DNA from: Candidatus Hydrogenedentota bacterium
GTDB lineage: Bacteria > Hydrogenedentota > Hydrogenedentia > Hydrogenedentales > JAJRTN01
Assembly: GCA_024278275.1 (NCBI GenBank)
Contig: JAJRTN010000039.1
Location: 21,030 to 85,029 of the forward strand
Direction: 5' to 3'
DNA length: 64,000 nucleotides
Every line of letters begins with the position of its first letter. The stretch's first letter is position 1. The notes beneath the pieces were generated by a model, which saw nothing but the letters and a program-made list of their open reading frames with translations, searched no databases and was not told the DNA's origin. Below are positions 1 to 64,000 of this stretch, piece after piece. Made by a program: the position numbers and the translations under genes.

Positions 1-75
1 GCCACCAGCCCCACGGCCAGGATGGTCAGGGCCACCATGACCTCCAGCAGGGTGAAACCGCCGTTTCGCTTCATG
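1..75 (-). CDS. prepilin-type N-terminal cleavage/methylation domain protein (pseudopilin), 5' end only; gene continues past the window start
   Basis: Minus-strand translation of 1-75 gives MKRNGGFTLLEVMVALTILAVGLV: class III leader with G at -1, F at +1, E at +5 and a hydrophobic helix. Truncated by the window edge, so absent from the ORF track. Confidence 0.55.
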
Positions 76-102
76 CAAAATACCTCGATGTTACTGTCCG
101 CA

Positions 103-984
103 TCAGGACGCGATCTTGACGCGCCCCGTGGATTTGAAAAGTTGGATTGGTGTATGGACGAATTCGCCGTTCGGGTTCTCGATGTCCACCAGGCGCTCGG
201 AAGGATCTTCCTCGGGACCGGGCGCGACATAGATGGTGTACCGTTCCTTCGCGCCCGCGGTGATGAGTCGCCCCGACGAACGGAACACGTGGGCCGGGAA
301 AAAGGCCGTAACCGGGTTGTCCCGCGCGGGATCGCCGGGGGGGGCCAGGGGGCCGGAATCTTCCAGGTACGCCTCGATCTTCGTCATGCCGAGTTCGCTC
401 AGGCCGCGAACCCCCGATCCTGCATCCGACTCCTTCGGGTAATCCGCCGGCAGGCGGGGCGTGAGGAGCGGCTGGATGAGATCGGGGAAGCCCGGCTCGA
501 CCGGGTTGTTCAGTAAAATACAGGTCCGGCCCGTGAGGGTGCGGAAATCACCCTGTTCGCCCTTTACGGGCACGTACTTCCCCGCGAAGGCGCCGCTGGT
601 CGAAGGCAGTTCGTACAGCATAGCCGCCGAGCGGATGATGCGAATGATGTTGCCCGTCACCGAATCGGTCATGGGCTCCACCATGAGCGTGTCCCCGGCA
701 CCGTCCAGGTAACCGTCGTTGTTGGCGTCCAGGGACGGGGATGTGTAATTGTCGAAGCTGTAGGCCACCGCCGTGTTCACGTTAAAGGTGGAGGCATAGA
801 TGCGGGCGGCCCGCAGGAAGGCATACAATTCGCGGGAACTGCGCTGCAATTCGTTCCGGGAAAACACGCCGATACGCGCCATGCCGGGCACGGCCAGGGC
901 GGCGAGGATGGAGATCATCCCCAAAACCACCAGCAACTCGACCAAGGTGATACCCGGCGCGCTTTTCCAACGGCTTGTTGCCAC
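103..984 (-). CDS. pilin-like protein with prepilin-type N-terminal domain (large pseudopilin / minor pilin)
   Basis: ORF 103..1002 contains ...KSAPG/ITLVELLVVLGMISILAALAVP with G at -1 and E at +5. The track start at 1002 is a GTG. A second in-frame GTG at 984 follows GAGGAGAG by about 9 nt and gives a short leader MATSRWKSAPG, so it is the likelier start. Confidence 0.75.
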   Translation of the reverse strand: MATSRWKSAPGITLVELLVVLGMISILAALAVPGMARIGVFSRNELQRSSRELYAFLRAARIYASTFNVNTAVAYSFDNYTSPSLDANNDGYLDGAGDTLMVEPMTDSVTGNIIRIIRSAAMLYELPSTSGAFAGKYVPVKGEQGDFRTLTGRTCILLNNPVEPGFPDLIQPLLTPRLPADYPKESDAGSGVRGLSELGMTKIEAYLEDSGPLAPPGDPARDNPVTAFFPAHVFRSSGRLITAGAKERYTIYVAPGPEEDPSERLVDIENPNGEFVHTPIQLFKSTGRVKIAS

Positions 985-1009
985 GGCTGCTGCTCTCCTC
1001 ACGGCCGGT

Positions 1010-1912
1010 CTAGCGGTAGAACCGCATCCAGCTCTGTCCTTTGTCCCAATTGTTCACATCATCGCCGCCCCCCATGAGAATGGGGTCCTGCGCGTCATAA
1101 AAAAGCTCGCGGTCGCTGCCCACGCCGGGCTGGATCCAGGGTATCTGGGTTGCCGCGCCGCGCTGGTCTCCGGAACTGATGCTCGAGAAGTCCACGATGG
1201 CCTGGCCGGACTGCAAATTCTCGCCGTAGGAGTAGACATAGGCGGTTAACTTGGTCGTGGCCGGGTAGCCAATCTCAACGGTTTCGCCAATTTCATCGTC
1301 TTCCACCTGGAGGATCAGGCCGTCATCGGGATCCGGCTTGCTGCCCGGCAGATTGTCCACGGCCCGCTGGTAAACGCGGAAAGGCACCGGCGAGTTCACC
1401 ACGTTCCCGAAACGCCTTGGCCGGGGCAGGGGACCGGGCCAGATCTGGTAAAGCTTTTCACCCCACGGGTCGTTTGCCAGGTCAAGATAGCCGGTACCGA
1501 GATCCTTCACCACATCCTTCCTCAGAAAATGGGAATAGGCGACGCCCAGTTCGGAATCAACCCGCGTCGAATCCAGGGCACTCCGCCCTTCGCGCAACAG
1601 GGCGTAGAAGGTGCGCGTGTAGATCCGCTGCGTGGCCGACAACTGGGCGGCGGTCAGGGCGCCCCCCCCGTAACCGATGAAGCTCCGTATGTTGGCGTCG
1701 TTGAGCAGATGCTTGAGGCTGCTGCGCCCCGAATCGGCCAGCATGGTGGTAAGGGCCAGGTCGATGCCCTGGATATCCGCCAGCGCCGCGGTTGCTTTGC
1801 CGCGGCGGAAATAGCTGGCCGCCTTGGGCACGGCAATAGCCGCCAGGATCGAGATGATCCCGATCACCACCAGCAGTTCGACCAGTGTGAAGCCTCGCCT
1901 TTGAGCGAACAT
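1010..1912 (-). CDS. pilin-like protein with prepilin-type N-terminal domain
   Basis: Internal ATG at 1912 preceded by GGGAG gives MFAQRRG/FTLVELLVVIGIISILAAIAVP (E at +5). The track ORF 1010..2092 is an N-terminally over-extended version. Confidence 0.8.
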   Translation of the reverse strand: MFAQRRGFTLVELLVVIGIISILAAIAVPKAASYFRRGKATAALADIQGIDLALTTMLADSGRSSLKHLLNDANIRSFIGYGGGALTAAQLSATQRIYTRTFYALLREGRSALDSTRVDSELGVAYSHFLRKDVVKDLGTGYLDLANDPWGEKLYQIWPGPLPRPRRFGNVVNSPVPFRVYQRAVDNLPGSKPDPDDGLILQVEDDEIGETVEIGYPATTKLTAYVYSYGENLQSGQAIVDFSSISSGDQRGAATQIPWIQPGVGSDRELFYDAQDPILMGGGDDVNNWDKGQSWMRFYR

Positions 1913-2015
1913 ATTCTTTTCTCCCTCGTTCCCGTGCCGGCGTCCCGGCCGGCGGTACCGCACGAAAGACGCGCCGTCCGTGTGCGAACTTCGGCGGCGC
2001 GCCTGCGCAAACTGC

Positions 2016-3251
2016 CTACTTGTTGATCTGGTCGCCCAAGGTGAAGATGGGCAGGTACAGGGCCACGACGATGAAACCGATGACACCGCCAAGGCAGATG
2101 ATGATGGCCGGTTCGAGGAGGGTCAACATGCCCTCCACGGCCATCTTCACTTCTTCGTCGTAGATGTCGGCCACCTTCATGAGCATGGCGTCGAGACTGC
2201 CCGTCTCCTCGCCCACGTCGATCATGTTCACTACCATGGGCGGGAAAACCTTGGTCTCGTCCAGGGGGGCGGCAATGGTGTCCCCCTCCCTGATGCTGTC
2301 ATGCACTTTGTCCACGGCGTACTGCACGACGCAGTTGCCGATGGTCTCGCGGGTAATCTTGAGCGCCTGGAGGATAGGCACGCCGGAGTTAATCAGGGTG
2401 CCCAGGGTTCGCGCGAAGCGCGCCACGCTGACCTTAATCACCAAATCGCCCACCAGGGGCACTTTCAGGACCACACGGTCGACCACCCGCCCGACGATTT
2501 TGATCTTCATCACCAGCTTAAAGGCAATGACAAACCAGCTCACGGCGACAATACCTTTCCACCACTCGTAAATGGCGAAATCACCGCAGGTAATAAGGAA
2601 CTGGGTGGGCCAGGGCAGGTCGCCGCCGAACTCCTCGAAGATGTCGGCGAAGACGGGCACCACCTTCAGCAACAGAAACATGACAATGCTGAAGGCGATG
2701 ACGATAACCGCGATGGGGTAGATCAGGGCGGCTTTAACGCGACGCTTGAGGGCTTCCCGGCGTTCCATGAACATGGCCAGGCGCTGCAGCACCACCTCCA
2801 GCATGCCGCCCACCTCGCCGGCGCGCACCATGTTCACGTAGAGCCGGTCAAACTGCCGGGGGTGCTTGGCCAGGGCCTCGGAGAAAGTGGCGCCGCCCTG
2901 AATGTCGCTTGATATTTCCTTGATGATGTCGCGCAGCTTACAGGGCTTGAGCTGGGCGACAAGCACGCTCAGGCAACGCAGCAGCGGGAGACCGGCGTCG
3001 ATAAGGGTTGAAAGCTGACGCGTCATCACGACGATCTCTTTCTGCTTCACGCCGCCGAAGTAAAGCTCGTCGAGCCCCTTCTTCTCCTTGCGCGCCTTCT
3101 TCTCATCACGCCGCGTCGCTTCGCGCACGTTGGTGGGATAAAGCCCCAGGGCGCGCACGTCGTTAATGGCAAGGGCCTGGCTGTCGGCGGTCACCACGCC
3201 GAAGATGGACTTGCCTTCCTTGTTCAGCGCTTTGTAAGCAAACTTGGGCAT
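2016..3251 (-). CDS. pilC: type IV pilus assembly / T2SS platform protein (GspF/PilC family, two T2SSF repeats)
   Basis: 411 aa. Family-typical segments (for example LRAGEVGGMLEVVLQRLA and the C-terminal 3-TM region) repeated twice. SD GAGGAA upstream of the ATG at 3251. Confidence 0.9.
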   Translation of the reverse strand: MPKFAYKALNKEGKSIFGVVTADSQALAINDVRALGLYPTNVREATRRDEKKARKEKKGLDELYFGGVKQKEIVVMTRQLSTLIDAGLPLLRCLSVLVAQLKPCKLRDIIKEISSDIQGGATFSEALAKHPRQFDRLYVNMVRAGEVGGMLEVVLQRLAMFMERREALKRRVKAALIYPIAVIVIAFSIVMFLLLKVVPVFADIFEEFGGDLPWPTQFLITCGDFAIYEWWKGIVAVSWFVIAFKLVMKIKIVGRVVDRVVLKVPLVGDLVIKVSVARFARTLGTLINSGVPILQALKITRETIGNCVVQYAVDKVHDSIREGDTIAAPLDETKVFPPMVVNMIDVGEETGSLDAMLMKVADIYDEEVKMAVEGMLTLLEPAIIICLGGVIGFIVVALYLPIFTLGDQINK

Positions 3252-3265
3252 GCCGGATTCCTCGC

Positions 3266-5020
3266 TTAGTCTTCGAACTTGTCGGTGTGAATCAACACTT
3301 CCTCGGCGCTGGTAATGCCTTGCACCGCCTTGATAAAGCCTTCCTCGCGGAGGGTGCGCATGTTCTGTTTGGTCCGCGCATAACGCCGTATGTCAAAGGC
3401 CATGGCGCGATCCAGGATCATGTCGTTCACGGTCTCGTCCGCAATGAGCAACTCGTAGAGTCCCGTGCGTCCCATATAGCCCACGTAGTCGCAGGCAGGA
3501 CAACCCTTGGGCCTGAAGAACTGCAAATTCGGATCCGCCCGCCACGAATCGGGCAATCCCAGCAGTTCCATCTCCTCCTCGTCGGGCCGGTAGGCCTGCC
3601 GACAGTGCCGGCAGAGCACGCGGACCAGCCGCTGGGCCAGCACGGCCTCAAGCGACGCGGTGATGAGGAAGGGTTCCACGTCCATGTCCAACAGGCGGGT
3701 AATGGTCTCGGGCGCGCTGTTGGTGTGGAGCGTGCTCAGCACCAGGTGCCCCGTAAGCGATGCCTCCACCGCGATATTGGCGGTCTCCAGGTCGCGAATC
3801 TCACCGACCATCACGATATCGGGGTCCTGGCGCAGGATGGAGCGAAGGCAGGCGGCGAAGGTCAGGCCAATCTCCTCATGCACCTGGCACTGGATAAGGC
3901 GGTCAATCTGCAACTCCACCGGGTCCTCGGTGGTGATGATCTTCACATCAACCTGGTTGAGCACGTTAAGGCAGGCGTACAGGGTGGTGGTCTTGCCGGA
4001 ACCCGTGGGCCCCGTGACCAGCATGACGCCATTGGGTTTATGGATGACGTTGTCGATCTTTTTCAGCACGTCGGGGCTGAAACCCAGAACGTTCAGGTCG
4101 ATCTTGACCGCGGTTCGGTCAAGAATACGCATCACCACCATCTCGCCGTAAAGCGTGGGCAGCGTGGCGACGCGGATATCAATGAGGCTGTCGCCCACCT
4201 TCAGTTCGATACGCGCGTCCTGGGGAAGGCGGCGCTCGCTGATGTCCATGTTACAGATAACCTTGATGCGGGACACCAGGGCGATGGCCATGCTCTTGGC
4301 CGGACTCACCAGCTCGTGCAGTACACCGTCCACGCGCAGCCGAATACGGAAGGTATCCTCGTACACCTCGAAATGAATATCGGACGCGCGCTTCTGCACG
4401 GCTTCCAGGAACACCAGGTTGACGATCTTGATGACCTCGGGCTGCTGGGAGAGTTCGACCAGGTTGTCAATATCACCGACGATCTCCTGCTGGCCCAACT
4501 CTTCGAGGGTCAGCTCCGCGGTACCCACGAGTTCTTCCAAGCTGTCCAGCATTTCGGAAACGGAGCTGGACTCGGTGGTGTAGTTGGCCTTGTGGGCCGC
4601 GCTGATATCCTCCTGGTTGCTCACCGCGCCCCGCACTTCCATGCCCGTGATCTGGGACAAATCGTCGAGGGTGTGCACATTCAGCGGATCGGCCATGGCC
4701 ACGACCAGCACGCCGTCGGTGATGCGAATCGGCAAAACCGTATAGAACTTGGCCACATCCTTCGATATCTTCTGAAGCACTTCCTCGGGAATCTTGAGCT
4801 TGGCCACATCAACCCGTTCCATACCGGACTGGATGCCGAGGGCTTCAATGATGTTCTGCTCTTTGCAGTAGCCCATGCTGACCAACACGCGCCCGAGCAT
4901 GTCGCCCGTCAGGCGCTGGCGCTGAACGGCCTCGTCAAGTTGGAGCGGTGTAATAACGCCCTGCTCGATAAGAATATCGCCCAACTGCTTTTCGCGGGAA
5001 TCTTCCGGTGCTACCGCCAT
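3266..5020 (-). CDS. GspE/PilB-family secretion ATPase (N-terminal MshEN-like domain plus AAA core)
   Basis: 584 aa. Walker A GPTGSGKTTTLYA and a C-terminal tetracysteine (CRHC...CPAC). N-terminus has QLGDILIEQGVITPLQLDEAVQRQ matching the MshEN-type motif. SD GAAGGAG. Confidence 0.92.
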   Translation of the reverse strand: MAVAPEDSREKQLGDILIEQGVITPLQLDEAVQRQRLTGDMLGRVLVSMGYCKEQNIIEALGIQSGMERVDVAKLKIPEEVLQKISKDVAKFYTVLPIRITDGVLVVAMADPLNVHTLDDLSQITGMEVRGAVSNQEDISAAHKANYTTESSSVSEMLDSLEELVGTAELTLEELGQQEIVGDIDNLVELSQQPEVIKIVNLVFLEAVQKRASDIHFEVYEDTFRIRLRVDGVLHELVSPAKSMAIALVSRIKVICNMDISERRLPQDARIELKVGDSLIDIRVATLPTLYGEMVVMRILDRTAVKIDLNVLGFSPDVLKKIDNVIHKPNGVMLVTGPTGSGKTTTLYACLNVLNQVDVKIITTEDPVELQIDRLIQCQVHEEIGLTFAACLRSILRQDPDIVMVGEIRDLETANIAVEASLTGHLVLSTLHTNSAPETITRLLDMDVEPFLITASLEAVLAQRLVRVLCRHCRQAYRPDEEEMELLGLPDSWRADPNLQFFRPKGCPACDYVGYMGRTGLYELLIADETVNDMILDRAMAFDIRRYARTKQNMRTLREEGFIKAVQGITSAEEVLIHTDKFED

Positions 5021-5046
5021 GATGCAGTTTGCTCCTTCACGCCGCC

Positions 5047-6144
5047 CTAACCGGCCGCGGGTTTGGCTCCATCACCCCCCTGAATCGCTTTGCAGGTCGC
5101 CGTGAATTCCTCGGCGTGCTGCGCTCGGATAAGCAATTCCTCAAAATCACAAATGCCACGTTTGTAAAGCGCAAAAAGGTGCTCATCCAGAAGGTTCATG
5201 CCGAACTTATGCCCGGTCTGGATGGCCGACGTAATTCGATAGGACTTGTTTTCACGAATGAGATTCTGAATGGCCGGCGTGGTGATCATGATCTCGAAGG
5301 CCGCCACCCGGCCGTAACCGCCTTTGCGCGGCACCAGGGTCTGGGAAATAACCGATTTGAGGTTGCCGGCAAGCTGCGTGCGAATCTGTTCCTGGGCATT
5401 GTTCGGAAAAGCGTCGATGATACGGTCCACGGTGCGCACCGCACCCGTGGTGTGCAAGGTTCCAAAAACCAGGTGACCGGTCTCCGCCGCCGTAATGGCC
5501 GCCTCGATGGTCTCCAGGTCGCGCATTTCACCCACGAGAATCACGTCGGGGTCCATGCGCAACGCACGGCGCAGGGCCTCCGAGAAGGTGGGCACGTCAA
5601 CGCCCACCTCGCGCTGGGTGACAATACTGTTCTTGTGGTTGTGGAAATACTCGATGGGGTCTTCCACCGTGATGATGTGATGACCACGGTTCTGATTGAT
5701 CCAGTCGATCATCGTGGCCAAGGAGGTGGACTTACCGGAACCCGTCGGCCCCGTCACGAGAATCAGGCCGCGGGGCTGATCAATCACTTCCTTGATAATC
5801 GGCGGCAAACCGATTTCCTCGAAGGTGAGAATCTTTCGGGGAATCAGGCGCAGCACAATACCCACGTGCCCGCGCTGCTTGAATATGGACACGCGGAACC
5901 GGGCGACGTCCTCGAAAGCGAAGCCAAAGTCGCTGCCGCCCACCTCCTGCAATTCCTGCTGGTTGTCCACCGACGCAATGCTCTTCATAAGGCTTTCGGT
6001 ATCTTCCGATGACAGGGGATTGTCACCGAAATACTGAAGCTTGCCGTGAACCCGCCCCACGGGGGGATTGTCCACGCCAATATGCAAATCGGACCCATCG
6101 CGGTCGATGAGCATCCGCAGCAAACTCACCATTTCATAGGCCAT
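5047..6144 (-). CDS. pilT: twitching motility / pilus retraction ATPase PilT
   Basis: 365 aa, [19 protein letters not shown]. PilT-length with no N-terminal GspE domain. SD AGGAGAG. Confidence 0.92.
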
Positions 6145-6156
6145 GAAACGTCTCTC

Positions 6157-8025
6157 CTATGCCGTTACGGCGGCTTCCGCTTTCGGCGTGTCATTGCGGT
6201 GCAACGGTTCGTCCACGCGGGTGCGCTTGTTAACCTCTTCCACCGTGGTAATACTCTTGAGCGCCTTCTGCCAGGCATCCTCCCGCATGGTGGTCATGCC
6301 ATCGAGACGCGCCTGGCGCCGAATGGCCACGGCGGACTGGCCCGCCATCAGCATCTGGCGAATGGCGTCGGTGGTTTGCAGCAATTCATAGGCACCCAGC
6401 CGGCCCAGGTAGCCGGTGTTGTGACAATTGTCGCAGCCGACCCCGTGGTAGAGTTTCACCTGATCCAAATCCACCGGGAAACCCAAACGTTCGATCTGCA
6501 CGGGATCGGGCTCACACACCTCTTTGCACCAGTTGCAAATGGTTCGCATCAGGCGCTGCGCCAAAATGGCCCGCACACCGGACGCCACCAGGAAGGGCTT
6601 AATGCCGATATCGATCAAACGGGTGAACGAACTGGCCGTGTCATTGGTGTGCAGCGTGGAGAACACGAGGTGACCGGTGAGGGCCGCCTTGATCGCGATC
6701 TCCGCGGTCTCAATATCTCGAATCTCACCCACCATCACGATGTCCGGGTCCTGGCGAAACATGGCGCGCAAGGCACGCCCGAAATCCCAGCCGATCTCGT
6801 GATTGATTTGCACCTGGTTGATACCGCTGAGCTGGTACTCGACCGGGTCCTCCACCGTGATGAGCTTGGTATCGGGTTTGTTCAGCGTGTGGAGGGACGC
6901 ATAGAGCGTGGTCGTCTTGCCCGAACCCGTCGGCCCCGTCACCAGCACCACGCCCGTGGCGTTGGTAAGAAGCTTCTCCCAATCACTTTGATCCTGCTCG
7001 GACATGCCCAACTGCCCCAAGCCCAAAAGCAGACCGCTCTTGTCCAGGATACGCATGACCACGCTTTCACCATAGGAGGAAGGCAGCGCGCTCACGCGAA
7101 GGTCAACCACTTTACCACTCAGATTCATCTTGATGCGGCCGTCCTGGGGAACGCGCCGTTCCGAAATGTCCATGCCCGACATCAGCTTGAGACGGGAAAT
7201 GATGGAGGCCTGGGCGCGTTTGGGCGGTGGCGGCATAAGCTGCATTACCCCGTCAATGCGGTACCGTATCTTGATGTCCATCTTCCCGGGTTCCACGTGA
7301 ATATCACTGGCCCGCAGCCGGAACGCTTCGAGGATCGTCTGGTTAATGTACTGCACCACCGGGCTGTTCGCGTCGTCCTCGTCCCCCTCCGTCATAACGC
7401 CACCGCCCGCACCGTCCTCCAGGTCCATCGCATCCATGCTGATGCTGCTCATGCTGATGTCACTGGCGCTCATGCTGCCCATACTCAATGAACTGTCGCC
7501 CAGACTCAAATTCGACATGCTGCTCAGGGAGCTTACGCTGCTGGCGCTGCTCGCCGAGGAAAGCATGGTCTCCACCGTGTTGTCCTGCAGGTTGTAGTAA
7601 TTGCCCAGCGCCGCGCGAATGTCTTCGGGGGTGGACAACACAAACTCCACGGGCCGCCCGAGAAGACGGCTCAGGTTGTCCTGGGTGTTGACATTGGTGG
7701 GATCCGCCGTGGCAACAACCAGGGTATCGCCACGCTCCTCCACCGGAATCACCCGGTAAAGCGTGGCAATACTGCCGTCCACCATGCCCCGAACCCGCTC
7801 AGGGATATCCCGTTCCGAGAGCTTCACCACCGGGATAGCTAACTGATCAGCCAACCCCTCGGTGATATGGCTCTTGCTGATGTGTCCCAGACGCACCAGG
7901 ATTTCACCGAGTTTGCGATGCCCCATGGTCGTCTGTTGCCGATGTACGGCTTCATCCAATTGCTGTTGGCTGATGATGCCGCGCTCGACCAGCCGACGCC
8001 CGAAAAGAGAGTACACGCCTTGCAT
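6157..8025 (-). CDS. pilB: PilB-type assembly ATPase with a Ser-rich low-complexity insertion between the N-terminal and ATPase domains
   Basis: 622 aa. N-terminus LFGRRLVERGIISQQQLDEAVHRQ matches the MshEN-type motif. Walker A GPTGSGKTTTLYA and C-terminal CNWC...CDNC. SD GAGAGGTG. Confidence 0.92.
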   Translation of the reverse strand: MQGVYSLFGRRLVERGIISQQQLDEAVHRQQTTMGHRKLGEILVRLGHISKSHITEGLADQLAIPVVKLSERDIPERVRGMVDGSIATLYRVIPVEERGDTLVVATADPTNVNTQDNLSRLLGRPVEFVLSTPEDIRAALGNYYNLQDNTVETMLSSASSASSVSSLSSMSNLSLGDSSLSMGSMSASDISMSSISMDAMDLEDGAGGGVMTEGDEDDANSPVVQYINQTILEAFRLRASDIHVEPGKMDIKIRYRIDGVMQLMPPPPKRAQASIISRLKLMSGMDISERRVPQDGRIKMNLSGKVVDLRVSALPSSYGESVVMRILDKSGLLLGLGQLGMSEQDQSDWEKLLTNATGVVLVTGPTGSGKTTTLYASLHTLNKPDTKLITVEDPVEYQLSGINQVQINHEIGWDFGRALRAMFRQDPDIVMVGEIRDIETAEIAIKAALTGHLVFSTLHTNDTASSFTRLIDIGIKPFLVASGVRAILAQRLMRTICNWCKEVCEPDPVQIERLGFPVDLDQVKLYHGVGCDNCHNTGYLGRLGAYELLQTTDAIRQMLMAGQSAVAIRRQARLDGMTTMREDAWQKALKSITTVEEVNKRTRVDEPLHRNDTPKAEAAVTA

Positions 8026-8051
8026 TTGTTCACCTCTCTGTGCGTGTCAAT

Positions 8052-8161
8052 CGCAAAAAAACGATTTTCGACAAAACCACCACCCCACCCGGCACACAGT
8101 CACCGTCCAACGGCAATATGCGTGTCCGCGGGGAATCGAAAAAACGATTTTGCAAATGACC
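8052..8161. promoter_or_regulatory. two direct repeats (about 40 bp units, AAAAACGATTTT core) upstream of the pilB operon
   Basis: 8041-8078 tgcgtgtcaatcgcaaaaaaacgattttcgacaaaacc versus 8119-8161 tgcgtgtccgcggggaatcgaaaaaacgattttgcaaatgacc. They lie 15-135 bp upstream of the pilB start in a relatively AT-rich 790-bp intergenic region. Confidence 0.4.
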
Positions 8162-8630
8162 CTCTATGCACACCTTAACTGTACCAAAGAACGCCCAAGT
8201 TGTCAATGTGAATAATGCTGGATATTGTTGAAATATAACGACTTACGTCACAAATTGTCAATTAATTACCCTGGTAATCACCATCCCGCGGGGTCAGGGC
8301 GTCCAACCAAAGCCGCCCCAGAAAAAAAATGGTTCATGGCGCACTACCGGTGTACATCATGCCAAGAGGATGATCCAAGCGCTCCCTCCAACGCAAACGC
8401 CCCTTCACCATGCGGCAATGGTCGGGCGTCGCCATTCCACACGGAAACACCAAACACCGCGCACGCAAAAGGAAAAACGTTTACGTCACGTTTAAGAAAC
8501 CCATGTAAGTGTCAATACTCCATTCTTACGCAGTCCCGCCGGGATGTCAAGTGTCTTCTTGCCGGTGCCCGTTGCGAAAATAAAGATTGCAGACTTCTTT
8601 ATTTCCCCCGAAACTGGCCTGGCGCCACCG

Positions 8631-8718
8631 CTCTCCTCCCGTCATTCCCGCGAAAGCAGGGCTCCATGGGATCGGGGGGAAGCACCTTGACCTTTTCCGT
8701 GGATTCCCGCTGCGCGGG
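8631..8718. repeat. palindromic MITE-like repeat, copy A (composite: half unit plus full unit in reverse orientation)
   Basis: ccgtcattcccgcgaaagcaggg ... ccgtggattcccgctgcgcgggaatgacgg, with terminal inverted repeats cgtcattcccgcg / cgcgggaatgacg. Translated artefacts of it appear in ORFs 8587..8823 and 8642..8938. Confidence 0.7.
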
Positions 8719-8819
8719 AATGACGGAAGGGGGACGTCGGGAGGTTACCCGCCACCGGGCACCACGACGAGCCGAAACGAGACAGGCGTGCGCAAAGGAA
8801 GGCTGGTGAAGTATCCGGG

Positions 8820-9623
8820 CTAGATTGACGCCCCTGCGTTGGCGGACACGAGCTCAATCTCGAAAATGTGGGGCCAGCGTTTTCCCGTAACGAAGAGCCG
8901 GCCGTTCGTTGTGTCGTAGGCAATCCCATTGAGCACATCTGTTTGGGGCGTACGGTCTTCGGCGGCCAACAGCCCGGTCAGGTCCACCCATGACACCACG
9001 GTCCCCGTATCCGGATCAACGATGACCATGTAATCCGTTTGCCACACGTTGGCAAAAACACGGCCGTTGATGTATTCAAGTTCGTTCAGCCGGGTAACCG
9101 GGGCGTCATTACTCCGCACCTCGACACGTCTCGTTTCGGCGAGTGTCTCCGGGTCCAGGAAGCGGAGCCACGCCGTGCCATCGCTCATGATGAGTTGCTC
9201 GTCATCGTGGGTGAGGCCCCAGCCCTCGCCTTCGTAGGTGAAAGTGCGCGTCTGCTCAAGGCGGTCCCGGTCGTAGATAAACCCGGTCTTCTCCCGCCAC
9301 GTAACCTGGTAGATGCGATCACCGAAAACCGTGATGCCCTCGCCGAAAAAACTGTGTGCCAGGCTGGTTTGCTGCAACACGGCACCGCTTTCCAGGGCGA
9401 CTCGGCGGAGCGTCGAAGCGCCATAAAGCCCCGTGCCTTCAAAAAGGCCCGCATCAGTAATGGCCAGCCCCTGGGTGAAGGCGTTCGTGTCATGGGGGTA
9501 GGTGTTGACCACCGTGTAGGTATAGCGCGGTTGTTCCTCGGGAAGGTCCGGCGGGACGGGTTCGCAGGCCCCGAAACCCACCGAAAGTGACAGGCAGAAC
9601 GAAAGCATCAGCCGCGGACTCAT
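8820..9623 (-). CDS. glutaminyl-peptide cyclotransferase (plant/bacterial-type glutamine cyclotransferase), probable lipoprotein
   Basis: Full-length similarity to bacterial/plant-type glutamine cyclotransferases (beta-propeller blades, for example NGIAYDTTNGRLFVTGKRWP). Likely start MSPRLMLSFCLSLSVGFGAC (signal peptide with Cys) at 9623. Confidence 0.8.
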   Translation of the reverse strand: MSPRLMLSFCLSLSVGFGACEPVPPDLPEEQPRYTYTVVNTYPHDTNAFTQGLAITDAGLFEGTGLYGASTLRRVALESGAVLQQTSLAHSFFGEGITVFGDRIYQVTWREKTGFIYDRDRLEQTRTFTYEGEGWGLTHDDEQLIMSDGTAWLRFLDPETLAETRRVEVRSNDAPVTRLNELEYINGRVFANVWQTDYMVIVDPDTGTVVSWVDLTGLLAAEDRTPQTDVLNGIAYDTTNGRLFVTGKRWPHIFEIELVSANAGASI

Positions 9624-9776
9624 AGGACACCTTTCCCATGCGTTGAGACATGCCCAGTATACCACCGGGGACGATCACGCCGGACTCACGCAAGCTTTCC
9701 GGCAACACAAGACATGCTCCACCCCTTTTGTGGCTGGTGGATGATATCCCCCGCGGGCGAAAGCGTGCGGACCGGG

Positions 9777-9995
9777 CTACTTGAACCGGTAGGTGATGCG
9801 GCCCTTGGTGAGGTCATAGGGCGACATCTCAAGCGTCACCCGGTCGCCGGGCAGGATACGAATGTAGTACTTGCGCATCTTCCCGGAGATGTGGGCCAGA
9901 ACCATGTGATCGTTCTCGAGCTTTACGCGGAACATGGCATTCGGCAGTGGCTCAACCACTGTTCCCTGTACCTCTAAAGGTTGTTCCTTTTCCAT
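9777..9995 (-). CDS. infA: translation initiation factor IF-1
   Basis: 72 aa [24 protein letters not shown]...[18 protein letters not shown], collinear with E. coli InfA. SD AGGAG. Confidence 0.97.
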
Positions 9996-10045
9996 AGACT
10001 CCTGATGTTTCCTCTGCTGGGGTTAAAGGGTCCGAAGCGCGGCGT

Positions 10046-10070
10046 GGGTTCACGGCGAGCACAAACCTCT
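10046..10070. promoter_or_regulatory. CCGTTCACGG-core motif (type X), 51-75 nt upstream of the infA start
   Basis: gggttcacggcgagcacaaacctct. Same motif and same spacing as upstream of the DJ-1 gene (12165-12190). Confidence 0.5.
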
Positions 10071-10204
10071 CCCTTTCCGCCGCATGGCGGCACTCAGGGC
10101 ACCGCTTATGAAGTATATCATATCCCTTTGCACCGCGCACCCTTGGAGGCATTTGCAAAATTGGCGTTCTTCTTACGTACCCTTCTGGATGTTGCGGTCG
10201 AGAG

Positions 10205-10253
10205 AACCGTTCACGGAAATTCGGCGGGTCGTGCTCTCTGTGAACGGTTACCT
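10205..10253. promoter_or_regulatory. inverted pair of CCGTTCACGG-core motifs forming a 13-bp-stem hairpin
   Basis: aaccgttcacgga-N19-tctgtgaacggtt. The right arm with its flank, gtcgtgctctctgtgaacggttacc, is nearly identical to the reverse complement of 12165-12190. Confidence 0.5.
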
Positions 10254-10482
10254 GTTATTCAACGGCAAAGGGGCTTGTCGAGACGTCGCCGTGTCAACCA
10301 CCGTTTCCGGCCCGGATGTTTCACCAACGCCCTGTTGCGCAGGCGTACCCCGGCCCATCTCAGGGACTTGTCTCGTTCGGCGAACTCGACATGTATCTAC
10401 ACGCTATCGTCCGCCTCGCTCCGCCAAACCCCTGACCGGCCCCTCCGCACATGCTCACGACGAAGAGGATGAAATGTCCGGG

Positions 10483-11223
10483 CTAGCCTTCTTCAATCGT
10501 CAGGTGGATCTCCGCGGACGGGCTGTTGAAGATGCGCTTGGATTCGCCAACCCCCATGATGACGCTGCCCAGGAAGCGGGCGTCACCGCCTTCGACTCGG
10601 CTTTCGCTTTTGCTCTCGTTAAGTTTGTTCTCCTCGCCCGATTGTTCCCGGCCCAGGTGTCCCTCAAAGCGCAGCAGAACCCGGTCCCCCTCATCCAGCG
10701 GCATGACTTCGCCACGTATCTCGAAGGCACCCTCGCCGCCATGCTCGGTCTGCTCCCGTGCTTCCACATGGGCCGCCTCGCGCTCGTGGCGGTTTGCGCC
10801 CGCCTCGAAATGGCGCGTGGCGGTGAGAATGGACACCGAGCCGTGCAGCGTTTCGAAGATCAGACGCAGCGTGCGGCCCAGCATGCCCGGATCTTCGGGG
10901 CTTTCCCCGTGTTCTTCGGCCTCCTCCCGCGCATGGCGTTCCCGCGCTTCGCGCTCCTCCCGGGCCAACTGTTCCAACAGTTCCAAAGACCAATTATGAA
11001 CCTGGTCGAGCCGTTCGCCCAGCTCGGTGACAATGCGTTCACTGAACACGCGAAGGTCGTTTTCATCCACCTCCGCGAGTTGCACCATGGCCTCAGCCAG
11101 GTCCGCGTGGGTCCGGTCCAGGGCTTCCCGCGCATGGTCCATCATGGCGTCCCACTCTTGCGCAACCGCCGGTGAGGCCGCCACGAGAAGTGCCAAACAC
11201 AACGTAACAGCGATTTTTCGCAT
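10483..11223 (-). CDS. secreted hypothetical protein (signal peptide, acidic Glu/Arg-rich helical region)
   Basis: 246 aa, MRKIAVTLCLALLVAASPAVAQEW signal peptide. SD AGGAGGA before the ATG at 11223. Antisense partner ORF 10084..11175(+) looks non-coding. Confidence 0.6.
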   Translation of the reverse strand: MRKIAVTLCLALLVAASPAVAQEWDAMMDHAREALDRTHADLAEAMVQLAEVDENDLRVFSERIVTELGERLDQVHNWSLELLEQLAREEREARERHAREEAEEHGESPEDPGMLGRTLRLIFETLHGSVSILTATRHFEAGANRHEREAAHVEAREQTEHGGEGAFEIRGEVMPLDEGDRVLLRFEGHLGREQSGEENKLNESKSESRVEGGDARFLGSVIMGVGESKRIFNSPSAEIHLTIEEG

Positions 11224-11250
11224 GTCTTCATCCTCCTGACTGGTTGGGGG

Positions 11251-11532
11251 CTAATCGTCGATATAAAGTATGGCCCGCTTGCCTTCGATATTGGGCGGCA
11301 GGGGGGTGGAAACACGCAAAACGAGCTCGGCGCTCTTACCCCCACCCACGGTGACATCCAGGCGGTGCCCACCCGCATCGGCGTGCTTTCGCCCCACATG
11401 CACCGCCACGATTCGTCCCGTAAGACTGCGCGGCGGGGAAACCGGGGGAGACGCCGGCGTATGCGTGCCCAGACCGTCGATGGGTTCCTTGCCGCCTACC
11501 GGGGTGATATGGTCCCGAAACTCATCCGACAT
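11251..11532 (-). CDS. hypothetical small protein (93 aa)
   Basis: ATG at 11532 with SD GGAG. It sits 27 nt after the upstream gene and 28 nt before the downstream gene in the same orientation. Codon usage fits. No recognisable domain. Confidence 0.4.
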   Translation of the reverse strand: MSDEFRDHITPVGGKEPIDGLGTHTPASPPVSPPRSLTGRIVAVHVGRKHADAGGHRLDVTVGGGKSAELVLRVSTPLPPNIEGKRAILYIDD

Positions 11533-11558
11533 AATCGTCTCCGCCGCGGGAAACCGGG

Positions 11559-12110
11559 CTACGTTCGAACCAGTCCCGCTTCCACCGTGTCGCGCTGTTC
11601 TTTGCCCAGCAACGTCTCCACGATGGCCAAGGCAAAGTCCATGGCCGTGCCCGGCCCCCGTGAAGTGATCACCTTGCCATCCCGTTCCACGGCCGCACCC
11701 GTGCAGGTCAGGGCCGGGTACTTGCCGCCATCAATACATCCGGGGTACCCCGTCGCCCTTTTCCCATCCAGCAGACCGGCATTGGCCAAGACACGAGGCG
11801 CGGCACAGATGGCGCCAATGAATTTCCCGGCACCGGCCATGTCTTTTAAGATGCCGGTGATGCGCGGGTCCGCTTCCAGGTTATCCGTTCCCGGCAGACC
11901 GCCCGGAAGCACCACCATGTCGAAATTACCTTCGAGGGCCTGATCCAGGCCCATATCCGGGCATATGCACACGCCATGGGCTCCCTTGACACAATCCTTC
12001 GTGAGTCCCGCGGTCACCACGTCCAAATCGGCCCGGCGAAGCACGTCAACGATAGTAATGGCCTCGATCTCTTCACAACCTTGCGCCAGGGGCACGAGCA
12101 CTTTGGGCAT
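11559..12110 (-). CDS. DJ-1/PfpI (ThiJ) family protein
   Basis: Class I glutamine amidotransferase-like fold with the nucleophile-elbow Cys (AICAAP). Start MPKVLVPLAQG at 12110 after AGGAGGA; the track ORF starts 6 codons earlier. Confidence 0.85.
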   Translation of the reverse strand: MPKVLVPLAQGCEEIEAITIVDVLRRADLDVVTAGLTKDCVKGAHGVCICPDMGLDQALEGNFDMVVLPGGLPGTDNLEADPRITGILKDMAGAGKFIGAICAAPRVLANAGLLDGKRATGYPGCIDGGKYPALTCTGAAVERDGKVITSRGPGTAMDFALAIVETLLGKEQRDTVEAGLVRT

Positions 12111-12164
12111 GACCAATCCTCCTGTCACGGCCTGCGTTCCATGTCAGTTGACAAAGCCAGTCGG

Positions 12165-12190
12165 TAACCGTTCACGGAGAGCACAACCCT
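12165..12190. promoter_or_regulatory. CCGTTCACGG-core motif (type X), 55-80 nt upstream of the DJ-1 start
   Basis: taaccgttcacggagagcacaaccct. A partner motif in opposite orientation lies at 12336-12352 (ggatttccgtgaacag). Confidence 0.5.
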
Positions 12191-12423
12191 GCCCGTGCCG
12201 CCGGCACCAGGCTAAATAAGGGAAGGACAAACGCCCGCCTGTCTATTGACCGGGCGTGGAGAACCCTCAAAAGCGACCGCTTGGTGAACACAAAGCACCT
12301 GGCACCTACGGACGCGCGGGGTCGCGACACTACCGGATTTCCGTGAACAGCTTACGTCAATCTAAAGTTTAGCGCCAGCCCCGCGAGGTGTCAACCCCGC
12401 CCTTGTCCCAAATATATGCTTGC

Positions 12424-12453
12424 CTCTTCCTCCCGTCATTCCCGCGCACGCGG
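12424..12453. repeat. palindromic MITE-like repeat, copy B
   Basis: cgtcattcccgcgcacgcgggaatccacgg, in a 510-bp intergenic region. The artefact ORF 12369..12701 translates it as SRVRGNDG. Confidence 0.7.
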
Positions 12454-12639
12454 GAATCCACGGGAAAAGGTAAATTCCCGTAAGGGACCACCCTTCTGGC
12501 CTGTGTGGCGGCGAGAGGATTTGGCGCGGCGGGGCCGCAGGAATGCGTGACGATAGGGGCGAAACGCTCGCGACAGGCATGCCCACGTCGGGCCGTGGGA
12601 ACATGCGGAAAGGGTCTTGTCCGGCCCAACGTTCCCCGT

Positions 12640-14031
12640 CTACTGTGCCTCCAGGTCGTATTTCTGGAGCCGGTAGCGAAGGGATCGTGGTGTGAGGCCA
12701 AGCATGGCGGCGGCCTTTTTCTGCGAATAGCGGCTGGCCTCCAGGGCCTGTCGGATCAGGCGTGTTTCCGTTTCTTCGATGAGTGCTTCAAGATCGATAC
12801 CTTCGGGAGGCAACGAGACGACCGCGGGTTTTTCGACGGGCACGAAATCCTGAATATTCTGGGGCAGATCGCTCATTTTAATCACGTTGTCAGAGCACAG
12901 GGCCACGGCGCGCTCCATGATGTTGCACAACTCGCGCACGTTTCCCGGCCAGGTGTAGCGTTGCAGCGCGGCCATGGCGTCGGCGGCAATATCCATGTCG
13001 CCACGGCCCATGTTGTCGGCATGCCTTCGGATAAAATGCCGCGCCAGCAGGGGAATGTCGTCGGCGCGGTCGCGGAGGGGCGGCACATGGATCGGGATGA
13101 CATTCAACCGGTAATATAAATCATTGCGAAACGTGCCCTCTTCGGCCATTTTCGCCAGGTTGCGATTGGTAGCCGAGATGATTCGCACATCCACTTTGAT
13201 CTCCGATGTGCCCCCCACGGGCGTCACCGTGCTGTTGTCCAACACACGCAGCAGCTTCACCTGGAGCATGAGGGGCATCTCGCCGATTTCATCGAGGAAA
13301 ACGGTTCCGCCGCTGGCCACGACAAAGAGCCCCTCCTTGTCTTCAATGGCCCCGGTAAAGGCCCCGCGCTTGTGTCCAAACAATTCGCTTTCGAGAAGGT
13401 TTTCCGGAATCCCGCCGCAGTTGATGGCGACAAAAGGCTTGTCTACACGGTCACTCAGGTTATGCAGCGCCCGTGCCACCAGTTCTTTGCCCGCCCCGCT
13501 GTCACCGTGAATGGCAACCGTGCTCGGCAGCTTCGCCACGCGGCGAATCATGGAGAGCACTTCCTGAAAGGCGCTGCTCTGGCCGATCATATTTTCGATC
13601 TTGGCGCTGAGCTGCTGTTGCTTGCGCATGGCCACGTTTTCGCGGACCAGGTTGCGTTGGGCGATAGCGCGTTCGACCCGAAGCCGGATCTCGTCGTTAC
13701 TCTTGAAGGGCTTCTGGATGTAGTCCGTGGCGCCCCGCTGCATGGCCTCGACGGCCGTTTCCACCGAGCAGTGGGCGGTCATCATGATGGAGGGAGTCGT
13801 GGGAGCGTGCTCTTTCAGCCAGCTCAGCAGGGTGAGCCCCGCCTCGCGCTCGCTTCCCATGCGAAGGTCGGTCAACACCACGTCGAACTGCTTCTTCTGC
13901 AAAAGCGAAACGGCTTCGTCCACGCCGGAAACCGATTCCACCACGTGGCCGGCGTTCTCCAGCACGATTTCGAGCACTTCTCGCATACCCAATTCGTCAT
14001 CGACGACGAGCACCTGATATTGCACCGCCAT
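12640..14031 (-). CDS. pilR: sigma-54-dependent two-component response regulator (REC, AAA+ sigma-54 interaction, HTH), PilR-like
   Basis: Start MAVQYQVLVVDDE at 14031. HGDSGAGKELVARALH motif and C-terminal Fis-type HTH. Adjacent to the sensor kinase and pilB/pilT. The track ORF is over-extended to 14184. Confidence 0.85.
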   Translation of the reverse strand: MAVQYQVLVVDDELGMREVLEIVLENAGHVVESVSGVDEAVSLLQKKQFDVVLTDLRMGSEREAGLTLLSWLKEHAPTTPSIMMTAHCSVETAVEAMQRGATDYIQKPFKSNDEIRLRVERAIAQRNLVRENVAMRKQQQLSAKIENMIGQSSAFQEVLSMIRRVAKLPSTVAIHGDSGAGKELVARALHNLSDRVDKPFVAINCGGIPENLLESELFGHKRGAFTGAIEDKEGLFVVASGGTVFLDEIGEMPLMLQVKLLRVLDNSTVTPVGGTSEIKVDVRIISATNRNLAKMAEEGTFRNDLYYRLNVIPIHVPPLRDRADDIPLLARHFIRRHADNMGRGDMDIAADAMAALQRYTWPGNVRELCNIMERAVALCSDNVIKMSDLPQNIQDFVPVEKPAVVSLPPEGIDLEALIEETETRLIRQALEASRYSQKKAAAMLGLTPRSLRYRLQKYDLEAQ

Positions 14032-14051
14032 GTCCCGGTTGCTCCCTGGTT

Positions 14052-15707
14052 CTATGTGTCCGGCGTCTCCGTATCGTCTCCGCCACCCACCACCCGGGGA
14101 AGGCGAACCCGCATCGAAGTGCCGCCTTCCGGCCGTGCGGCCACCTGCATGGTCCCATCGTGGGAAGTCACAATGCGGAGACAAATGGCCAGCCCCATAC
14201 CGACGCCTCGCTCTTTCTCGGTGAAAAAAGGCTCAAAAATGCGTGACACCTTGTCCGGCGGGATTCCCGGCCCCTCATCATCGAAGCGGACTTCGGCCGG
14301 ACCGGCGTCCGTGAGCAGCGAGATGGTCAAGGTGCCCTGCTCGTGCATCGCCTCAATGGCGTTCTGACCGAGGTTAAGAAAAACCTGACGCAACTGCATG
14401 CGGTCCCCCAGCACCTCGACCACGGTCTCCGGGGTCCGCGTGGTAATACGCAGATCCCGGGCATGGGCAAACTGCCGTTCAAGATGGGCGCGCACGTTGT
14501 CCACCATGGCACTGAGATTCACGATGGTGTGGCGGCGGCTGGGATCCCGCGCGAAATCCAGGAATCCCGTCACGATATCATTCAAATGGTCGGACTCACG
14601 AATGGCGATATTGGCCAAGCGCTCCACCATGGCCGGCTTCTCCGTACCCCGGCGCAATTCTTCCATCGCCCCGCGAATAGCGGCCACCGGATTGCGTATC
14701 TCATGGGCCAGGCCGGCCGTCAGCTCGCCGATTACCGCCATCCGGTCCTGCTGTTGGAGGAGCTGACGCATGTGGGCCATCTCCGTCAAGTCGGTAAACG
14801 AGGCGATGAGGCCCGTAACAGCGCCGCGTGAATCACGCAAAGGGTTGGTGGTGAGTCCCAGCAATTTGGTTTCTTGTTCACCCACGCGGGCGTGAAACTC
14901 ATAACTGGTGAAATCCTTCTGGCTGCGCAGGGCGGTCACCACGGGATTCTCGGCGCCGCTTTCCGGCATTATGATGCCTTCCACGTGACGTCCCGCCACG
15001 TTCCCTTCATCGACGCCCAGAATATGGCAGGCCGCCCGGTTCATGGCGATCACCAGTCCCTTGGTGTCGCAGATCAGGAATCCACTGCTCAGGTTGTCGA
15101 GGATCTCCCGCTGAAACTGCTTCATCCCGCTGACGCGCTGATTCCAATAGCCGCTTATGAAGGCCGTAAAGAAGAATCCAATCACGAGAATGAGAAAGTG
15201 ATACCAGTGGGTCAGGGGGTCGTCGCTCCGCGGCGTGGATACGGCGAAATGGAAAAACATGAACAACGAGGAGAGCGTGGCGAAAACAAAGCCCTGGCTG
15301 AGTCCCATGAGGACACCCGCCTCCAGGATGACCGTCACCAGTAGGAAGGTAAAGAAACTCTTTTCCGCGCCACTAAAGCTGATGGTAATGGCCACCACGC
15401 CAAAATCCACCATCATCTGCATCCAGGTGAGGGCGGGGTTGACTCCCGGCCGCCCCCGCAGCGACACCAGGTACCAGATGCCGCTGGCGCAGGCCGCCAG
15501 GTAAACCCCCGTGAGAAGGAACAGATAACGCTCCTCCGCGGCCACCAGGTGGGCGCCCGTGGCCACCACGAGCAGCAGACCCAGGCGGGCCGCGCCCACG
15601 AACCAGAGCCACGATACGGGGCCGTCGTAGGAAGGCGCCAGGAAGCCGAACGTTGCGGGAACCTTAAACGCCCCGCCCGATGATTGTAACGACGTCTTCC
15701 GGGTCAC
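14052..15707 (-). CDS. pilS: membrane sensor histidine kinase (multi-TM, PAS, HisKA, HATPase_c), PilS-like
   Basis: 551 aa, about 6 N-terminal TM helices, H-box GLAHEIRNP, G-box near the C-terminus. GTG start overlaps the upstream pilT stop (GTGA). Confidence 0.85.
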   Translation of the reverse strand: MTRKTSLQSSGGAFKVPATFGFLAPSYDGPVSWLWFVGAARLGLLLVVATGAHLVAAEERYLFLLTGVYLAACASGIWYLVSLRGRPGVNPALTWMQMMVDFGVVAITISFSGAEKSFFTFLLVTVILEAGVLMGLSQGFVFATLSSLFMFFHFAVSTPRSDDPLTHWYHFLILVIGFFFTAFISGYWNQRVSGMKQFQREILDNLSSGFLICDTKGLVIAMNRAACHILGVDEGNVAGRHVEGIIMPESGAENPVVTALRSQKDFTSYEFHARVGEQETKLLGLTTNPLRDSRGAVTGLIASFTDLTEMAHMRQLLQQQDRMAVIGELTAGLAHEIRNPVAAIRGAMEELRRGTEKPAMVERLANIAIRESDHLNDIVTGFLDFARDPSRRHTIVNLSAMVDNVRAHLERQFAHARDLRITTRTPETVVEVLGDRMQLRQVFLNLGQNAIEAMHEQGTLTISLLTDAGPAEVRFDDEGPGIPPDKVSRIFEPFFTEKERGVGMGLAICLRIVTSHDGTMQVAARPEGGTSMRVRLPRVVGGGDDTETPDT

Positions 15708-16780
15708 GCCGTTCCTTTATCGATCAGGTGTTGCAGTCCTTCGGGGTCGGAGCTGCGTTTAAAAGCCATGTCTGTGGTGATAATACCGCGCCGCATAAGG
15801 CGGTACAGCGATTGGTTCATGGTACACATTCCCTCGCCCTTTCCGATCTCGATCATGGAAGGAATCTGCTCCAGTTTTTCGGCGCGAATAAGAGAGCGGA
15901 TGGCGGGATTGGCGAGCATGACCTCCATGGCCAGCGCGCGGCCCATGCCGTCGGCACGGGGAATGAGCTGTTGCACCACGACGGCTTCCAGTACGAAAGA
16001 AAGCTGCGTCCGTACCTGATCTTGCTGCGAGGCGGGAAACACGTCGATAATACGGTTCATGGTCTGAAGGGCGTCGTTCGTGTGGAGTGTCGCAAAAGCG
16101 AGGTGGCCGGTTTCCGCCACCGTAAGCGCCGCCTGGATGGTTTCCGTATCCCGCATTTCACCGATGAGTATAACATCCGGATCCTGTCGCAGCACCCGCT
16201 TCAGGGCGTCGGAAAAGGAATTCGTGTCCGCGTGTATTTCTCGCTGATTTACCACCGCGCGGTTATGCCGATGAAGGTACTCGATGGGGTCCTCGATGGT
16301 GATAATGTGCACGTTGCGCTCGCGGTTGATCTTGTCCACGATGGCGGCCAGGGTGGTGGATTTGCCGCTGCCCGTCGGCCCGCACACCAGGACCAGTCCA
16401 ACGGGGTAGTCGGCGAATTCCGAGATCACGCGGGGCAGCCCCAGTTGCTCGAAAGAGAGGATTTCGAAAGGAATCGCCCGGAAAGCCGCCACCACCGAGC
16501 CGCGGTCACGGTAGACATTGAGGCGAAAACGGCTCAGTCCCTCGACACCGAAAGACATGTCGCATTCCCGTGTCTCCTCGAATTCGGAGATCTGCTCCTC
16601 ATTCATGACACTGTAAATGATTTCCTGCGTTTGATCCGCATTGAGCCGCTCGTACCCGGTCAGGGCCTCCAGGCCGCCGTGGATACGAATCATGGGCGGC
16701 CCCCCCACCACGATATGAAGGTCGCTCGCCCCTTCCTGGATCATCTTGGTCAGCAGTTCTTTTATCGTTGGCGTGGCCAT
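15704..16780 (-). CDS. pilT: twitching motility / retraction ATPase PilT (second copy)
   Basis: 358 aa, [21 protein letters not shown]. Confidence 0.92.
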   Translation of the reverse strand: MATPTIKELLTKMIQEGASDLHIVVGGPPMIRIHGGLEALTGYERLNADQTQEIIYSVMNEEQISEFEETRECDMSFGVEGLSRFRLNVYRDRGSVVAAFRAIPFEILSFEQLGLPRVISEFADYPVGLVLVCGPTGSGKSTTLAAIVDKINRERNVHIITIEDPIEYLHRHNRAVVNQREIHADTNSFSDALKRVLRQDPDVILIGEMRDTETIQAALTVAETGHLAFATLHTNDALQTMNRIIDVFPASQQDQVRTQLSFVLEAVVVQQLIPRADGMGRALAMEVMLANPAIRSLIRAEKLEQIPSMIEIGKGEGMCTMNQSLYRLMRRGIITTDMAFKRSSDPEGLQHLIDKGTA

Positions 16781-16830
16781 ACCCTTGTTTCCTCCCGCGT
16801 TATCGCGCGTGGCCCTGTCATCAATCGCAG

Positions 16831-16917
16831 GCGTTCACGGTCCCGTTGCGGGTGCCACACGCACCCGACGCGAAATCCCGCCAATCCACAGGTTTTCCAA
16901 GGTCGTGAACAGTTACC
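16831..16917. promoter_or_regulatory. inverted pair of CCGTTCACGG-core motifs in the pilB-pilT intergenic region
   Basis: gcgttcacgg at 16831-16840 (48-60 nt upstream of the pilT start) and gtcgtgaacagttacc at 16902-16917. Confidence 0.45.
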
Positions 16918-16918
16918 A

Positions 16919-18643
16919 TCAGTCCTCCATCGTATGCTCCAACACCTGTTCGATGGAGGACAAACCCTTGGCCGCCTTGGCCAGTGCGTTTTGGCGAAGC
17001 GACTTCATCCCGCAACGAATGGCCGCCTCCTTAATCTCGTAGCCCGTGGCGTTCTTGAGCACCAGGGGGTGAATCTCGGGCCAGTTCAGCAACACTTCCG
17101 TGGCGGCGACCCGCCCGCGATAACCCGTTTCCTTGCATTTGCCGCATCCACGCCCCCGCACGAAGGTGGGTTTCTCGATGTAATCGAACGGCTTGAACTG
17201 AATCCGGTCCAGCACGTCCTGGGGAACCATAATGGGTTCCTTACACTCGGCGCACACCCGCTTAAGCAAACGCTGGGCCGCCGCCAGGGCAACGGACGAT
17301 TGTACCAAAAAGGGTTCGATCCCCATGTCGATGAGACGGGGAAACACGCCCGGCGCGTCGTTGGTGTGCAGCGTGCTGAGCACGAGGTGTCCCGTCAGCG
17401 CCGCCTTCACGGCCACGTCCGCCGTTTCACCGTCTCGAATCTCGCCGACCATCACCACATCCGGGTCCTGGCGCAGAATCTGGCGAAGCGCCTGGGCAAA
17501 GGTAAAACCAATGGCTGACTGCACCTGGACCTGGTTCACCCCGAACAATTCATACTCGATGGGATCTTCGACCGTTACCAGATTGCTCTCAACCCGGTTC
17601 AATTCATGGAGTGCACTATAGAGCGTGGTCGTTTTACCGCTACCCGTCGGCCCCGTGAGCAGTATCATTCCGTGGGGCATTTTCAGGGCCTCGGCAAAGG
17701 CTTCCATGGGCTGAGGCTCAAATCCCAGTTTCTCCAGGTCCAGGGTCAGATTGCCTTGGTCAAGCACGCGGAGCACGATCTTCTCCCCGAACTTGGTGGG
17801 CAGAAAACCCACGCGAAAATCGATTTCACGGCCCTTGTAGCGAATACGGAACCGCCCGTCCTGGGGAAGGCGGTGTTCGTCGATACGGCAGCCCGCCAGG
17901 ATCTTGAAGCGGGCGATAATGTTGTGTTGAAGCGATTTGGGCGGGGCCTTCGCTTCTTCAAGCGTACCGTCAACGCGGTAACGGATCCGGATGAGTTTTT
18001 CAAAGGGCTCGAAATGGATGTCGCTCGCATCGCGCTCCAGGGCATTGAAGAGGATGAGCCGCGCCAGCTTTTTTACCGGCTCGTCCTCCGAACCGGCTTC
18101 CAGTTTTGACACGTCCTCAATGTCATCCTGCTCTTTCAATTCCTCCATCTTTTCCGCGTCACTATCCTGGCCGACAAGCGAATCGTACAGGTTTTCGGCC
18201 GCGTCGCCACCATAGTTTCGCTCAATGGCATCGGCCAATTCCGAGGCCACGGCGACCACCGGCTCGATGTCATAGCTGATCAGCATGCGCAGGTCGTCCA
18301 GCGCCATGATGTTCAGCGGGTCGGCCATGGCGAGGGTGAGCACGTCGCCCGTAACGGACACGGGCAGCATGAGGTACTGGCGCGCCAGGGTTTCGGGCAC
18401 TTCGGCCAAGACCTCTTTGGGAATCGAATAGTGGGCAACGCGGATATGGGGTATGCCGAGTTGCTCACTGAGGGTAATCACCAGATCTTCTTCCGAAAGA
18501 TAGCCCCTCTCCACGAGAAGACTGGGCAGACTCTGGCCCGAGCTGCGGTGAAGAGCGATGCACTCGCGCAACTGTTCCTCGGTAACAAGCTTCTGTTCGA
18601 GAAGCATGTCGGGAAGTCGTTTCCTGGGAATCCTGGTGGCCAA
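16919..18643 (-). CDS. pilB: PilB-type type IV pilus assembly ATPase (second cluster)
   Basis: 574 aa, N-terminal GspE_N-like domain, Walker A GPTGSGKTTTLYS, C-terminal CAEC...CGKC. Confidence 0.92.
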   Translation of the reverse strand: MATRIPRKRLPDMLLEQKLVTEEQLRECIALHRSSGQSLPSLLVERGYLSEEDLVITLSEQLGIPHIRVAHYSIPKEVLAEVPETLARQYLMLPVSVTGDVLTLAMADPLNIMALDDLRMLISYDIEPVVAVASELADAIERNYGGDAAENLYDSLVGQDSDAEKMEELKEQDDIEDVSKLEAGSEDEPVKKLARLILFNALERDASDIHFEPFEKLIRIRYRVDGTLEEAKAPPKSLQHNIIARFKILAGCRIDEHRLPQDGRFRIRYKGREIDFRVGFLPTKFGEKIVLRVLDQGNLTLDLEKLGFEPQPMEAFAEALKMPHGMILLTGPTGSGKTTTLYSALHELNRVESNLVTVEDPIEYELFGVNQVQVQSAIGFTFAQALRQILRQDPDVVMVGEIRDGETADVAVKAALTGHLVLSTLHTNDAPGVFPRLIDMGIEPFLVQSSVALAAAQRLLKRVCAECKEPIMVPQDVLDRIQFKPFDYIEKPTFVRGRGCGKCKETGYRGRVAATEVLLNWPEIHPLVLKNATGYEIKEAAIRCGMKSLRQNALAKAAKGLSSIEQVLEHTMED

Positions 18644-18727
18644 AATATGTGTCCTTCTCCGCCATCCTGGTGACGTACATCAAAAACATTCGGGGGATGG
18701 ACCACCGTCCATACACGGCTCACGGCA

Positions 18728-21127
18728 TCACGCCGCCTGCTCCGATCCCAAATGGCTTAGAATCTCCGTTGCCATTTCCACATTCATATCCTGTCCCACC
18801 AATTCCGAAAAGGCCAGGATCTTCCGCAGCGATCCGGTCATTTTACGAATATCATCCGTGACGCGCATGGCGATAAGCGACAGGATCTCTTCCGGCACCG
18901 TGACTTTGGCCGCCTTGGCGCAGTGACGGAGAATCTCCATCCGTGTCTCCCATTCGGGCGCTTTCAACTCCGCCACAATGCCGCTGGAAAAGCGGGAAAT
19001 AAGGCGCTGCTCCAATAGGCCCAGGCGGTCGGGCGCTTTGTCACTCGCAATGATAATCTGCCGATTCTGCTGATACAACACGTTAAAAATGTGAAAGAAC
19101 TCTTCTTGCGCCTCCACCCGTCCCCCCATGAACTGAATATCATCCAGGATAAGCACATCCCAGTGACAATAGTTTTCCCGGAAGGCGTCGACGGCCTCGT
19201 CTTTGAGGGCTTCCGCCAGGCGCCGGGAAAAATGACTGGCCGACACATAGCCCACACGCCGGCTCGGGTCGTTGGCCAGGATGGCGTTGCCCGTGGCGCT
19301 GATAAGATGGGTCTTGCCGATACCCACGTGTCCGTAAAGGAAAAACGGGTTGTATTCCCCCCCCGGACGCGCCGCCACGGCCTGCGCCAGTTTGAAGGTG
19401 AAGCCATTGGTCTTGCCGGGAAAGAATCGGTCCAGGGTAAGACTTTCCAGGGGGTGCTCGGACTCCAGCGCCTCCCGCACCCGTTCGTCGGCTTCGTCCA
19501 TCTCGGGATTGCGGCTATCCGGCCCGGTCACCCCGCCAAAAGGCGCCACCGACGCGTGGCGTTCGAGACGGCTTTTACCGAGGTCGCGGCGATTCTGATC
19601 CGCCACGGTCGCCGTTTCAACCAGGTGGGATGTCTGCTGAACCGCCTGCAAGGTGGCCTCCGCAATTTCCGCCAACCGCTTCCCCTGCTCTTCCTGCGTC
19701 TGCCGCGCGGCTTCAAAGGCCTCGCGAACACTCGCATACATGGCTTCAGACAGCGCTTCCTTGGTTAAACCGCTTGCTTCCTTTTTCCCCATGGCGGCCC
19801 GAAGCTGAACCATCATGGTGGCCATGGCTTCCTGCATGGCGCCGGTTACGCTCTCCCGGATGGCCTCCCCCAATGCCTCGGGAGAAGGCAAAGCGGCGGA
19901 AGGCTTGTTCTCACGGGCACGTAACTGGACCATCATGACCGCCATGGCTTCCTGCAACGCCCCCGCGATACCCTCTTGGATGATCGTTGCCATGGCCTGC
20001 CCGTCCGGGGCCGGCGCCGCCGGCGCGGGCTGCACCGCGGTACGCAATTCGTCCGCAAGCAACGATACCGATTCCTGTAAGGCATCACGCATCATGTTTG
20101 CCAAGGCACCCATGTCAAGCGTGGGAGAAACCGCCGGGGCCGCTGGCGCAAGCGACGCCACGGTCTCCTGCATGGAATCGCGCAAAACAGTCGCCAAAGC
20201 ATCCACATCCAGCGTCGGCGGGGCCGCCGGCGCCGGCTCCACGGCGGGTCGTGCTTCCAGGGCCTTCACAAGATCGCCCATGGCCTCCCGCAAGCCGTCG
20301 CGCATCACCTCACCCAGTTCCGCCGCCGAAAAGGCCGGCAACGACGAGGGTGCCGCCGACGGCGTGGCCAAGGGAGGCGGTGGCGCCGGAGGGAGCGAAG
20401 GCGCGGCCTCCATGACCGGCGCTTCTTTCGGGGGGGCTTCTTCGGAGGGCTTGTTCGTGGAGGGCGCGGCCTTGGCAGGGGGCGGCTTGTCCGCCTTGGG
20501 CGGATCGGGTTGCCTGGGGGAAAGGGCGCTCAGGCCCAGGGAGTCCGTGGTCATGGCCGGTGCGCCGCCGGAAGAGGCCGACTCGGGAAAAACCCGATGA
20601 ACCACCGTGTCGAAGTGGTGCCAATTACATAGGATCGGCTTGATCCGAAGATCGGGACACGACTGGCGAACCGCTTCCAGAGCATCGATATCCAAGGGGT
20701 CCACCATGGCAATGGTAAGGATCCGGCCTAACTTGTCGATTGGGATGAGGCCATACTTAAGGCACGTCTCCCTGGGAACCAGGGCCACCACCTCCGGGCT
20801 GATATCGTAATCCAGCAGGCTGAGGTGGGGAATCTTGCACTGCTTCACCACGCAGGAGGTGATATCCTCTTGCGTTACATGCCCCAAACCGACAAGAATC
20901 TGCCCAAGAAATCCCCCGGAGCGCTCCTGCTCCGCAATCCCCTCGTCCAACTGCTCCCGCGTTATCAGATTCTGCTCTAACAGTAACTCACCCAAACGCT
21001 TAGGCGGAGCGGGCGCGGTGCGTTTGGGGGCTCTTTTCACACTCTTGCCACGACTGAACACGACAATAAACCCTGCCTGATCTGGATGCGACCCAATAAC
21101 CCGGAAGACTGACAGGTATTGTAGCAC
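18728..21127 (-). CDS. fusion protein: PilB/MshE-type N-terminal (MshEN-like) domain, Pro/Ala-rich repeat linker, DnaA domain-III AAA+ ATPase (no DnaA domain I or IV)
   Basis: 799 aa as tracked. The 21127 start is a GTG; the true start may be an internal GTG near 21040-21061. N-terminal region RLGELLLEQNLITREQLDEGIAEQ...DPLDIDALEAVRQ resembles GspE N-domains. C-terminal 230 aa are collinear with DnaA domain III (NPFFLYGHVGIGKTHL, VLILDDIQF, RLISRFSSG). Confidence 0.8.
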   Translation of the reverse strand: MLQYLSVFRVIGSHPDQAGFIVVFSRGKSVKRAPKRTAPAPPKRLGELLLEQNLITREQLDEGIAEQERSGGFLGQILVGLGHVTQEDITSCVVKQCKIPHLSLLDYDISPEVVALVPRETCLKYGLIPIDKLGRILTIAMVDPLDIDALEAVRQSCPDLRIKPILCNWHHFDTVVHRVFPESASSGGAPAMTTDSLGLSALSPRQPDPPKADKPPPAKAAPSTNKPSEEAPPKEAPVMEAAPSLPPAPPPPLATPSAAPSSLPAFSAAELGEVMRDGLREAMGDLVKALEARPAVEPAPAAPPTLDVDALATVLRDSMQETVASLAPAAPAVSPTLDMGALANMMRDALQESVSLLADELRTAVQPAPAAPAPDGQAMATIIQEGIAGALQEAMAVMMVQLRARENKPSAALPSPEALGEAIRESVTGAMQEAMATMMVQLRAAMGKKEASGLTKEALSEAMYASVREAFEAARQTQEEQGKRLAEIAEATLQAVQQTSHLVETATVADQNRRDLGKSRLERHASVAPFGGVTGPDSRNPEMDEADERVREALESEHPLESLTLDRFFPGKTNGFTFKLAQAVAARPGGEYNPFFLYGHVGIGKTHLISATGNAILANDPSRRVGYVSASHFSRRLAEALKDEAVDAFRENYCHWDVLILDDIQFMGGRVEAQEEFFHIFNVLYQQNRQIIIASDKAPDRLGLLEQRLISRFSSGIVAELKAPEWETRMEILRHCAKAAKVTVPEEILSLIAMRVTDDIRKMTGSLRKILAFSELVGQDMNVEMATEILSHLGSEQAA

Positions 21128-21551
21128 TGGAATGACACACCGTCAAACAAAAACACTTTACAAACCAAGCGCATATCTCGCACTTTTATAATACGCTTAC
21201 CGGGCGGCCTGTAAGCCTTGGGCAGCAAGGCGCATGTTGTCACTTGACCGGGCGTGCTTCTCCCCCAGAAATGGAATCTCCTGACGGATGCAGGTATTCG
21301 ACACCTTTGGCGCACGGGAGCACGTCCCTGCCGAATTCCCGTAATAGGGTTGCTCATTATCGAACGTGGGGGGAAACCAATCCCCGTACCCGGGCGGACG
21401 GTGAAACAGCAGCGGCGCGGAAGTGGCAAAGGGTTTGTAAACAATTTCCTCAAGATTCCTTACCAACCAACCGTGTCCTTGGCCTGGCCACCGGGAAATA
21501 GGGTAGGATACGCACCTTGCCAGACCCCAACCCGGAAGCATTAGGTACGCC

Positions 21552-24140
21552 ATGCCCAAGGCCCTTGGTGAAAACATACAACAGCGCTTGACCCCCGATG
21601 CCGCCCGCGTGATCCAGGAGGCCATCGAGGGGGCGGGGGGCAACGAGGTTTTTTGCGCGGGCGCTTTGGACGGCGCGGGGCGGGTCTACGCGGCACGGGT
21701 GTTGGCGCGGGGAAACCGGGGCGCGGTAACGGCCCTCTTCGAGGGGCTGGACGTGCGGGACGTGGTCATTCACAACCATCCTTCGGGCGACCTGGTTCCC
21801 AGCGATGCCGATCTGGAACTGGCCGCCATGTACAGCACCCACGGCCATGGCGTGTACATCGTGGACAACGATGTCACACGGGTCTATGTCGTGGTGGACC
21901 CTTTCCTGCCCAAAGACGCGGTGCGTCTCGATCCGCGTGAGTTGGATCGTATCCTGTCGCCCGCGGGACCGCTCGCCCGCCAGATGCCCGGCTTCGAGGT
22001 GCGCCCCCAGCAGGTCCGCATGATGGACGCCATCGCCAGGTCCTTCAACGAGGACGGCATTGCCGTGGTGGAAGCCCCCACGGGCGTGGGCAAGACCTTT
22101 GCCTACCTCTTGCCCGCCGCACTGTGGGCCATCCGGAACAAGGAGCGCGTGGTCATCTCGACGCGTACCATTAACTTGCAGGAACAAATCGTCCACAAGG
22201 ACGTGCCCATGGTTCAGCGCTGCCTGGAAGAACCCTTCACTGCCTGCCTGGTGAAGGGCCGGAGCAACTATCTTTGCCTGCGCAAGCTGGAACGCGCGCT
22301 GGGAGAAGCCACCCTCTTCGAGGACGACGAGACCGAGGGACAAATGCGCGCCATCGTGGAGTGGGCCGAAACCACGAAGGACGGCAGCCTTTCCGACCTG
22401 CCTTTCGTGCCCGGCCGCAACCTGTGGGAGAAGGTCTGTTCCGAAGCCGACAGTTGCAACAAGAGCCGCTGCCCGAGGCAGAAGGAATGTTTTGTCGGCC
22501 AGGCCCGCCGGGAGGTGGCCAAGGCCGATCTCATCGTGGCCAATCACCACATGCTCTTCTCCGACATCGCCATCAAGCAGGAAACGGGGAGCTTCTCATC
22601 CCTCGCCGTACTGCCCGCCTATCACCGGGTGATCTTCGACGAAGCCCACAGCATCGAGGATTCCGCGACGGAATACTTCGGGGCAGACGCCACCCAGATC
22701 GGGGCGAGAGCCACCTTCGGGCGATTCCTGCGCATGGAGCGTGGAAAAGAGCGCGGCCTGCTGCCCGTGCTTCGTTTGCGCCTGGTCAAGGAGTGTCCCC
22801 AGCTTTCGGTGAGGGAATTCGAGGTTATCCAGGATCACCTGGAAAAGCAGGTCATGCCCGCCCTCAAGAATGCCCGCGAAACGGTCCAGGATTTTTTCGT
22901 GGCCCTGCGTGAGCTGGCCGCCCGCAAGTGCGGACAGGTGGGACGGGACATCAAGTGGCGCCTGACCCCGGAGATCCTGATTGAAGCCGACCTGCGCGCC
23001 TTCCACAACCAGCATACCCTGGTCGCGGTGGAATGTATTCGCCAATTGGTGGGCCACTGCAAGAACCTTGAACGAAAGCTGAAGGCCATCAAGCCCGCCG
23101 CCGGGGAAGAGAACGTGGCCATCGACGGCGAGATCGCCATGTTCAGCGCCTACACGCGACGCCTGGAGCGTCTGGGCAACGTCCTCGCCGAAAGCACCAG
23201 CGAAGCGCTTCAGGAAAACACGGTGCGCTGGGTGGAGATCAACGCTCACCGCGAGGACGTCGTCCGCATCGCGCGCTGCCCCCTCCACGTGGGCAAGCCG
23301 CTCGCCGAATGGGTCTACGAAAACCTCACGAGCGTGGTCATGACCTCCGCCACGCTCACGGTGAAGAAAGAGTTCACCTATCTCTTCAACCGCCTGGGCC
23401 TGGACCGGGTGGACCCCGGGCGCGTAACGGCCCTGGCCCTGGACTCGCCCTTCGACTTCCAGCGGCAGGCCATGCTCTGTATCGCCACCGACCTGCCCGA
23501 ACCCGGCGCCAATGGCTTTCTTGACGAGAGCCTTGAATGTATGCGGCGCGCCCTTCGGGCGACCAAGGGGCATGCCTTCATCCTCTTCACGTCCTTTTAC
23601 GCCCTCACCCACGCCTATCGCGCCCTCGAAAAGGAACTGCGGACAGCGGGCATCACGCCCCTGCGCCAGGGCGAGGCCAACCGAACCGTCTTGCTCGACC
23701 GTTTCCGCAGCGATACGGCGAGCGTCCTCTTCGCCACGGACAGTTTCTGGGAGGGCGTGGACGTTGCCGGGGATTCATTGCAGTGTGTTATACTGCCTAA
23801 ACTTCCATTTCGGGTGCCCACCGAGCCTATTCTGCAGGCCCGGGCGGAGGCCATTGAGCGGGACGGCGGCAATGCGTTCACCGAGTATTCCGTGCCGCAG
23901 GCGGTCATCAAGTTCCGCCAGGGATTCGGACGCCTCATCCGGCGCGGGACCGACCGGGGTGTCATTCTCGTGCTCGACAGGCGAATTGTTACCAAGTACT
24001 ATGGCAGGATGTTCCTTGAATCCCTGCCCCCCCTGTGCATCGAGAGAGGGATACGGACCAAGATCCTCCCATCACTGGACAGATTCTTCAACCCGACCAC
24101 GGGCCCGGCCCACGTCCGGGCAGACGAGGAGACCCCATGA
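21552..24140 (+). CDS. DinG/Rad3-family Fe-S DNA helicase with N-terminal RadC-like JAB (MPN) domain
   Basis: 862 aa. N-terminus has HNHPSGDLVPSDAD (RadC/JAMM motif). Helicase motifs APTGVGKT and DEAH (VIFDEAHSIED). Four Cys (CLRKL, CSEADSC, CPRQKEC) consistent with a 4Fe-4S cluster. Confidence 0.85.
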   Translation: MPKALGENIQQRLTPDAARVIQEAIEGAGGNEVFCAGALDGAGRVYAARVLARGNRGAVTALFEGLDVRDVVIHNHPSGDLVPSDADLELAAMYSTHGHGVYIVDNDVTRVYVVVDPFLPKDAVRLDPRELDRILSPAGPLARQMPGFEVRPQQVRMMDAIARSFNEDGIAVVEAPTGVGKTFAYLLPAALWAIRNKERVVISTRTINLQEQIVHKDVPMVQRCLEEPFTACLVKGRSNYLCLRKLERALGEATLFEDDETEGQMRAIVEWAETTKDGSLSDLPFVPGRNLWEKVCSEADSCNKSRCPRQKECFVGQARREVAKADLIVANHHMLFSDIAIKQETGSFSSLAVLPAYHRVIFDEAHSIEDSATEYFGADATQIGARATFGRFLRMERGKERGLLPVLRLRLVKECPQLSVREFEVIQDHLEKQVMPALKNARETVQDFFVALRELAARKCGQVGRDIKWRLTPEILIEADLRAFHNQHTLVAVECIRQLVGHCKNLERKLKAIKPAAGEENVAIDGEIAMFSAYTRRLERLGNVLAESTSEALQENTVRWVEINAHREDVVRIARCPLHVGKPLAEWVYENLTSVVMTSATLTVKKEFTYLFNRLGLDRVDPGRVTALALDSPFDFQRQAMLCIATDLPEPGANGFLDESLECMRRALRATKGHAFILFTSFYALTHAYRALEKELRTAGITPLRQGEANRTVLLDRFRSDTASVLFATDSFWEGVDVAGDSLQCVILPKLPFRVPTEPILQARAEAIERDGGNAFTEYSVPQAVIKFRQGFGRLIRRGTDRGVILVLDRRIVTKYYGRMFLESLPPLCIERGIRTKILPSLDRFFNPTTGPAHVRADEETP

Positions 24141-25504
24141 ACATGGACATCCGTGTGGATATCACCCGCGCAAAATCCGCGGCCGTCGGCAAGGAACATG
24201 GCATCACCCCCGCCGAACTGGCCGAAATGGAATCCCCCGTGCGGGCCGCCCACAAGATCCTGCGCAAGGAGCGCAAGGAGAAAACCTATGGCTTCTACGA
24301 TCTCCACAAGGACAAAGCGACCCTGAAGGCGGTGAAGACCGCCGCGGCCGGCTTCCTGGAGAAGGGCTTCGACAACCTCGTCATCCTGGGCATTGGCGGC
24401 TCCGCCCTGGGCATCACCGCCCTCCATACCGCCCTCACGCCGCCCTTCTACAACGAAATGACCAGGCGCCAGCGCAAGGGTCATCCGCGCCTCTTTGTCA
24501 TGGACAATATCGACCCCGTGACCTTCCGCGGCATGATGCGGATCTGTCCGCCGAGGAAATCCCTGTACGTGGTCATTTCCAAGTCGGGCGGCACGGCCGA
24601 GACCATCAGCCAGTGCATGATCATGGCCGACGCCATGGAAAAGAAGATCGGCAAGGCCGCCATCAAGGACCACCTGGTCGTGATCACGAGCCCCAAGGGC
24701 AAGAACGCCCCCAAGAGCCTGCTCCACCCCGTTGTGGCCGAATACCAATGCCAATCCTTCGAGATTCCCCTCAACGTGGGCGGGCGCTTCTCCGTCTTCA
24801 CCCCCGTGGGCCTTTTCCCCGCGGCCATGCTCGGGATTGACGTGGATGGGCTGCTGGCGGGTTGCGCCGCCATGGACAAGCGTTGCGCGAAGGCCGGTCT
24901 CATGGAGAATCCCGCCTATCTTCGCGCCACGGTCCAGTTCCTGATGGACACGAAAAAGGGCAAGAACATGTCGGTCATGATGCCCTACGCCGACGGCCTC
25001 AAGGATGTGGCCGACTGGTATTGCCAGCTCTGGGCCGAGAGCCTGGGCAAGCGCTTCAACCTGGAGGGCGAGGAGGTCTTCTCGGGCCAGACCCCCATCA
25101 AGGCCCTGGGCGCCACGGACCAGCACTCCCAGGTACAGCTCTACCGCGAAGGACCCAACGACAAGATTTTCAATATCGTGGAATTGGGCCGCTTCGACAA
25201 ATCCCTGCGCATTCCCAATGCGCTTGGGAAGATCAGGGAGCTCGACTACCTGCGCGGCAAGTCCATGAACAGGCTCATGTCCGCCGAGACACGGGGCACG
25301 CTCGACGCGCTGAAGGAAAGCAAACGCCCCTGCATGCGCATCATCCTGCCGCGCCTCAACGCGCACACGGTGGGACAATTGCTCTACATGCTGGAAGTGG
25401 AAACCGCCATGGCCGGCCGTCTCTATAACGTTAACACCTTTGACCAGCCGGGCGTCGAAGCGGGTAAGCAAATCGCCCGCAAACGCATGGGCGGCACCGC
25501 GTGA
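24137..25504 (+). CDS. pgi: glucose-6-phosphate isomerase
   Basis: Start MNMDIRV at 24137 overlapping the helicase stop (ATGA). Conserved ILGIGGSALG and SKSGGTAET segments. The track ORF is over-extended to 24035. Confidence 0.9.
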   Translation: MNMDIRVDITRAKSAAVGKEHGITPAELAEMESPVRAAHKILRKERKEKTYGFYDLHKDKATLKAVKTAAAGFLEKGFDNLVILGIGGSALGITALHTALTPPFYNEMTRRQRKGHPRLFVMDNIDPVTFRGMMRICPPRKSLYVVISKSGGTAETISQCMIMADAMEKKIGKAAIKDHLVVITSPKGKNAPKSLLHPVVAEYQCQSFEIPLNVGGRFSVFTPVGLFPAAMLGIDVDGLLAGCAAMDKRCAKAGLMENPAYLRATVQFLMDTKKGKNMSVMMPYADGLKDVADWYCQLWAESLGKRFNLEGEEVFSGQTPIKALGATDQHSQVQLYREGPNDKIFNIVELGRFDKSLRIPNALGKIRELDYLRGKSMNRLMSAETRGTLDALKESKRPCMRIILPRLNAHTVGQLLYMLEVETAMAGRLYNVNTFDQPGVEAGKQIARKRMGGTA

Positions 25505-27105
25505 GCGACGGAGAACATAGGGCCTTCGCCGAGGAGCCCCGTTTCCCCGCCTTCGGCGTGGGCGGCGATTACGCCGGCGCGCGCCGTTCCCGGCGTGCTT
25601 TCCGCATGTTGATCGTGGCCTGCGTCATTTTCACGGGGTTGCTCTATTTCGTCGAAGCGTTCAAGCGCTACGACCTCAACGAGACCAACTACCGCCGCGC
25701 CCTCACCCATCACCCCGAATCGGCGCGTTCCTTCATGCGCAGCGTGGTCAAGCGGGAACGGGAGCAGCACGAAAAGCCCAATGCCAAGTACATCGAATAC
25801 CTGGCCTCCATCGAGGAGGAGGACAAGGTACTCGCCCTCTATGACGAGGCCTACCGGCTGAACTCGGGCGACGCGTCCCTCCTCATCAACTACGGCTGCC
25901 AGCTCTACCGTGCCGGGCAGTACATCGAGGCGCGGGAACGCTTCCGGGAAGCCGGCATTATTCCTCCGCCCAACGCCCTGCCCCGGTACCTGGAGGCGGC
26001 GGCCATGGCGGCCACCCTGGCCCCCGACGACGATCCGAGCGATACACTCGCACTGGTCGCAAGCGCCAACAACAGCGGCGACCCCGTTCTCTTTCCCGAG
26101 CCGCTCTGGCACGCCAGTCTTCCCAGGCACGGCGAATGGTACAGCAACCTCCGCCGCAATCTCGTTCAGACGGCGTGTTGGCATCTCAACCGTTTCGTGG
26201 CGCAACTCGCCGACCGGGCGGAGGCGGATATCAAGGCGGGCCATGTGGGCAACTGGGATTCGTGGCTGCGCCAACTTCAGATCATGGGCGAACGACTGGT
26301 GGGCAACACCAGCACGGGAACCAAGGGCCTCGGTTCCATTCAGGCCATCGCCGGACTGCACATGCAACGCGATGCCCTGGGGCTGCGGAAAATGATTGCC
26401 GAACGCCGTGGTACCGGGACCGACGCCATCGACGCACGCATGGAAGCCGTGGCCGACGCCCTGGACCGTCTTAAAGCGTTCCAGGCGGACCGGGACAGCC
26501 GGATTGCCGCGCACCGGCGAATTATCGGGCGGCCCTGGCACCTTATCTTCGCCACCCTGGGCGGCCTGTTCGCCCTTTTCCTGGTTTCGGCTTTCCTGGC
26601 CAAGATCGCCGACCCGGGCCGCAAGACCTGGGCCGCGGAGCACGGGAAAATCTGTGGTCCCATCGTCACCACGGGACTTGGCCTGGCCCTGACGGCGCTC
26701 TTTGCCCTCCTTTTCACACGTGACCTGCCCTCCGCCGAAGCGTGGACCACCGTCTTCACCTGGATGTGGATCATGTCCATCGGCGGACTGGTCGTGTTTG
26801 GCCCCATCTACCCCATGATGGTGTTGCCCGGCGCACGACGTGTTGTCGACCTCGCCTCCCTGACGCCGGAGGAAGCCGAGTCACGGCTGGTCCTGGCCCG
26901 GCGTTTCCGAAGGCGGGCCTGTGCCACCCTGGCCCGGCGATACTTCGCCATCCTGCTGGGGGGACTCATCGCCGTGGTCTGCATCTGGATTCTCGGTTTC
27001 CGAATTGTCGAGGGCATCTACCCCATGGAGATGAAGCTCCTCGTCACCGGGCTGGAAAGCCAGGAAATCCAGGCCGTCCGTGATGTCCAGGAAAGTCTTC
27101 GTTGA
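25501..27105 (+). CDS. hypothetical membrane protein (soluble TPR-like middle region, C-terminal multi-TM domain)
   Basis: 534 aa. GTG start overlaps the pgi stop (GTGA). Hydrophobic segments near residue 35 and at 340-500. Confidence 0.6.
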   Translation: MSDGEHRAFAEEPRFPAFGVGGDYAGARRSRRAFRMLIVACVIFTGLLYFVEAFKRYDLNETNYRRALTHHPESARSFMRSVVKREREQHEKPNAKYIEYLASIEEEDKVLALYDEAYRLNSGDASLLINYGCQLYRAGQYIEARERFREAGIIPPPNALPRYLEAAAMAATLAPDDDPSDTLALVASANNSGDPVLFPEPLWHASLPRHGEWYSNLRRNLVQTACWHLNRFVAQLADRAEADIKAGHVGNWDSWLRQLQIMGERLVGNTSTGTKGLGSIQAIAGLHMQRDALGLRKMIAERRGTGTDAIDARMEAVADALDRLKAFQADRDSRIAAHRRIIGRPWHLIFATLGGLFALFLVSAFLAKIADPGRKTWAAEHGKICGPIVTTGLGLALTALFALLFTRDLPSAEAWTTVFTWMWIMSIGGLVVFGPIYPMMVLPGARRVVDLASLTPEEAESRLVLARRFRRRACATLARRYFAILLGGLIAVVCIWILGFRIVEGIYPMEMKLLVTGLESQEIQAVRDVQESLR

Positions 27106-27299
27106 GACTCTTGTGAAATGGAGGAGTTTTTTACGTGCCATCCCTGGGACCGCCTCCGGTCCTGCCATTATCGCATGGCGCGACGGGTCAAACCGCGGTA
27201 CCAGGCTTCTTCCTCCTTGCCGGAAACCGGCTTGGCACCAGGTTCGCCGGCCTTGAGGCTCGGATCATTCCAAAAGGCGTGTCAACAGGGATCCCGTTT

Positions 27300-27650
27300 A
27301 TGCAGTATGTAAAAGTGGCCAAAGTGGGCGATTTTGAGCAAACCCATGTCCGCTCCTACCGGCTCCTGGCGCGCCCCGTGGGGGTGTTCAAGGAGCCGGA
27401 TGGGTCGTTTTATGCCATGGAGGTGGGGTGCAAGCACGAGAATGCCGATCTGACCCAGGGTAGGATCGAGGGGAACATGGTGACCTGTCCGTGGCACGGT
27501 TGGCAATACGACCTGAAAAGTGGTGAATGCCTCCGGGGCACCACGGCGCGGCTGCGGCGTCATGGGTTGAAGATCGAGGGCGAAGATATTTTCGTTACCT
27601 TACGGCCTTTGCCGGAGAATGGCCCGGAAAGCGACGGGGGTGCATGGTAG
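27300..27650 (+). CDS. Rieske [2Fe-2S] domain protein (NirD-like small Rieske ferredoxin)
   Basis: Start MQYVKVAKVGDF. CKHENADL and CPWHGWQYD give the CxH...CxxH Rieske ligands. Confidence 0.8.
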   Translation: MQYVKVAKVGDFEQTHVRSYRLLARPVGVFKEPDGSFYAMEVGCKHENADLTQGRIEGNMVTCPWHGWQYDLKSGECLRGTTARLRRHGLKIEGEDIFVTLRPLPENGPESDGGAW

Positions 27651-27732
27651 AGCCGCCTCGGACCGTAACGGTGGGGCACGTTCGCTTCCGGGCAGCGTGG
27701 GGAGATTTCGTCCGGCGCGAGCCGCGCGGCGG

Positions 27733-29028
27733 CTACATCCGGCGGTGCCCCATCCGGGAGGCCACCCCCAGGGCGATCACCAGCGCAATGCAGGAAAGGG
27801 CGAAGGTGGCGGCGTAGGAGGTGAGCGTCACCAGGCCGCCGGCAAGGGTGGGAAACAAGACCAGGGGAGCGCTGAGTGTATTCATCATGGCCATGTAGAG
27901 AGGCCGTTTTTCCGAGGGGGCCATGGACATGAGGTAAACCATGTTGGCCATGTCCGTCCCGCAACGACCGCCGGTATAAAGCGCCAGCAGGATCAGGCAT
28001 ACCCAGAGGTAATGGGCGCTGATCCAGTCCCGGGTGCCGTCGGATTCCGCAAGCACGGCCATGGCAAGCATGGAAAGCGGCGTCAGCACGAGGAGCGCCG
28101 TGGCCACGCGGAAGGTCCACACTTCGCCAAAGCGTTTCGAGATGCGCCCCCACACCATGCTCGACAAGCCACTGGCGAGGGCCATGGCCGCGGCGAAGAG
28201 TCCGGTGGTTTTTACATGCGCGTCAAACACGTCCATCACGAAAGGAACCAGCAGGATCTGCGACATGAGACCCAGGCTGTGGAAAAGGCGAAAAAGGTAG
28301 AGCAGGCGGAAGTCACGATCCTCCCGAAACAGGGCAAAGCCGCCCCGTAGAAAGTCTCTGAAAGGCCGCGGCCTGCGTTCTACCGGTTCGATGGGTTCAC
28401 GGATTTGGAGGAAGGCATGGTACGCCAGGCTCATCCCCACCAGGCCGCCACCGACCAGCACGGCGTAGTTGTAAGGGTAGGCCACGGACGAGTCGTCGGC
28501 CAGCACCCGGGCGGCAAGGAGGCCCGCGAGAAACCCCAGCAAGCCGCCCAGCAGTCGTCGCCAGGCGAAGACCATGGAACGATGATCGGCGGGAATGGCC
28601 TTGGCCACGATGTCCATGAAGGGGATGGAGCACACGCCGCCCGCGCTGGACATGACGATGGCGCAGACCAGTATGGCGGCGTAAAGCGTGCGCGGCATGG
28701 CGGACAGGAAAAGGATGGCGGCCAGCATGACCACCATCGCGCCCAGGCGCACCGAGACGGTGGCGCGGTAAATGGGCATCTTCCGCTCACGGCACTCGAT
28801 GCGGTTGCCCACCAGCATCTGCGGCCACAGCCAGCCGATGCTGGCTCCCGTGACCAGGAGTCCCACGCAGAGGGTGGAGCCGGTGAGGTCGTAGGCCAGG
28901 CCCGCGAGGATCGAATCGAAGGCAATGAAGGTGAACCCCATCATCACCAGCGACCCGTTGGCCACCGTGAGCCGGTAGTTGCGTCGTTGCTCGCCCGTCA
29001 GCGGCGCGTATGTTGACCGCGCCGTCAT
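27733..29028 (-). CDS. MFS transporter
   Basis: 431 aa, 12 predicted TM helices. Start overlaps the HAD gene stop (ATGA). Confidence 0.8.
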   Translation of the reverse strand: MTARSTYAPLTGEQRRNYRLTVANGSLVMMGFTFIAFDSILAGLAYDLTGSTLCVGLLVTGASIGWLWPQMLVGNRIECRERKMPIYRATVSVRLGAMVVMLAAILFLSAMPRTLYAAILVCAIVMSSAGGVCSIPFMDIVAKAIPADHRSMVFAWRRLLGGLLGFLAGLLAARVLADDSSVAYPYNYAVLVGGGLVGMSLAYHAFLQIREPIEPVERRPRPFRDFLRGGFALFREDRDFRLLYLFRLFHSLGLMSQILLVPFVMDVFDAHVKTTGLFAAAMALASGLSSMVWGRISKRFGEVWTFRVATALLVLTPLSMLAMAVLAESDGTRDWISAHYLWVCLILLALYTGGRCGTDMANMVYLMSMAPSEKRPLYMAMMNTLSAPLVLFPTLAGGLVTLTSYAATFALSCIALVIALGVASRMGHRRM

Positions 29029-29669
29029 GCGACCCCGTTCAGGAGATAATCGGCCACCGGCCCCAAATCATCGAAAACGGCCTCCGGTGAAAGGGCTTCG
29101 AGTTCTGGTCGGGCCAGGTAGCCCGTGGCCACGGCGATGCAACGCACCCCCGCCGCGCGGGCCGCTTTCACGTCGAAATCCATGTCGCCCACGAAAACCG
29201 TTTCCTCCGCCCTCACGCCAAGGGCCTTCATCGAAACATACAGCGCTTCCGGGTCAGGCTTCGGGTTTGTCACCTCGTCCGGGCCAACGCGGGACTCGAA
29301 GTAGTCCAGCACGCCCAGGTGTTCGAGCAGCATCTCCGACATAGCCCGCTTCTTCGAAGTGGCGAAACCGATCTTCAGGCCCGCCTCATGAATGGCCGAG
29401 AGCGTGGATTCGACCCGGGGAAGAAGAAAGGTCTTTTCGCAGGCGTGTTCGCGGTAATGTTCCTGGTAGAGGGGCACCAGGGCCGTGGCGTCGCGGCCCA
29501 GAACCTTGCTCAAGTGGTCCACCAGGGTAAAGCCGACAAGGTCCACGATGCGCTTTCGCGTCGGACGGGGCGCGCCCACCGCTTCGAAGGCGTGTATGCA
29601 CGACGCCACGATAGCATCCGTAGAATCGATAATGGTGCCGTCCAGGTCGAATACAACTGCTTTCAGCAT
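29025..29669 (-). CDS. HAD-superfamily hydrolase (phosphoglycolate phosphatase-like)
   Basis: MLKAVVFDLDGTIIDS (motif I DxDGT), FVGDMDFD (motif IV). Confidence 0.85.
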   Translation of the reverse strand: MLKAVVFDLDGTIIDSTDAIVASCIHAFEAVGAPRPTRKRIVDLVGFTLVDHLSKVLGRDATALVPLYQEHYREHACEKTFLLPRVESTLSAIHEAGLKIGFATSKKRAMSEMLLEHLGVLDYFESRVGPDEVTNPKPDPEALYVSMKALGVRAEETVFVGDMDFDVKAARAAGVRCIAVATGYLARPELEALSPEAVFDDLGPVADYLLNGVA

Positions 29670-29700
29670 GGGGTCCCCGATGGTTCTTTCTCATTCCCAC

Positions 29701-29755
29701 GTTCCCCCGTGGGAATGCCTGTTCCCGCCTTCGCGGAAATGACGGTTGAGAGGTG
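29701..29755. repeat. palindromic MITE-like repeat, copy C (subfamily 2)
   Basis: tcattcccacgttcccccgtgggaatgcctgttcccgccttcgcggaaatgacgg, intergenic between the HAD gene and purN. Confidence 0.65.
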
Positions 29756-29815
29756 TTGCCCGGGGTTCTCCTGTCCGGCAAGCCCCGTGCCGAAACACCG
29801 GGCAACCATCCTGCC

Positions 29816-30430
29816 TCAACGCACCCGAACAATACGCCCTTCCACACGCAACCGTCCTTCCGCGAAAAGTTGAATGGCCTTGGGAAAGATTTCGCGTTCC
29901 TTTGCCTGCACCCGTTCCGCCAGGGTGTCCGGCGTGTCCCCCTCAAGTACGGGCACCGATGCCTGCATGACAATCGGGCCGCTGTCGTATTCTTCATCAA
30001 CGAAATGGACCGTGGCGCCGCTCAGCTTCGCGCCATAGGCCAAAACGGCCTCATGTACGTGGTGGCCATACATGCCCTTGCCGCAGAACGCGGGGATCAG
30101 CGCCGGGTGTACATTCATGATGCGGTGGCGGAAATCCTCGGGCACGGTGAGGAGGGACATGAAACCCGCCAGCACCACCAGGCCGGGCGAATACTTGCGC
30201 ACTTCGTTCCACAGCGCGGCGTTGAAGGCCGCGTTGTCGGGGTAGTTCCGGGGAATGACGGCGATGGCGGGGATATGGTGGTTCCGCGCCCGTTCGAGGC
30301 CGAAAGCCTTTTCCCGCGATCCGATGACACACGCGACCTCCGCCGCCAGGTCGCCCGCCTGAATGTGATCGATGAGATTCTGCAAGGTGGTTCCGCCGCC
30401 CGATAGCAGCACGGCCATGCGTAGCGCCAT
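29816..30430 (-). CDS. purN: phosphoribosylglycinamide formyltransferase
   Basis: 204 aa, MAVLLSGGGTTLQNLID and NVHPALIPAFCG, as in PurN. Confidence 0.9.
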   Translation of the reverse strand: MALRMAVLLSGGGTTLQNLIDHIQAGDLAAEVACVIGSREKAFGLERARNHHIPAIAVIPRNYPDNAAFNAALWNEVRKYSPGLVVLAGFMSLLTVPEDFRHRIMNVHPALIPAFCGKGMYGHHVHEAVLAYGAKLSGATVHFVDEEYDSGPIVMQASVPVLEGDTPDTLAERVQAKEREIFPKAIQLFAEGRLRVEGRIVRVR

Positions 30431-30465
30431 GGTTGATTTCCTTCGCGTTTTATGGTTTCCTCGCG

Positions 30466-30496
30466 CTCATTCCCACGGCCCCCGCGGGGATGCGTG
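30466..30496. repeat. palindromic MITE-like repeat, copy D (subfamily 2)
   Basis: ctcattcccacggcccccgcggggatgcgtg. Confidence 0.6.
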
Positions 30497-30541
30497 TCGC
30501 AGACGTCCCGCCTGCATCCTACCAAATACCGGGCCGGACGT

Positions 30542-30724
30542 TCACAGGAGCCGAAGCACCAGTACCGCCACGAAGGCCGCCACCGTCGCAACAATCCAGA
30601 AGGTCCGGCAGGGCCAGCAAACCCGGGCCGCCTCGGCCGCGCCCAGGAAATGGTAGCACTCGGGACAGGCCCGCGAAGTCGCGGGGATCTCCTGCCCGCA
30701 CTTGGGACAGCGCATCATCTCCAT
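30542..30724 (-). CDS. small zinc-ribbon / single-TM protein (60 aa), hypothetical
   Basis: MEMMRCPKCGQEIPATSRACPECYHF (CxxC...CxxC) followed by a hydrophobic helix. Sits tightly between dapF and purN. Confidence 0.4.
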   Translation of the reverse strand: MEMMRCPKCGQEIPATSRACPECYHFLGAAEAARVCWPCRTFWIVATVAAFVAVLVLRLL

Positions 30725-30730
30725 GCAATG

Positions 30731-31573
30731 CTATTCCTCCGTGGGCCATTCACCGGTGAACACCTCCGTCGCGGGTCCTTCCTGGTATACGCACCCGTCC
30801 TCCGCCCATTCAATGGTGAGCACGCCGAAGGCGAGATGAACGTTTACACGCCGGACGGTGCGATCCGTGATCATGGACGCAAGCGCCGCGCCGCAGGATC
30901 CGCTGCCGCTGGCCATGGTAATGCCACTGCCCCGTTCCCAGATCCGCATGACGATGTTTTCACGATCCATGACGCTCACCCACTCCACGTTCGTCCGCCG
31001 GGGGAAGCTGGGGTGGTTTTCCACCTTGGGACCGAGGGTGGCGAGGTCCACCCGGGTGGCGTCCTCGACAAAGATCACCGCGTGGGGGTTGCCGATGTTG
31101 GCGCAGGTCACCCGCACCGTGCGGTCGTCCAGTTCCAGCGTTTCCTCCAGCACCCGGCCCTCCGGACCGATCATGGGAATCTCCCCCCGCTCGAAGCGGG
31201 GCTTGCCCATGTTCGACCGCACCGTGACGACCCGTCCGTCTTCCACCCGCAATTCCACGGTGTTCGGTCCGGCCAGGGTGTCGATGACAAAGCGGGTCCT
31301 GTCCGTCATGCCGCGCTCGTAGACATACTTGGCAAAACAGCGGATGCCATTGCCGCAGGTTTCCGCCTCGCTGCCATCGGCATTGAAGATACGCATGGCG
31401 AAATCATGGGTATCGCTCGGCAGGACCAGGATGATTCCATCCGACCCGGCGCCGAGATGGCGGTGGCTCATGCGGCGTGACAATTCGGCCGGGTCGACGA
31501 CGGGATACTTCGCGCCGTCGATAAAGTGGTAGTCGTTGCCCAGCCCGTGCATCTTGGTAAAAACGATGCCCAT
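30731..31573 (-). CDS. dapF: diaminopimelate epimerase
   Basis: 280 aa, FTKMHGLGNDY and CGNGIRCFAKY active-site Cys motifs. Start overlaps the ddl stop. Confidence 0.9.
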   Translation of the reverse strand: MGIVFTKMHGLGNDYHFIDGAKYPVVDPAELSRRMSHRHLGAGSDGIILVLPSDTHDFAMRIFNADGSEAETCGNGIRCFAKYVYERGMTDRTRFVIDTLAGPNTVELRVEDGRVVTVRSNMGKPRFERGEIPMIGPEGRVLEETLELDDRTVRVTCANIGNPHAVIFVEDATRVDLATLGPKVENHPSFPRRTNVEWVSVMDRENIVMRIWERGSGITMASGSGSCGAALASMITDRTVRRVNVHLAFGVLTIEWAEDGCVYQEGPATEVFTGEWPTEE

Positions 31574-32592
31574 CAGGTGTTTCCTTTCTTGTGTCGCGCC
31601 CGGCGCAGGGCGTCTTCCACCAGCAACCCGGCCAAGTCGCCGTAGGAGATCCCCGCGGCGGCCGCCGCCTGCGGGAACAAGGAGGTCGGCGTGAGACCGG
31701 GAATCGTGTTCACCTCGATCCAGACCGGACCCTCCGGCCCCAGGAGGAAGTCACTTCGGCTCCACCCCGTGCATCCCACGATTTCATGCGCATGGGCGGC
31801 CATCTCGGACACCTGGTCGGCCACCTCGGGCTCCAGGTCCGCCGGGGTAATCTCCTTGCAGGCCCCTGCCGTGTACTTCGCCTCGAAGTCGAAGAAAGAT
31901 CCCGGCCTGGGACGAATTTCCGTAATCGGCAATGGCCGGAGCAGGCCGCCGGAATCGGCGTCGAGCACCGCGCAGGTCAGCTCGCGCCCCGCGATGTACT
32001 GCTCCACCATCACGTAGTCGTCCGTGTCGAAGGCGGCGTTCATGGCCCCGTCGAAGTCCGCCGCGTTCCCGGCGATGGCGATGCCAAAGCTCGACCCCTG
32101 GGCGGAAGGCTTCACCACGCAGGGGAAGCCTAAATCCTCGCTCACGGCCCGGCGCACCGTGTCCGCCGATACGGCCCAAGTAGGCCGGTCGAGCGCCACA
32201 TGGCCCGCCACGCGGATGCCCTGCGCCTCGACCACGGCCTTGCAGCGTACCTTGTCCATGGCCAGGGCGCTCGCGGCACAGCCCGAGCCCGTGTAAGGCA
32301 GGCCCAGCAGGTCGAGCAATCCCTGAATACGGCCGTCCTCGCCAAAAGTGCCGTGGAGCGCAAGAAAAACGGCATCCACGCCAAGGGCCGATAACTGTTG
32401 CACCGCGTCCGCGAGAGGAACCGGGGCCGCGCCCTCGAAAGACCATAGCCCCGCGCGCGATATCACCACGGGTGTTACCACGAAGGACGCTCCGTCCAGC
32501 GCTTCGACCACGCCCCGCCCCGACTTCAGCGAAACGTCATGCTCCAGGCTCGGTCCACCCATGAGCACGGCGATGTGGGTCTTGGTGGTCAT
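31573..32592 (-). CDS. ddl: D-alanine--D-alanine ligase
   Basis: Start MTTKTHIAVLMGGPSLEHDVSLKSG at 32592 after GGGAAGGGG, ATP-grasp fold. The track ORF is over-extended to 32646. Confidence 0.9.
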   Translation of the reverse strand: MTTKTHIAVLMGGPSLEHDVSLKSGRGVVEALDGASFVVTPVVISRAGLWSFEGAAPVPLADAVQQLSALGVDAVFLALHGTFGEDGRIQGLLDLLGLPYTGSGCAASALAMDKVRCKAVVEAQGIRVAGHVALDRPTWAVSADTVRRAVSEDLGFPCVVKPSAQGSSFGIAIAGNAADFDGAMNAAFDTDDYVMVEQYIAGRELTCAVLDADSGGLLRPLPITEIRPRPGSFFDFEAKYTAGACKEITPADLEPEVADQVSEMAAHAHEIVGCTGWSRSDFLLGPEGPVWIEVNTIPGLTPTSLFPQAAAAAGISYGDLAGLLVEDALRRARHKKGNT

Positions 32593-32793
32593 GTTCTTCC
32601 CCTTCCCGGGAGGGCACAAAGATGCCTGTCCCGCATTGGGTCCCAACCTTTCCTGGACCGCCCGAAAACGGGAAAGACGGTAATGGATCAGGGCGGGGGA
32701 GATTATACGGCACGCGCCATCCCTGCCGCCACGGGATGTGCTACGATAGACTCGTTTCGCATGGGAGTTGCGAAAAAACGAGGTGTGCCCGCC

Positions 32794-33603
32794 ATGAATA
32801 CGTACAAAATTGCTTTGTCATGCCTGCTTTTGGCGGGGCTGACCGGATGTGTAACCCCCGCCGGTCAACCGTCGAAGGCCGCCCCGGACCGTGCCGGGAA
32901 AACCGCGGCCGTCGTCCCCATGGAGCCCGGGAATGCCGAAACGCAATACCACCACGGCAATGAACTTTTCGACGCGGGCCGCTATGCGGAGGCGGCGGCG
33001 GCCTATAAGACCGCGACCCGGCTCAAGCCGGACTATGCCGATGCTTTCACCAACCTGGGCCTTTCCCTGCGGCGGTTGGAGCGTTTTGAAGAAGCGAACG
33101 CGGCCTATGAACGCGCCCTGGCGCTTCAACCCGGCGACGTAACCACGTTGCGCAACCGGAAAGCCCTGGCGGAGGTGACGAACGATAAGGCACGCTATGC
33201 CGATTGCGTGCGGCGTCTGGCCGCGCTGCTGCCCGACGATCCCGTTGCCTTGCGGGATATGGCGGACCTGCTCCTGGCCGAGGAAAAGTACGCGCGTGCC
33301 GCTGAAGGCTATGAGCGGCTGGTCCTTGCCGGGGCCACCGACGCGGACCTTTTCTACAACCTGGGCCTATGCCATCTCCGTCTCAACCATTTTGAGGCCG
33401 CGGAGGCCGCCTGGAAGAAAGCGCTCCATGCCGACGCCCGCCATGCGGCTTCAAGCCGTGGCCTCGCGGTGCTCTACTGGACCACCGGCGATTACACGCA
33501 GGCCTGGGCCATGGTGTCCCAATGCCGCCGCCTTGATATCCGTGTTGATCCTGATTTTCTGGATATTCTCCGCCGGGATTCAGGGAAGAAGACGGCCCTG
33601 TAA
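32794..33603 (+). CDS. TPR-repeat lipoprotein
   Basis: Start MNTYKIALSCLLLAGLTGC (lipobox LTGC). Multiple TPR units (YHHGNELFDAGRYAEAAAAYKTA...). The track ORF is over-extended to 32539. Confidence 0.75.
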   Translation: MNTYKIALSCLLLAGLTGCVTPAGQPSKAAPDRAGKTAAVVPMEPGNAETQYHHGNELFDAGRYAEAAAAYKTATRLKPDYADAFTNLGLSLRRLERFEEANAAYERALALQPGDVTTLRNRKALAEVTNDKARYADCVRRLAALLPDDPVALRDMADLLLAEEKYARAAEGYERLVLAGATDADLFYNLGLCHLRLNHFEAAEAAWKKALHADARHAASSRGLAVLYWTTGDYTQAWAMVSQCRRLDIRVDPDFLDILRRDSGKKTAL

Positions 33604-33722
33604 GGGCACTGCCAAATTGACACGAAACAGCTCCTTCTTTCGGGTGTATACTGTGAATGTAAGTGTTACGGCGGCGGCCACCTCGTGGTTGCTCCTGAAA
33701 CAGCGAAAGAGGAGTCCCTGTC

Positions 33723-36509
33723 ATGCGTAGATTCCTGTTACTGCCCATCGTTGTGCTTCTGATCCTGGGGATCGCGGGTTGCCCGTGGCTTCCCCTGCCC
33801 AATCGACAGTTTACTTCAGCGGACCGCTTTGGCGGACGCAATGTTGGTGTTTTTGGTGATGCCGGGAGCGAAGGGGAAGGCGAGGTTGAAGGTGACGCGC
33901 CCGCCGCGGCCCAGCGCGACGTGGTCGAACCGGACGTTATTCGTCAGGATGGCGACCTCCTGTATGTACTCAACCAGTATCGCGGGTTATCCATTGTCGA
34001 CCTGGCCGGTGAATCCGTTCTTGCCCAGTTGCCCACTTTTGGCTATCCCCGCGATCTCTACCTGGTGGATTCCCGGGCTTATGTGCTCGTGGGCTATGCC
34101 CGGCAGGCGGTGGTCGAAGGAAACGTCGTGCGCGTCGACGTGGGTTCCCGGCTCTACGTGGCCGATGTATCCGACCCGGCCAACGCTTCGGTGGTGGCCT
34201 CCTTCGATCTGGAGGGCGACCTCATCGACAGCCGCCTGGTGGGCGACGTGCTCTATGCCGTGGGCGCGCGCTATTCCTGGGCCATTGAAGGCGACGTGGT
34301 GATGAAGGAGCAAACCAGCGAATCCTGGGTCACCAGCATTGCCGTGGGCGACCCGGAAAACATCGCGGTGGTGGACAGCCTTGGTATTCCGGGCATAGGC
34401 AATACCATCCAGGTAAGCTCGGAAGCCATTTTCGTGGCCTCGGCCGACTGGTACAGCGACAATGGCGACGTGACCACGATTTCCTATATCGACATCAGCG
34501 ATCCGTCGGGAATCATTGCCACGGGAGGCAGCGTGAACGTGCCGGGCTACATCGCCGACCGTTTCAAGCTGGATGCGTGGAACGGCGTGCTTCGGGTGGT
34601 GTCGAACACCCGTTGGCCCAGCCGGGAAGTTTACGTCACCACGGTGGACCTCGCCGACCCGCAACATCTGGCCATCCTCGGACAAACCGCCCTGGAAAGC
34701 GCTTCGGGGGAAGCCCTCTTCGCGGTGCGTTTTGACGGCCCGCGGGCCTACGTGGTGACTTACCTGGTGGTTGATCCCCTGTTTATCATCGACCTCGCCG
34801 ATCCGGCGCACCCCAACGTGGCGGGTGAATTGATGGTGCCGGGCTGGTCCACCCATATCGAGATCGTCCATGGCCGGCTCGTGGCCTTGGGCGTGGATGA
34901 CACGGACGGGCGTCAGGTAAAGGTCAGTCTTTACGACGTGGACGATCCGCAAGCGCCCGCCGAGGTGGACACGGTGAGCTTTGGCAGTGGCTGGGCCTGG
35001 TCGTCGGCCTTCTCCGACGTGAAGGCTTTCACGGTACTCGACGACATGCTCATCGTGCCGACCAGCGGCTGGGAGGAGGCAACGGGTCGTTTCGACCGGC
35101 TCCAGTTCATCTCCTATGACCCCGGTCACCTGGCGCTCCGGGGCACGGTGGACGTGCAGGGCGACATCCTTCGCTCGTTCCGTCACGGGGACCAGTACTA
35201 CGGCGTCACCACCGAGCAGGTGGCGGTCATTGACGCGGCGGACCCGGACGCACCGAGCGTGGTGAACACCATCACCCTCGCCGAGTACCTGTATGACTAC
35301 TTTGAACTGAGCGACACGACGAACGCGGCGGTCGTGGCCAGAACCGAACGGAACGAGGTGGCCGTCCGCACGGAAACCGCCGGAGGCGATATGCTGGGCG
35401 AAATCACGGTTCACCTCGCCGGCATCATCGCCGCCGAGGCGACAGCGGATCGCGTGGCGCTGGTGGGGACGAACTGGGATGCCGAAACCTACGAAAGCAC
35501 CTATCGCGTGGTGATTGTCGATGTCAGCGATCCCGCGGCACCTGCGGTGCTGGCGGACCTGAGTTCCAATGTTGCCCCATGGTGGAACTACTGGTGGGGA
35601 TGCTACGACTGCTGGGGACCCGAGGTGGACGTGGGCATGGGCATGGAGGAAAGAACCAAGCAGTTTGCCGACATGTTCTACATGCCGTGGTTCGGTGGGG
35701 AGGACAGCGCCCTGCTGGCCGGGGATTACCTGGTGCTGCGCGGCCAGGCCGACAGCTACGACGTGACCTTCGGCGACGGGCGGCCCGAGCAGGGGCTGCT
35801 GGTCGTGGACCTGGCATCGGGCGCGATCACCCACACCATCGGCCTGGGCTTCGAACAGGTCATCAGCGTGAATACGGCGGGCGGCAGGATTTACCTGGGC
35901 ACGAAGGAAACGCTCGGGGTTGACGTGGACCCCCGTCCTCAATGCGCCCTGTACATCAGCGAACTGGACCTGGACGGACCGTCCCTGGGCGTTGCCGCCA
36001 ACGTACCCGGCACCTTTGTCCAGTATGCCCCCGAAACGGGCGTGTTGCTCCTGCAGGACTGGCAGTATGACGGCGGATTCATGGAATGGAACGTCACGCA
36101 GAGTCTTCGTACCGTCATCTGGGAAGGGGGTGATACGGAGACGGTGATGGCGGTGGACGAATACGTTCTGCCCGATTACGCCGGATCCATTGTGGGCGCC
36201 GGCAGCCGGGCCTATTACCAGTACTACGACGGCGGCTCCATTGTCGCATCGATCCGGGTGAGTCCCATGGGGCTCCTCTCCGATGGCGGCAGTCTTCCGG
36301 CCAATCCGTCGGGGGGCTATCTGCTGGCGGCCAAGGAAAGCACGGCCTTCCTCTCCATGGGTAACGCCATCGCCACCTATGATTTCACGGCGACACCGAC
36401 GCTCACCGATCTGACCGAAACCATGGGCTGGCCGTCCCACGTGCGTTTCGGCACCCATACCGCCTATGCCCCCCTGGGCTACGCGGGCCTTGCAACGTTG
36501 CCCTACTGA
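33723..36509 (+). CDS. large secreted lipoprotein with LVIVD repeats (beta-propeller)
   Basis: 928 aa, signal MRRFLLLPIVVLLILGIAGC. Repeated LYVADVSDPANASVV, FIIDLADPAHPNVAG, VVIVDVSDPAAPAV (LVIVD-type). Unusual Trp/Cys segment WWNYWWGCYDCWGPE. Confidence 0.8.
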   Translation: MRRFLLLPIVVLLILGIAGCPWLPLPNRQFTSADRFGGRNVGVFGDAGSEGEGEVEGDAPAAAQRDVVEPDVIRQDGDLLYVLNQYRGLSIVDLAGESVLAQLPTFGYPRDLYLVDSRAYVLVGYARQAVVEGNVVRVDVGSRLYVADVSDPANASVVASFDLEGDLIDSRLVGDVLYAVGARYSWAIEGDVVMKEQTSESWVTSIAVGDPENIAVVDSLGIPGIGNTIQVSSEAIFVASADWYSDNGDVTTISYIDISDPSGIIATGGSVNVPGYIADRFKLDAWNGVLRVVSNTRWPSREVYVTTVDLADPQHLAILGQTALESASGEALFAVRFDGPRAYVVTYLVVDPLFIIDLADPAHPNVAGELMVPGWSTHIEIVHGRLVALGVDDTDGRQVKVSLYDVDDPQAPAEVDTVSFGSGWAWSSAFSDVKAFTVLDDMLIVPTSGWEEATGRFDRLQFISYDPGHLALRGTVDVQGDILRSFRHGDQYYGVTTEQVAVIDAADPDAPSVVNTITLAEYLYDYFELSDTTNAAVVARTERNEVAVRTETAGGDMLGEITVHLAGIIAAEATADRVALVGTNWDAETYESTYRVVIVDVSDPAAPAVLADLSSNVAPWWNYWWGCYDCWGPEVDVGMGMEERTKQFADMFYMPWFGGEDSALLAGDYLVLRGQADSYDVTFGDGRPEQGLLVVDLASGAITHTIGLGFEQVISVNTAGGRIYLGTKETLGVDVDPRPQCALYISELDLDGPSLGVAANVPGTFVQYAPETGVLLLQDWQYDGGFMEWNVTQSLRTVIWEGGDTETVMAVDEYVLPDYAGSIVGAGSRAYYQYYDGGSIVASIRVSPMGLLSDGGSLPANPSGGYLLAAKESTAFLSMGNAIATYDFTATPTLTDLTETMGWPSHVRFGTHTAYAPLGYAGLATLPY

Positions 36510-36583
36510 GGGATGATCCCAACCTGGATTCCACCCCGCCGGGCTTGCCTATCCGTGCCCGGCGGGGTATCCTTGTCGGCACG

Positions 36584-36594
36584 GTTCACAGACA
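36584..36594. promoter_or_regulatory. CCGTTCACGG-core motif copy, 33-44 nt upstream of the orphan pilT
   Basis: cggttcacaga (compare accgttcacaga at 10237-10249). Confidence 0.3.
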
Positions 36595-36626
36595 TAAAAC
36601 CGCCACCAAAACGGGAGCAACAGGCC

Positions 36627-37706
36627 ATGGCCTACGAAATGGCAGAACTCATGCGGGGCGCGCTTGAACGAAACGCCTCGGATATTCATTTGAAGGTTGG
36701 AAATCCGGCCATCTATCGTATCGACGGCGAGCTGGTACGGCTCGAAGGCGAGACGCTGACGGCGGAAATGCTCAACGAACTCATGGAGAAGCTGGCCAGT
36801 CCGTCCGACATCATGAAGTTTCAAAAGGTCATGGAGCTGGACAACTCCTACATGTTCGAGGGCGTCGCCCGTTTCCGGGTCAACATCTGCAAGGACGACG
36901 GCGACACACGCATTGTCATGCGACTCATCCCCCTGGAGATAAAGAACCTGGAAGAACTCAAACTCCCCCCCGTACTCCGCAAGCTCTGTCCGTTGAAGAA
37001 CGGGTTGGTACTCGTCACCGGTCCGACCGGCAGCGGAAAATCCACCACCCTGGCCGCGTTGATTGACGAGATCAACCGGACCCGGCCCGTGCATATTGTC
37101 ACCGTCGAGGATCCGCTCGAATTCGTACACCGGGACAAGAAAGCCATCGTGACCCAGCGCGAGGTGGGTCACGACACCTTGTCCTTCGCCAACGCGCTGC
37201 GCGGCGCGTTGCGACAGGACCCTGATGTTATTCTCATCGGTGAGATGCGCGACGCCGAAACGGTCAGAACCGCCCTTGCTTCAGCGGAAACGGGGCACCT
37301 GGTTTTCTCCACCCTCCACACGGTGGACGCCGTGGAGACCCTGAACCGCATTCTCGACTTTTTCGAGCCCCACCAGCAATTACAGATTCGGAAGCAAATG
37401 GCAAGCGTGTTGCGGGGCGTCATCTCGCAGCGCATCGTGCCGTTGGCCGCGGGCGAGGGCCGGGCTGTGGCCGCCGAAATCCTGATCGGCACGCGAACGG
37501 TTCGGGATTTCATTGAGAAGGGCAAAGCCTTCAAGGATATCGTGGCCCTTATCGAAGACGGAAAAGATCAGTACGGTATGCAGACCTTCGACCAGGCCCT
37601 CTTCGATCTCTACCGCACCAAGCTCATCTCGGCCCAAACCGCCCTGCAAAACGCCACCAGCGCAAAGGACCTCAAACTGCGCATGCAGGGCATGAGCGCC
37701 AGTTAG
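36627..37706 (+). CDS. PilT/PilU-family retraction ATPase (third, orphan copy)
   Basis: Start MAYEMAELMRG after [26 protein letters not shown]. The first 12 residues are near-identical to the PilT at 5047..6144 ([10 protein letters not shown]). Confidence 0.9.
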   Translation: MAYEMAELMRGALERNASDIHLKVGNPAIYRIDGELVRLEGETLTAEMLNELMEKLASPSDIMKFQKVMELDNSYMFEGVARFRVNICKDDGDTRIVMRLIPLEIKNLEELKLPPVLRKLCPLKNGLVLVTGPTGSGKSTTLAALIDEINRTRPVHIVTVEDPLEFVHRDKKAIVTQREVGHDTLSFANALRGALRQDPDVILIGEMRDAETVRTALASAETGHLVFSTLHTVDAVETLNRILDFFEPHQQLQIRKQMASVLRGVISQRIVPLAAGEGRAVAAEILIGTRTVRDFIEKGKAFKDIVALIEDGKDQYGMQTFDQALFDLYRTKLISAQTALQNATSAKDLKLRMQGMSAS

Positions 37707-37730
37707 TGTCTTCCACGCAAAAGGCCCTGA

Positions 37731-37745
37731 CCCGGCTATGCCGGG
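37731..37745 (+). terminator. possible terminator hairpin after the orphan pilT
   Basis: cccggc-tat-gccggg stem-loop 25 nt after the stop. No clear U-tract. Confidence 0.25.
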
Positions 37746-37912
37746 TTGGGGAAAGTCCCCGTGGAGCGGTGTCCACCAGGGGCGGCTACGCTGAAAACAG
37801 GCTTAACCCGAATACACCACTTTTGTGTATACCGCGGGTTTTGCGCGGAACCTGTCCCTACGGTATCCTGTCTATTCCATCCAGGCTGCATTCGATCCAG
37901 GGAGTCCTGTCC

Positions 37913-39178
37913 ATGCCGAAAGATACCTTCACCCGCGAGAACAAAGCCGCATTGCTTGACGCCGTGAACCGAACCGTCACCGAAACGGCGGTCACCGACA
38001 TTCACACCCACCTTTATGCACCGCCTTTCGGCGAGCTGCTGCTTTCCGGCGTGGATGAATTGCTCACCTACCACTACCTCATCGCCGAGTTCTTTCGTGC
38101 GTCGGACATGCCCTGCGAGGCCTTCTGGACGCTGGATAAGACCGGCCGGGCGGATGCCATCTGGCAAGTCCTGTTCATCGAACAATCGCCCCTGGGCGAG
38201 GCCTGCCGGGGCGTGCTGACGGCGTTGGACGCGCTGGGGCTCGACGTGGCCTCCCGCGACCTGGCGGCCTACCGCGCCTGGTACGCGGACCGAACACCGG
38301 AAGGGCTGATTGATACGGTGCTCGAAACCGCGCGGCTCCAGTCCGTGGTGATGACCAATGATCCCTTCGATGACCTGGAGCGGCCGGTCTGGGAGGAAGG
38401 TTACGCGGGGGATCCGCGTTTTCACGCCGCCCTGCGCATAGACCCCCTGTTGAACGATTGGGCGGGCAGCCATGGCAAACTCCAGGCCTGGGGTTACGAC
38501 GTGGACGCGGCGCTGTCCGGGAAGGCCCGGGCCGAGGTGCGGCGTTTCCTGGACGACTGGGTACGGCGCATGAAGGCGCTCTACCTGGCCGTGTCGCTCC
38601 CGCCCGAGTTCATGCTGCCCGAGGATTCGGCGCGGGCGACCCTGATTGAATCCTGCGTGCTCCCCGTGGCGCGGGATCACAACATTCCCTACGCCATGAT
38701 GGTCGGCGTGAGCCGTGGATTGAACCCGGCCCTCCGACTGGCCGGCGACGGAGTGGGCCAGGGAAGCCTGGCGCCCATCAGCTATCTTTGCGCCACCTAT
38801 CCGAAGAACAAGTTCATGACCACCTACCTCGCGCGGGAGAATCAACACGAATTGTGCGTGGTGGCGCGGAAGTTCCGCAACCTGCTCCCCTTCGGCTGCT
38901 GGTGGTTCCTGAACAACCCCAGCCTTATCGAAGAGATGACGCGCATGCGCATCGAATTGCTGGGGCCCAGCATGATCCCCCAACACTCCGACGCCCGCGT
39001 GCTGGACCAGGTGCTCTACAAGTGGGCCCACTCGCGGCGCATTATCGCCCGCGTGCTGTGTGATAAGTACAGCGACCTGGTGGATACGGGCTGGACCGTA
39101 ACCCGCGCGGAAATCACACGGGACACGGAAGCCCTCCTGGGCGGTAATTTCTGGCGCTTCCTGGAATTGGGGTTGTAG
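37913..39178 (+). CDS. glucuronate isomerase-like protein (UxaC family, amidohydrolase superfamily)
   Basis: IHTHLYAPP near the N-terminus and FGCWWFLNNPSLIEEMTRMRIELLG matching the UxaC FGSGWWFNDQ...L..LG segment. Start MPKDTF after GGAG. The track ORF is over-extended to 37706. Confidence 0.7.
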   Translation: MPKDTFTRENKAALLDAVNRTVTETAVTDIHTHLYAPPFGELLLSGVDELLTYHYLIAEFFRASDMPCEAFWTLDKTGRADAIWQVLFIEQSPLGEACRGVLTALDALGLDVASRDLAAYRAWYADRTPEGLIDTVLETARLQSVVMTNDPFDDLERPVWEEGYAGDPRFHAALRIDPLLNDWAGSHGKLQAWGYDVDAALSGKARAEVRRFLDDWVRRMKALYLAVSLPPEFMLPEDSARATLIESCVLPVARDHNIPYAMMVGVSRGLNPALRLAGDGVGQGSLAPISYLCATYPKNKFMTTYLARENQHELCVVARKFRNLLPFGCWWFLNNPSLIEEMTRMRIELLGPSMIPQHSDARVLDQVLYKWAHSRRIIARVLCDKYSDLVDTGWTVTRAEITRDTEALLGGNFWRFLELGL

Positions 39179-39302
39179 TCGGGTTTGCAGGCGCCATCCA
39201 CGGCGTGACTCCGCCATGCCGGTATTTTCCTGAATGTGGCACAGCCGCCCTCGGCTGTGGGCGGTACTCGGCCCGAACCGCCCCTGGCTGTGTCAAATTC
39301 TG

Positions 39303-39338
39303 TCTCGTTCCCACGGTCCCCCGCGGGAATGCCTGTTG
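39303..39338. repeat. palindromic MITE-like repeat, copy E (subfamily 2)
   Basis: tctcgttcccacggtcccccgcgggaatgcctgttg, intergenic between uxaC-like and menE. Confidence 0.65.
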
Positions 39339-39363
39339 TGGGCGTCCCGCTCGCGTTTCCACC

Positions 39364-40812
39364 TTACCGAAGCAGATCCCGCGCCCGTTCGATGAATGGC
39401 CGGCGCATGATCTTGCTCCCCGCCGGGGCGATATCATCGGGCCAGGGAAAAATCCGGCGCGGGATCTTGTAGCCCGGCAATGCCTCCCCGAGCGCCTTCA
39501 TCATGCGTTCCATGGTCAGTCCGCCGCCTTCCACGAAGGCCACGGGCGTGTTACCGAAGCGTCCGTGGGGAACGGGCACGACCACCGCGCGACGCACACC
39601 GGGCAGACGGCACAGGGCCCGCTCGATCTCTTCGGGCTGAATGTTCTCTCCTCCCGCGATGAATTGGTTGTCGCTGCGGCCCGTGACGATGAGCCGTCCC
39701 CGCGCATCGATCCTTCCCAAATCGCCCGTGGCGAAGTAACCGTCCCGGTCGAAAGGCCGTTCAAGCCCCTCGCGGTGATAGTAGCCGAGGAAGCGCGTGG
39801 GTCCGCCCACGAGGAGCCACCCCTCCGCGTCAATGCGCAGGCTTTCCGGGTGCAGCGGATACCCCGACGTCAGCAGCGTGTCCAGGTCCGCCCCCGGCGG
39901 CGTGGTGGCCACCTGCGACGCGGCTTCCGTAAGACCATAGGTGGTGTGAATGGGCAGACCCGCGTCATGGGCGTCACGCAGAAGTCCCTCCGGGATGGCA
40001 CTGCCCCCCAGGAGGATGGCCTTCATCCGCCGCAAGCGGTCCACGGCGGATTCTTCCTCCAAGAGGCGATGCAGTTGCGCCGCCACGAGGGATACATGGG
40101 TGACGCCTTCCAGCGCGTCGGACAGCGTCACACCCGGCGCGGGGAGAGCCACGGTTGCCCCCGCCACGAGACAGCGGAACAGCACGCCCAGCCCGGCGAC
40201 ATGAAAAAGCGGCAGCGACAGCAGCCAGGCATCCCCCGGCGCGAGGGGAATGTTTTTGTTGGAGAGCCGGGCGCTCTCGCGGAGGTTGCCGAAGCTAAGC
40301 AGCGCGGCCTTGGGCGTGCCCGTGCTGCCGGAGGTCAGGACGAGTACCGCCGGTTGGTCCTCCGGCAAGGTGACCGGCCCGGGTGCCACGGCACGCCCGT
40401 CGAAGGCGGGGTATTCTTCCATCGGTGGCTTGCAGCCCACGTCCCGGCAAATCCGCAGCACGTATTCCCCGGGGAAGGCGGGATCCAGCGGCAGGGCGAT
40501 TCCCCCGGCACGGATGATGGACAGAAGGGTCACCAGCGCTCCCACCCCATCGCCGTCATTCCCGCGAACGCGGGAATCCACGGCGTTGGATTGACTGCCT
40601 GAAGCCCGGGATGGATCCTCGCTTTCGCGGGGATGGCGGTGCGCTGAAGCGCACCCTACGGCCACCACCTCGCCGGGCGTGATGCGCGGTTCCCGCCCCT
40701 GCACCATGCCCTCCAATTGGGCGGATGTGTATTCCCCCGTGCCGGTGCGCAGCGCCACGGCATTGGGATGTTTCGCGGCCATGGCGGCCAGGGGACAGGG
40801 AACGTCACTCAT
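39364..40812 (-). CDS. menE: o-succinylbenzoate--CoA ligase (AMP-dependent synthetase) carrying an in-frame repeat-derived insertion
   Basis: 482 aa, LTSGSTGTPKAA AMP-binding motif, YGLTE, GGENIQPEEIE. Adjacent to menC and menA. Residues about 53-91 (GCASAHRHPRESEDPSRASGSQSNAVDSRVRGNDGDGVG) are encoded by repeat copy F. Confidence 0.85.
   Translation of the reverse strand: MSDVPCPLAAMAAKHPNAVALRTGTGEYTSAQLEGMVQGREPRITPGEVVAVGCASAHRHPRESEDPSRASGSQSNAVDSRVRGNDGDGVGALVTLLSIIRAGGIALPLDPAFPGEYVLRICRDVGCKPPMEEYPAFDGRAVAPGPVTLPEDQPAVLVLTSGSTGTPKAALLSFGNLRESARLSNKNIPLAPGDAWLLSLPLFHVAGLGVLFRCLVAGATVALPAPGVTLSDALEGVTHVSLVAAQLHRLLEEESAVDRLRRMKAILLGGSAIPEGLLRDAHDAGLPIHTTYGLTEAASQVATTPPGADLDTLLTSGYPLHPESLRIDAEGWLLVGGPTRFLGYYHREGLERPFDRDGYFATGDLGRIDARGRLIVTGRSDNQFIAGGENIQPEEIERALCRLPGVRRAVVVPVPHGRFGNTPVAFVEGGGLTMERMMKALGEALPGYKIPRRIFPWPDDIAPAGSKIMRRPFIERARDLLR
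40540..40656. repeat. palindromic MITE-like repeat, copy F, located inside the menE coding sequence (in frame, 117 bp)
   Basis: ccgtcattcccgcgaacgcgggaatccacggcg core at 40553-40585 followed by ...cccgggatggatcctcgctttcgcggggatgg. Same family as copies A and B. Confidence 0.7.
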
Positions 40813-40813
40813 G

Positions 40814-41863
40814 TCACACGATGCGCTCCAGCTTGCTCATATCCACCCGCCGCGCCGCGTCCGCGAGGTCTTCGATATTTACCAGGCCCGGCGCCAGGGG
40901 CAGGCGTTCCTCCAACACATCCTCCGCGAGCCAGGAATAGGTGTCCAGACCGGCGGGTTGGTCCGGGTCGAAAACGAAAGCGAGCCCCGCGGCCGCCGCC
41001 ATACCCACACCGGATTCAAAGGAGGCGCTCACGCAGAGGGGAATCTCTTCATCGATTTCCGGCATGTCCTCCAGCCGCATCATGGTGGGCTTATGCACCA
41101 GGCCTGACGCCCCCTCCAAGATATCCCTTCCGACCGGCCCGGCTTCCCGAAGTGTTTCGTCCAGCGCATAGGGAATGCCGCACTTCGTATGGAGTTCTGA
41201 AAGTCGTGTCCAGTCCGCCAACGGCTCCTCCACGTATTCAATGGGCCACTCCCGCGCTTGGTTCCAGAATGCTTCCGCTTCGTCGAATCCCCATGCCCGG
41301 TTGGCATCGATCCGCAAGTTCCAGCCCGGACCGAGATGCTTCATCACCGTGGCGACACGTCCGGCGGCAGCATCTGGTCCCGCATCACCCACTTTGAGCT
41401 TGGCCGTGCGGCAACCTTCCGGGGACTGCCCCATGGCTTGAGCCTTCGCCGCGATGGTGTCGTCATTCCCGGCGAGCAGTGCCTGCACCTGAATCACGGG
41501 GTCGTGGTCGGGGTGCATCGATCCGGCCGTATTGCCCAGTGGGTGGTAAGCGCACGTGTAGTTCCAGGTCACGCCGAACAGGGCGAAGGCCACCGACGGA
41601 GACCATTGTCCATCTTTCCGCTCCCGTGTGTATTCCTCCGAATGACACACTTCTTCCAGTTCCGCGGCGGCGGTCTCGATGTTCTCCACGCTGAAGCCCG
41701 GCAACGGCGCGGCCTCGCCCCAGCCGCTAACGCCTCTCCGATCCGTCATGCGAAGCAGCAATCCCTCACGGGTGTGGAGGGTCACTCCGGGAAGGCGCAG
41801 GGGTGCTCTGAGCGGAAGCCGGTAGCGGAAGACCGCGCAATCAAAGCCCTTCACAACAGCCAC
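40814..41863 (-). CDS. menC: o-succinylbenzoate synthase (enolase superfamily)
   Basis: 349 aa. MR/MLE-type barrel residues (KVG...IDAN...D-E) and gene context between menE and menA. Confidence 0.8.
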   Translation of the reverse strand: MAVVKGFDCAVFRYRLPLRAPLRLPGVTLHTREGLLLRMTDRRGVSGWGEAAPLPGFSVENIETAAAELEEVCHSEEYTRERKDGQWSPSVAFALFGVTWNYTCAYHPLGNTAGSMHPDHDPVIQVQALLAGNDDTIAAKAQAMGQSPEGCRTAKLKVGDAGPDAAAGRVATVMKHLGPGWNLRIDANRAWGFDEAEAFWNQAREWPIEYVEEPLADWTRLSELHTKCGIPYALDETLREAGPVGRDILEGASGLVHKPTMMRLEDMPEIDEEIPLCVSASFESGVGMAAAAGLAFVFDPDQPAGLDTYSWLAEDVLEERLPLAPGLVNIEDLADAARRVDMSKLERIV

Positions 41864-42741
41864 CCCGCCGAGAACAGCACCGCGTACAGCAAGAGGAGTT
41901 TGCCCGTTGCCGCGAGGGTGTTGTTCAGTTGTTCACCATCGGTGGAGGAAAAGACCGCGCGCAGGGCGGGGATTGCCGCCGGGACCGAGAGCGCCGCCAG
42001 CAACGCGCCTGGGTGTGTGCCGGGATACAGGCCCAGGTACAGGGGAATGGCAATGCCCGCAAGCAGAACACAAGCCAGGTATTCCACGCGGGCAAAGGTT
42101 CGGCCAAAACGTACGGCGAGCGTGCGTTTGCCGGATCTCCGGTCGCCCTCCATGTCGCGGAGGTTGTTGACCGTGAGGATGGCGGTGGACCACAGCCCCG
42201 CCGCAATACCCGCAATGACGGCGTCTTGTGTCACCATCCGGGCCTGCACGTAGTAGGTCCCCGCCACCGCCACGGGACCGAAGAAAACCAGCACGAAGAG
42301 ATCGCCCAGGCCAAGGTAGCCCAGGGGAAAGGGGCCGCCCGTGTAGAGCACGCCACAGGCAATCGACACGAGGCCGATGATTAAAATCGGCATGCCGCCG
42401 CGATGGATGAGGTAGCCCCCCGGCAGGAGCGCCAGGGCAAAGACGATGACCGTGGCGGCCAGCATGGTGCGCGGCGAGACCAGCCCCGCCTGTGTCGCCC
42501 GCAGGGGACCGACACGCTCCTCCGTGTCCGTGCCTTTCACAAAGTCGAAATAGTCGTTGGCGAAATTGGTGCCGACCTGGATCAGCAGGGCGCCCAAGAG
42601 CGCGCACAACAAGGCGGGCGCGTGAAAGGCATGGTCCACCCGTGCCATCGCGCCCCCCATGATGACAGGGGCCATCCCCGCGGCCAACGTCTTCGGCCGC
42701 GCGGCGAGAATCCAGGTTTTCAAGGTTGAAGTATGCCGCAT
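41851..42741 (-). CDS. menA: 1,4-dihydroxy-2-naphthoate polyprenyltransferase (UbiA family)
   Basis: 296 aa. UbiA-type NDYFD and YxxGxxG-like motifs, 8-9 TM helices. Overlaps the menC start by 13 nt. Confidence 0.85.
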   Translation of the reverse strand: MRHTSTLKTWILAARPKTLAAGMAPVIMGGAMARVDHAFHAPALLCALLGALLIQVGTNFANDYFDFVKGTDTEERVGPLRATQAGLVSPRTMLAATVIVFALALLPGGYLIHRGGMPILIIGLVSIACGVLYTGGPFPLGYLGLGDLFVLVFFGPVAVAGTYYVQARMVTQDAVIAGIAAGLWSTAILTVNNLRDMEGDRRSGKRTLAVRFGRTFARVEYLACVLLAGIAIPLYLGLYPGTHPGALLAALSVPAAIPALRAVFSSTDGEQLNNTLAATGKLLLLYAVLFSAGWLL

Positions 42742-43010
42742 CGGAATGGCACATTCTAACGTTTTGGGACGCCATATTCACGCGGCCCGCGGACAGACCG
42801 AACCTGCCGCTCTGCCTGGTGTCTCGCCGTGGCCCGTGGCGCAAGTATTCCCACGCAACCCGCGGGCGCGGAAAGACCCCGCCCTTTCGTAAACGCCGTG
42901 AGCGCAACGGCCTTGACACGGACCTGCCGCAAGGGTTAGAACCAACGGCATTCCGGGCGGGTTGCCCGGCCTCCTTTACACACCTCGGACAGAATCGAAA
43001 GGATTTCGTG

Positions 43011-44105
43011 ATGAAGCACATGATGGTGGCCGTGATGGTATTGATGGCATTTGCCGGGTTGCACGCCGGGGCGGCGGATGTCGAGGAGGGGGCGTGGATT
43101 AATCTCTTCGACGGCGAAAGCACTTACGGATGGACGGCCTTCGGCGATGTGCCGTGGTCCGTGGCGGACGGCGTGTTGACCGGCACGGACGGCTGGAGCG
43201 GTTGGTTGGCGAGTACCTGTCCCTTCCAGGACTTCGAATTGATCGCCGAGGTCAGGGTCAGCGCCGGGGCTTCCATGGGACTCGTGGTACGGGGCGGTCT
43301 CGAAGGCCACCCGTCGGAGAATGGTTCGGCCATGCTCCTCATCAAGGGCAAGAAGGGCCGCGACTGGCGCGAGGTGCGCATTGTCGCCGTGGGCAACGAC
43401 CTTCAGGCCACGGTGGACGGCAAGAAAGTCGCCCTATCCGCCACGCGTCACCGTGGGCACGTGGGTATTCTCTACCAGCGGGGCCACGGGCAGCACGGGG
43501 CGCCGGTCGTGGCGGTGAAGTCCATGAAGCTTCGGCCCCTGGGGATGCAATCACTTTTCAACGGCAAGGATCTCGACGGTTGGAACATCATCCCCGGCCA
43601 TGATTCTAAGTTCAACGTGGTGGACGGCGCCATCAACATCACCAATGGCAACGGCCAGATCGAGACCGCGGGGACGTACCGCGATTTCCTGCTCCAGCTC
43701 GACATCATTTCCAATGGCGACCACCTGAACAGCGGCGTGTTTTTCCGGACCCCCGTGGGGGTGTTCTGGCGTGGCTACGAATCGCAGGTCCGGAACCAGT
43801 GGGCCGGTGACGACCGCGCCAAACCGGTTGATTTCGGCACCGGCGGCCTCTACGGCATCCGTCCCGCGCGCAAGGTCGTGTCCACCGATCACAAGTGGTT
43901 CACCAAGACCATCATCAGTGACGGCAACCATTTCGCCGTATGGATTGACGGCTACCTGGTTTCTGATTTCTACGACATGCGCCCCGTTTCGGACAATAGC
44001 GACGGCAAGAACGCCTACGTCCCGGAGCCCGGCACCATCAATCTACAGGGCCATGACCCGACCACGAACCTGTCCTTCAAGAACATCCATATCCAGGTGT
44101 ATTGA
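43011..44105 (+). CDS. DUF1080 (3-keto-disaccharide hydrolase-like) family protein, two tandem domains, secreted
   Basis: Start MKHMMVAVMVLMAFAGLHAGA (signal peptide). Two units beginning (W)INLFDGESTYGW and QSLFNGKDLDGW, ending KNIHIQ. Family abundant in Planctomycetes. The track ORF is over-extended to 42726. Confidence 0.75.
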   Translation: MKHMMVAVMVLMAFAGLHAGAADVEEGAWINLFDGESTYGWTAFGDVPWSVADGVLTGTDGWSGWLASTCPFQDFELIAEVRVSAGASMGLVVRGGLEGHPSENGSAMLLIKGKKGRDWREVRIVAVGNDLQATVDGKKVALSATRHRGHVGILYQRGHGQHGAPVVAVKSMKLRPLGMQSLFNGKDLDGWNIIPGHDSKFNVVDGAINITNGNGQIETAGTYRDFLLQLDIISNGDHLNSGVFFRTPVGVFWRGYESQVRNQWAGDDRAKPVDFGTGGLYGIRPARKVVSTDHKWFTKTIISDGNHFAVWIDGYLVSDFYDMRPVSDNSDGKNAYVPEPGTINLQGHDPTTNLSFKNIHIQVY

Positions 44106-44133
44106 GCGGTACGGGGAACAGGAAAACCCGAAA

Positions 44134-44170
44134 CACGTGCCACGGATGGACAGGCCGTCCGTGGCACGTG
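44134..44170. terminator. perfect 13-bp inverted repeat (bidirectional terminator candidate) between convergent genes
   Basis: cacgtgccacgga-tggacaggccg-tccgtggcacgtg. Sits between the DUF1080 stop at 44105 and the CoA-binding gene stop at 44181. Confidence 0.5.
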
Positions 44171-44180
44171 GCGTAACATC

Positions 44181-44645
44181 TTACGCCGGGTTCTTCCCAA
44201 CCAGACGCAGGAACAGGCGGTGGCTGCCGTGCAGGGGACCGGGCTTCGGCAGGAACATCATGGGGCAATAGCCGGGGATGAGTTGAATCCCGTGCTGCTC
44301 GCAGAAAGCCTCGGCCGCTTTGGTACCGGACGAGGGGCCGTTGAAGCCGTAAAGCCAGACGTGCTTCACGCCCGCCTCCGCGCATTCGGCCAGCAGGGCC
44401 TCGCAGTCCTTGCGGGAGGTCATCAGCAAGGCCGCCTCCGCCGGCGGCTCCACCCTGCCCAGTTTGTCGAATGCCGCGATGCCTTCGATTTCGTCCGCCT
44501 TGGGGTTCACGGGCACCATGTCATAGCCGTGTTTCCGGAAGGCGCGGAACAGGATGCGGCTGAAATCATGCTTCTTCCGCGACACGCCGACCATGGCGAT
44601 ACGCCGGTGTTCGAGAAAAGCGTCGATTTGTTTCTGTTCAATCAT
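44181..44645 (-). CDS. CoA-binding domain protein (YccU-like)
   Basis: Start MIEQKQIDAFLEHRRIAMVGVSRKKHDFS after a perfect AGGAGG. Rossmann-like CoA-binding fold signature. Confidence 0.75.
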   Translation of the reverse strand: MIEQKQIDAFLEHRRIAMVGVSRKKHDFSRILFRAFRKHGYDMVPVNPKADEIEGIAAFDKLGRVEPPAEAALLMTSRKDCEALLAECAEAGVKHVWLYGFNGPSSGTKAAEAFCEQHGIQLIPGYCPMMFLPKPGPLHGSHRLFLRLVGKNPA

Positions 44646-44751
44646 GGCGAACCTCCTGATTACGGGCTGTCGCCCCTGGCCTTCCCACACGCGCCGGGTG
44701 CCACTGGCACCCATAAAATGCAACCTGTCTTCCTTCTTGCCGGAGCCTGTC

Positions 44752-47916
<3,165 letters not shown>

Positions 47917-48032
47917 TTACCCCGGAAGACCGGAAAATGTACACGGTGGGCGACGTGGGAAGGTGGAAGCAGGAAAAAACCGGCCCGCCGAAGCGGACCG
48001 GTCGGTATTCATGTCATGCTGTGGCCTGGTGA

Positions 48033-49076
48033 TCAGCCATAGCCACCGAAGACGGCAATCCAGAAGGACAGGTTGTTGCCCACGGCACCCACGTCCGGGT
48101 TGATCTGGTTGGAGTTGGCGACGGGGTACTTGCTCTTGTACTTGATGAACTCCACGTGGCCATCCATGTAGAGGCAATTGGAGCCGCCCGGCACATGGTT
48201 GAACTTGGACACGCCACTCTCGTTGCGTCCCACGGCGTCCCAAATGCCCTTGTCGGACCAGGCGTCAAACATGACGGGTAACTGGCTTTCGGCCTTGGCC
48301 CCGGCCGCGGGGTTGTTAATGTCCGTGATGAAGAAACGGGCGATGCCTTCCTGCAGCGGCTGATAGGAGTTGGGAAGGGGGCCGCCGTCATCATCGACGT
48401 CTCCAAGAATCTTGCGGCTCGTAATGCCGTTGTGACCGGGCCACGAGGAAATGTCATAGAGCACGTCGGGCGCGGGGTCGGGCCAGTTGAACACACAGCC
48501 TTGCGGCTCATAGAAAGAGGGCGGCCAGGTCGGCACCGAGTTGATGAACGACTCGGTGAAGATGAAGTTGTAGTTCGACTGCACGTCGAGCAACTGCGAC
48601 GCCGTGGTCGTCGCCATGGGGATATAGATGTAAGAAATGGGGAGGGACAGCATGAAATCCAGGCACGGCGTTTGGCTGGCACCCGCCGACTTCTGGCTGA
48701 TCTCCTGGATACGTCCGGCATAGTCATCCACCTGGAAGGCCGGCGCCCAATAGTCGCCGCCGCCATCCGAAGGACACCGGGCGATGGACGGATCCGTCCA
48801 GTACTCGGGATAGAGCGCCTGGCCCTCGAAATTGAGCGTTCCCGTGGTGGTCGAGAGGAACACGGTGGTCGCATGACGCGGGAACTTGCCCTTGCTTTCG
48901 CCCGCGTACATCTTGAAGATGAGGCCGAACTGTTTCAGGTTATTGGCGCACGACGCACGCCGTGCCGCTTCCCGTGCCCGCGCGAGCGCCGGCAGCAGAA
49001 TCGCGGCGAGGATGCCGATGATGGCGATCACCACCAGCAGTTCGATAAGGGTAAACCCTCGTTGCCTTTTTCGCAT
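48033..49076 (-). CDS. DUF1559 family protein with prepilin-type N-terminal leader (Planctomycete-type)
   Basis: [31 protein letters not shown] and C-terminal [17 protein letters not shown] signature. Confidence 0.85.
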
Positions 49077-49345
49077 TGCTTATTCTCCTTGTTTTCATGC
49101 CTTTGTAACACGGGACGGGATCAACAGGAGCCCATTCCGGCAACAACTGTTGCTCCAGTTAGCCTAGCATGGGTCCCCTTTTAAGTCAAGCCAATGTAAA
49201 TATAGTTATAACAACCACTTACCTGTATCTTTCCACTTGCCACGAAGAAGGATATATGTTAGGCTAAAGCCAAAGGGGAGGGCGTTAATCCCCTGAAACG
49301 CGCCATTTGGGCACTACTGTTGCATCACTTGACGGAGCCGCCGCC

Positions 49346-50464
49346 ATGGGACGGACCAAATCGAGCCAGATCGCCGAGGCGATTCTGCGCGACTATATTC
49401 ACCATGGCCCGTTGTCCCCCGGTACACGGTTGCCGAGTGTCCGTGATTTGCAGCGGGTATATAACACGTCCAGTACGGCGGTCTCCCATGCGCTGAGCAT
49501 GCTTGAGGCCCAGGGGTTGATCTGGAAACACCACGGCAAAGGCTGCTTTGTCGCGGAGGCCCGAAAAAACGAACCGTCCGTGGCCCGCTCCGACACGATA
49601 GGGCTCGTCATTCCCTTGCCCGCCAGCGAAAACCTGCTGATGCGCCTTTTCGTGGGCGTGGAAGGCGTGTGCAATCGCGCCGGCTACACCCTGATGGTCG
49701 GCGTCAGCGGGTGGAAATATGCGCAAGAGCGGGAACAGGTGCGCCGTCTCGAAGAAGCGGGGTGCAAAGCCATCGTGGTGAATCCCGTGTTCCGGCTGCG
49801 CGAGCATTACGGCGACGACTACCTGGTCCAACGGGAAGGGGGTGTTCCCCTGGTATTGGTGGATATGGCGCCGGATGACTATCCCCACTCGCGGGTGCTT
49901 TTCGATAATTACCGTGCGGGCTATGAGATGACCCGGCTTCTCTTGTCGCGGGGTCACGAGCATATCGCTTTCATGAAGACCTGTTCCCCGGAAGGCGAAT
50001 TGCTGCACCGTTCCAACCATGAACGGTTCGAGGGGTATATGGACGCGATGCAGGAAACAGGACATGCCGTCCGTGACGGGGATGTATGGCACATTCCCTC
50101 CACGCCCTGGTACGACATGGCCGATATATGCCGGTGTCTCCGCGCGTGGCGAGAGCAGTCTGAGCGGGCCACGGCGGTGATCACTATCGAGGATGCTTGC
50201 GCCGCGGGCACGGTGGCCGAAGCCCGGCACCTGCACATTGACGTTCCCACGGACCTGGCCGTGGCAGGCTTCGACAACCTGCCCATGGGCGAATCGGTCC
50301 ATCCCCCCTTCCCCACCACCCAGGCGGATTTCGCCCTGGCCGGCGAGGTGGCCGCACGTTTGGCGCTTCGCCACATCGCGAGGAAGCTGCCGCAACCCGT
50401 GTCCTATCTGCTGCCGGTGCCCCTGGTCCCGCGTGACGTACCCGTGCGGGCCGCATCACGCTGA
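49346..50464 (+). CDS. GntR-family transcriptional regulator with LacI-type sugar-binding (periplasmic-binding-fold) effector domain
   Basis: winged HTH ...LPSVRDLQRVYNTSSTAVSHALSMLEAQGLIWKHHGKGCFV, then IGLVIPLPASENLLMRLFVGVEGV... Divergent from the DUF1559 gene across an AT-rich 270-bp spacer. Confidence 0.8.
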   Translation: MGRTKSSQIAEAILRDYIHHGPLSPGTRLPSVRDLQRVYNTSSTAVSHALSMLEAQGLIWKHHGKGCFVAEARKNEPSVARSDTIGLVIPLPASENLLMRLFVGVEGVCNRAGYTLMVGVSGWKYAQEREQVRRLEEAGCKAIVVNPVFRLREHYGDDYLVQREGGVPLVLVDMAPDDYPHSRVLFDNYRAGYEMTRLLLSRGHEHIAFMKTCSPEGELLHRSNHERFEGYMDAMQETGHAVRDGDVWHIPSTPWYDMADICRCLRAWREQSERATAVITIEDACAAGTVAEARHLHIDVPTDLAVAGFDNLPMGESVHPPFPTTQADFALAGEVAARLALRHIARKLPQPVSYLLPVPLVPRDVPVRAASR

Positions 50465-50539
50465 GTTCGGCGAAGGAAAGACCAGGAACGAAGCAGTGAC
50501 AGCAAGGGGGAGATGACTACCTCGATAGGAAAGGATCCC

Positions 50540-51151
50540 CTACCCACCGTTCCCCGTGCTTTCATCGAAGAGGCCATGGTTTACGGTCAGGTGTTGGCCG
50601 TCTTCGAGATGCCTTCCGAGAATAAAGAAGTAATCGCTCAGGCGATTGACAAAAACCAACAGGTGTTCGCAGGCAAAACCGCGCTCCCGTTCCCGAAGAC
50701 GCACCAGGTTACGTTCGAGGGCCCGCGCGACGGTCGCCGTGAGGTCGGCCTCGGCGGCAAGCAGGTTGCCCGCGGAAACGATGAAGTCCTTGGGCAGGGC
50801 GAGCGTTGCTTCGAGCCGGGCCTGCTCCGCTTCGAGACGCGCCACGTGTGCCGGACCGATGTCGGTCTTTCGGTATTCCGGGTGCCGGTTCCGAAAATCA
50901 CTGATGGCCGCTCCCATGGCAAAGCACGCATGAAGCAGCCAGAACAGGAAAGCGGCGGTCTGTTCGTCCTCGGGCCGTTGCTCCAGGAGACGCAGTCGGA
51001 GCAGGGCGGTTTGGGTGCGCAGCGCGTCCACCGCGCCGGTGCATTCGATGACGGGAGCGCCCTTGGACACCGTGTCCCCGCCCAGGGTGCGCGTGCTCCC
51101 CGCGTCACCGCGCTTCGTGGTGATCCGCGAAGGTTTCTTCCGGTCAACCAA
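50540..51151 (-). CDS. ATP:cob(I)alamin adenosyltransferase, PduO-type
   Basis: ITTKRGDAGSTRTLGG...VSKGAPVIECTGAVDAL, collinear with the PduO/MMAB N-terminal motif. Confidence 0.8.
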   Translation of the reverse strand: MVDRKKPSRITTKRGDAGSTRTLGGDTVSKGAPVIECTGAVDALRTQTALLRLRLLEQRPEDEQTAAFLFWLLHACFAMGAAISDFRNRHPEYRKTDIGPAHVARLEAEQARLEATLALPKDFIVSAGNLLAAEADLTATVARALERNLVRLRERERGFACEHLLVFVNRLSDYFFILGRHLEDGQHLTVNHGLFDESTGNGG

Positions 51152-51905
51152 GGCGAATCCCCACGGGGCAATGATCCGAGCCCATCACCTGGTCGAGAAT
51201 GAAGGCCTCCTTCACGCAGGGCAGGAAGTCCTCGTTCACACAATGATAGTCCAGGCGCCAGCCGATATTCCGCGGCCGTGCGCGGGTCCGGTAGGACCAC
51301 CACGAATAATGGCCCGGCTCATCGCAGAAATGGCGGAAGGTGTCCACGTAGCCGTGGCCGAGAAAGCGGGTCATGGCCCGGCGTTCCTCGATATAGTAGC
51401 CCGCGTTGTTTTCGTTGGCTTCGGGCCGCGCCAGGTCGATGGGCTTGTGAGCGATATTGAAATCACCGCAGAGAATGACGTTTTTCCCCTGTTTCACCAG
51501 TTTGTTGGAAAAGCGCGTAACGGACTTGCAGAAATCGAGCTTGTAGTCCAGCCGTGCCCGCTCGGCCTGGCTGTTGGGCCAGTAGCCGTTGAGGATGGTG
51601 AAGTCCGGGTATTCCAGCACCTGGAGCCGGCCCTCGTCGTCGAAGCGCTTCAGCCCGATGGTGCCCACGGAGACCGGTTTCTCGCGCACAAAGGCCGCCG
51701 TACCCGCGTAGCCCTTCTTGACGGCGGGATTCCACAGGCTTATGTATCCGAAGGGACGCAGTTCTTCCGGTTTCAGGTCGCCGGGCAAGGCCCGGGACTC
51801 CTGGATACAGAGAATGTCCGGCCGGGCCTCCTCCAGCCAGGACAGGAAGCCGTTTTTCAGGGCGGCGCGGATGCCGTTCACGTTCCAGGAAAGGATGGTG
51901 ATCAT
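51144..51905 (-). CDS. xth: exodeoxyribonuclease III (AP endonuclease, ExoIII/APE1 family)
   Basis: MITILSWNVNGIRA, LCIQESR, CGDFNIAH, SDHCPV motifs. Confidence 0.92.
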   Translation of the reverse strand: MITILSWNVNGIRAALKNGFLSWLEEARPDILCIQESRALPGDLKPEELRPFGYISLWNPAVKKGYAGTAAFVREKPVSVGTIGLKRFDDEGRLQVLEYPDFTILNGYWPNSQAERARLDYKLDFCKSVTRFSNKLVKQGKNVILCGDFNIAHKPIDLARPEANENNAGYYIEERRAMTRFLGHGYVDTFRHFCDEPGHYSWWSYRTRARPRNIGWRLDYHCVNEDFLPCVKEAFILDQVMGSDHCPVGIRLG

Positions 51906-51974
51906 GGGGATTCCTCGACGGTCGTTGTCCGGTGATGGAACCGAGCATAGCGGCCCTGGTTTGTCTCATGCAAA

Positions 51975-52003
51975 CCCCGCGGGAATGGAGTACCCTTCCC
52001 GTG
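51975..52003. repeat. degenerate relative of the palindromic repeat (subfamily 2), copy G
   Basis: aaccccgcgggaatggagtacccttcccgtg, resembling ggtcccccgcgggaatgcc from copy E. Confidence 0.3.
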
Positions 52004-52121
52004 TCCGATCCAAAAGACGGCAAGCCACCGGTATAAGAGCGCTCCGGAAAGGACGTCCCCCATGTCCCATTGTCCCCCGCAACGCCCGCCCCGGTTCTCC
52101 TCCGTGAGGCCGCCGCCGGGT

Positions 52122-53126
52122 TCATCGCCGTTCATCGCCGCCCATCATTTCAACGAAGCCGCGGAGAAGGCGTCCGTCGAGTTGGCGTTGCAGGGTGCGG
52201 CTCATATCGCTGAGGGCGCGGAAGCTCGACAGGCCCTTTCGGTGGTGTTGGTCGGTGGTAAGTGCGTCGAAAACATCGGCAATGGTCACGATTCGGGCGA
52301 AGGGGGGAATCTCGCTTCCGGAAAGACGATGGGGATAACCGGTGCCGTCGATTCGTTCCTGGTGGTGCAGCACGATATCCAGGGCAATTTCGCCAAGGCA
52401 GTTTGCCTCGGCGAGCGTCTCGTAGCCCTTGAGGGGATAGGTTTTCATTTCCTCCCACTCTTTTTCGGTGAGGGGACCGTCCTTTTTGAGGATACGCTGG
52501 TTGATGGCCTTTTTCCCCACATCGTGGAAAAGAGCGCCGTTGGCCACCTCGCGCAGGGTGGGGGTGTCGGTGGTACCCATGCGCATGGCGAGGGCCACGC
52601 TGTAGGCCACCACGTTCACGCTGTGGGTATAGAGGTAGTAGTCGCAGGAAATGGTGCGGAGCATATGCTCGAGGAGAAAGTCGCGGGAGGTCATGAACTC
52701 GACGGTGTGGCGCACGATATCCTTGCCGCGCTTGAGCGTTTCCCGCGATCCGGGTTTTTCAAGCACTTCGCCCACCACCGCCTGGGCCGAGTCATAGAGT
52801 ACGGCGGCCTTCTCGCGGACCGGGAGCCTGCGGTCGTTCAGGATGTCTTCGAGGTTGTCGGCGATATACCGGCTGTACCGCCCCCGCTCCCGCTCGCGGA
52901 CGTAGAGCACCCGGATCTTGTTCTGGTGCAGCTTGGCGCGGGCGGCCTCGTTGAACGGCGTGTCCTTGCGGCAATAGAGCACGAAGGGCTGATCGGCGCC
53001 CGACCGGAAGTAGAGAGAGAAGAAAGGCGCCGTATCGAGCCGAAGGGCGGACAGCTTGACGGGCAGATAGGTTTCCCCGTCATGGACTACTGGTTCGTTC
53101 TGTTCCGTTGCCATGCCTGGGGCCAC
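52122..53126 (-). CDS. HD-GYP domain protein (predicted c-di-GMP phosphodiesterase)
   Basis: HDVGK and HHERIDGTGYP motifs. Probable GTG start at 53126 after AAGGAG (alternative ATG at 53114). Confidence 0.85.
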   Translation of the reverse strand: MAPGMATEQNEPVVHDGETYLPVKLSALRLDTAPFFSLYFRSGADQPFVLYCRKDTPFNEAARAKLHQNKIRVLYVRERERGRYSRYIADNLEDILNDRRLPVREKAAVLYDSAQAVVGEVLEKPGSRETLKRGKDIVRHTVEFMTSRDFLLEHMLRTISCDYYLYTHSVNVVAYSVALAMRMGTTDTPTLREVANGALFHDVGKKAINQRILKKDGPLTEKEWEEMKTYPLKGYETLAEANCLGEIALDIVLHHQERIDGTGYPHRLSGSEIPPFARIVTIADVFDALTTDQHHRKGLSSFRALSDMSRTLQRQLDGRLLRGFVEMMGGDERR

Positions 53127-53452
53127 CGTCTCTTCTCCTTCCCGCTTTATCCCGGCCCGCCCGCCTGTTTATCCAGGTAATGGCCGCCGTTTTGCCGCCG
53201 CCCGTCACGACGTTCAGCAACAGCCCCTTCGCCCGATCTTCGTCTGGCCCAGGACTTCGTGCGAGCAGATCACCCGCAGGAACGCGGCCCACTGGTGCGG
53301 CCACAGTGTCCCTTCCCGAGGAGCCTGGTCGTTGTCGGGCGCACTCAGGAAATCGATGTATTGATAGGTCTCCGCCTTGACGCCGGGATAGCCATCCCGC
53401 CGCCAGTCGATAAATGCCTGCTCATGTCTTGCAAATTGATTGAACATTGCAA

Positions 53453-53809
53453 CTAATCGTCCCGCATCTCATCAGGTATGATCTTCCTGAGCATGGCGAT
53501 CAATTCCGGAATCCGACGCGTGGCAATGCCCCATATCGCTTCATGAAGAATTTCGTCATATTCATGTGCCAATACGTTGCGCTGCCCGACAATGGCGCAC
53601 CAGGGAATTTCCGGGCTCCCCTGTCTGGTTGCCTCGGATACGCGCCGCGCCGCTTCCCCGACAATCTCGACGTGGCGTTCAACGGCACCCCGCAACATGC
53701 GATTTGCCAGGTAATCGTGATAGGTCTTGCCGCGAACGAATTCCTCGACCGCCAAAGCCGCGTCCAGCATATCCCACAGGTAAGCCTTGTCGCGTTCCTC
53801 AGGCCGCAT
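53453..53809 (-). CDS. HepT-like (DUF86) toxin ribonuclease of a nucleotidyltransferase-type TA pair
   Basis: 118 aa, Rx4HxY motif in RNVLAHEY. Confidence 0.85.
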   Translation of the reverse strand: MRPEERDKAYLWDMLDAALAVEEFVRGKTYHDYLANRMLRGAVERHVEIVGEAARRVSEATRQGSPEIPWCAIVGQRNVLAHEYDEILHEAIWGIATRRIPELIAMLRKIIPDEMRDD

Positions 53810-54101
53810 GGATCACCTCCCGGTTCGAGAGTATTTCACGCCGGCGATAGGGGTTGCGCAGTGCTTCCTTGGCGACGATATCCACTTCACGACCGGCAAT
53901 CGAAATCAGTTCGTCGCGCATCTCCACCAAATCCCACAGGTCCCAGGGCGCCCGCTGGCCGAAGCTCACCAGGAAGTCCAGATCACTTTCCGGGCCGAAA
54001 TCGTCGCGCAAGGCCGACCCGAAGATCGACAATTCGCGTATCTTCCACTTGCGGCAGAACGCCGCCAAGGCATCTCGGTCCAGTTGCACATTCGGGTTCA
54101 T
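53799..54101 (-). CDS. MNT-type minimal nucleotidyltransferase antitoxin
   Basis: 100 aa, GSALRDDFGPESDLDFLV (GSx9-10DxD). Overlaps the HepT gene by 11 nt. Confidence 0.85.
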   Translation of the reverse strand: MNPNVQLDRDALAAFCRKWKIRELSIFGSALRDDFGPESDLDFLVSFGQRAPWDLWDLVEMRDELISIAGREVDIVAKEALRNPYRRREILSNREVIHAA

Positions 54102-54385
54102 AGCCTCTTCTCCTCGGCACCCATCCTACTCCACCTCGATCTCGCCGGTCCACGTCCCCCCGTCGCCCATATCGTCCTGACCTTCATGGCGATGCGTTCC
54201 GCTCTTCGGGAACGCGTATTCGCCTGCAACGCGGTTCCATTTTCTCGCCTTTGCCGTGCGCGAACGGAAATCCCGGCGTACGCGAAAAGCGCTTGCCGTT
54301 CCGGCCCGCCGCCATGTTTTCCAGCTCCCCTGTATGTGTTGCCGGGACGGAATGATGTGCCTTGGCGCTTCCGCCGCATTCCATG

Positions 54386-55906
54386 TCAAATCTTGAACTC
54401 GGCCCGGTTCCGGGTCCGCATGAACTTGATATCGTGAATATGGAAATCCGGAAGGGATTCAACCTCGACAACCCGCTCGAAGCGTTTGCAGATAGCGTCC
54501 AGCAATTCCGCGTTTTCCGTGCGCAACCGCCGCGCCACGTCGGGATGTACCTGCAGGGTGATGTGCTTGTCCCGGGTCTGACAGCAGAGGCTTTGCAACT
54601 TGCGCAGCACGTCGAAGGTCATGGTGGTCACGGACCGCACCTGGCCGCTGCCTTCGCAGTAGGGGCAGGTTTGGGACAGGGCGCTCATAAGGTTATGCTT
54701 CACCCGCTTGCGGGTCATCTCGATGAGACCCAGTTCGCTCACCTCCGAGATGGTGGTCTTGGCGCGATCCTTCTTCACCGCGTCGCTGAGCTGCTGGATG
54801 AGGGCGCGCTTGTTTTTCGCGAAGCGCATGTCAATGAAATCGCAGACAATGATGCCGCCCATGTCGCGCAGGCGCAACTGGCGCGCAATTTCATCCGCGG
54901 CCTCCAGGTTCGTCTTGAACACCGTATCTTCGAGTTGGCGCTTGCCCGTGAACTTGCCCGTGTTCACGTCAATCGCCACCAGCGCTTCCGTCTGGTCGAT
55001 GCAGATGTGACCGCCGCTCGGAAGATGCACCTTGCGGCGCAGGGCCTTGGTGATCTGATCTTCCACGCCCAGTTTGTCAAAGATGGGCCGCTTCATCTTG
55101 TAGAGCTTGACCCGCTTGCTTAACGACGGGGCCAGGGCGTCGAGAAAACCCAGGATACGGGCGTACTCCTCCTCGCTGTCCACCACGAGCCGGTCGATAT
55201 CCGTCGTGAACTGGTCGCGAACCACCCGGCGGATGGGGCCCAGGTCCTCGCGCACCAGGCCGGCGCCGTTCATGCGTTCAAACTTCTCCTTGGCCCGTTC
55301 CCACATCCGCGCGAGGTACTTGGCGTCGCTCTGGAAATCGGCCTTGCTCTTGCCCTCGCCCGCGGTCCGCGTGATGAGACCGCAATCCTTGGGGCGTACC
55401 TGGCGCAGGATCTGCCGCAACCGATCCCGTTCCTTGCTCGATTCAATTTTTCGGGAGACGCCCAGGGTCTTCACCGTGGGCATGAGCACGGCGAAACGGC
55501 CCGGAATGGTGATAAAGTTCGTCAGGCGCGGTCCCTTGGTGCCGAGGCGATCCTTGACCACCTGGACCATCACCGACTGTCCCCGTTTGAGCATGGTCTC
55601 GATGGGTTGCTGCCGCGCTCGCCGGGCACGGGTCTTGGCGCGGGGCGCGTCATCGTTAAGTTCAATATCGCCCGTGCCTTCCGCACCCGCAATATCGGAG
55701 ACGTAGAGAAAACCGTTTTTCTCAAAGCCGATGTCGATGAAGGCGGCTTGCATACCCGGTACGACCGAATCGACCACGCCCTTGTAAATGTTTCCCACGA
55801 TACTGGGGTTTTCCTGGCGCTCGATAATGAGTTCCACCAGGCGCTCCTCCTCCAGGCGCGCGATGCGCGTCTCCAGGGGACTTACATTAATAATCAATTC
55901 TTTCAT
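54386..55906 (-). CDS. rng: ribonuclease G (RNase E/G family, S1 plus catalytic domain)
   Basis: 506 aa, MKELIINVSPLETRIARLEE...GNIYKGVV, collinear with RNase G. Follows the mre/mrd cluster. Confidence 0.9.
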   Translation of the reverse strand: MKELIINVSPLETRIARLEEERLVELIIERQENPSIVGNIYKGVVDSVVPGMQAAFIDIGFEKNGFLYVSDIAGAEGTGDIELNDDAPRAKTRARRARQQPIETMLKRGQSVMVQVVKDRLGTKGPRLTNFITIPGRFAVLMPTVKTLGVSRKIESSKERDRLRQILRQVRPKDCGLITRTAGEGKSKADFQSDAKYLARMWERAKEKFERMNGAGLVREDLGPIRRVVRDQFTTDIDRLVVDSEEEYARILGFLDALAPSLSKRVKLYKMKRPIFDKLGVEDQITKALRRKVHLPSGGHICIDQTEALVAIDVNTGKFTGKRQLEDTVFKTNLEAADEIARQLRLRDMGGIIVCDFIDMRFAKNKRALIQQLSDAVKKDRAKTTISEVSELGLIEMTRKRVKHNLMSALSQTCPYCEGSGQVRSVTTMTFDVLRKLQSLCCQTRDKHITLQVHPDVARRLRTENAELLDAICKRFERVVEVESLPDFHIHDIKFMRTRNRAEFKI

Positions 55907-55931
55907 TGTTTACCTGTTCATAAGTGTGTGT

Positions 55932-57185
55932 TTAATAAATAAAGGCGCGCTTGCGCATGGGCACGCTCAGCAGGATGCCGACGCCGGCCATGGTCGCCAT
56001 GTAGAAAGAGCCGCCATAACTGAGGAAGGGCAAAGGAAGCCCCGTCACCGGCAACAGTCCCACGGTGATCCCTATATTAACAAATACGTGGAACGCCAGG
56101 ATGGTGACCACGCCCGCGGCCAACAGCGTTCCCATCATTTCCGGGCAATCCCGGGCGAAGATGAGCCCCCGCAACAGGAGCGCGGTGAAAAGCCCGATGA
56201 CCACGGCGGCCCCGATAAAGCCCCGTTCCTCCGCGAGGGTGGAGAAGATGAAATCCGTGTGATGCTCGGGCAGATACCGCAGGCGCGTCATTTCCCCCTT
56301 GAGAAAGCCCTTTCCCTTCAACCCGCCGCTGCCCACGGTGATCTTGCTCTGCACGGTTTGCCACGCGCTCCCCCGTGGGTCCGATTCGGGGTGGAGGAAG
56401 GTATAGATCCGCATCTTCTGATGCCAGTGCAGATCGTAGAAATCCCGGTTTTCCTGGTACGCCTTTTTCATCTCCTCCAGGATGGCCCGCTTGCCGCGCT
56501 CGTTGGCGGCCAGGTATTCCTCGGTTTCCGGATTGAAGTCCTTCATCTCGAACCAGACATAGGGCACGAGGGCACTGCCGATTAGAATAAGCGCCAACAG
56601 GTGCCGCACACGGCAGCCCGCCACGAAGAGCATCACCACGGTCAACGGCGCCAGCGAAGCCGCCGTACCCAGGTTGGGCTGCTTCAGGATCAGCGCCATG
56701 GGAAGGGCGGTGATGACGAAAGTCAGCAGGAACCAATGCAATTTTCGGATGCGTTGCCCCACCTTCGACAAGTACCAGGTCAGCGCGTAAATGAGGGCTA
56801 TCTTCGCCACCTCCGAGGGCTGGAGCAGGAAAAAGCCCAGGTCAATCCAGCGTTCGCTGCCCTTGCGCGCATCGGCCAGTACCAGCACCCACGCCAACAG
56901 CGCCAGGGACCCCACGTAAAAGAGGGGTGCCAGGGCCACGGAAAAGCGGTAGTCCGTGCATAGAATGATGGTGGCCAACACCGAACCGAGGCCGAAGAAC
57001 ATCATCTGCCGTATCAGAAGCGCGCTGCCGCTGCCTTGGGTCGCACTGTAGAGCGTCACGAATCCGAGCAATGCCAGGGCGACGACGAAAATCGGCAGCA
57101 TCCAGTCCACCCGGAGCAGATTCCGCAGAATGAAAATGCGAACCGAGGCGTCACGCACGTCCATGTCTTTTCGCCTTGGTGGCAT
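55932..57185 (-). CDS. rodA: rod shape-determining protein RodA (SEDS family)
   Basis: Start MPPRRKDMDV at 57185 overlapping the mrdA stop (TGATG). Ten TM helices, LSYGGSF near the C-terminus. The track ORF is over-extended to 57314. Confidence 0.88.
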   Translation of the reverse strand: MPPRRKDMDVRDASVRIFILRNLLRVDWMLPIFVVALALLGFVTLYSATQGSGSALLIRQMMFFGLGSVLATIILCTDYRFSVALAPLFYVGSLALLAWVLVLADARKGSERWIDLGFFLLQPSEVAKIALIYALTWYLSKVGQRIRKLHWFLLTFVITALPMALILKQPNLGTAASLAPLTVVMLFVAGCRVRHLLALILIGSALVPYVWFEMKDFNPETEEYLAANERGKRAILEEMKKAYQENRDFYDLHWHQKMRIYTFLHPESDPRGSAWQTVQSKITVGSGGLKGKGFLKGEMTRLRYLPEHHTDFIFSTLAEERGFIGAAVVIGLFTALLLRGLIFARDCPEMMGTLLAAGVVTILAFHVFVNIGITVGLLPVTGLPLPFLSYGGSFYMATMAGVGILLSVPMRKRAFIY

Positions 57186-59107
57186 CAGCCGCCCTCCGCC
57201 CGCGCGGTCGTCATGGCAGGAACCCCGGTTTCGCCATAGAACGCCCGGATAACTTTTTTCGCCAACGGGGCCGCCGATGATGAACCATGATGACCGTGCT
57301 CGACCAATATGCACAGGGCGATGCGTGGTTCCCGGTCGATCACGCCCGCGACAAACCAGGCATGGTCACGCTTGTACTTCGGAATATCTTCCTCCGTGGC
57401 GTACTGTTTGTGTTCATCAAGCGACATGATCTGGGCCGATCCCGTTTTTCCCAGGATGGCCATGCCCTCGATCTTCGCGGCCTTGCCCGTTCCCGTGGGA
57501 GCGCGGTCATCCTTCTCGACGCACTTTCGCATGCCCCGCGTGATGATGTCGAGCGTCCTGTCACTCAGGATACGCTCGGAGAGCTTCGGTCCCCGATCCT
57601 GGTTGAGAAAGGGCCGCACCCGCCAACCGCCGTTCGTCACGCAGGCCATCATGACCGCGGCCTGCAAGGGAGTTGCGCTGACACTGCCCTGCCCGATACT
57701 GACATTCACCGTATCGCCCGGGTACCAATTCCGTTCCCAGACCGGCTCGTCGGCCCGAAGCCTGGCCTTCCATTCCCGCGTGGGAATCAGTCCCGTAATC
57801 TCGCCCGGCAAGTCGATACCCGTTTTTTGGCCCAGGCCCATTTTGTGGGCCCAGGCCGACAGCTTGTCAATACCCAGGGCAAGCCCCACATTGTAGAAGA
57901 ACACGTCACACGAAAAGGCCAAGGCGTCCACCACGCGGATGTTCCCGTGGCCGGCGTGTTTCCAACAGTGAAAGCGACGTCCCTTGCCATTGATTTGAAA
58001 AAAACCGGGGCAATAAAAGCGGGTATTCTCATCAATAATCCCCTCTTCGAGCGCGGCCGCCGCCATCATCACCTTGAACACCGAGCCGGGAGGATAGTTT
58101 TCGCGCATGGCCCGGTTGAAGAGGGGGTTTGGTTTGGGCGCATCAGGCGAGTAGAGCGGCCCCAGGTCGCCGTTGGGATCGAAGGTGGGCGTGCTCGCCA
58201 TGGCCAACACGGCACCCGTGTCGGCCTCCAGCACGACGATGGCGCCCACTTCACCCGCCAGCGCCTCCTCGCATGCCGCCTGTAAGCCAATATCCAACGT
58301 GGTGTGCAATGCTTCGCCCGGCCGGGGGGGGATGCGCTCACCCTCCACCTCGATGATGTGCCCGAGCGTATCCCGCGGCGCCACCACGGGCGTGCCATAG
58401 CGGTCCGACCGCAACACGGACCCGCCCGAAACATACTGGGTTACGAACATGGAGCCGTCCCGGCCATGAAGCAGGCTTTCGTACATCGCCTCAAGTCCCA
58501 ACCGGCCCACCCGGTCGTTCATGGTGTACTTCTCCCCCCACGATTCTTTCTCCCGCCGGGTGATCGCGCTCAAGTGCCCCAATAGCTGGGCGCCCACCTT
58601 TCCGTAAGGGTAATAGCGTTGCGGCCGAACCACGGTAAACACCCCCGGCCCCAGGGCGTAGGCATGTTCCTCGACCCGGACGCGGTCCGCCTTGCTCACG
58701 TCCCGTTTCACCGTTATGGGCTGGTAGGGGGTTCGCGAAAGCGATTTCACGTCCTCCAGCAAGCGGGATGCCGAAACACCCAACAGTTCTTCCAGGGTTC
58801 GGGCGATTTCACCATAGCGTTCCTTGTCGCACTCACCCGGCACCATGACCACGTCCACGCTGGGGCGGTTGTCCGCCAGTATCGCACCTTGGCGGTCGTA
58901 GATACGGCCACGCCCCGCCTTGAGCAACTTCTCCGTCATACGTTGCGATTCCGCCTTCTCGGCGAACTCATGCTGTTGCACCACCTGGAGCTGCCAGAGT
59001 TGATAAACAAGGATGCAGAAGGCCGCCGTCATCAGCACGGCAAAAACCTGCACCCGCGTCTCGACGCCGGCGTAACGGTCCGTCTCTTTTCGCCGCTTTC
59101 CCGGCAT
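57185..59107 (-). CDS. mrdA: penicillin-binding protein 2 (transpeptidase)
   Basis: 640 aa, PBP dimerisation domain plus transpeptidase with SVFK (SxxK), SxN and KTG motifs. Confidence 0.9.
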   Translation of the reverse strand: MPGKRRKETDRYAGVETRVQVFAVLMTAAFCILVYQLWQLQVVQQHEFAEKAESQRMTEKLLKAGRGRIYDRQGAILADNRPSVDVVMVPGECDKERYGEIARTLEELLGVSASRLLEDVKSLSRTPYQPITVKRDVSKADRVRVEEHAYALGPGVFTVVRPQRYYPYGKVGAQLLGHLSAITRREKESWGEKYTMNDRVGRLGLEAMYESLLHGRDGSMFVTQYVSGGSVLRSDRYGTPVVAPRDTLGHIIEVEGERIPPRPGEALHTTLDIGLQAACEEALAGEVGAIVVLEADTGAVLAMASTPTFDPNGDLGPLYSPDAPKPNPLFNRAMRENYPPGSVFKVMMAAAALEEGIIDENTRFYCPGFFQINGKGRRFHCWKHAGHGNIRVVDALAFSCDVFFYNVGLALGIDKLSAWAHKMGLGQKTGIDLPGEITGLIPTREWKARLRADEPVWERNWYPGDTVNVSIGQGSVSATPLQAAVMMACVTNGGWRVRPFLNQDRGPKLSERILSDRTLDIITRGMRKCVEKDDRAPTGTGKAAKIEGMAILGKTGSAQIMSLDEHKQYATEEDIPKYKRDHAWFVAGVIDREPRIALCILVEHGHHGSSSAAPLAKKVIRAFYGETGVPAMTTARAEGG

Positions 59108-59614
59108 CTACCCGCTTCCTCCCTGCACGCGCGCCTCGTGGGCGAACACACGGCCCAGCACGGTGAAGACGAGGGGCGTCAGTACCGCGGTATAAAACGC
59201 CGTAGGCACCACCGACGTGAGCAGGGTATAGAAGAAACCCAGCCGGGGTTCCTGCACATAGCGGATAATCGTGTGAAAGAAGCCGTCCACCAGGGCCGCG
59301 CACAACACCGAACCCGCTTTCACCGCGGGGTGCTCCGTGACAAAGCGCGTCGAGATGCGGCCTACGGCGTAGGCCACAATGACATGGCCGAACACGTGAT
59401 GTCCCAGCACCGTGTTGGTCACCGTGTCCTGGTAGATGCCGCCTATCACCCCCGTGAACATGGCCCGTTCCTCCCCTTCGGTGATGGCGAAATAAACCAC
59501 GATCAGCAACGTGAGATCAGGCGTCACGCCCTGCAGCCGGAGCATGTCGGGCCAGGTGGTCTGAAACACCGCGGCAATCACGATGGTGGTCACCCATTTG
59601 AAGTTCTTTATCAT
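59108..59614 (-). CDS. mreD: rod shape-determining protein MreD
   Basis: Start MIKNFKWVTTIV at 59614 overlapping the mreC stop (ATGA). Five TM helices. The track ORF is over-extended to 59788. Confidence 0.8.
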   Translation of the reverse strand: MIKNFKWVTTIVIAAVFQTTWPDMLRLQGVTPDLTLLIVVYFAITEGEERAMFTGVIGGIYQDTVTNTVLGHHVFGHVIVAYAVGRISTRFVTEHPAVKAGSVLCAALVDGFFHTIIRYVQEPRLGFFYTLLTSVVPTAFYTAVLTPLVFTVLGRVFAHEARVQGGSG

Positions 59615-60537
59615 GGGGCGAAGCGATCCTGAATCGTGCGGTTGTCCGGCATCTCCGGGGCGTTCGAAAAGTCCCCCGTGGCGGACGGCCCCGCCAACTC
59701 CTCCGCCGTCAGGCTCGCCTTGATCACCACGAACACCTCGTCCAGACGGTAGGGATCCACGCTCGGCATAACATCGGCATAACGCCACAGCGTCTCACTG
59801 TGGTGAACCCGCGTGATGGTGCCCACGGGATAGCCTGACGGAAACACGCTTTCCGGGCTGGTCACCACCAAATCCCCTTGACGAACATCATCGTTGATGT
59901 CGATGTACTCCAACGTGCAAATTACGCTCAGGTCACTCTTGCTCGCTTTGATGATCCCATCATACGCGCGAATCCGGTTGCGGCGCACCATGGCGCCCAC
60001 GTTGCAGTAGGGGTGATGAAGCGTGGCCACCGTGGACGCCCGGCCGCCCACCTCGGTGATGATGCCCACCACGCCGTCCGCCGTAATAACGCCCATCGAT
60101 TCCCGCACCCCGTGCAGGGCGCCGCGATCAATGGTGAGCAAACCTTTCGCCGTACCCAGTACCGATGCCGGAAGCAGACTCAGGCGCCGTTCGTCCCGCT
60201 GGAACTTCAGCATGGTTCGGAGACGCCTGTTCTCGCGTTGCACCTCCACGAGCCGCGTAAGGGATTGCTTCATTTTCACCAGGTCGTGAGCACGCGCCTC
60301 ATTCTCCGTCCGGAGGTCGTTGTAGCCCAGAAACAAGTCCAGGACATAGTCCGTACCCGAAGCGGTCGCCCGCTGAGCCACCAGGAAAGGATAGGCCGAC
60401 ATGGCCGCCACGCGGCGCACCGATTTATGCACGATGGTGGCCTTGGTTCCCAGCGCCATGGAGAGCAGCGACAACAGGGTCAAGGCGACAAGCAGCGCCA
60501 GGGGGCGGTTGCCGGTCAACGTGGGAAAGAGCCTCAT
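59611..60537 (-). CDS. mreC: rod shape-determining protein MreC
   Basis: 308 aa, N-terminal TM helix, coiled-coil, then beta domain. Position between mreB and mreD. Confidence 0.85.
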   Translation of the reverse strand: MRLFPTLTGNRPLALLVALTLLSLLSMALGTKATIVHKSVRRVAAMSAYPFLVAQRATASGTDYVLDLFLGYNDLRTENEARAHDLVKMKQSLTRLVEVQRENRRLRTMLKFQRDERRLSLLPASVLGTAKGLLTIDRGALHGVRESMGVITADGVVGIITEVGGRASTVATLHHPYCNVGAMVRRNRIRAYDGIIKASKSDLSVICTLEYIDINDDVRQGDLVVTSPESVFPSGYPVGTITRVHHSETLWRYADVMPSVDPYRLDEVFVVIKASLTAEELAGPSATGDFSNAPEMPDNRTIQDRFAP

Positions 60538-60619
60538 GGGCCGTTCCCCCCGTAACGGGGCACCGGGGTGGCGGACCCGGTCCCCCGGGCACTATGACGA
60601 TCACACTGCCGCCTGCCCG

Positions 60620-61747
<1,128 letters not shown>

Positions 61748-61840
61748 TTATAACAAAAGCCCCCATCCATTCCAAAGCCTGGCGGAAAGGCCGGCCGGCT
61801 TGCACCAGCCGGCGCGGCGGGGATATAGTTGTCCCCCGCG

Positions 61841-61924
61841 GGGCGAGTGGTGGAACTGGCATACACGACGGACTTAAAATCCGTTGCCCGAAAGGGCTTG
61901 TGGGTTCGAATCCCACCTCGCCCA
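61841..61924 (+). tRNA. tRNA-Leu (anticodon UAA), type II with long variable arm
   Basis: Acceptor GGGCGAG/CTCGCCC plus discriminator A. D-arm GTG-GAACTGGCATA-CAC. Anticodon stem ACGGA/TCCGT with loop CTTAAAA. Variable stem GCCC-GAAA-GGGC. T-arm GTGGG-TTCGAAT-CCCAC. No encoded CCA. Confidence 0.85.
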
Positions 61925-62003
61925 CGACTATCAAGCATGAGGGGCCTGTTTTGTCCGCCGGCCATGGCCGCGCGGAGGATATGCCGGTCGTCGCAATGGT
62001 GTC

Positions 62004-63392
62004 TTAACCCGGCTGGCCGGGGTAAAAGCGTTCCCGGTGCCGGTCGGCGAGGACCTTGAGCCGGGCCGTGACCTCCGGATATTTCTCCGCCACGTTACAC
62101 CGCTCCAGGGGATCATTCTCCATGTCGAACAGGGAGAGCTTGATCCGTGCGATGGCATAACGCCCGGGCTTTCCGTCGGCCCCCGCTTCGACGAGCGTTC
62201 GGTAAGGGTGGGGCAGGTGCAGCTTCCAGCGCCCGTCTCCACTGATGACGCCCTCGAAACGCGACCCCGTGGAAAAAGGATAGTATGCGTGGGGATTCGC
62301 GCCGGGTTTCCCGGTGACAAGGTCCCATACGTCCTTACCGTCAATGGGGTTTTCCGGAAGCGGCGCCCCCGCGAGGCGGGCGAATGTGGGCAGCATATCC
62401 ACCGTACTGAAAGCCCGCGTCGAGCAGGATCGCGCCCGGATATGGCCGGGATACTTCATGATGCAGGCGCTGCGCACCCCGCCGTCAAAGGAAGTTGCCT
62501 TGGCCTCCCGAAAGGGCGTGCGCCCGGCATGATTGCCGTAGGATATCCATGGGCCGTTATCGGAAGAGAAAAAGACAACCGTGTTGTCCTCCAGGCCGTT
62601 CTCCTGCAGGGCCCGCATGATCTCTCCCACGGACCAGTCGAGCTCCATCATCACGTCGCCGTAGAGGCCCGCGCCGGATTTACCCCGAAACTTTTCGCTG
62701 CAAAAGAGTGGCACGTGGGGCATGGAATGAGGCACATAAAGGAAGAAAGGATTGTCCCTGTTCCGCTTGATGAAATCAACGGCGTGCTCGGTGTACCAGG
62801 TTGTCAGGTGGGGCTGGTCGTCCCGCGTCATTTCCTCGATAATAATCTTGCCGTTCTCCCAGAAGTGAAGGGGGAACTGCTTCCAGTGTTCGGGATTGCC
62901 GGGATGGAAGGACCACATGTCGTTGGAATACATGAGCCCGCAGGATTCATCAAAGCCGCGGGCGGGCGGACGCGTGTCCGGTTGATCGCCAATATGCCAT
63001 TTTCCGAAGACCGCGGTCCGGTAGCCCGCATTCTGGAAAACCTCGCCCATGGTCGCGAAGCTTGGATCCAGCCCACGTGCATTCGGCGGGTGGGCGCCGA
63101 CCACCTTGGTACGGCCCGGATAGCAGCCACTGAGCAGGGCCGCCCGCGACGCGGAACAAATCGCCTGGGGCACGTAGAAGTTGCGGTAGACACACCCCTC
63201 CCGCGCCAGGCGTTCCACGTGGGGCGTCTTGTAGGCGTTCTCCCCGAAAGGCTCGAAGTCGGCCCAACCGGAATCATCGAGAAAGATAAGGACGAAATTG
63301 GGCGGACGTTTTTTCCCGGCCCGCGCCCCGGCACACAGCGTCACGCCAACCCCCACCTGTGCAAGAAAAGTTCGTCGGCTTATTGATTTCAT
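62004..63392 (-). CDS. sulfatase (formylglycine-dependent arylsulfatase family), Tat/Sec-exported
   Basis: Start MKSISRRTFLAQVGVGVTLCAGA after GGAGGA. FGE target motif CSASR in PQAICSASRAALLSG. The track ORF is over-extended to 63704. Confidence 0.85.
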   Translation of the reverse strand: MKSISRRTFLAQVGVGVTLCAGARAGKKRPPNFVLIFLDDSGWADFEPFGENAYKTPHVERLAREGCVYRNFYVPQAICSASRAALLSGCYPGRTKVVGAHPPNARGLDPSFATMGEVFQNAGYRTAVFGKWHIGDQPDTRPPARGFDESCGLMYSNDMWSFHPGNPEHWKQFPLHFWENGKIIIEEMTRDDQPHLTTWYTEHAVDFIKRNRDNPFFLYVPHSMPHVPLFCSEKFRGKSGAGLYGDVMMELDWSVGEIMRALQENGLEDNTVVFFSSDNGPWISYGNHAGRTPFREAKATSFDGGVRSACIMKYPGHIRARSCSTRAFSTVDMLPTFARLAGAPLPENPIDGKDVWDLVTGKPGANPHAYYPFSTGSRFEGVISGDGRWKLHLPHPYRTLVEAGADGKPGRYAIARIKLSLFDMENDPLERCNVAEKYPEVTARLKVLADRHRERFYPGQPG

Positions 63393-63678
63393 GGGAGATT
63401 TCCTCCAGAGGCACTTGCGAACAGAAGGTCTTTTCACATGCCATCCGCCACACCGCGTTCGGTCCCGGTATTTCTTTTGCTGCGCCCAGAAAACCGCAAC
63501 ATACAGGCCCGGGTGGCTCTTACGCCGAAAAACACCTTTTCGCAAATGGCATTTCCAACATTCCTGCCATGGCTGGAGCATACCCTTTCGCCCCCCCTTT
63601 TTGCACGGCCATTCGTTACGTGCCAGGCCCAAAAGGCGGCAGGCCGCCCGGTTGACGGCACGAAAAAGCCGTCCAAAA

Positions 63679-64000
63679 TCAGAAAACGGGCGGTGGCGCG
63701 TCAAAGCGCTCCATCAGGACCTGCCGTGCCGCGCCGGCAAAAAAAATCGACCCCGTGACGAGCAGAGGACATTCACCGGTGGCGAGGGCCATCCCGCGTT
63801 CAAGGGCTTCTTCAAGATCTGGCAGGCACTGGTGAGGCCAATCGCCCGCGGCCCTGATCAGCGCGCCCAAGGGCAGGGCGCGGCTTCCACCGAATTCAGT
63901 GAGGATAAGGGCGGGTTCATCGCTACCGGTCCGTTGGGCAAGTGGCGCCAGGCAGTCCAGGATGCCGCGGGCATCTTTATCGGAGGAAATGGCCACCACC
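63679..64000 (-). CDS. folylpolyglutamate synthase / dihydrofolate synthase, C-terminal part (gene starts beyond the window end)
   Basis: ...VAISSDKDARGILDCLA...ILTEFGGSRALPL...LLVTGSIFFAGAARQVL, collinear with the FolC C-terminal domain. Open to the window edge. Confidence 0.6.
   Translation of the reverse strand, partial: VVAISSDKDARGILDCLAPLAQRTGSDEPALILTEFGGSRALPLGALIRAAGDWPHQCLPDLEEALERGMALATGECPLLVTGSIFFAGAARQVLMERFDAPPPVF

Follow-up and report, generated by a model that had tools for sequence, protein, structure and literature searches.

The locus examined here is a gene for an enzyme of menaquinone synthesis that holds a palindromic repeat within its reading frame. The window, that is the whole stretch of 64,000 nucleotides analysed, has a GC content of 61.5% and contains an intact menA-menC-menE operon composed of the following genes.

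41851..42741, minus strand: menA, DHNA polyprenyltransferase, overlapping the menC start (NF004751, 339 bits, cut-off 264)
40814..41863, minus strand: menC, o-succinylbenzoate synthase, directly upstream of menE (TIGR01927, 158.6 bits, cut-off 130.55)
39364..40812, minus strand: menE, o-succinylbenzoate--CoA ligase, 482 aa, host of the insertion (ORF list, Pfam, NCBIfam, PDB, Foldseek)

The open reading frame at 39364-40812 on the minus strand is MenE. It contains Pfam domains PF00501 and PF13193, and the closest PDB entries, both by sequence and by fold, are the MenE structures 6nj0, 5c5h and 5x8f. The sequence search against the PDB returned MenE entries 6nj0 and 5c5h with E values of ∼1e-51 (2.7e-51), and MenE structures ranked top when the predicted model was searched with Foldseek. 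The protein combines the ANL fold and the catalytic residues with a location in a men operon, and the menC-menE gene order is also found in L001 and L227. The top NCBIfam match is TIGR01923 (menE) with a score of 303.4 bits, which is under the curated cut-off of 330.15 and falls short of curated equivalog assignment. The match spans residues 149-471 only, leaving the N-terminal third outside. The insertion, together with sequence divergence, may have put MenE under this cut-off.

The first-pass annotation had proposed that a palindromic repeat of 117 bp is inserted in frame in menE. The in-frame insertion is confirmed, while the length was revised to a net 96 nt (32 aa), the outer codons of the longer stretch being probably native.

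40546..40641, minus strand: net in-frame insertion, 96 nt, encoding HRHPRESEDPSRASGSQSNAVDSRVRGNDGDG = residues 58-89 (alignment gap and codon map against P0002)

These coordinates are one among several equivalent placements of the insertion junctions. The context of the insert in the protein is ...VVAVGCASAHRHPRESEDPSRASGSQSNAVDSRVRGNDGDGVGALVTLL. In an alignment of 34 sequences, all 33 homologues showed a gap of 32 columns at this position. The closest relative, P0002, with 59-63% identity, has 9 residues between the GEVVA and xVTLL anchors versus 41 in this MenE, a net gain here of 96 nt (32 aa). Both landmark motifs were locatable in 88 of the 120 best homologues, and within this set only the present MenE was a long outlier. 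The comparison with orthologues, proposed earlier as a check, found the insert specific to this MenE within the set. The HMMER alignment to E. coli MenE picks up again at query residue 93, just after the insert, an indirect check of the E. coli segment WNTPQT cited earlier. A frameshift error is excluded, as the sequence on either side shows homology to other MenE proteins in one frame uninterrupted by stops, and the earlier claim of an open, in-frame insert is borne out. The GC content at third codon positions is 0.62 in the insert versus 0.79 in the remainder of menE. The stop-free frame of the insert is strongly hydrophilic, with 62% charged plus polar residues; the peptide is rich in Ser, Arg, Asp and Gly and has few hydrophobic residues. 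A target-site duplication was considered and rejected: the 5-nt sequence GCGCT flanks both sides, but the 104-nt spacing misfits the net gain of 96 nt and the match is ascribed to chance. Among the homologues compared there was neither an empty-site allele nor a relative closer than P0002, and parsimony, on which both timing and direction rest, suggests a gain in this gene rather than a loss elsewhere.

The demonstrable repeat accounts for 85 nt and leaves out 11 nt of the net 96 as well as the adjoining 18-nt hairpin. The elements are as follows.

40554-40638, head-to-head dimer: inverted hairpin pair, the 85-nt core of the insertion (sequence, fold)
40554..40581, plus strand: left arm, CGTC-1 REP / NTS-like hairpin, CGTC-ATTCCCGC-GAAC-GCGGGAAT-CCA(C) (SRM pattern, NTS consensus, fold)
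40582..40611, no strand assigned: spacer between the arms, 30 nt, unique (single in the window)
40612..40638, minus strand: right arm, inverted variant REP, TGG-ATCCTCGC-TTTC-GCGGGGAT-GGCG (sequence, fold, nhmmer E=3e-8)
40638..40655, no strand assigned: perfect 7-bp hairpin GGTGCGC-TGAA-GCGCACC abutting the right arm, encoding G-C-A-S-A-H (fold)

Repeats of the CGTC-1 REP family are described as having a CGTC tag, an 8-bp stem starting with AT, a 4-nt loop and a CCA tail (Di Nocera, De Gregorio, Rocco 2013, BMC Genomics 14:522; PMC3733652). The left arm carries the CGTC tag at 40554-40557, followed by an 8-bp stem with A/T in the first two positions (ATTCCCGC at 40558-40565 and GCGGGAAT at 40570-40577) that folds as a hairpin around the loop GAAC (40566-40569), and the CCA tail at 40578-40580. 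Judged by sequence, the left arm has all of the sequence-defined features of the family. It is identical to the NTS consensus CGTCATTCCCGCGMAVGCGGGAATCYRG in 27 of 28 positions and fits the degenerate SRM pattern, which matches at 12434-12461 and 40554-40581. The inverted right arm has a 4-nt loop as well (TTTC) and the tail TGG at 40612-40614; its tag is CGCC (40635-40638, reverse strand) and not CGTC. Relative to the left arm its stem has one compensated change, T:A to C:G, and one change of C:G to T:G; the arms are distinguished at 7 of 30 positions. This variant recurs in nine metagenome stretches and is accompanied in two of these by an inverted partner arm. The spacer and the 7-bp hairpin have no further copy within the window. 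A search with 21 nt of the spacer returned no exact match in metagenome contigs, thus providing no evidence for the whole dimer as a conserved mobile unit. The 7-bp hairpin consists either of native codons or of part of the insert; P0002 has PASAC at the position aligned with its GCASAH codons. Rfam identified no family in 39000-42000.

Further repeats were located in the window at the following positions.

8640..8726, no strand assigned: intergenic head-to-head REP dimer, between ORFs 6157-8025 and 8820-9665 (repeat search, nhmmer)
12434..12461, plus strand: single canonical CGTC-1 / NTS-like hairpin, between ORFs 11559-12128 and 12640-14184 (SRM pattern)
29722..29745, minus strand: degenerate CGTC arm, in a hybrid pair with a second hairpin type at 29684-29723 (nhmmer E=5e-5)
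39298..39337, no strand assigned: second hairpin family, CGTTCCCACGG-TCCC-CCGCGGGAATG, 27-66 nt downstream of the menE stop (repeat search)

Altogether six CGTC-type arms are present at four loci in the 64 kb, and three of the loci are intergenic. The dimer at 8640..8726 is composed of a degenerate left arm (8640-8667, plus strand) and a good right arm (8697-8726, minus strand). As in the pair inside menE at 40554-40638, its CGTC ends face outward, and the spacers of the two dimers are ∼29-30 nt. The hairpin at 39298..39337 is 90% identical to that at 29684-29723. A 25-nt core with up to 3 mismatches matched twice in the window versus none in 100 shuffles, and allowing 4 mismatches to the NTS consensus gave three matches versus none in 100 simulations, results excluding chance for the repeat copies. 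The shared repeat is confined to the arms, ∼30-40 nt, and the spacer sequence differs between both dimers. Thus, the earlier statement that the inserted stretch corresponds exactly to one copy of a window-wide repeat stands for the arms, which recur, and not for the unique spacer, the repeat part being 85 nt.

Outside the window, the exact 31-nt hairpin was found in genome contigs of many bacterial phyla among the matches listed, and a looser hairpin pattern in more than 120 stretches of viral contigs, again among the matches listed, so common is the motif. On the matches listed the dRS3/NTS/RPE-6 hairpin is nearly pan-bacterial. A survey for REPs within long reading frames covered 105 fetched loci, from which 8 candidates were taken to Pfam. 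An HrpA-like helicase of Luteimonas is an independent and convincing case of internal REP insertion. A UvrD candidate was rejected, the REP lying upstream of the first domain, and the remaining candidates, in which Pfam recognised no domain, are probably spurious ORFs of GC-rich sequence. As a separate observation, P0032, P0035 and P0042 contain an unrelated palindromic dimer of the CCCCCCCGCAAGCGGGGGGG type in frame in MenE at another site and in another clade.

The pair in menE is in accord with the CGTC REPs as catalogued in 2013, which occur in many dispersed, mostly intergenic copies, mainly as HH dimers whose tags face outward and whose arms lie 20-100 bp apart, and which were reported in 5 phyla, chiefly Alphaproteobacteria (PMC3733652). 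The same source lists in-frame intragenic dimers of CGTC and GTAG REPs encoding 20-30 aa in several species, and states that RAYT genes are not associated with CGTC REPs (PMC3733652). The likeness extends to tag, stem, loop, tail, outward dimer and the occasional in-frame dimer, and within the window three of the four loci are intergenic; relative to what is accessible of that catalogue, the differences are menE as host gene, a host in the Hydrogenedentota and the CGCC tag on the second arm. The RPE half of the earlier comparison with Rickettsia RPEs and Neisseria Correia elements is upheld, CGTC-1 being equated with Rickettsia RPE-6 and Neisseria dRS3, and RPE-4 with CGTC-4 (PMC3733652). The Correia half is an analogy to a different Neisseria element. 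The left arm resembles Neisseria dRS3/NTS in consensus and SRM pattern, whereas the Neisseria copies lie in large intergenic arrays, ∼2% being intragenic, and no ssnA was found in the 64-kb window. As with Rickettsia RPEs, a palindromic repeat lies in frame and free of stops in a housekeeping gene and adds a peptide; Rickettsia is, however, an obligate intracellular alphaproteobacterium, whereas the menE host belongs to a free-living, GC-rich lineage. The classic RPE-1, at about 100-150 bp, exceeds the menE insert in length. REPINs or BIMEs, which are RAYT-mobilised and of the GTAG type, also consist of an inverted REP pair of ∼85-100 nt forming one long or two short hairpins. The combination of a GTAG tag with a RAYT Y1 transposase gene flanked by REPs does not apply here, the menE tag being CGTC, and the spacer is unconserved between the two dimers of the window. 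Correia elements, which are MITEs, are likewise small non-autonomous inverted-repeat elements in or next to genes. They belong to another sequence family, and their 26-nt terminal inverted repeats and TA target duplication are absent from the menE insert.

The location of the insert in the enzyme was evaluated with an AlphaFold model. The mean pLDDT of MenE was 87 and fell under 50 for residues 62-85 only, which are flanked by a strand and a helix both modelled with confidence, so that modelling places the insert in a loop as the first-pass annotation had expected. The insertion site lies between strand 49-53 and helix 90-101, in the interval that separates adenylation core motifs A1 and A2. 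The large N-terminal domain is predicted to carry the 32 added residues as a disordered loop, and pLDDT together with secondary structure suggests that this loop is surface exposed. All 66 invariant alignment columns are intact, including R213, D364, R379 and K467. Read from the alignment, these residues would correspond to R195, D336, R350 and K437 of E. coli MenE, which are ligand contacts (PMC6653581). The insert is distant in sequence from the ligand-binding residues. Since the invariant residues are intact, the enzyme is probably functional, and the insert-bearing MenE most likely still makes o-succinylbenzoyl-CoA.

The explanation we consider probable is that a head-to-head pair of CGTC-type REPs, with one canonical CGTC-1 arm (dRS3/NTS, RPE-6 type) and one variant arm, was inserted into loop codons near the N-terminus of MenE and is carried as a tolerated disordered loop. 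The 96-nt stop-free frame would have kept menE open while adding 32 residues, and this menE copy would be the survivor of the spread of a selfish repeat and not an adaptation. During such movement the hairpin would probably have been recognised as single-stranded DNA. Activity on this hairpin motif has, to our knowledge, been demonstrated for one enzyme only, the small GIY-YIG nuclease SsnA. A less likely explanation is that MenE was inactivated or crippled by the insertion, the gene being a recent pseudogene still free of stops, with a second ligase encoded elsewhere or menaquinone synthesis lost. The TIGR01923 score under the cut-off with the N-terminal third unaligned would fit this explanation, as would the persistence of long ORFs by chance at 61.5% GC, and Di Nocera et al. 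hold that the activity of REP-decorated proteins cannot be judged (PMC3733652). It is opposed by the retention of 66 of 66 invariant columns across 482 aa, a model that is confident on either side of the insert, and the neighbouring menA and menC, both of which exceed their curated cut-offs. Further, no second ANL paralogue was found within the 64-kb window, and the divergence between the arms suggests that the insert may not be new, unless the dimer was a heterodimer from the start. Tolerance of the loop is thus favoured over impairment, a preference resting on the conserved residues and the confidence of the model outside the insert.

It is also conceivable, though with little probability, that the hairpins are kept in menE for a role at the level of DNA or RNA, the coding effect being a tolerated by-product. 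The hairpins could be a site where an SsnA-type single-strand nuclease modulates how incoming DNA recombines, or an element that affects mRNA stability or pauses translation in the operon's last gene. SsnA, encoded by a small single-domain GIY-YIG (cd10448) gene that is typically flanked by repeats, cleaves NTS repeats in single-stranded DNA, and a role of NTS in natural transformation was shown only in N. meningitidis (Nat Commun 2025;16:2388; PMC11893778). The left arm fits the cleaved consensus, the stem of the right arm is preserved by a compensated change, and a second REP-like hairpin lies just past the menE stop codon. Nevertheless, no GIY-YIG (ssnA-like) ORF was detected when all six frames of the window were searched for the motif. 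Only ∼2% of Neisseria NTS copies are intragenic (PMC11893778), so that copies within genes look incidental, and the variant arm with the compensated change belongs to a subfamily that already exists elsewhere, so that it is no evidence of selection at menE. Equally hard to credit is that MenE of Hydrogenedentota is a recurrent landing site with co-opted repeat-encoded loops; were the two MenE dimers not a coincidence, the hairpins could mark the men operon for an Ssn-like nuclease or recombination control, or the disordered loops could have gained a role such as partner or membrane docking. Least probable of all is that the segment arose during assembly of the metagenome-derived genome, where a repeated k-mer would have led to a chimeric path. 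The contig is of metagenome type at NCBI and carries a repeated 31-nt arm, repeats being a classic cause of misassembly, but the unique spacer and the non-identical second arm are not products of repeat collapse, and the segment, whose length is divisible by three, contains no stop and joins collinear menE sequence of unchanged frame on both sides.

Tolerated insertion of a REP pair, the preferred explanation, is a documented phenomenon, and describing it as notable, as had been done earlier, was an overstatement given the in-frame intragenic REP dimers catalogued in 2013 (PMC3733652). Likewise no new question is raised, the tolerance of repeat-encoded loops being documented for Rickettsia RPEs and in several other species (Di Nocera et al. 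2013, PMC3733652). What is new is the host gene menE and the phylum, Hydrogenedentota not being among the lineages named in the accessible part of the REP literature (PMC3733652). The locus provides a clean and well-delimited CGTC-type REP dimer read in frame within a core metabolic enzyme. If the insert lowers the score, annotation pipelines would assign MenE only to the AMP-binding proteins in general and may score the organism as lacking a complete menaquinone pathway.

The insertion resides in menE, and the gene order menA-menC-menE is also present in relatives. The genes concerned are as follows.

39364-40812, minus strand: menE ORF, 482 aa, with region 40200-41000 inside the ORF
40814-41863: menC, directly upstream of menE, above the curated cut-off
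41851-42741: menA, upstream of menE beyond menC, above the curated cut-off

The menE product contained AMP-binding and AMP-binding_C domains (Pfam), and its top NCBIfam family was the menE equivalog TIGR01923. The best PDB sequence matches were E. coli MenE (6nj0 and 5c5h, E ~1e-51) followed by MenE of B. subtilis and S. aureus, and Foldseek with an AlphaFold model returned the same entries as top matches. Agreement among Pfam, NCBIfam, PDB, Foldseek and the gene neighbours identifies the ORF as o-succinylbenzoate--CoA ligase. No second ANL paralogue was found within the 64-kb window.

The first-pass annotation had placed a repeat copy in frame inside menE at 40540-40656, a 117-nt interval adding about 33 residues. 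Alignment with orthologues, which it had proposed as a check, confirmed the in-frame insertion and corrected its boundaries: in an alignment of 34 sequences, 33/33 homologues had a 32-column gap opposite VVAVGCASA-HRHPRESEDPSRASGSQSNAVDSRVRGNDGDG-VGALVTLL of the window MenE. Between the anchors GEVVA and xVTLL there are 41 residues in the window MenE and 9 in P0002, the nearest relative (59-63% identity), a net gain of 32 aa or 96 nt, so that the earlier interval was slightly too wide. Its outer codons, GCASA and VG, which align with PASAC..LE in P0002, are probably native. The spacing from an N-terminal Cys motif to the A2 motif gave a second measure of length; both motifs were found in 88 of the best 120 homologues, and the spacing was 68 residues in 68/88 and 95 in the window MenE only. 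A sequencing frameshift, raised earlier as an alternative, is excluded since both flanks are homologous to and collinear with other MenE proteins in one frame.

The inserted DNA comprises two hairpin arms and a spacer, given here as plus-strand sequence.

40554-40581: left arm, CGTC-ATTCCCGC-GAAC-GCGGGAAT-CCA(C)
40582-40611: spacer, 30 nt, unique
40612-40638: right arm, inverted, TGG-ATCCTCGC-TTTC-GCGGGGAT-GGCG

Compared with the reverse-complemented left arm, the right arm has 7/30 positions changed but the stem kept; at stem position 3 both partners have changed (T:A to C:G), and position 5 is now T:G. Separate hairpins were predicted for the insert as single-stranded DNA (z = -3.3 vs shuffles). 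The spacer occurs just once in the window, and the metagenome collection contained no exact match to it. Since the arms alone are repeated, the proposal that a 117-bp repeat copy encodes the extra segment exactly must be narrowed: the evidence shows a short hairpin repeat in two inverted copies, an 85-nt unit, and approximately 11 inserted nt lie beyond this dimer. Directly next to the right arm, at 40638-40655, is a perfect hairpin with a 7-bp stem (GGTGCGC-TGAA-GCGCACC); it encodes G-C-A-S-A-H, opposite which P0002 reads PASAC. This hairpin, with no further copy in the window, may be native codons palindromic by chance or part of the inserted DNA.

In a survey of prokaryotic REPs, Di Nocera et al. 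(2013, PMC3733652) distinguished two superfamilies, one tagged GTAG and the other CGTC. There, CGTC-1 repeats have a CGTC tag, an 8-bp stem with A/T pairs first, a 4-nt loop and a CCA tail, and occur mostly as dimers with the tags outside (HH) and spacers of 20-100 bp. The left arm has every one of these features, including membership of an HH dimer, and the window's two dimers are both HH. The survey equates CGTC-1 with Neisseria dRS3 and Rickettsia RPE-6, so that the likeness to Rickettsia RPEs drawn in the first-pass annotation is a family relationship; the comparison with Correia elements stands as analogy only. The longer Neisseria repeat was redefined as NTS (CGTCATTCCCGCGMAVGCGGGAATCYRG) in a 2025 paper (PMC11893778), and the left arm matched it at 27/28 positions and also fitted the degenerate SRM pattern.

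The right-arm variant was also found in 9 metagenome stretches, in at least 2 of which (L229 and L231, unrelated contigs) an inverted partner arm lies 25-35 nt away. The variant REP of these head-to-head dimers (~650-765 in L229) is the same as the menE right arm, with stem ATCCTCGC/GCGAGGAT or GCGGGGAT and the tag CGCC replacing CGTC. Recurrence of the variant elsewhere, also as dimers, points to a pre-existing variant subfamily, and on these sequence comparisons the menE element is judged a heterodimer and not merely a decayed homodimer.

A profile built from the arms found six arms in total over the window and no further convincing match. Those outside menE occupy three loci, all intergenic, one of them adjoining a second hairpin family.

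8640-8667: degenerate arm copy, intergenic
8697-8726, minus strand: left-arm copy, intergenic
12434-12461: left-arm copy, intergenic
29722-29745, minus strand: degenerate arm copy, intergenic
29684-29723 and 39298-39337: second hairpin family, CATTCCCACG-N6-CGTGGGAATG, copies 90% identical

With up to 3 mismatches the 25-nt core matched twice in the window vs 0 in 100 shuffles, and the NTS consensus, when up to 4 mismatches were allowed, matched three times vs 0 in 100 simulations; a chance origin of the recurrence is excluded. At 29684-29745 a hairpin of the second family and a degenerate CGTC arm together form a hybrid pair. The 39298-39337 copy is found 27-66 nt past the menE stop codon, and menE thus has one REP-type element within it and another just beyond its end. 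Elsewhere, several paralogous genes (3669-7167 and 16139-17884), putatively for PilB/PilT-type secretion ATPases as judged from Walker-type sequences in the repeats and the translation of one ORF, account for repeat families D1-D5 and D8, which are ordinary gene paralogy, not mobile repeats.

Two of the three coding-strand frames of the insert are open. The frame in use encodes 34% charged, 28% polar and 12% hydrophobic residues, whereas the remainder of the protein is 45% hydrophobic. GC3 was 0.62 vs 0.79 across the remaining gene, as expected for DNA not evolved as coding sequence. Structure modelling had also been proposed, and an AlphaFold model based on the alignment of 34 sequences (mean pLDDT 87, pTM 0.84) fell below pLDDT 50 solely at residues 62-85, within the insert, between a confident strand (49-53) and helix (90-101). 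The site is in the large N-terminal domain (residues 1-351), between core motifs A1 (xTYxEL, here EYTSAQL) and A2 (LKAGxAxxPLxP, here IRAGGIALPLDP) of the usual adenylation-domain nomenclature; the P-loop TSGSTGxPK starts at residue 160. The insert corresponds approximately to E. coli MenE residues 58-65, as the HMMER alignment resumes at residue 66. Ligand contacts of E. coli MenE are R195, S222, G268, T277, D336, R350 and K437 (PMC6653581). All invariant alignment columns (66/66) are kept in the window MenE, including R213, D364, R379 and K467, which as read from the HMMER alignment would be R195, D336, R350 and K437. The predicted disorder, secondary structure and sequence position suggest a loop that is on the surface and distant from the active site.

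These results are best explained, with good probability, by a selfish CGTC-type REP dimer that landed in loop codons of a gene that survived. The dimer would have inserted with a length by chance a multiple of three and without a stop in the frame used, encoding a hydrophilic disordered peptide, and survival of the gene would follow from these properties. SsnA, a 94-aa GIY-YIG nuclease, is the sole enzyme shown to act on the CGTC/NTS motif; it cleaves single-stranded DNA near NTS, and the repeat often flanks ssnA in several phyla (PMC11893778). A motif search found no ORF with a GIY-YIG motif in the 64-kb window, and a dedicated transposase for CGTC REPs is given as not known in PMC3733652.

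Impairment of MenE by the insertion would fit the TIGR01923 score, 303 where the cut-off is 330, the sole point in its support, and is considered unlikely. An assembly artefact is highly improbable, since the spacer is unique, the arms are non-identical and the length is exactly in frame. That the hairpins are kept for some function as DNA or RNA is considered very unlikely. Insertion of a selfish dimer into a tolerant loop is the reading preferred here.

Intragenic GTAG and CGTC REPs are reported by Di Nocera et al. (PMC3733652) in several species, more than half as dimers or groups encoding 20-30 aa and many in genes for DNA repair, helicases and tRNA enzymes; the top intragenic CGTC count is in R. 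conorii, representing RPE-4 and RPE-6. In N. meningitidis ~2% of NTS copies are intragenic (PMC11893778). REPs lying in long ORFs were sought in 105 loci from the genome matches listed for the 31-nt hairpin, and 8 candidates put to Pfam included one convincing independent case, a HrpA-like DEAH helicase of at least 1114 aa in a Luteimonas sp. MAG (L166:4658-7999, JAKFFJ010000016.1) with a CGTC-1 hairpin cluster read in frame (...SSFPRDSSFPRDSSFPRRRESSDSPAVDSRLRGNDG...) between HA2_C and OB_NTP_bind. The MenE homologues P0032, P0035 and P0042, from a sister Hydrogenedentota clade, also contain a palindromic dimer in frame, but one of another kind and at another site, in the stretch separating the A2 region from the P-loop (L227:10346-10582 of GCA_016791475.1 for P0032; L228:798-1058 for P0042). 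Its arms, CCCCCCCGCAAGCGGGGGGG and the complement, are separated by ~70 nt and are translated as TPPTPPQAGG...PPACGGAGG. The spacers of P0032 and P0042 have diverged, and 21.5 kb and 10 kb of flanking sequence contained no further copy.

The exact 31-nt hairpin CCGTCATTCCCGCG-N2-3-GCGGGAATCCACGG was found in a genome scan in many phyla, among the matches listed: Pseudomonadota (Xanthomonadales, Burkholderiales, Alphaproteobacteria), Planctomycetota, Chloroflexota (Dehalococcoidia), Actinomycetota (Rubrobacter-type), Acidobacteriota (Terriglobia), Gemmatimonadota, Poribacteria, Armatimonadota and others; viral contigs among the matches listed carry a looser form. This distribution is broader than the five phyla given for CGTC repeats in the 2013 survey. 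The in-frame REP insertion in menE is real and, in view of the catalogued intragenic dimers and the Luteimonas case, adds to a phenomenon already documented. Relative to the cases named in the 2013 survey, menE is a new host gene for an intragenic CGTC REP and Hydrogenedentota, judged from the named homologues, probably a new phylum.
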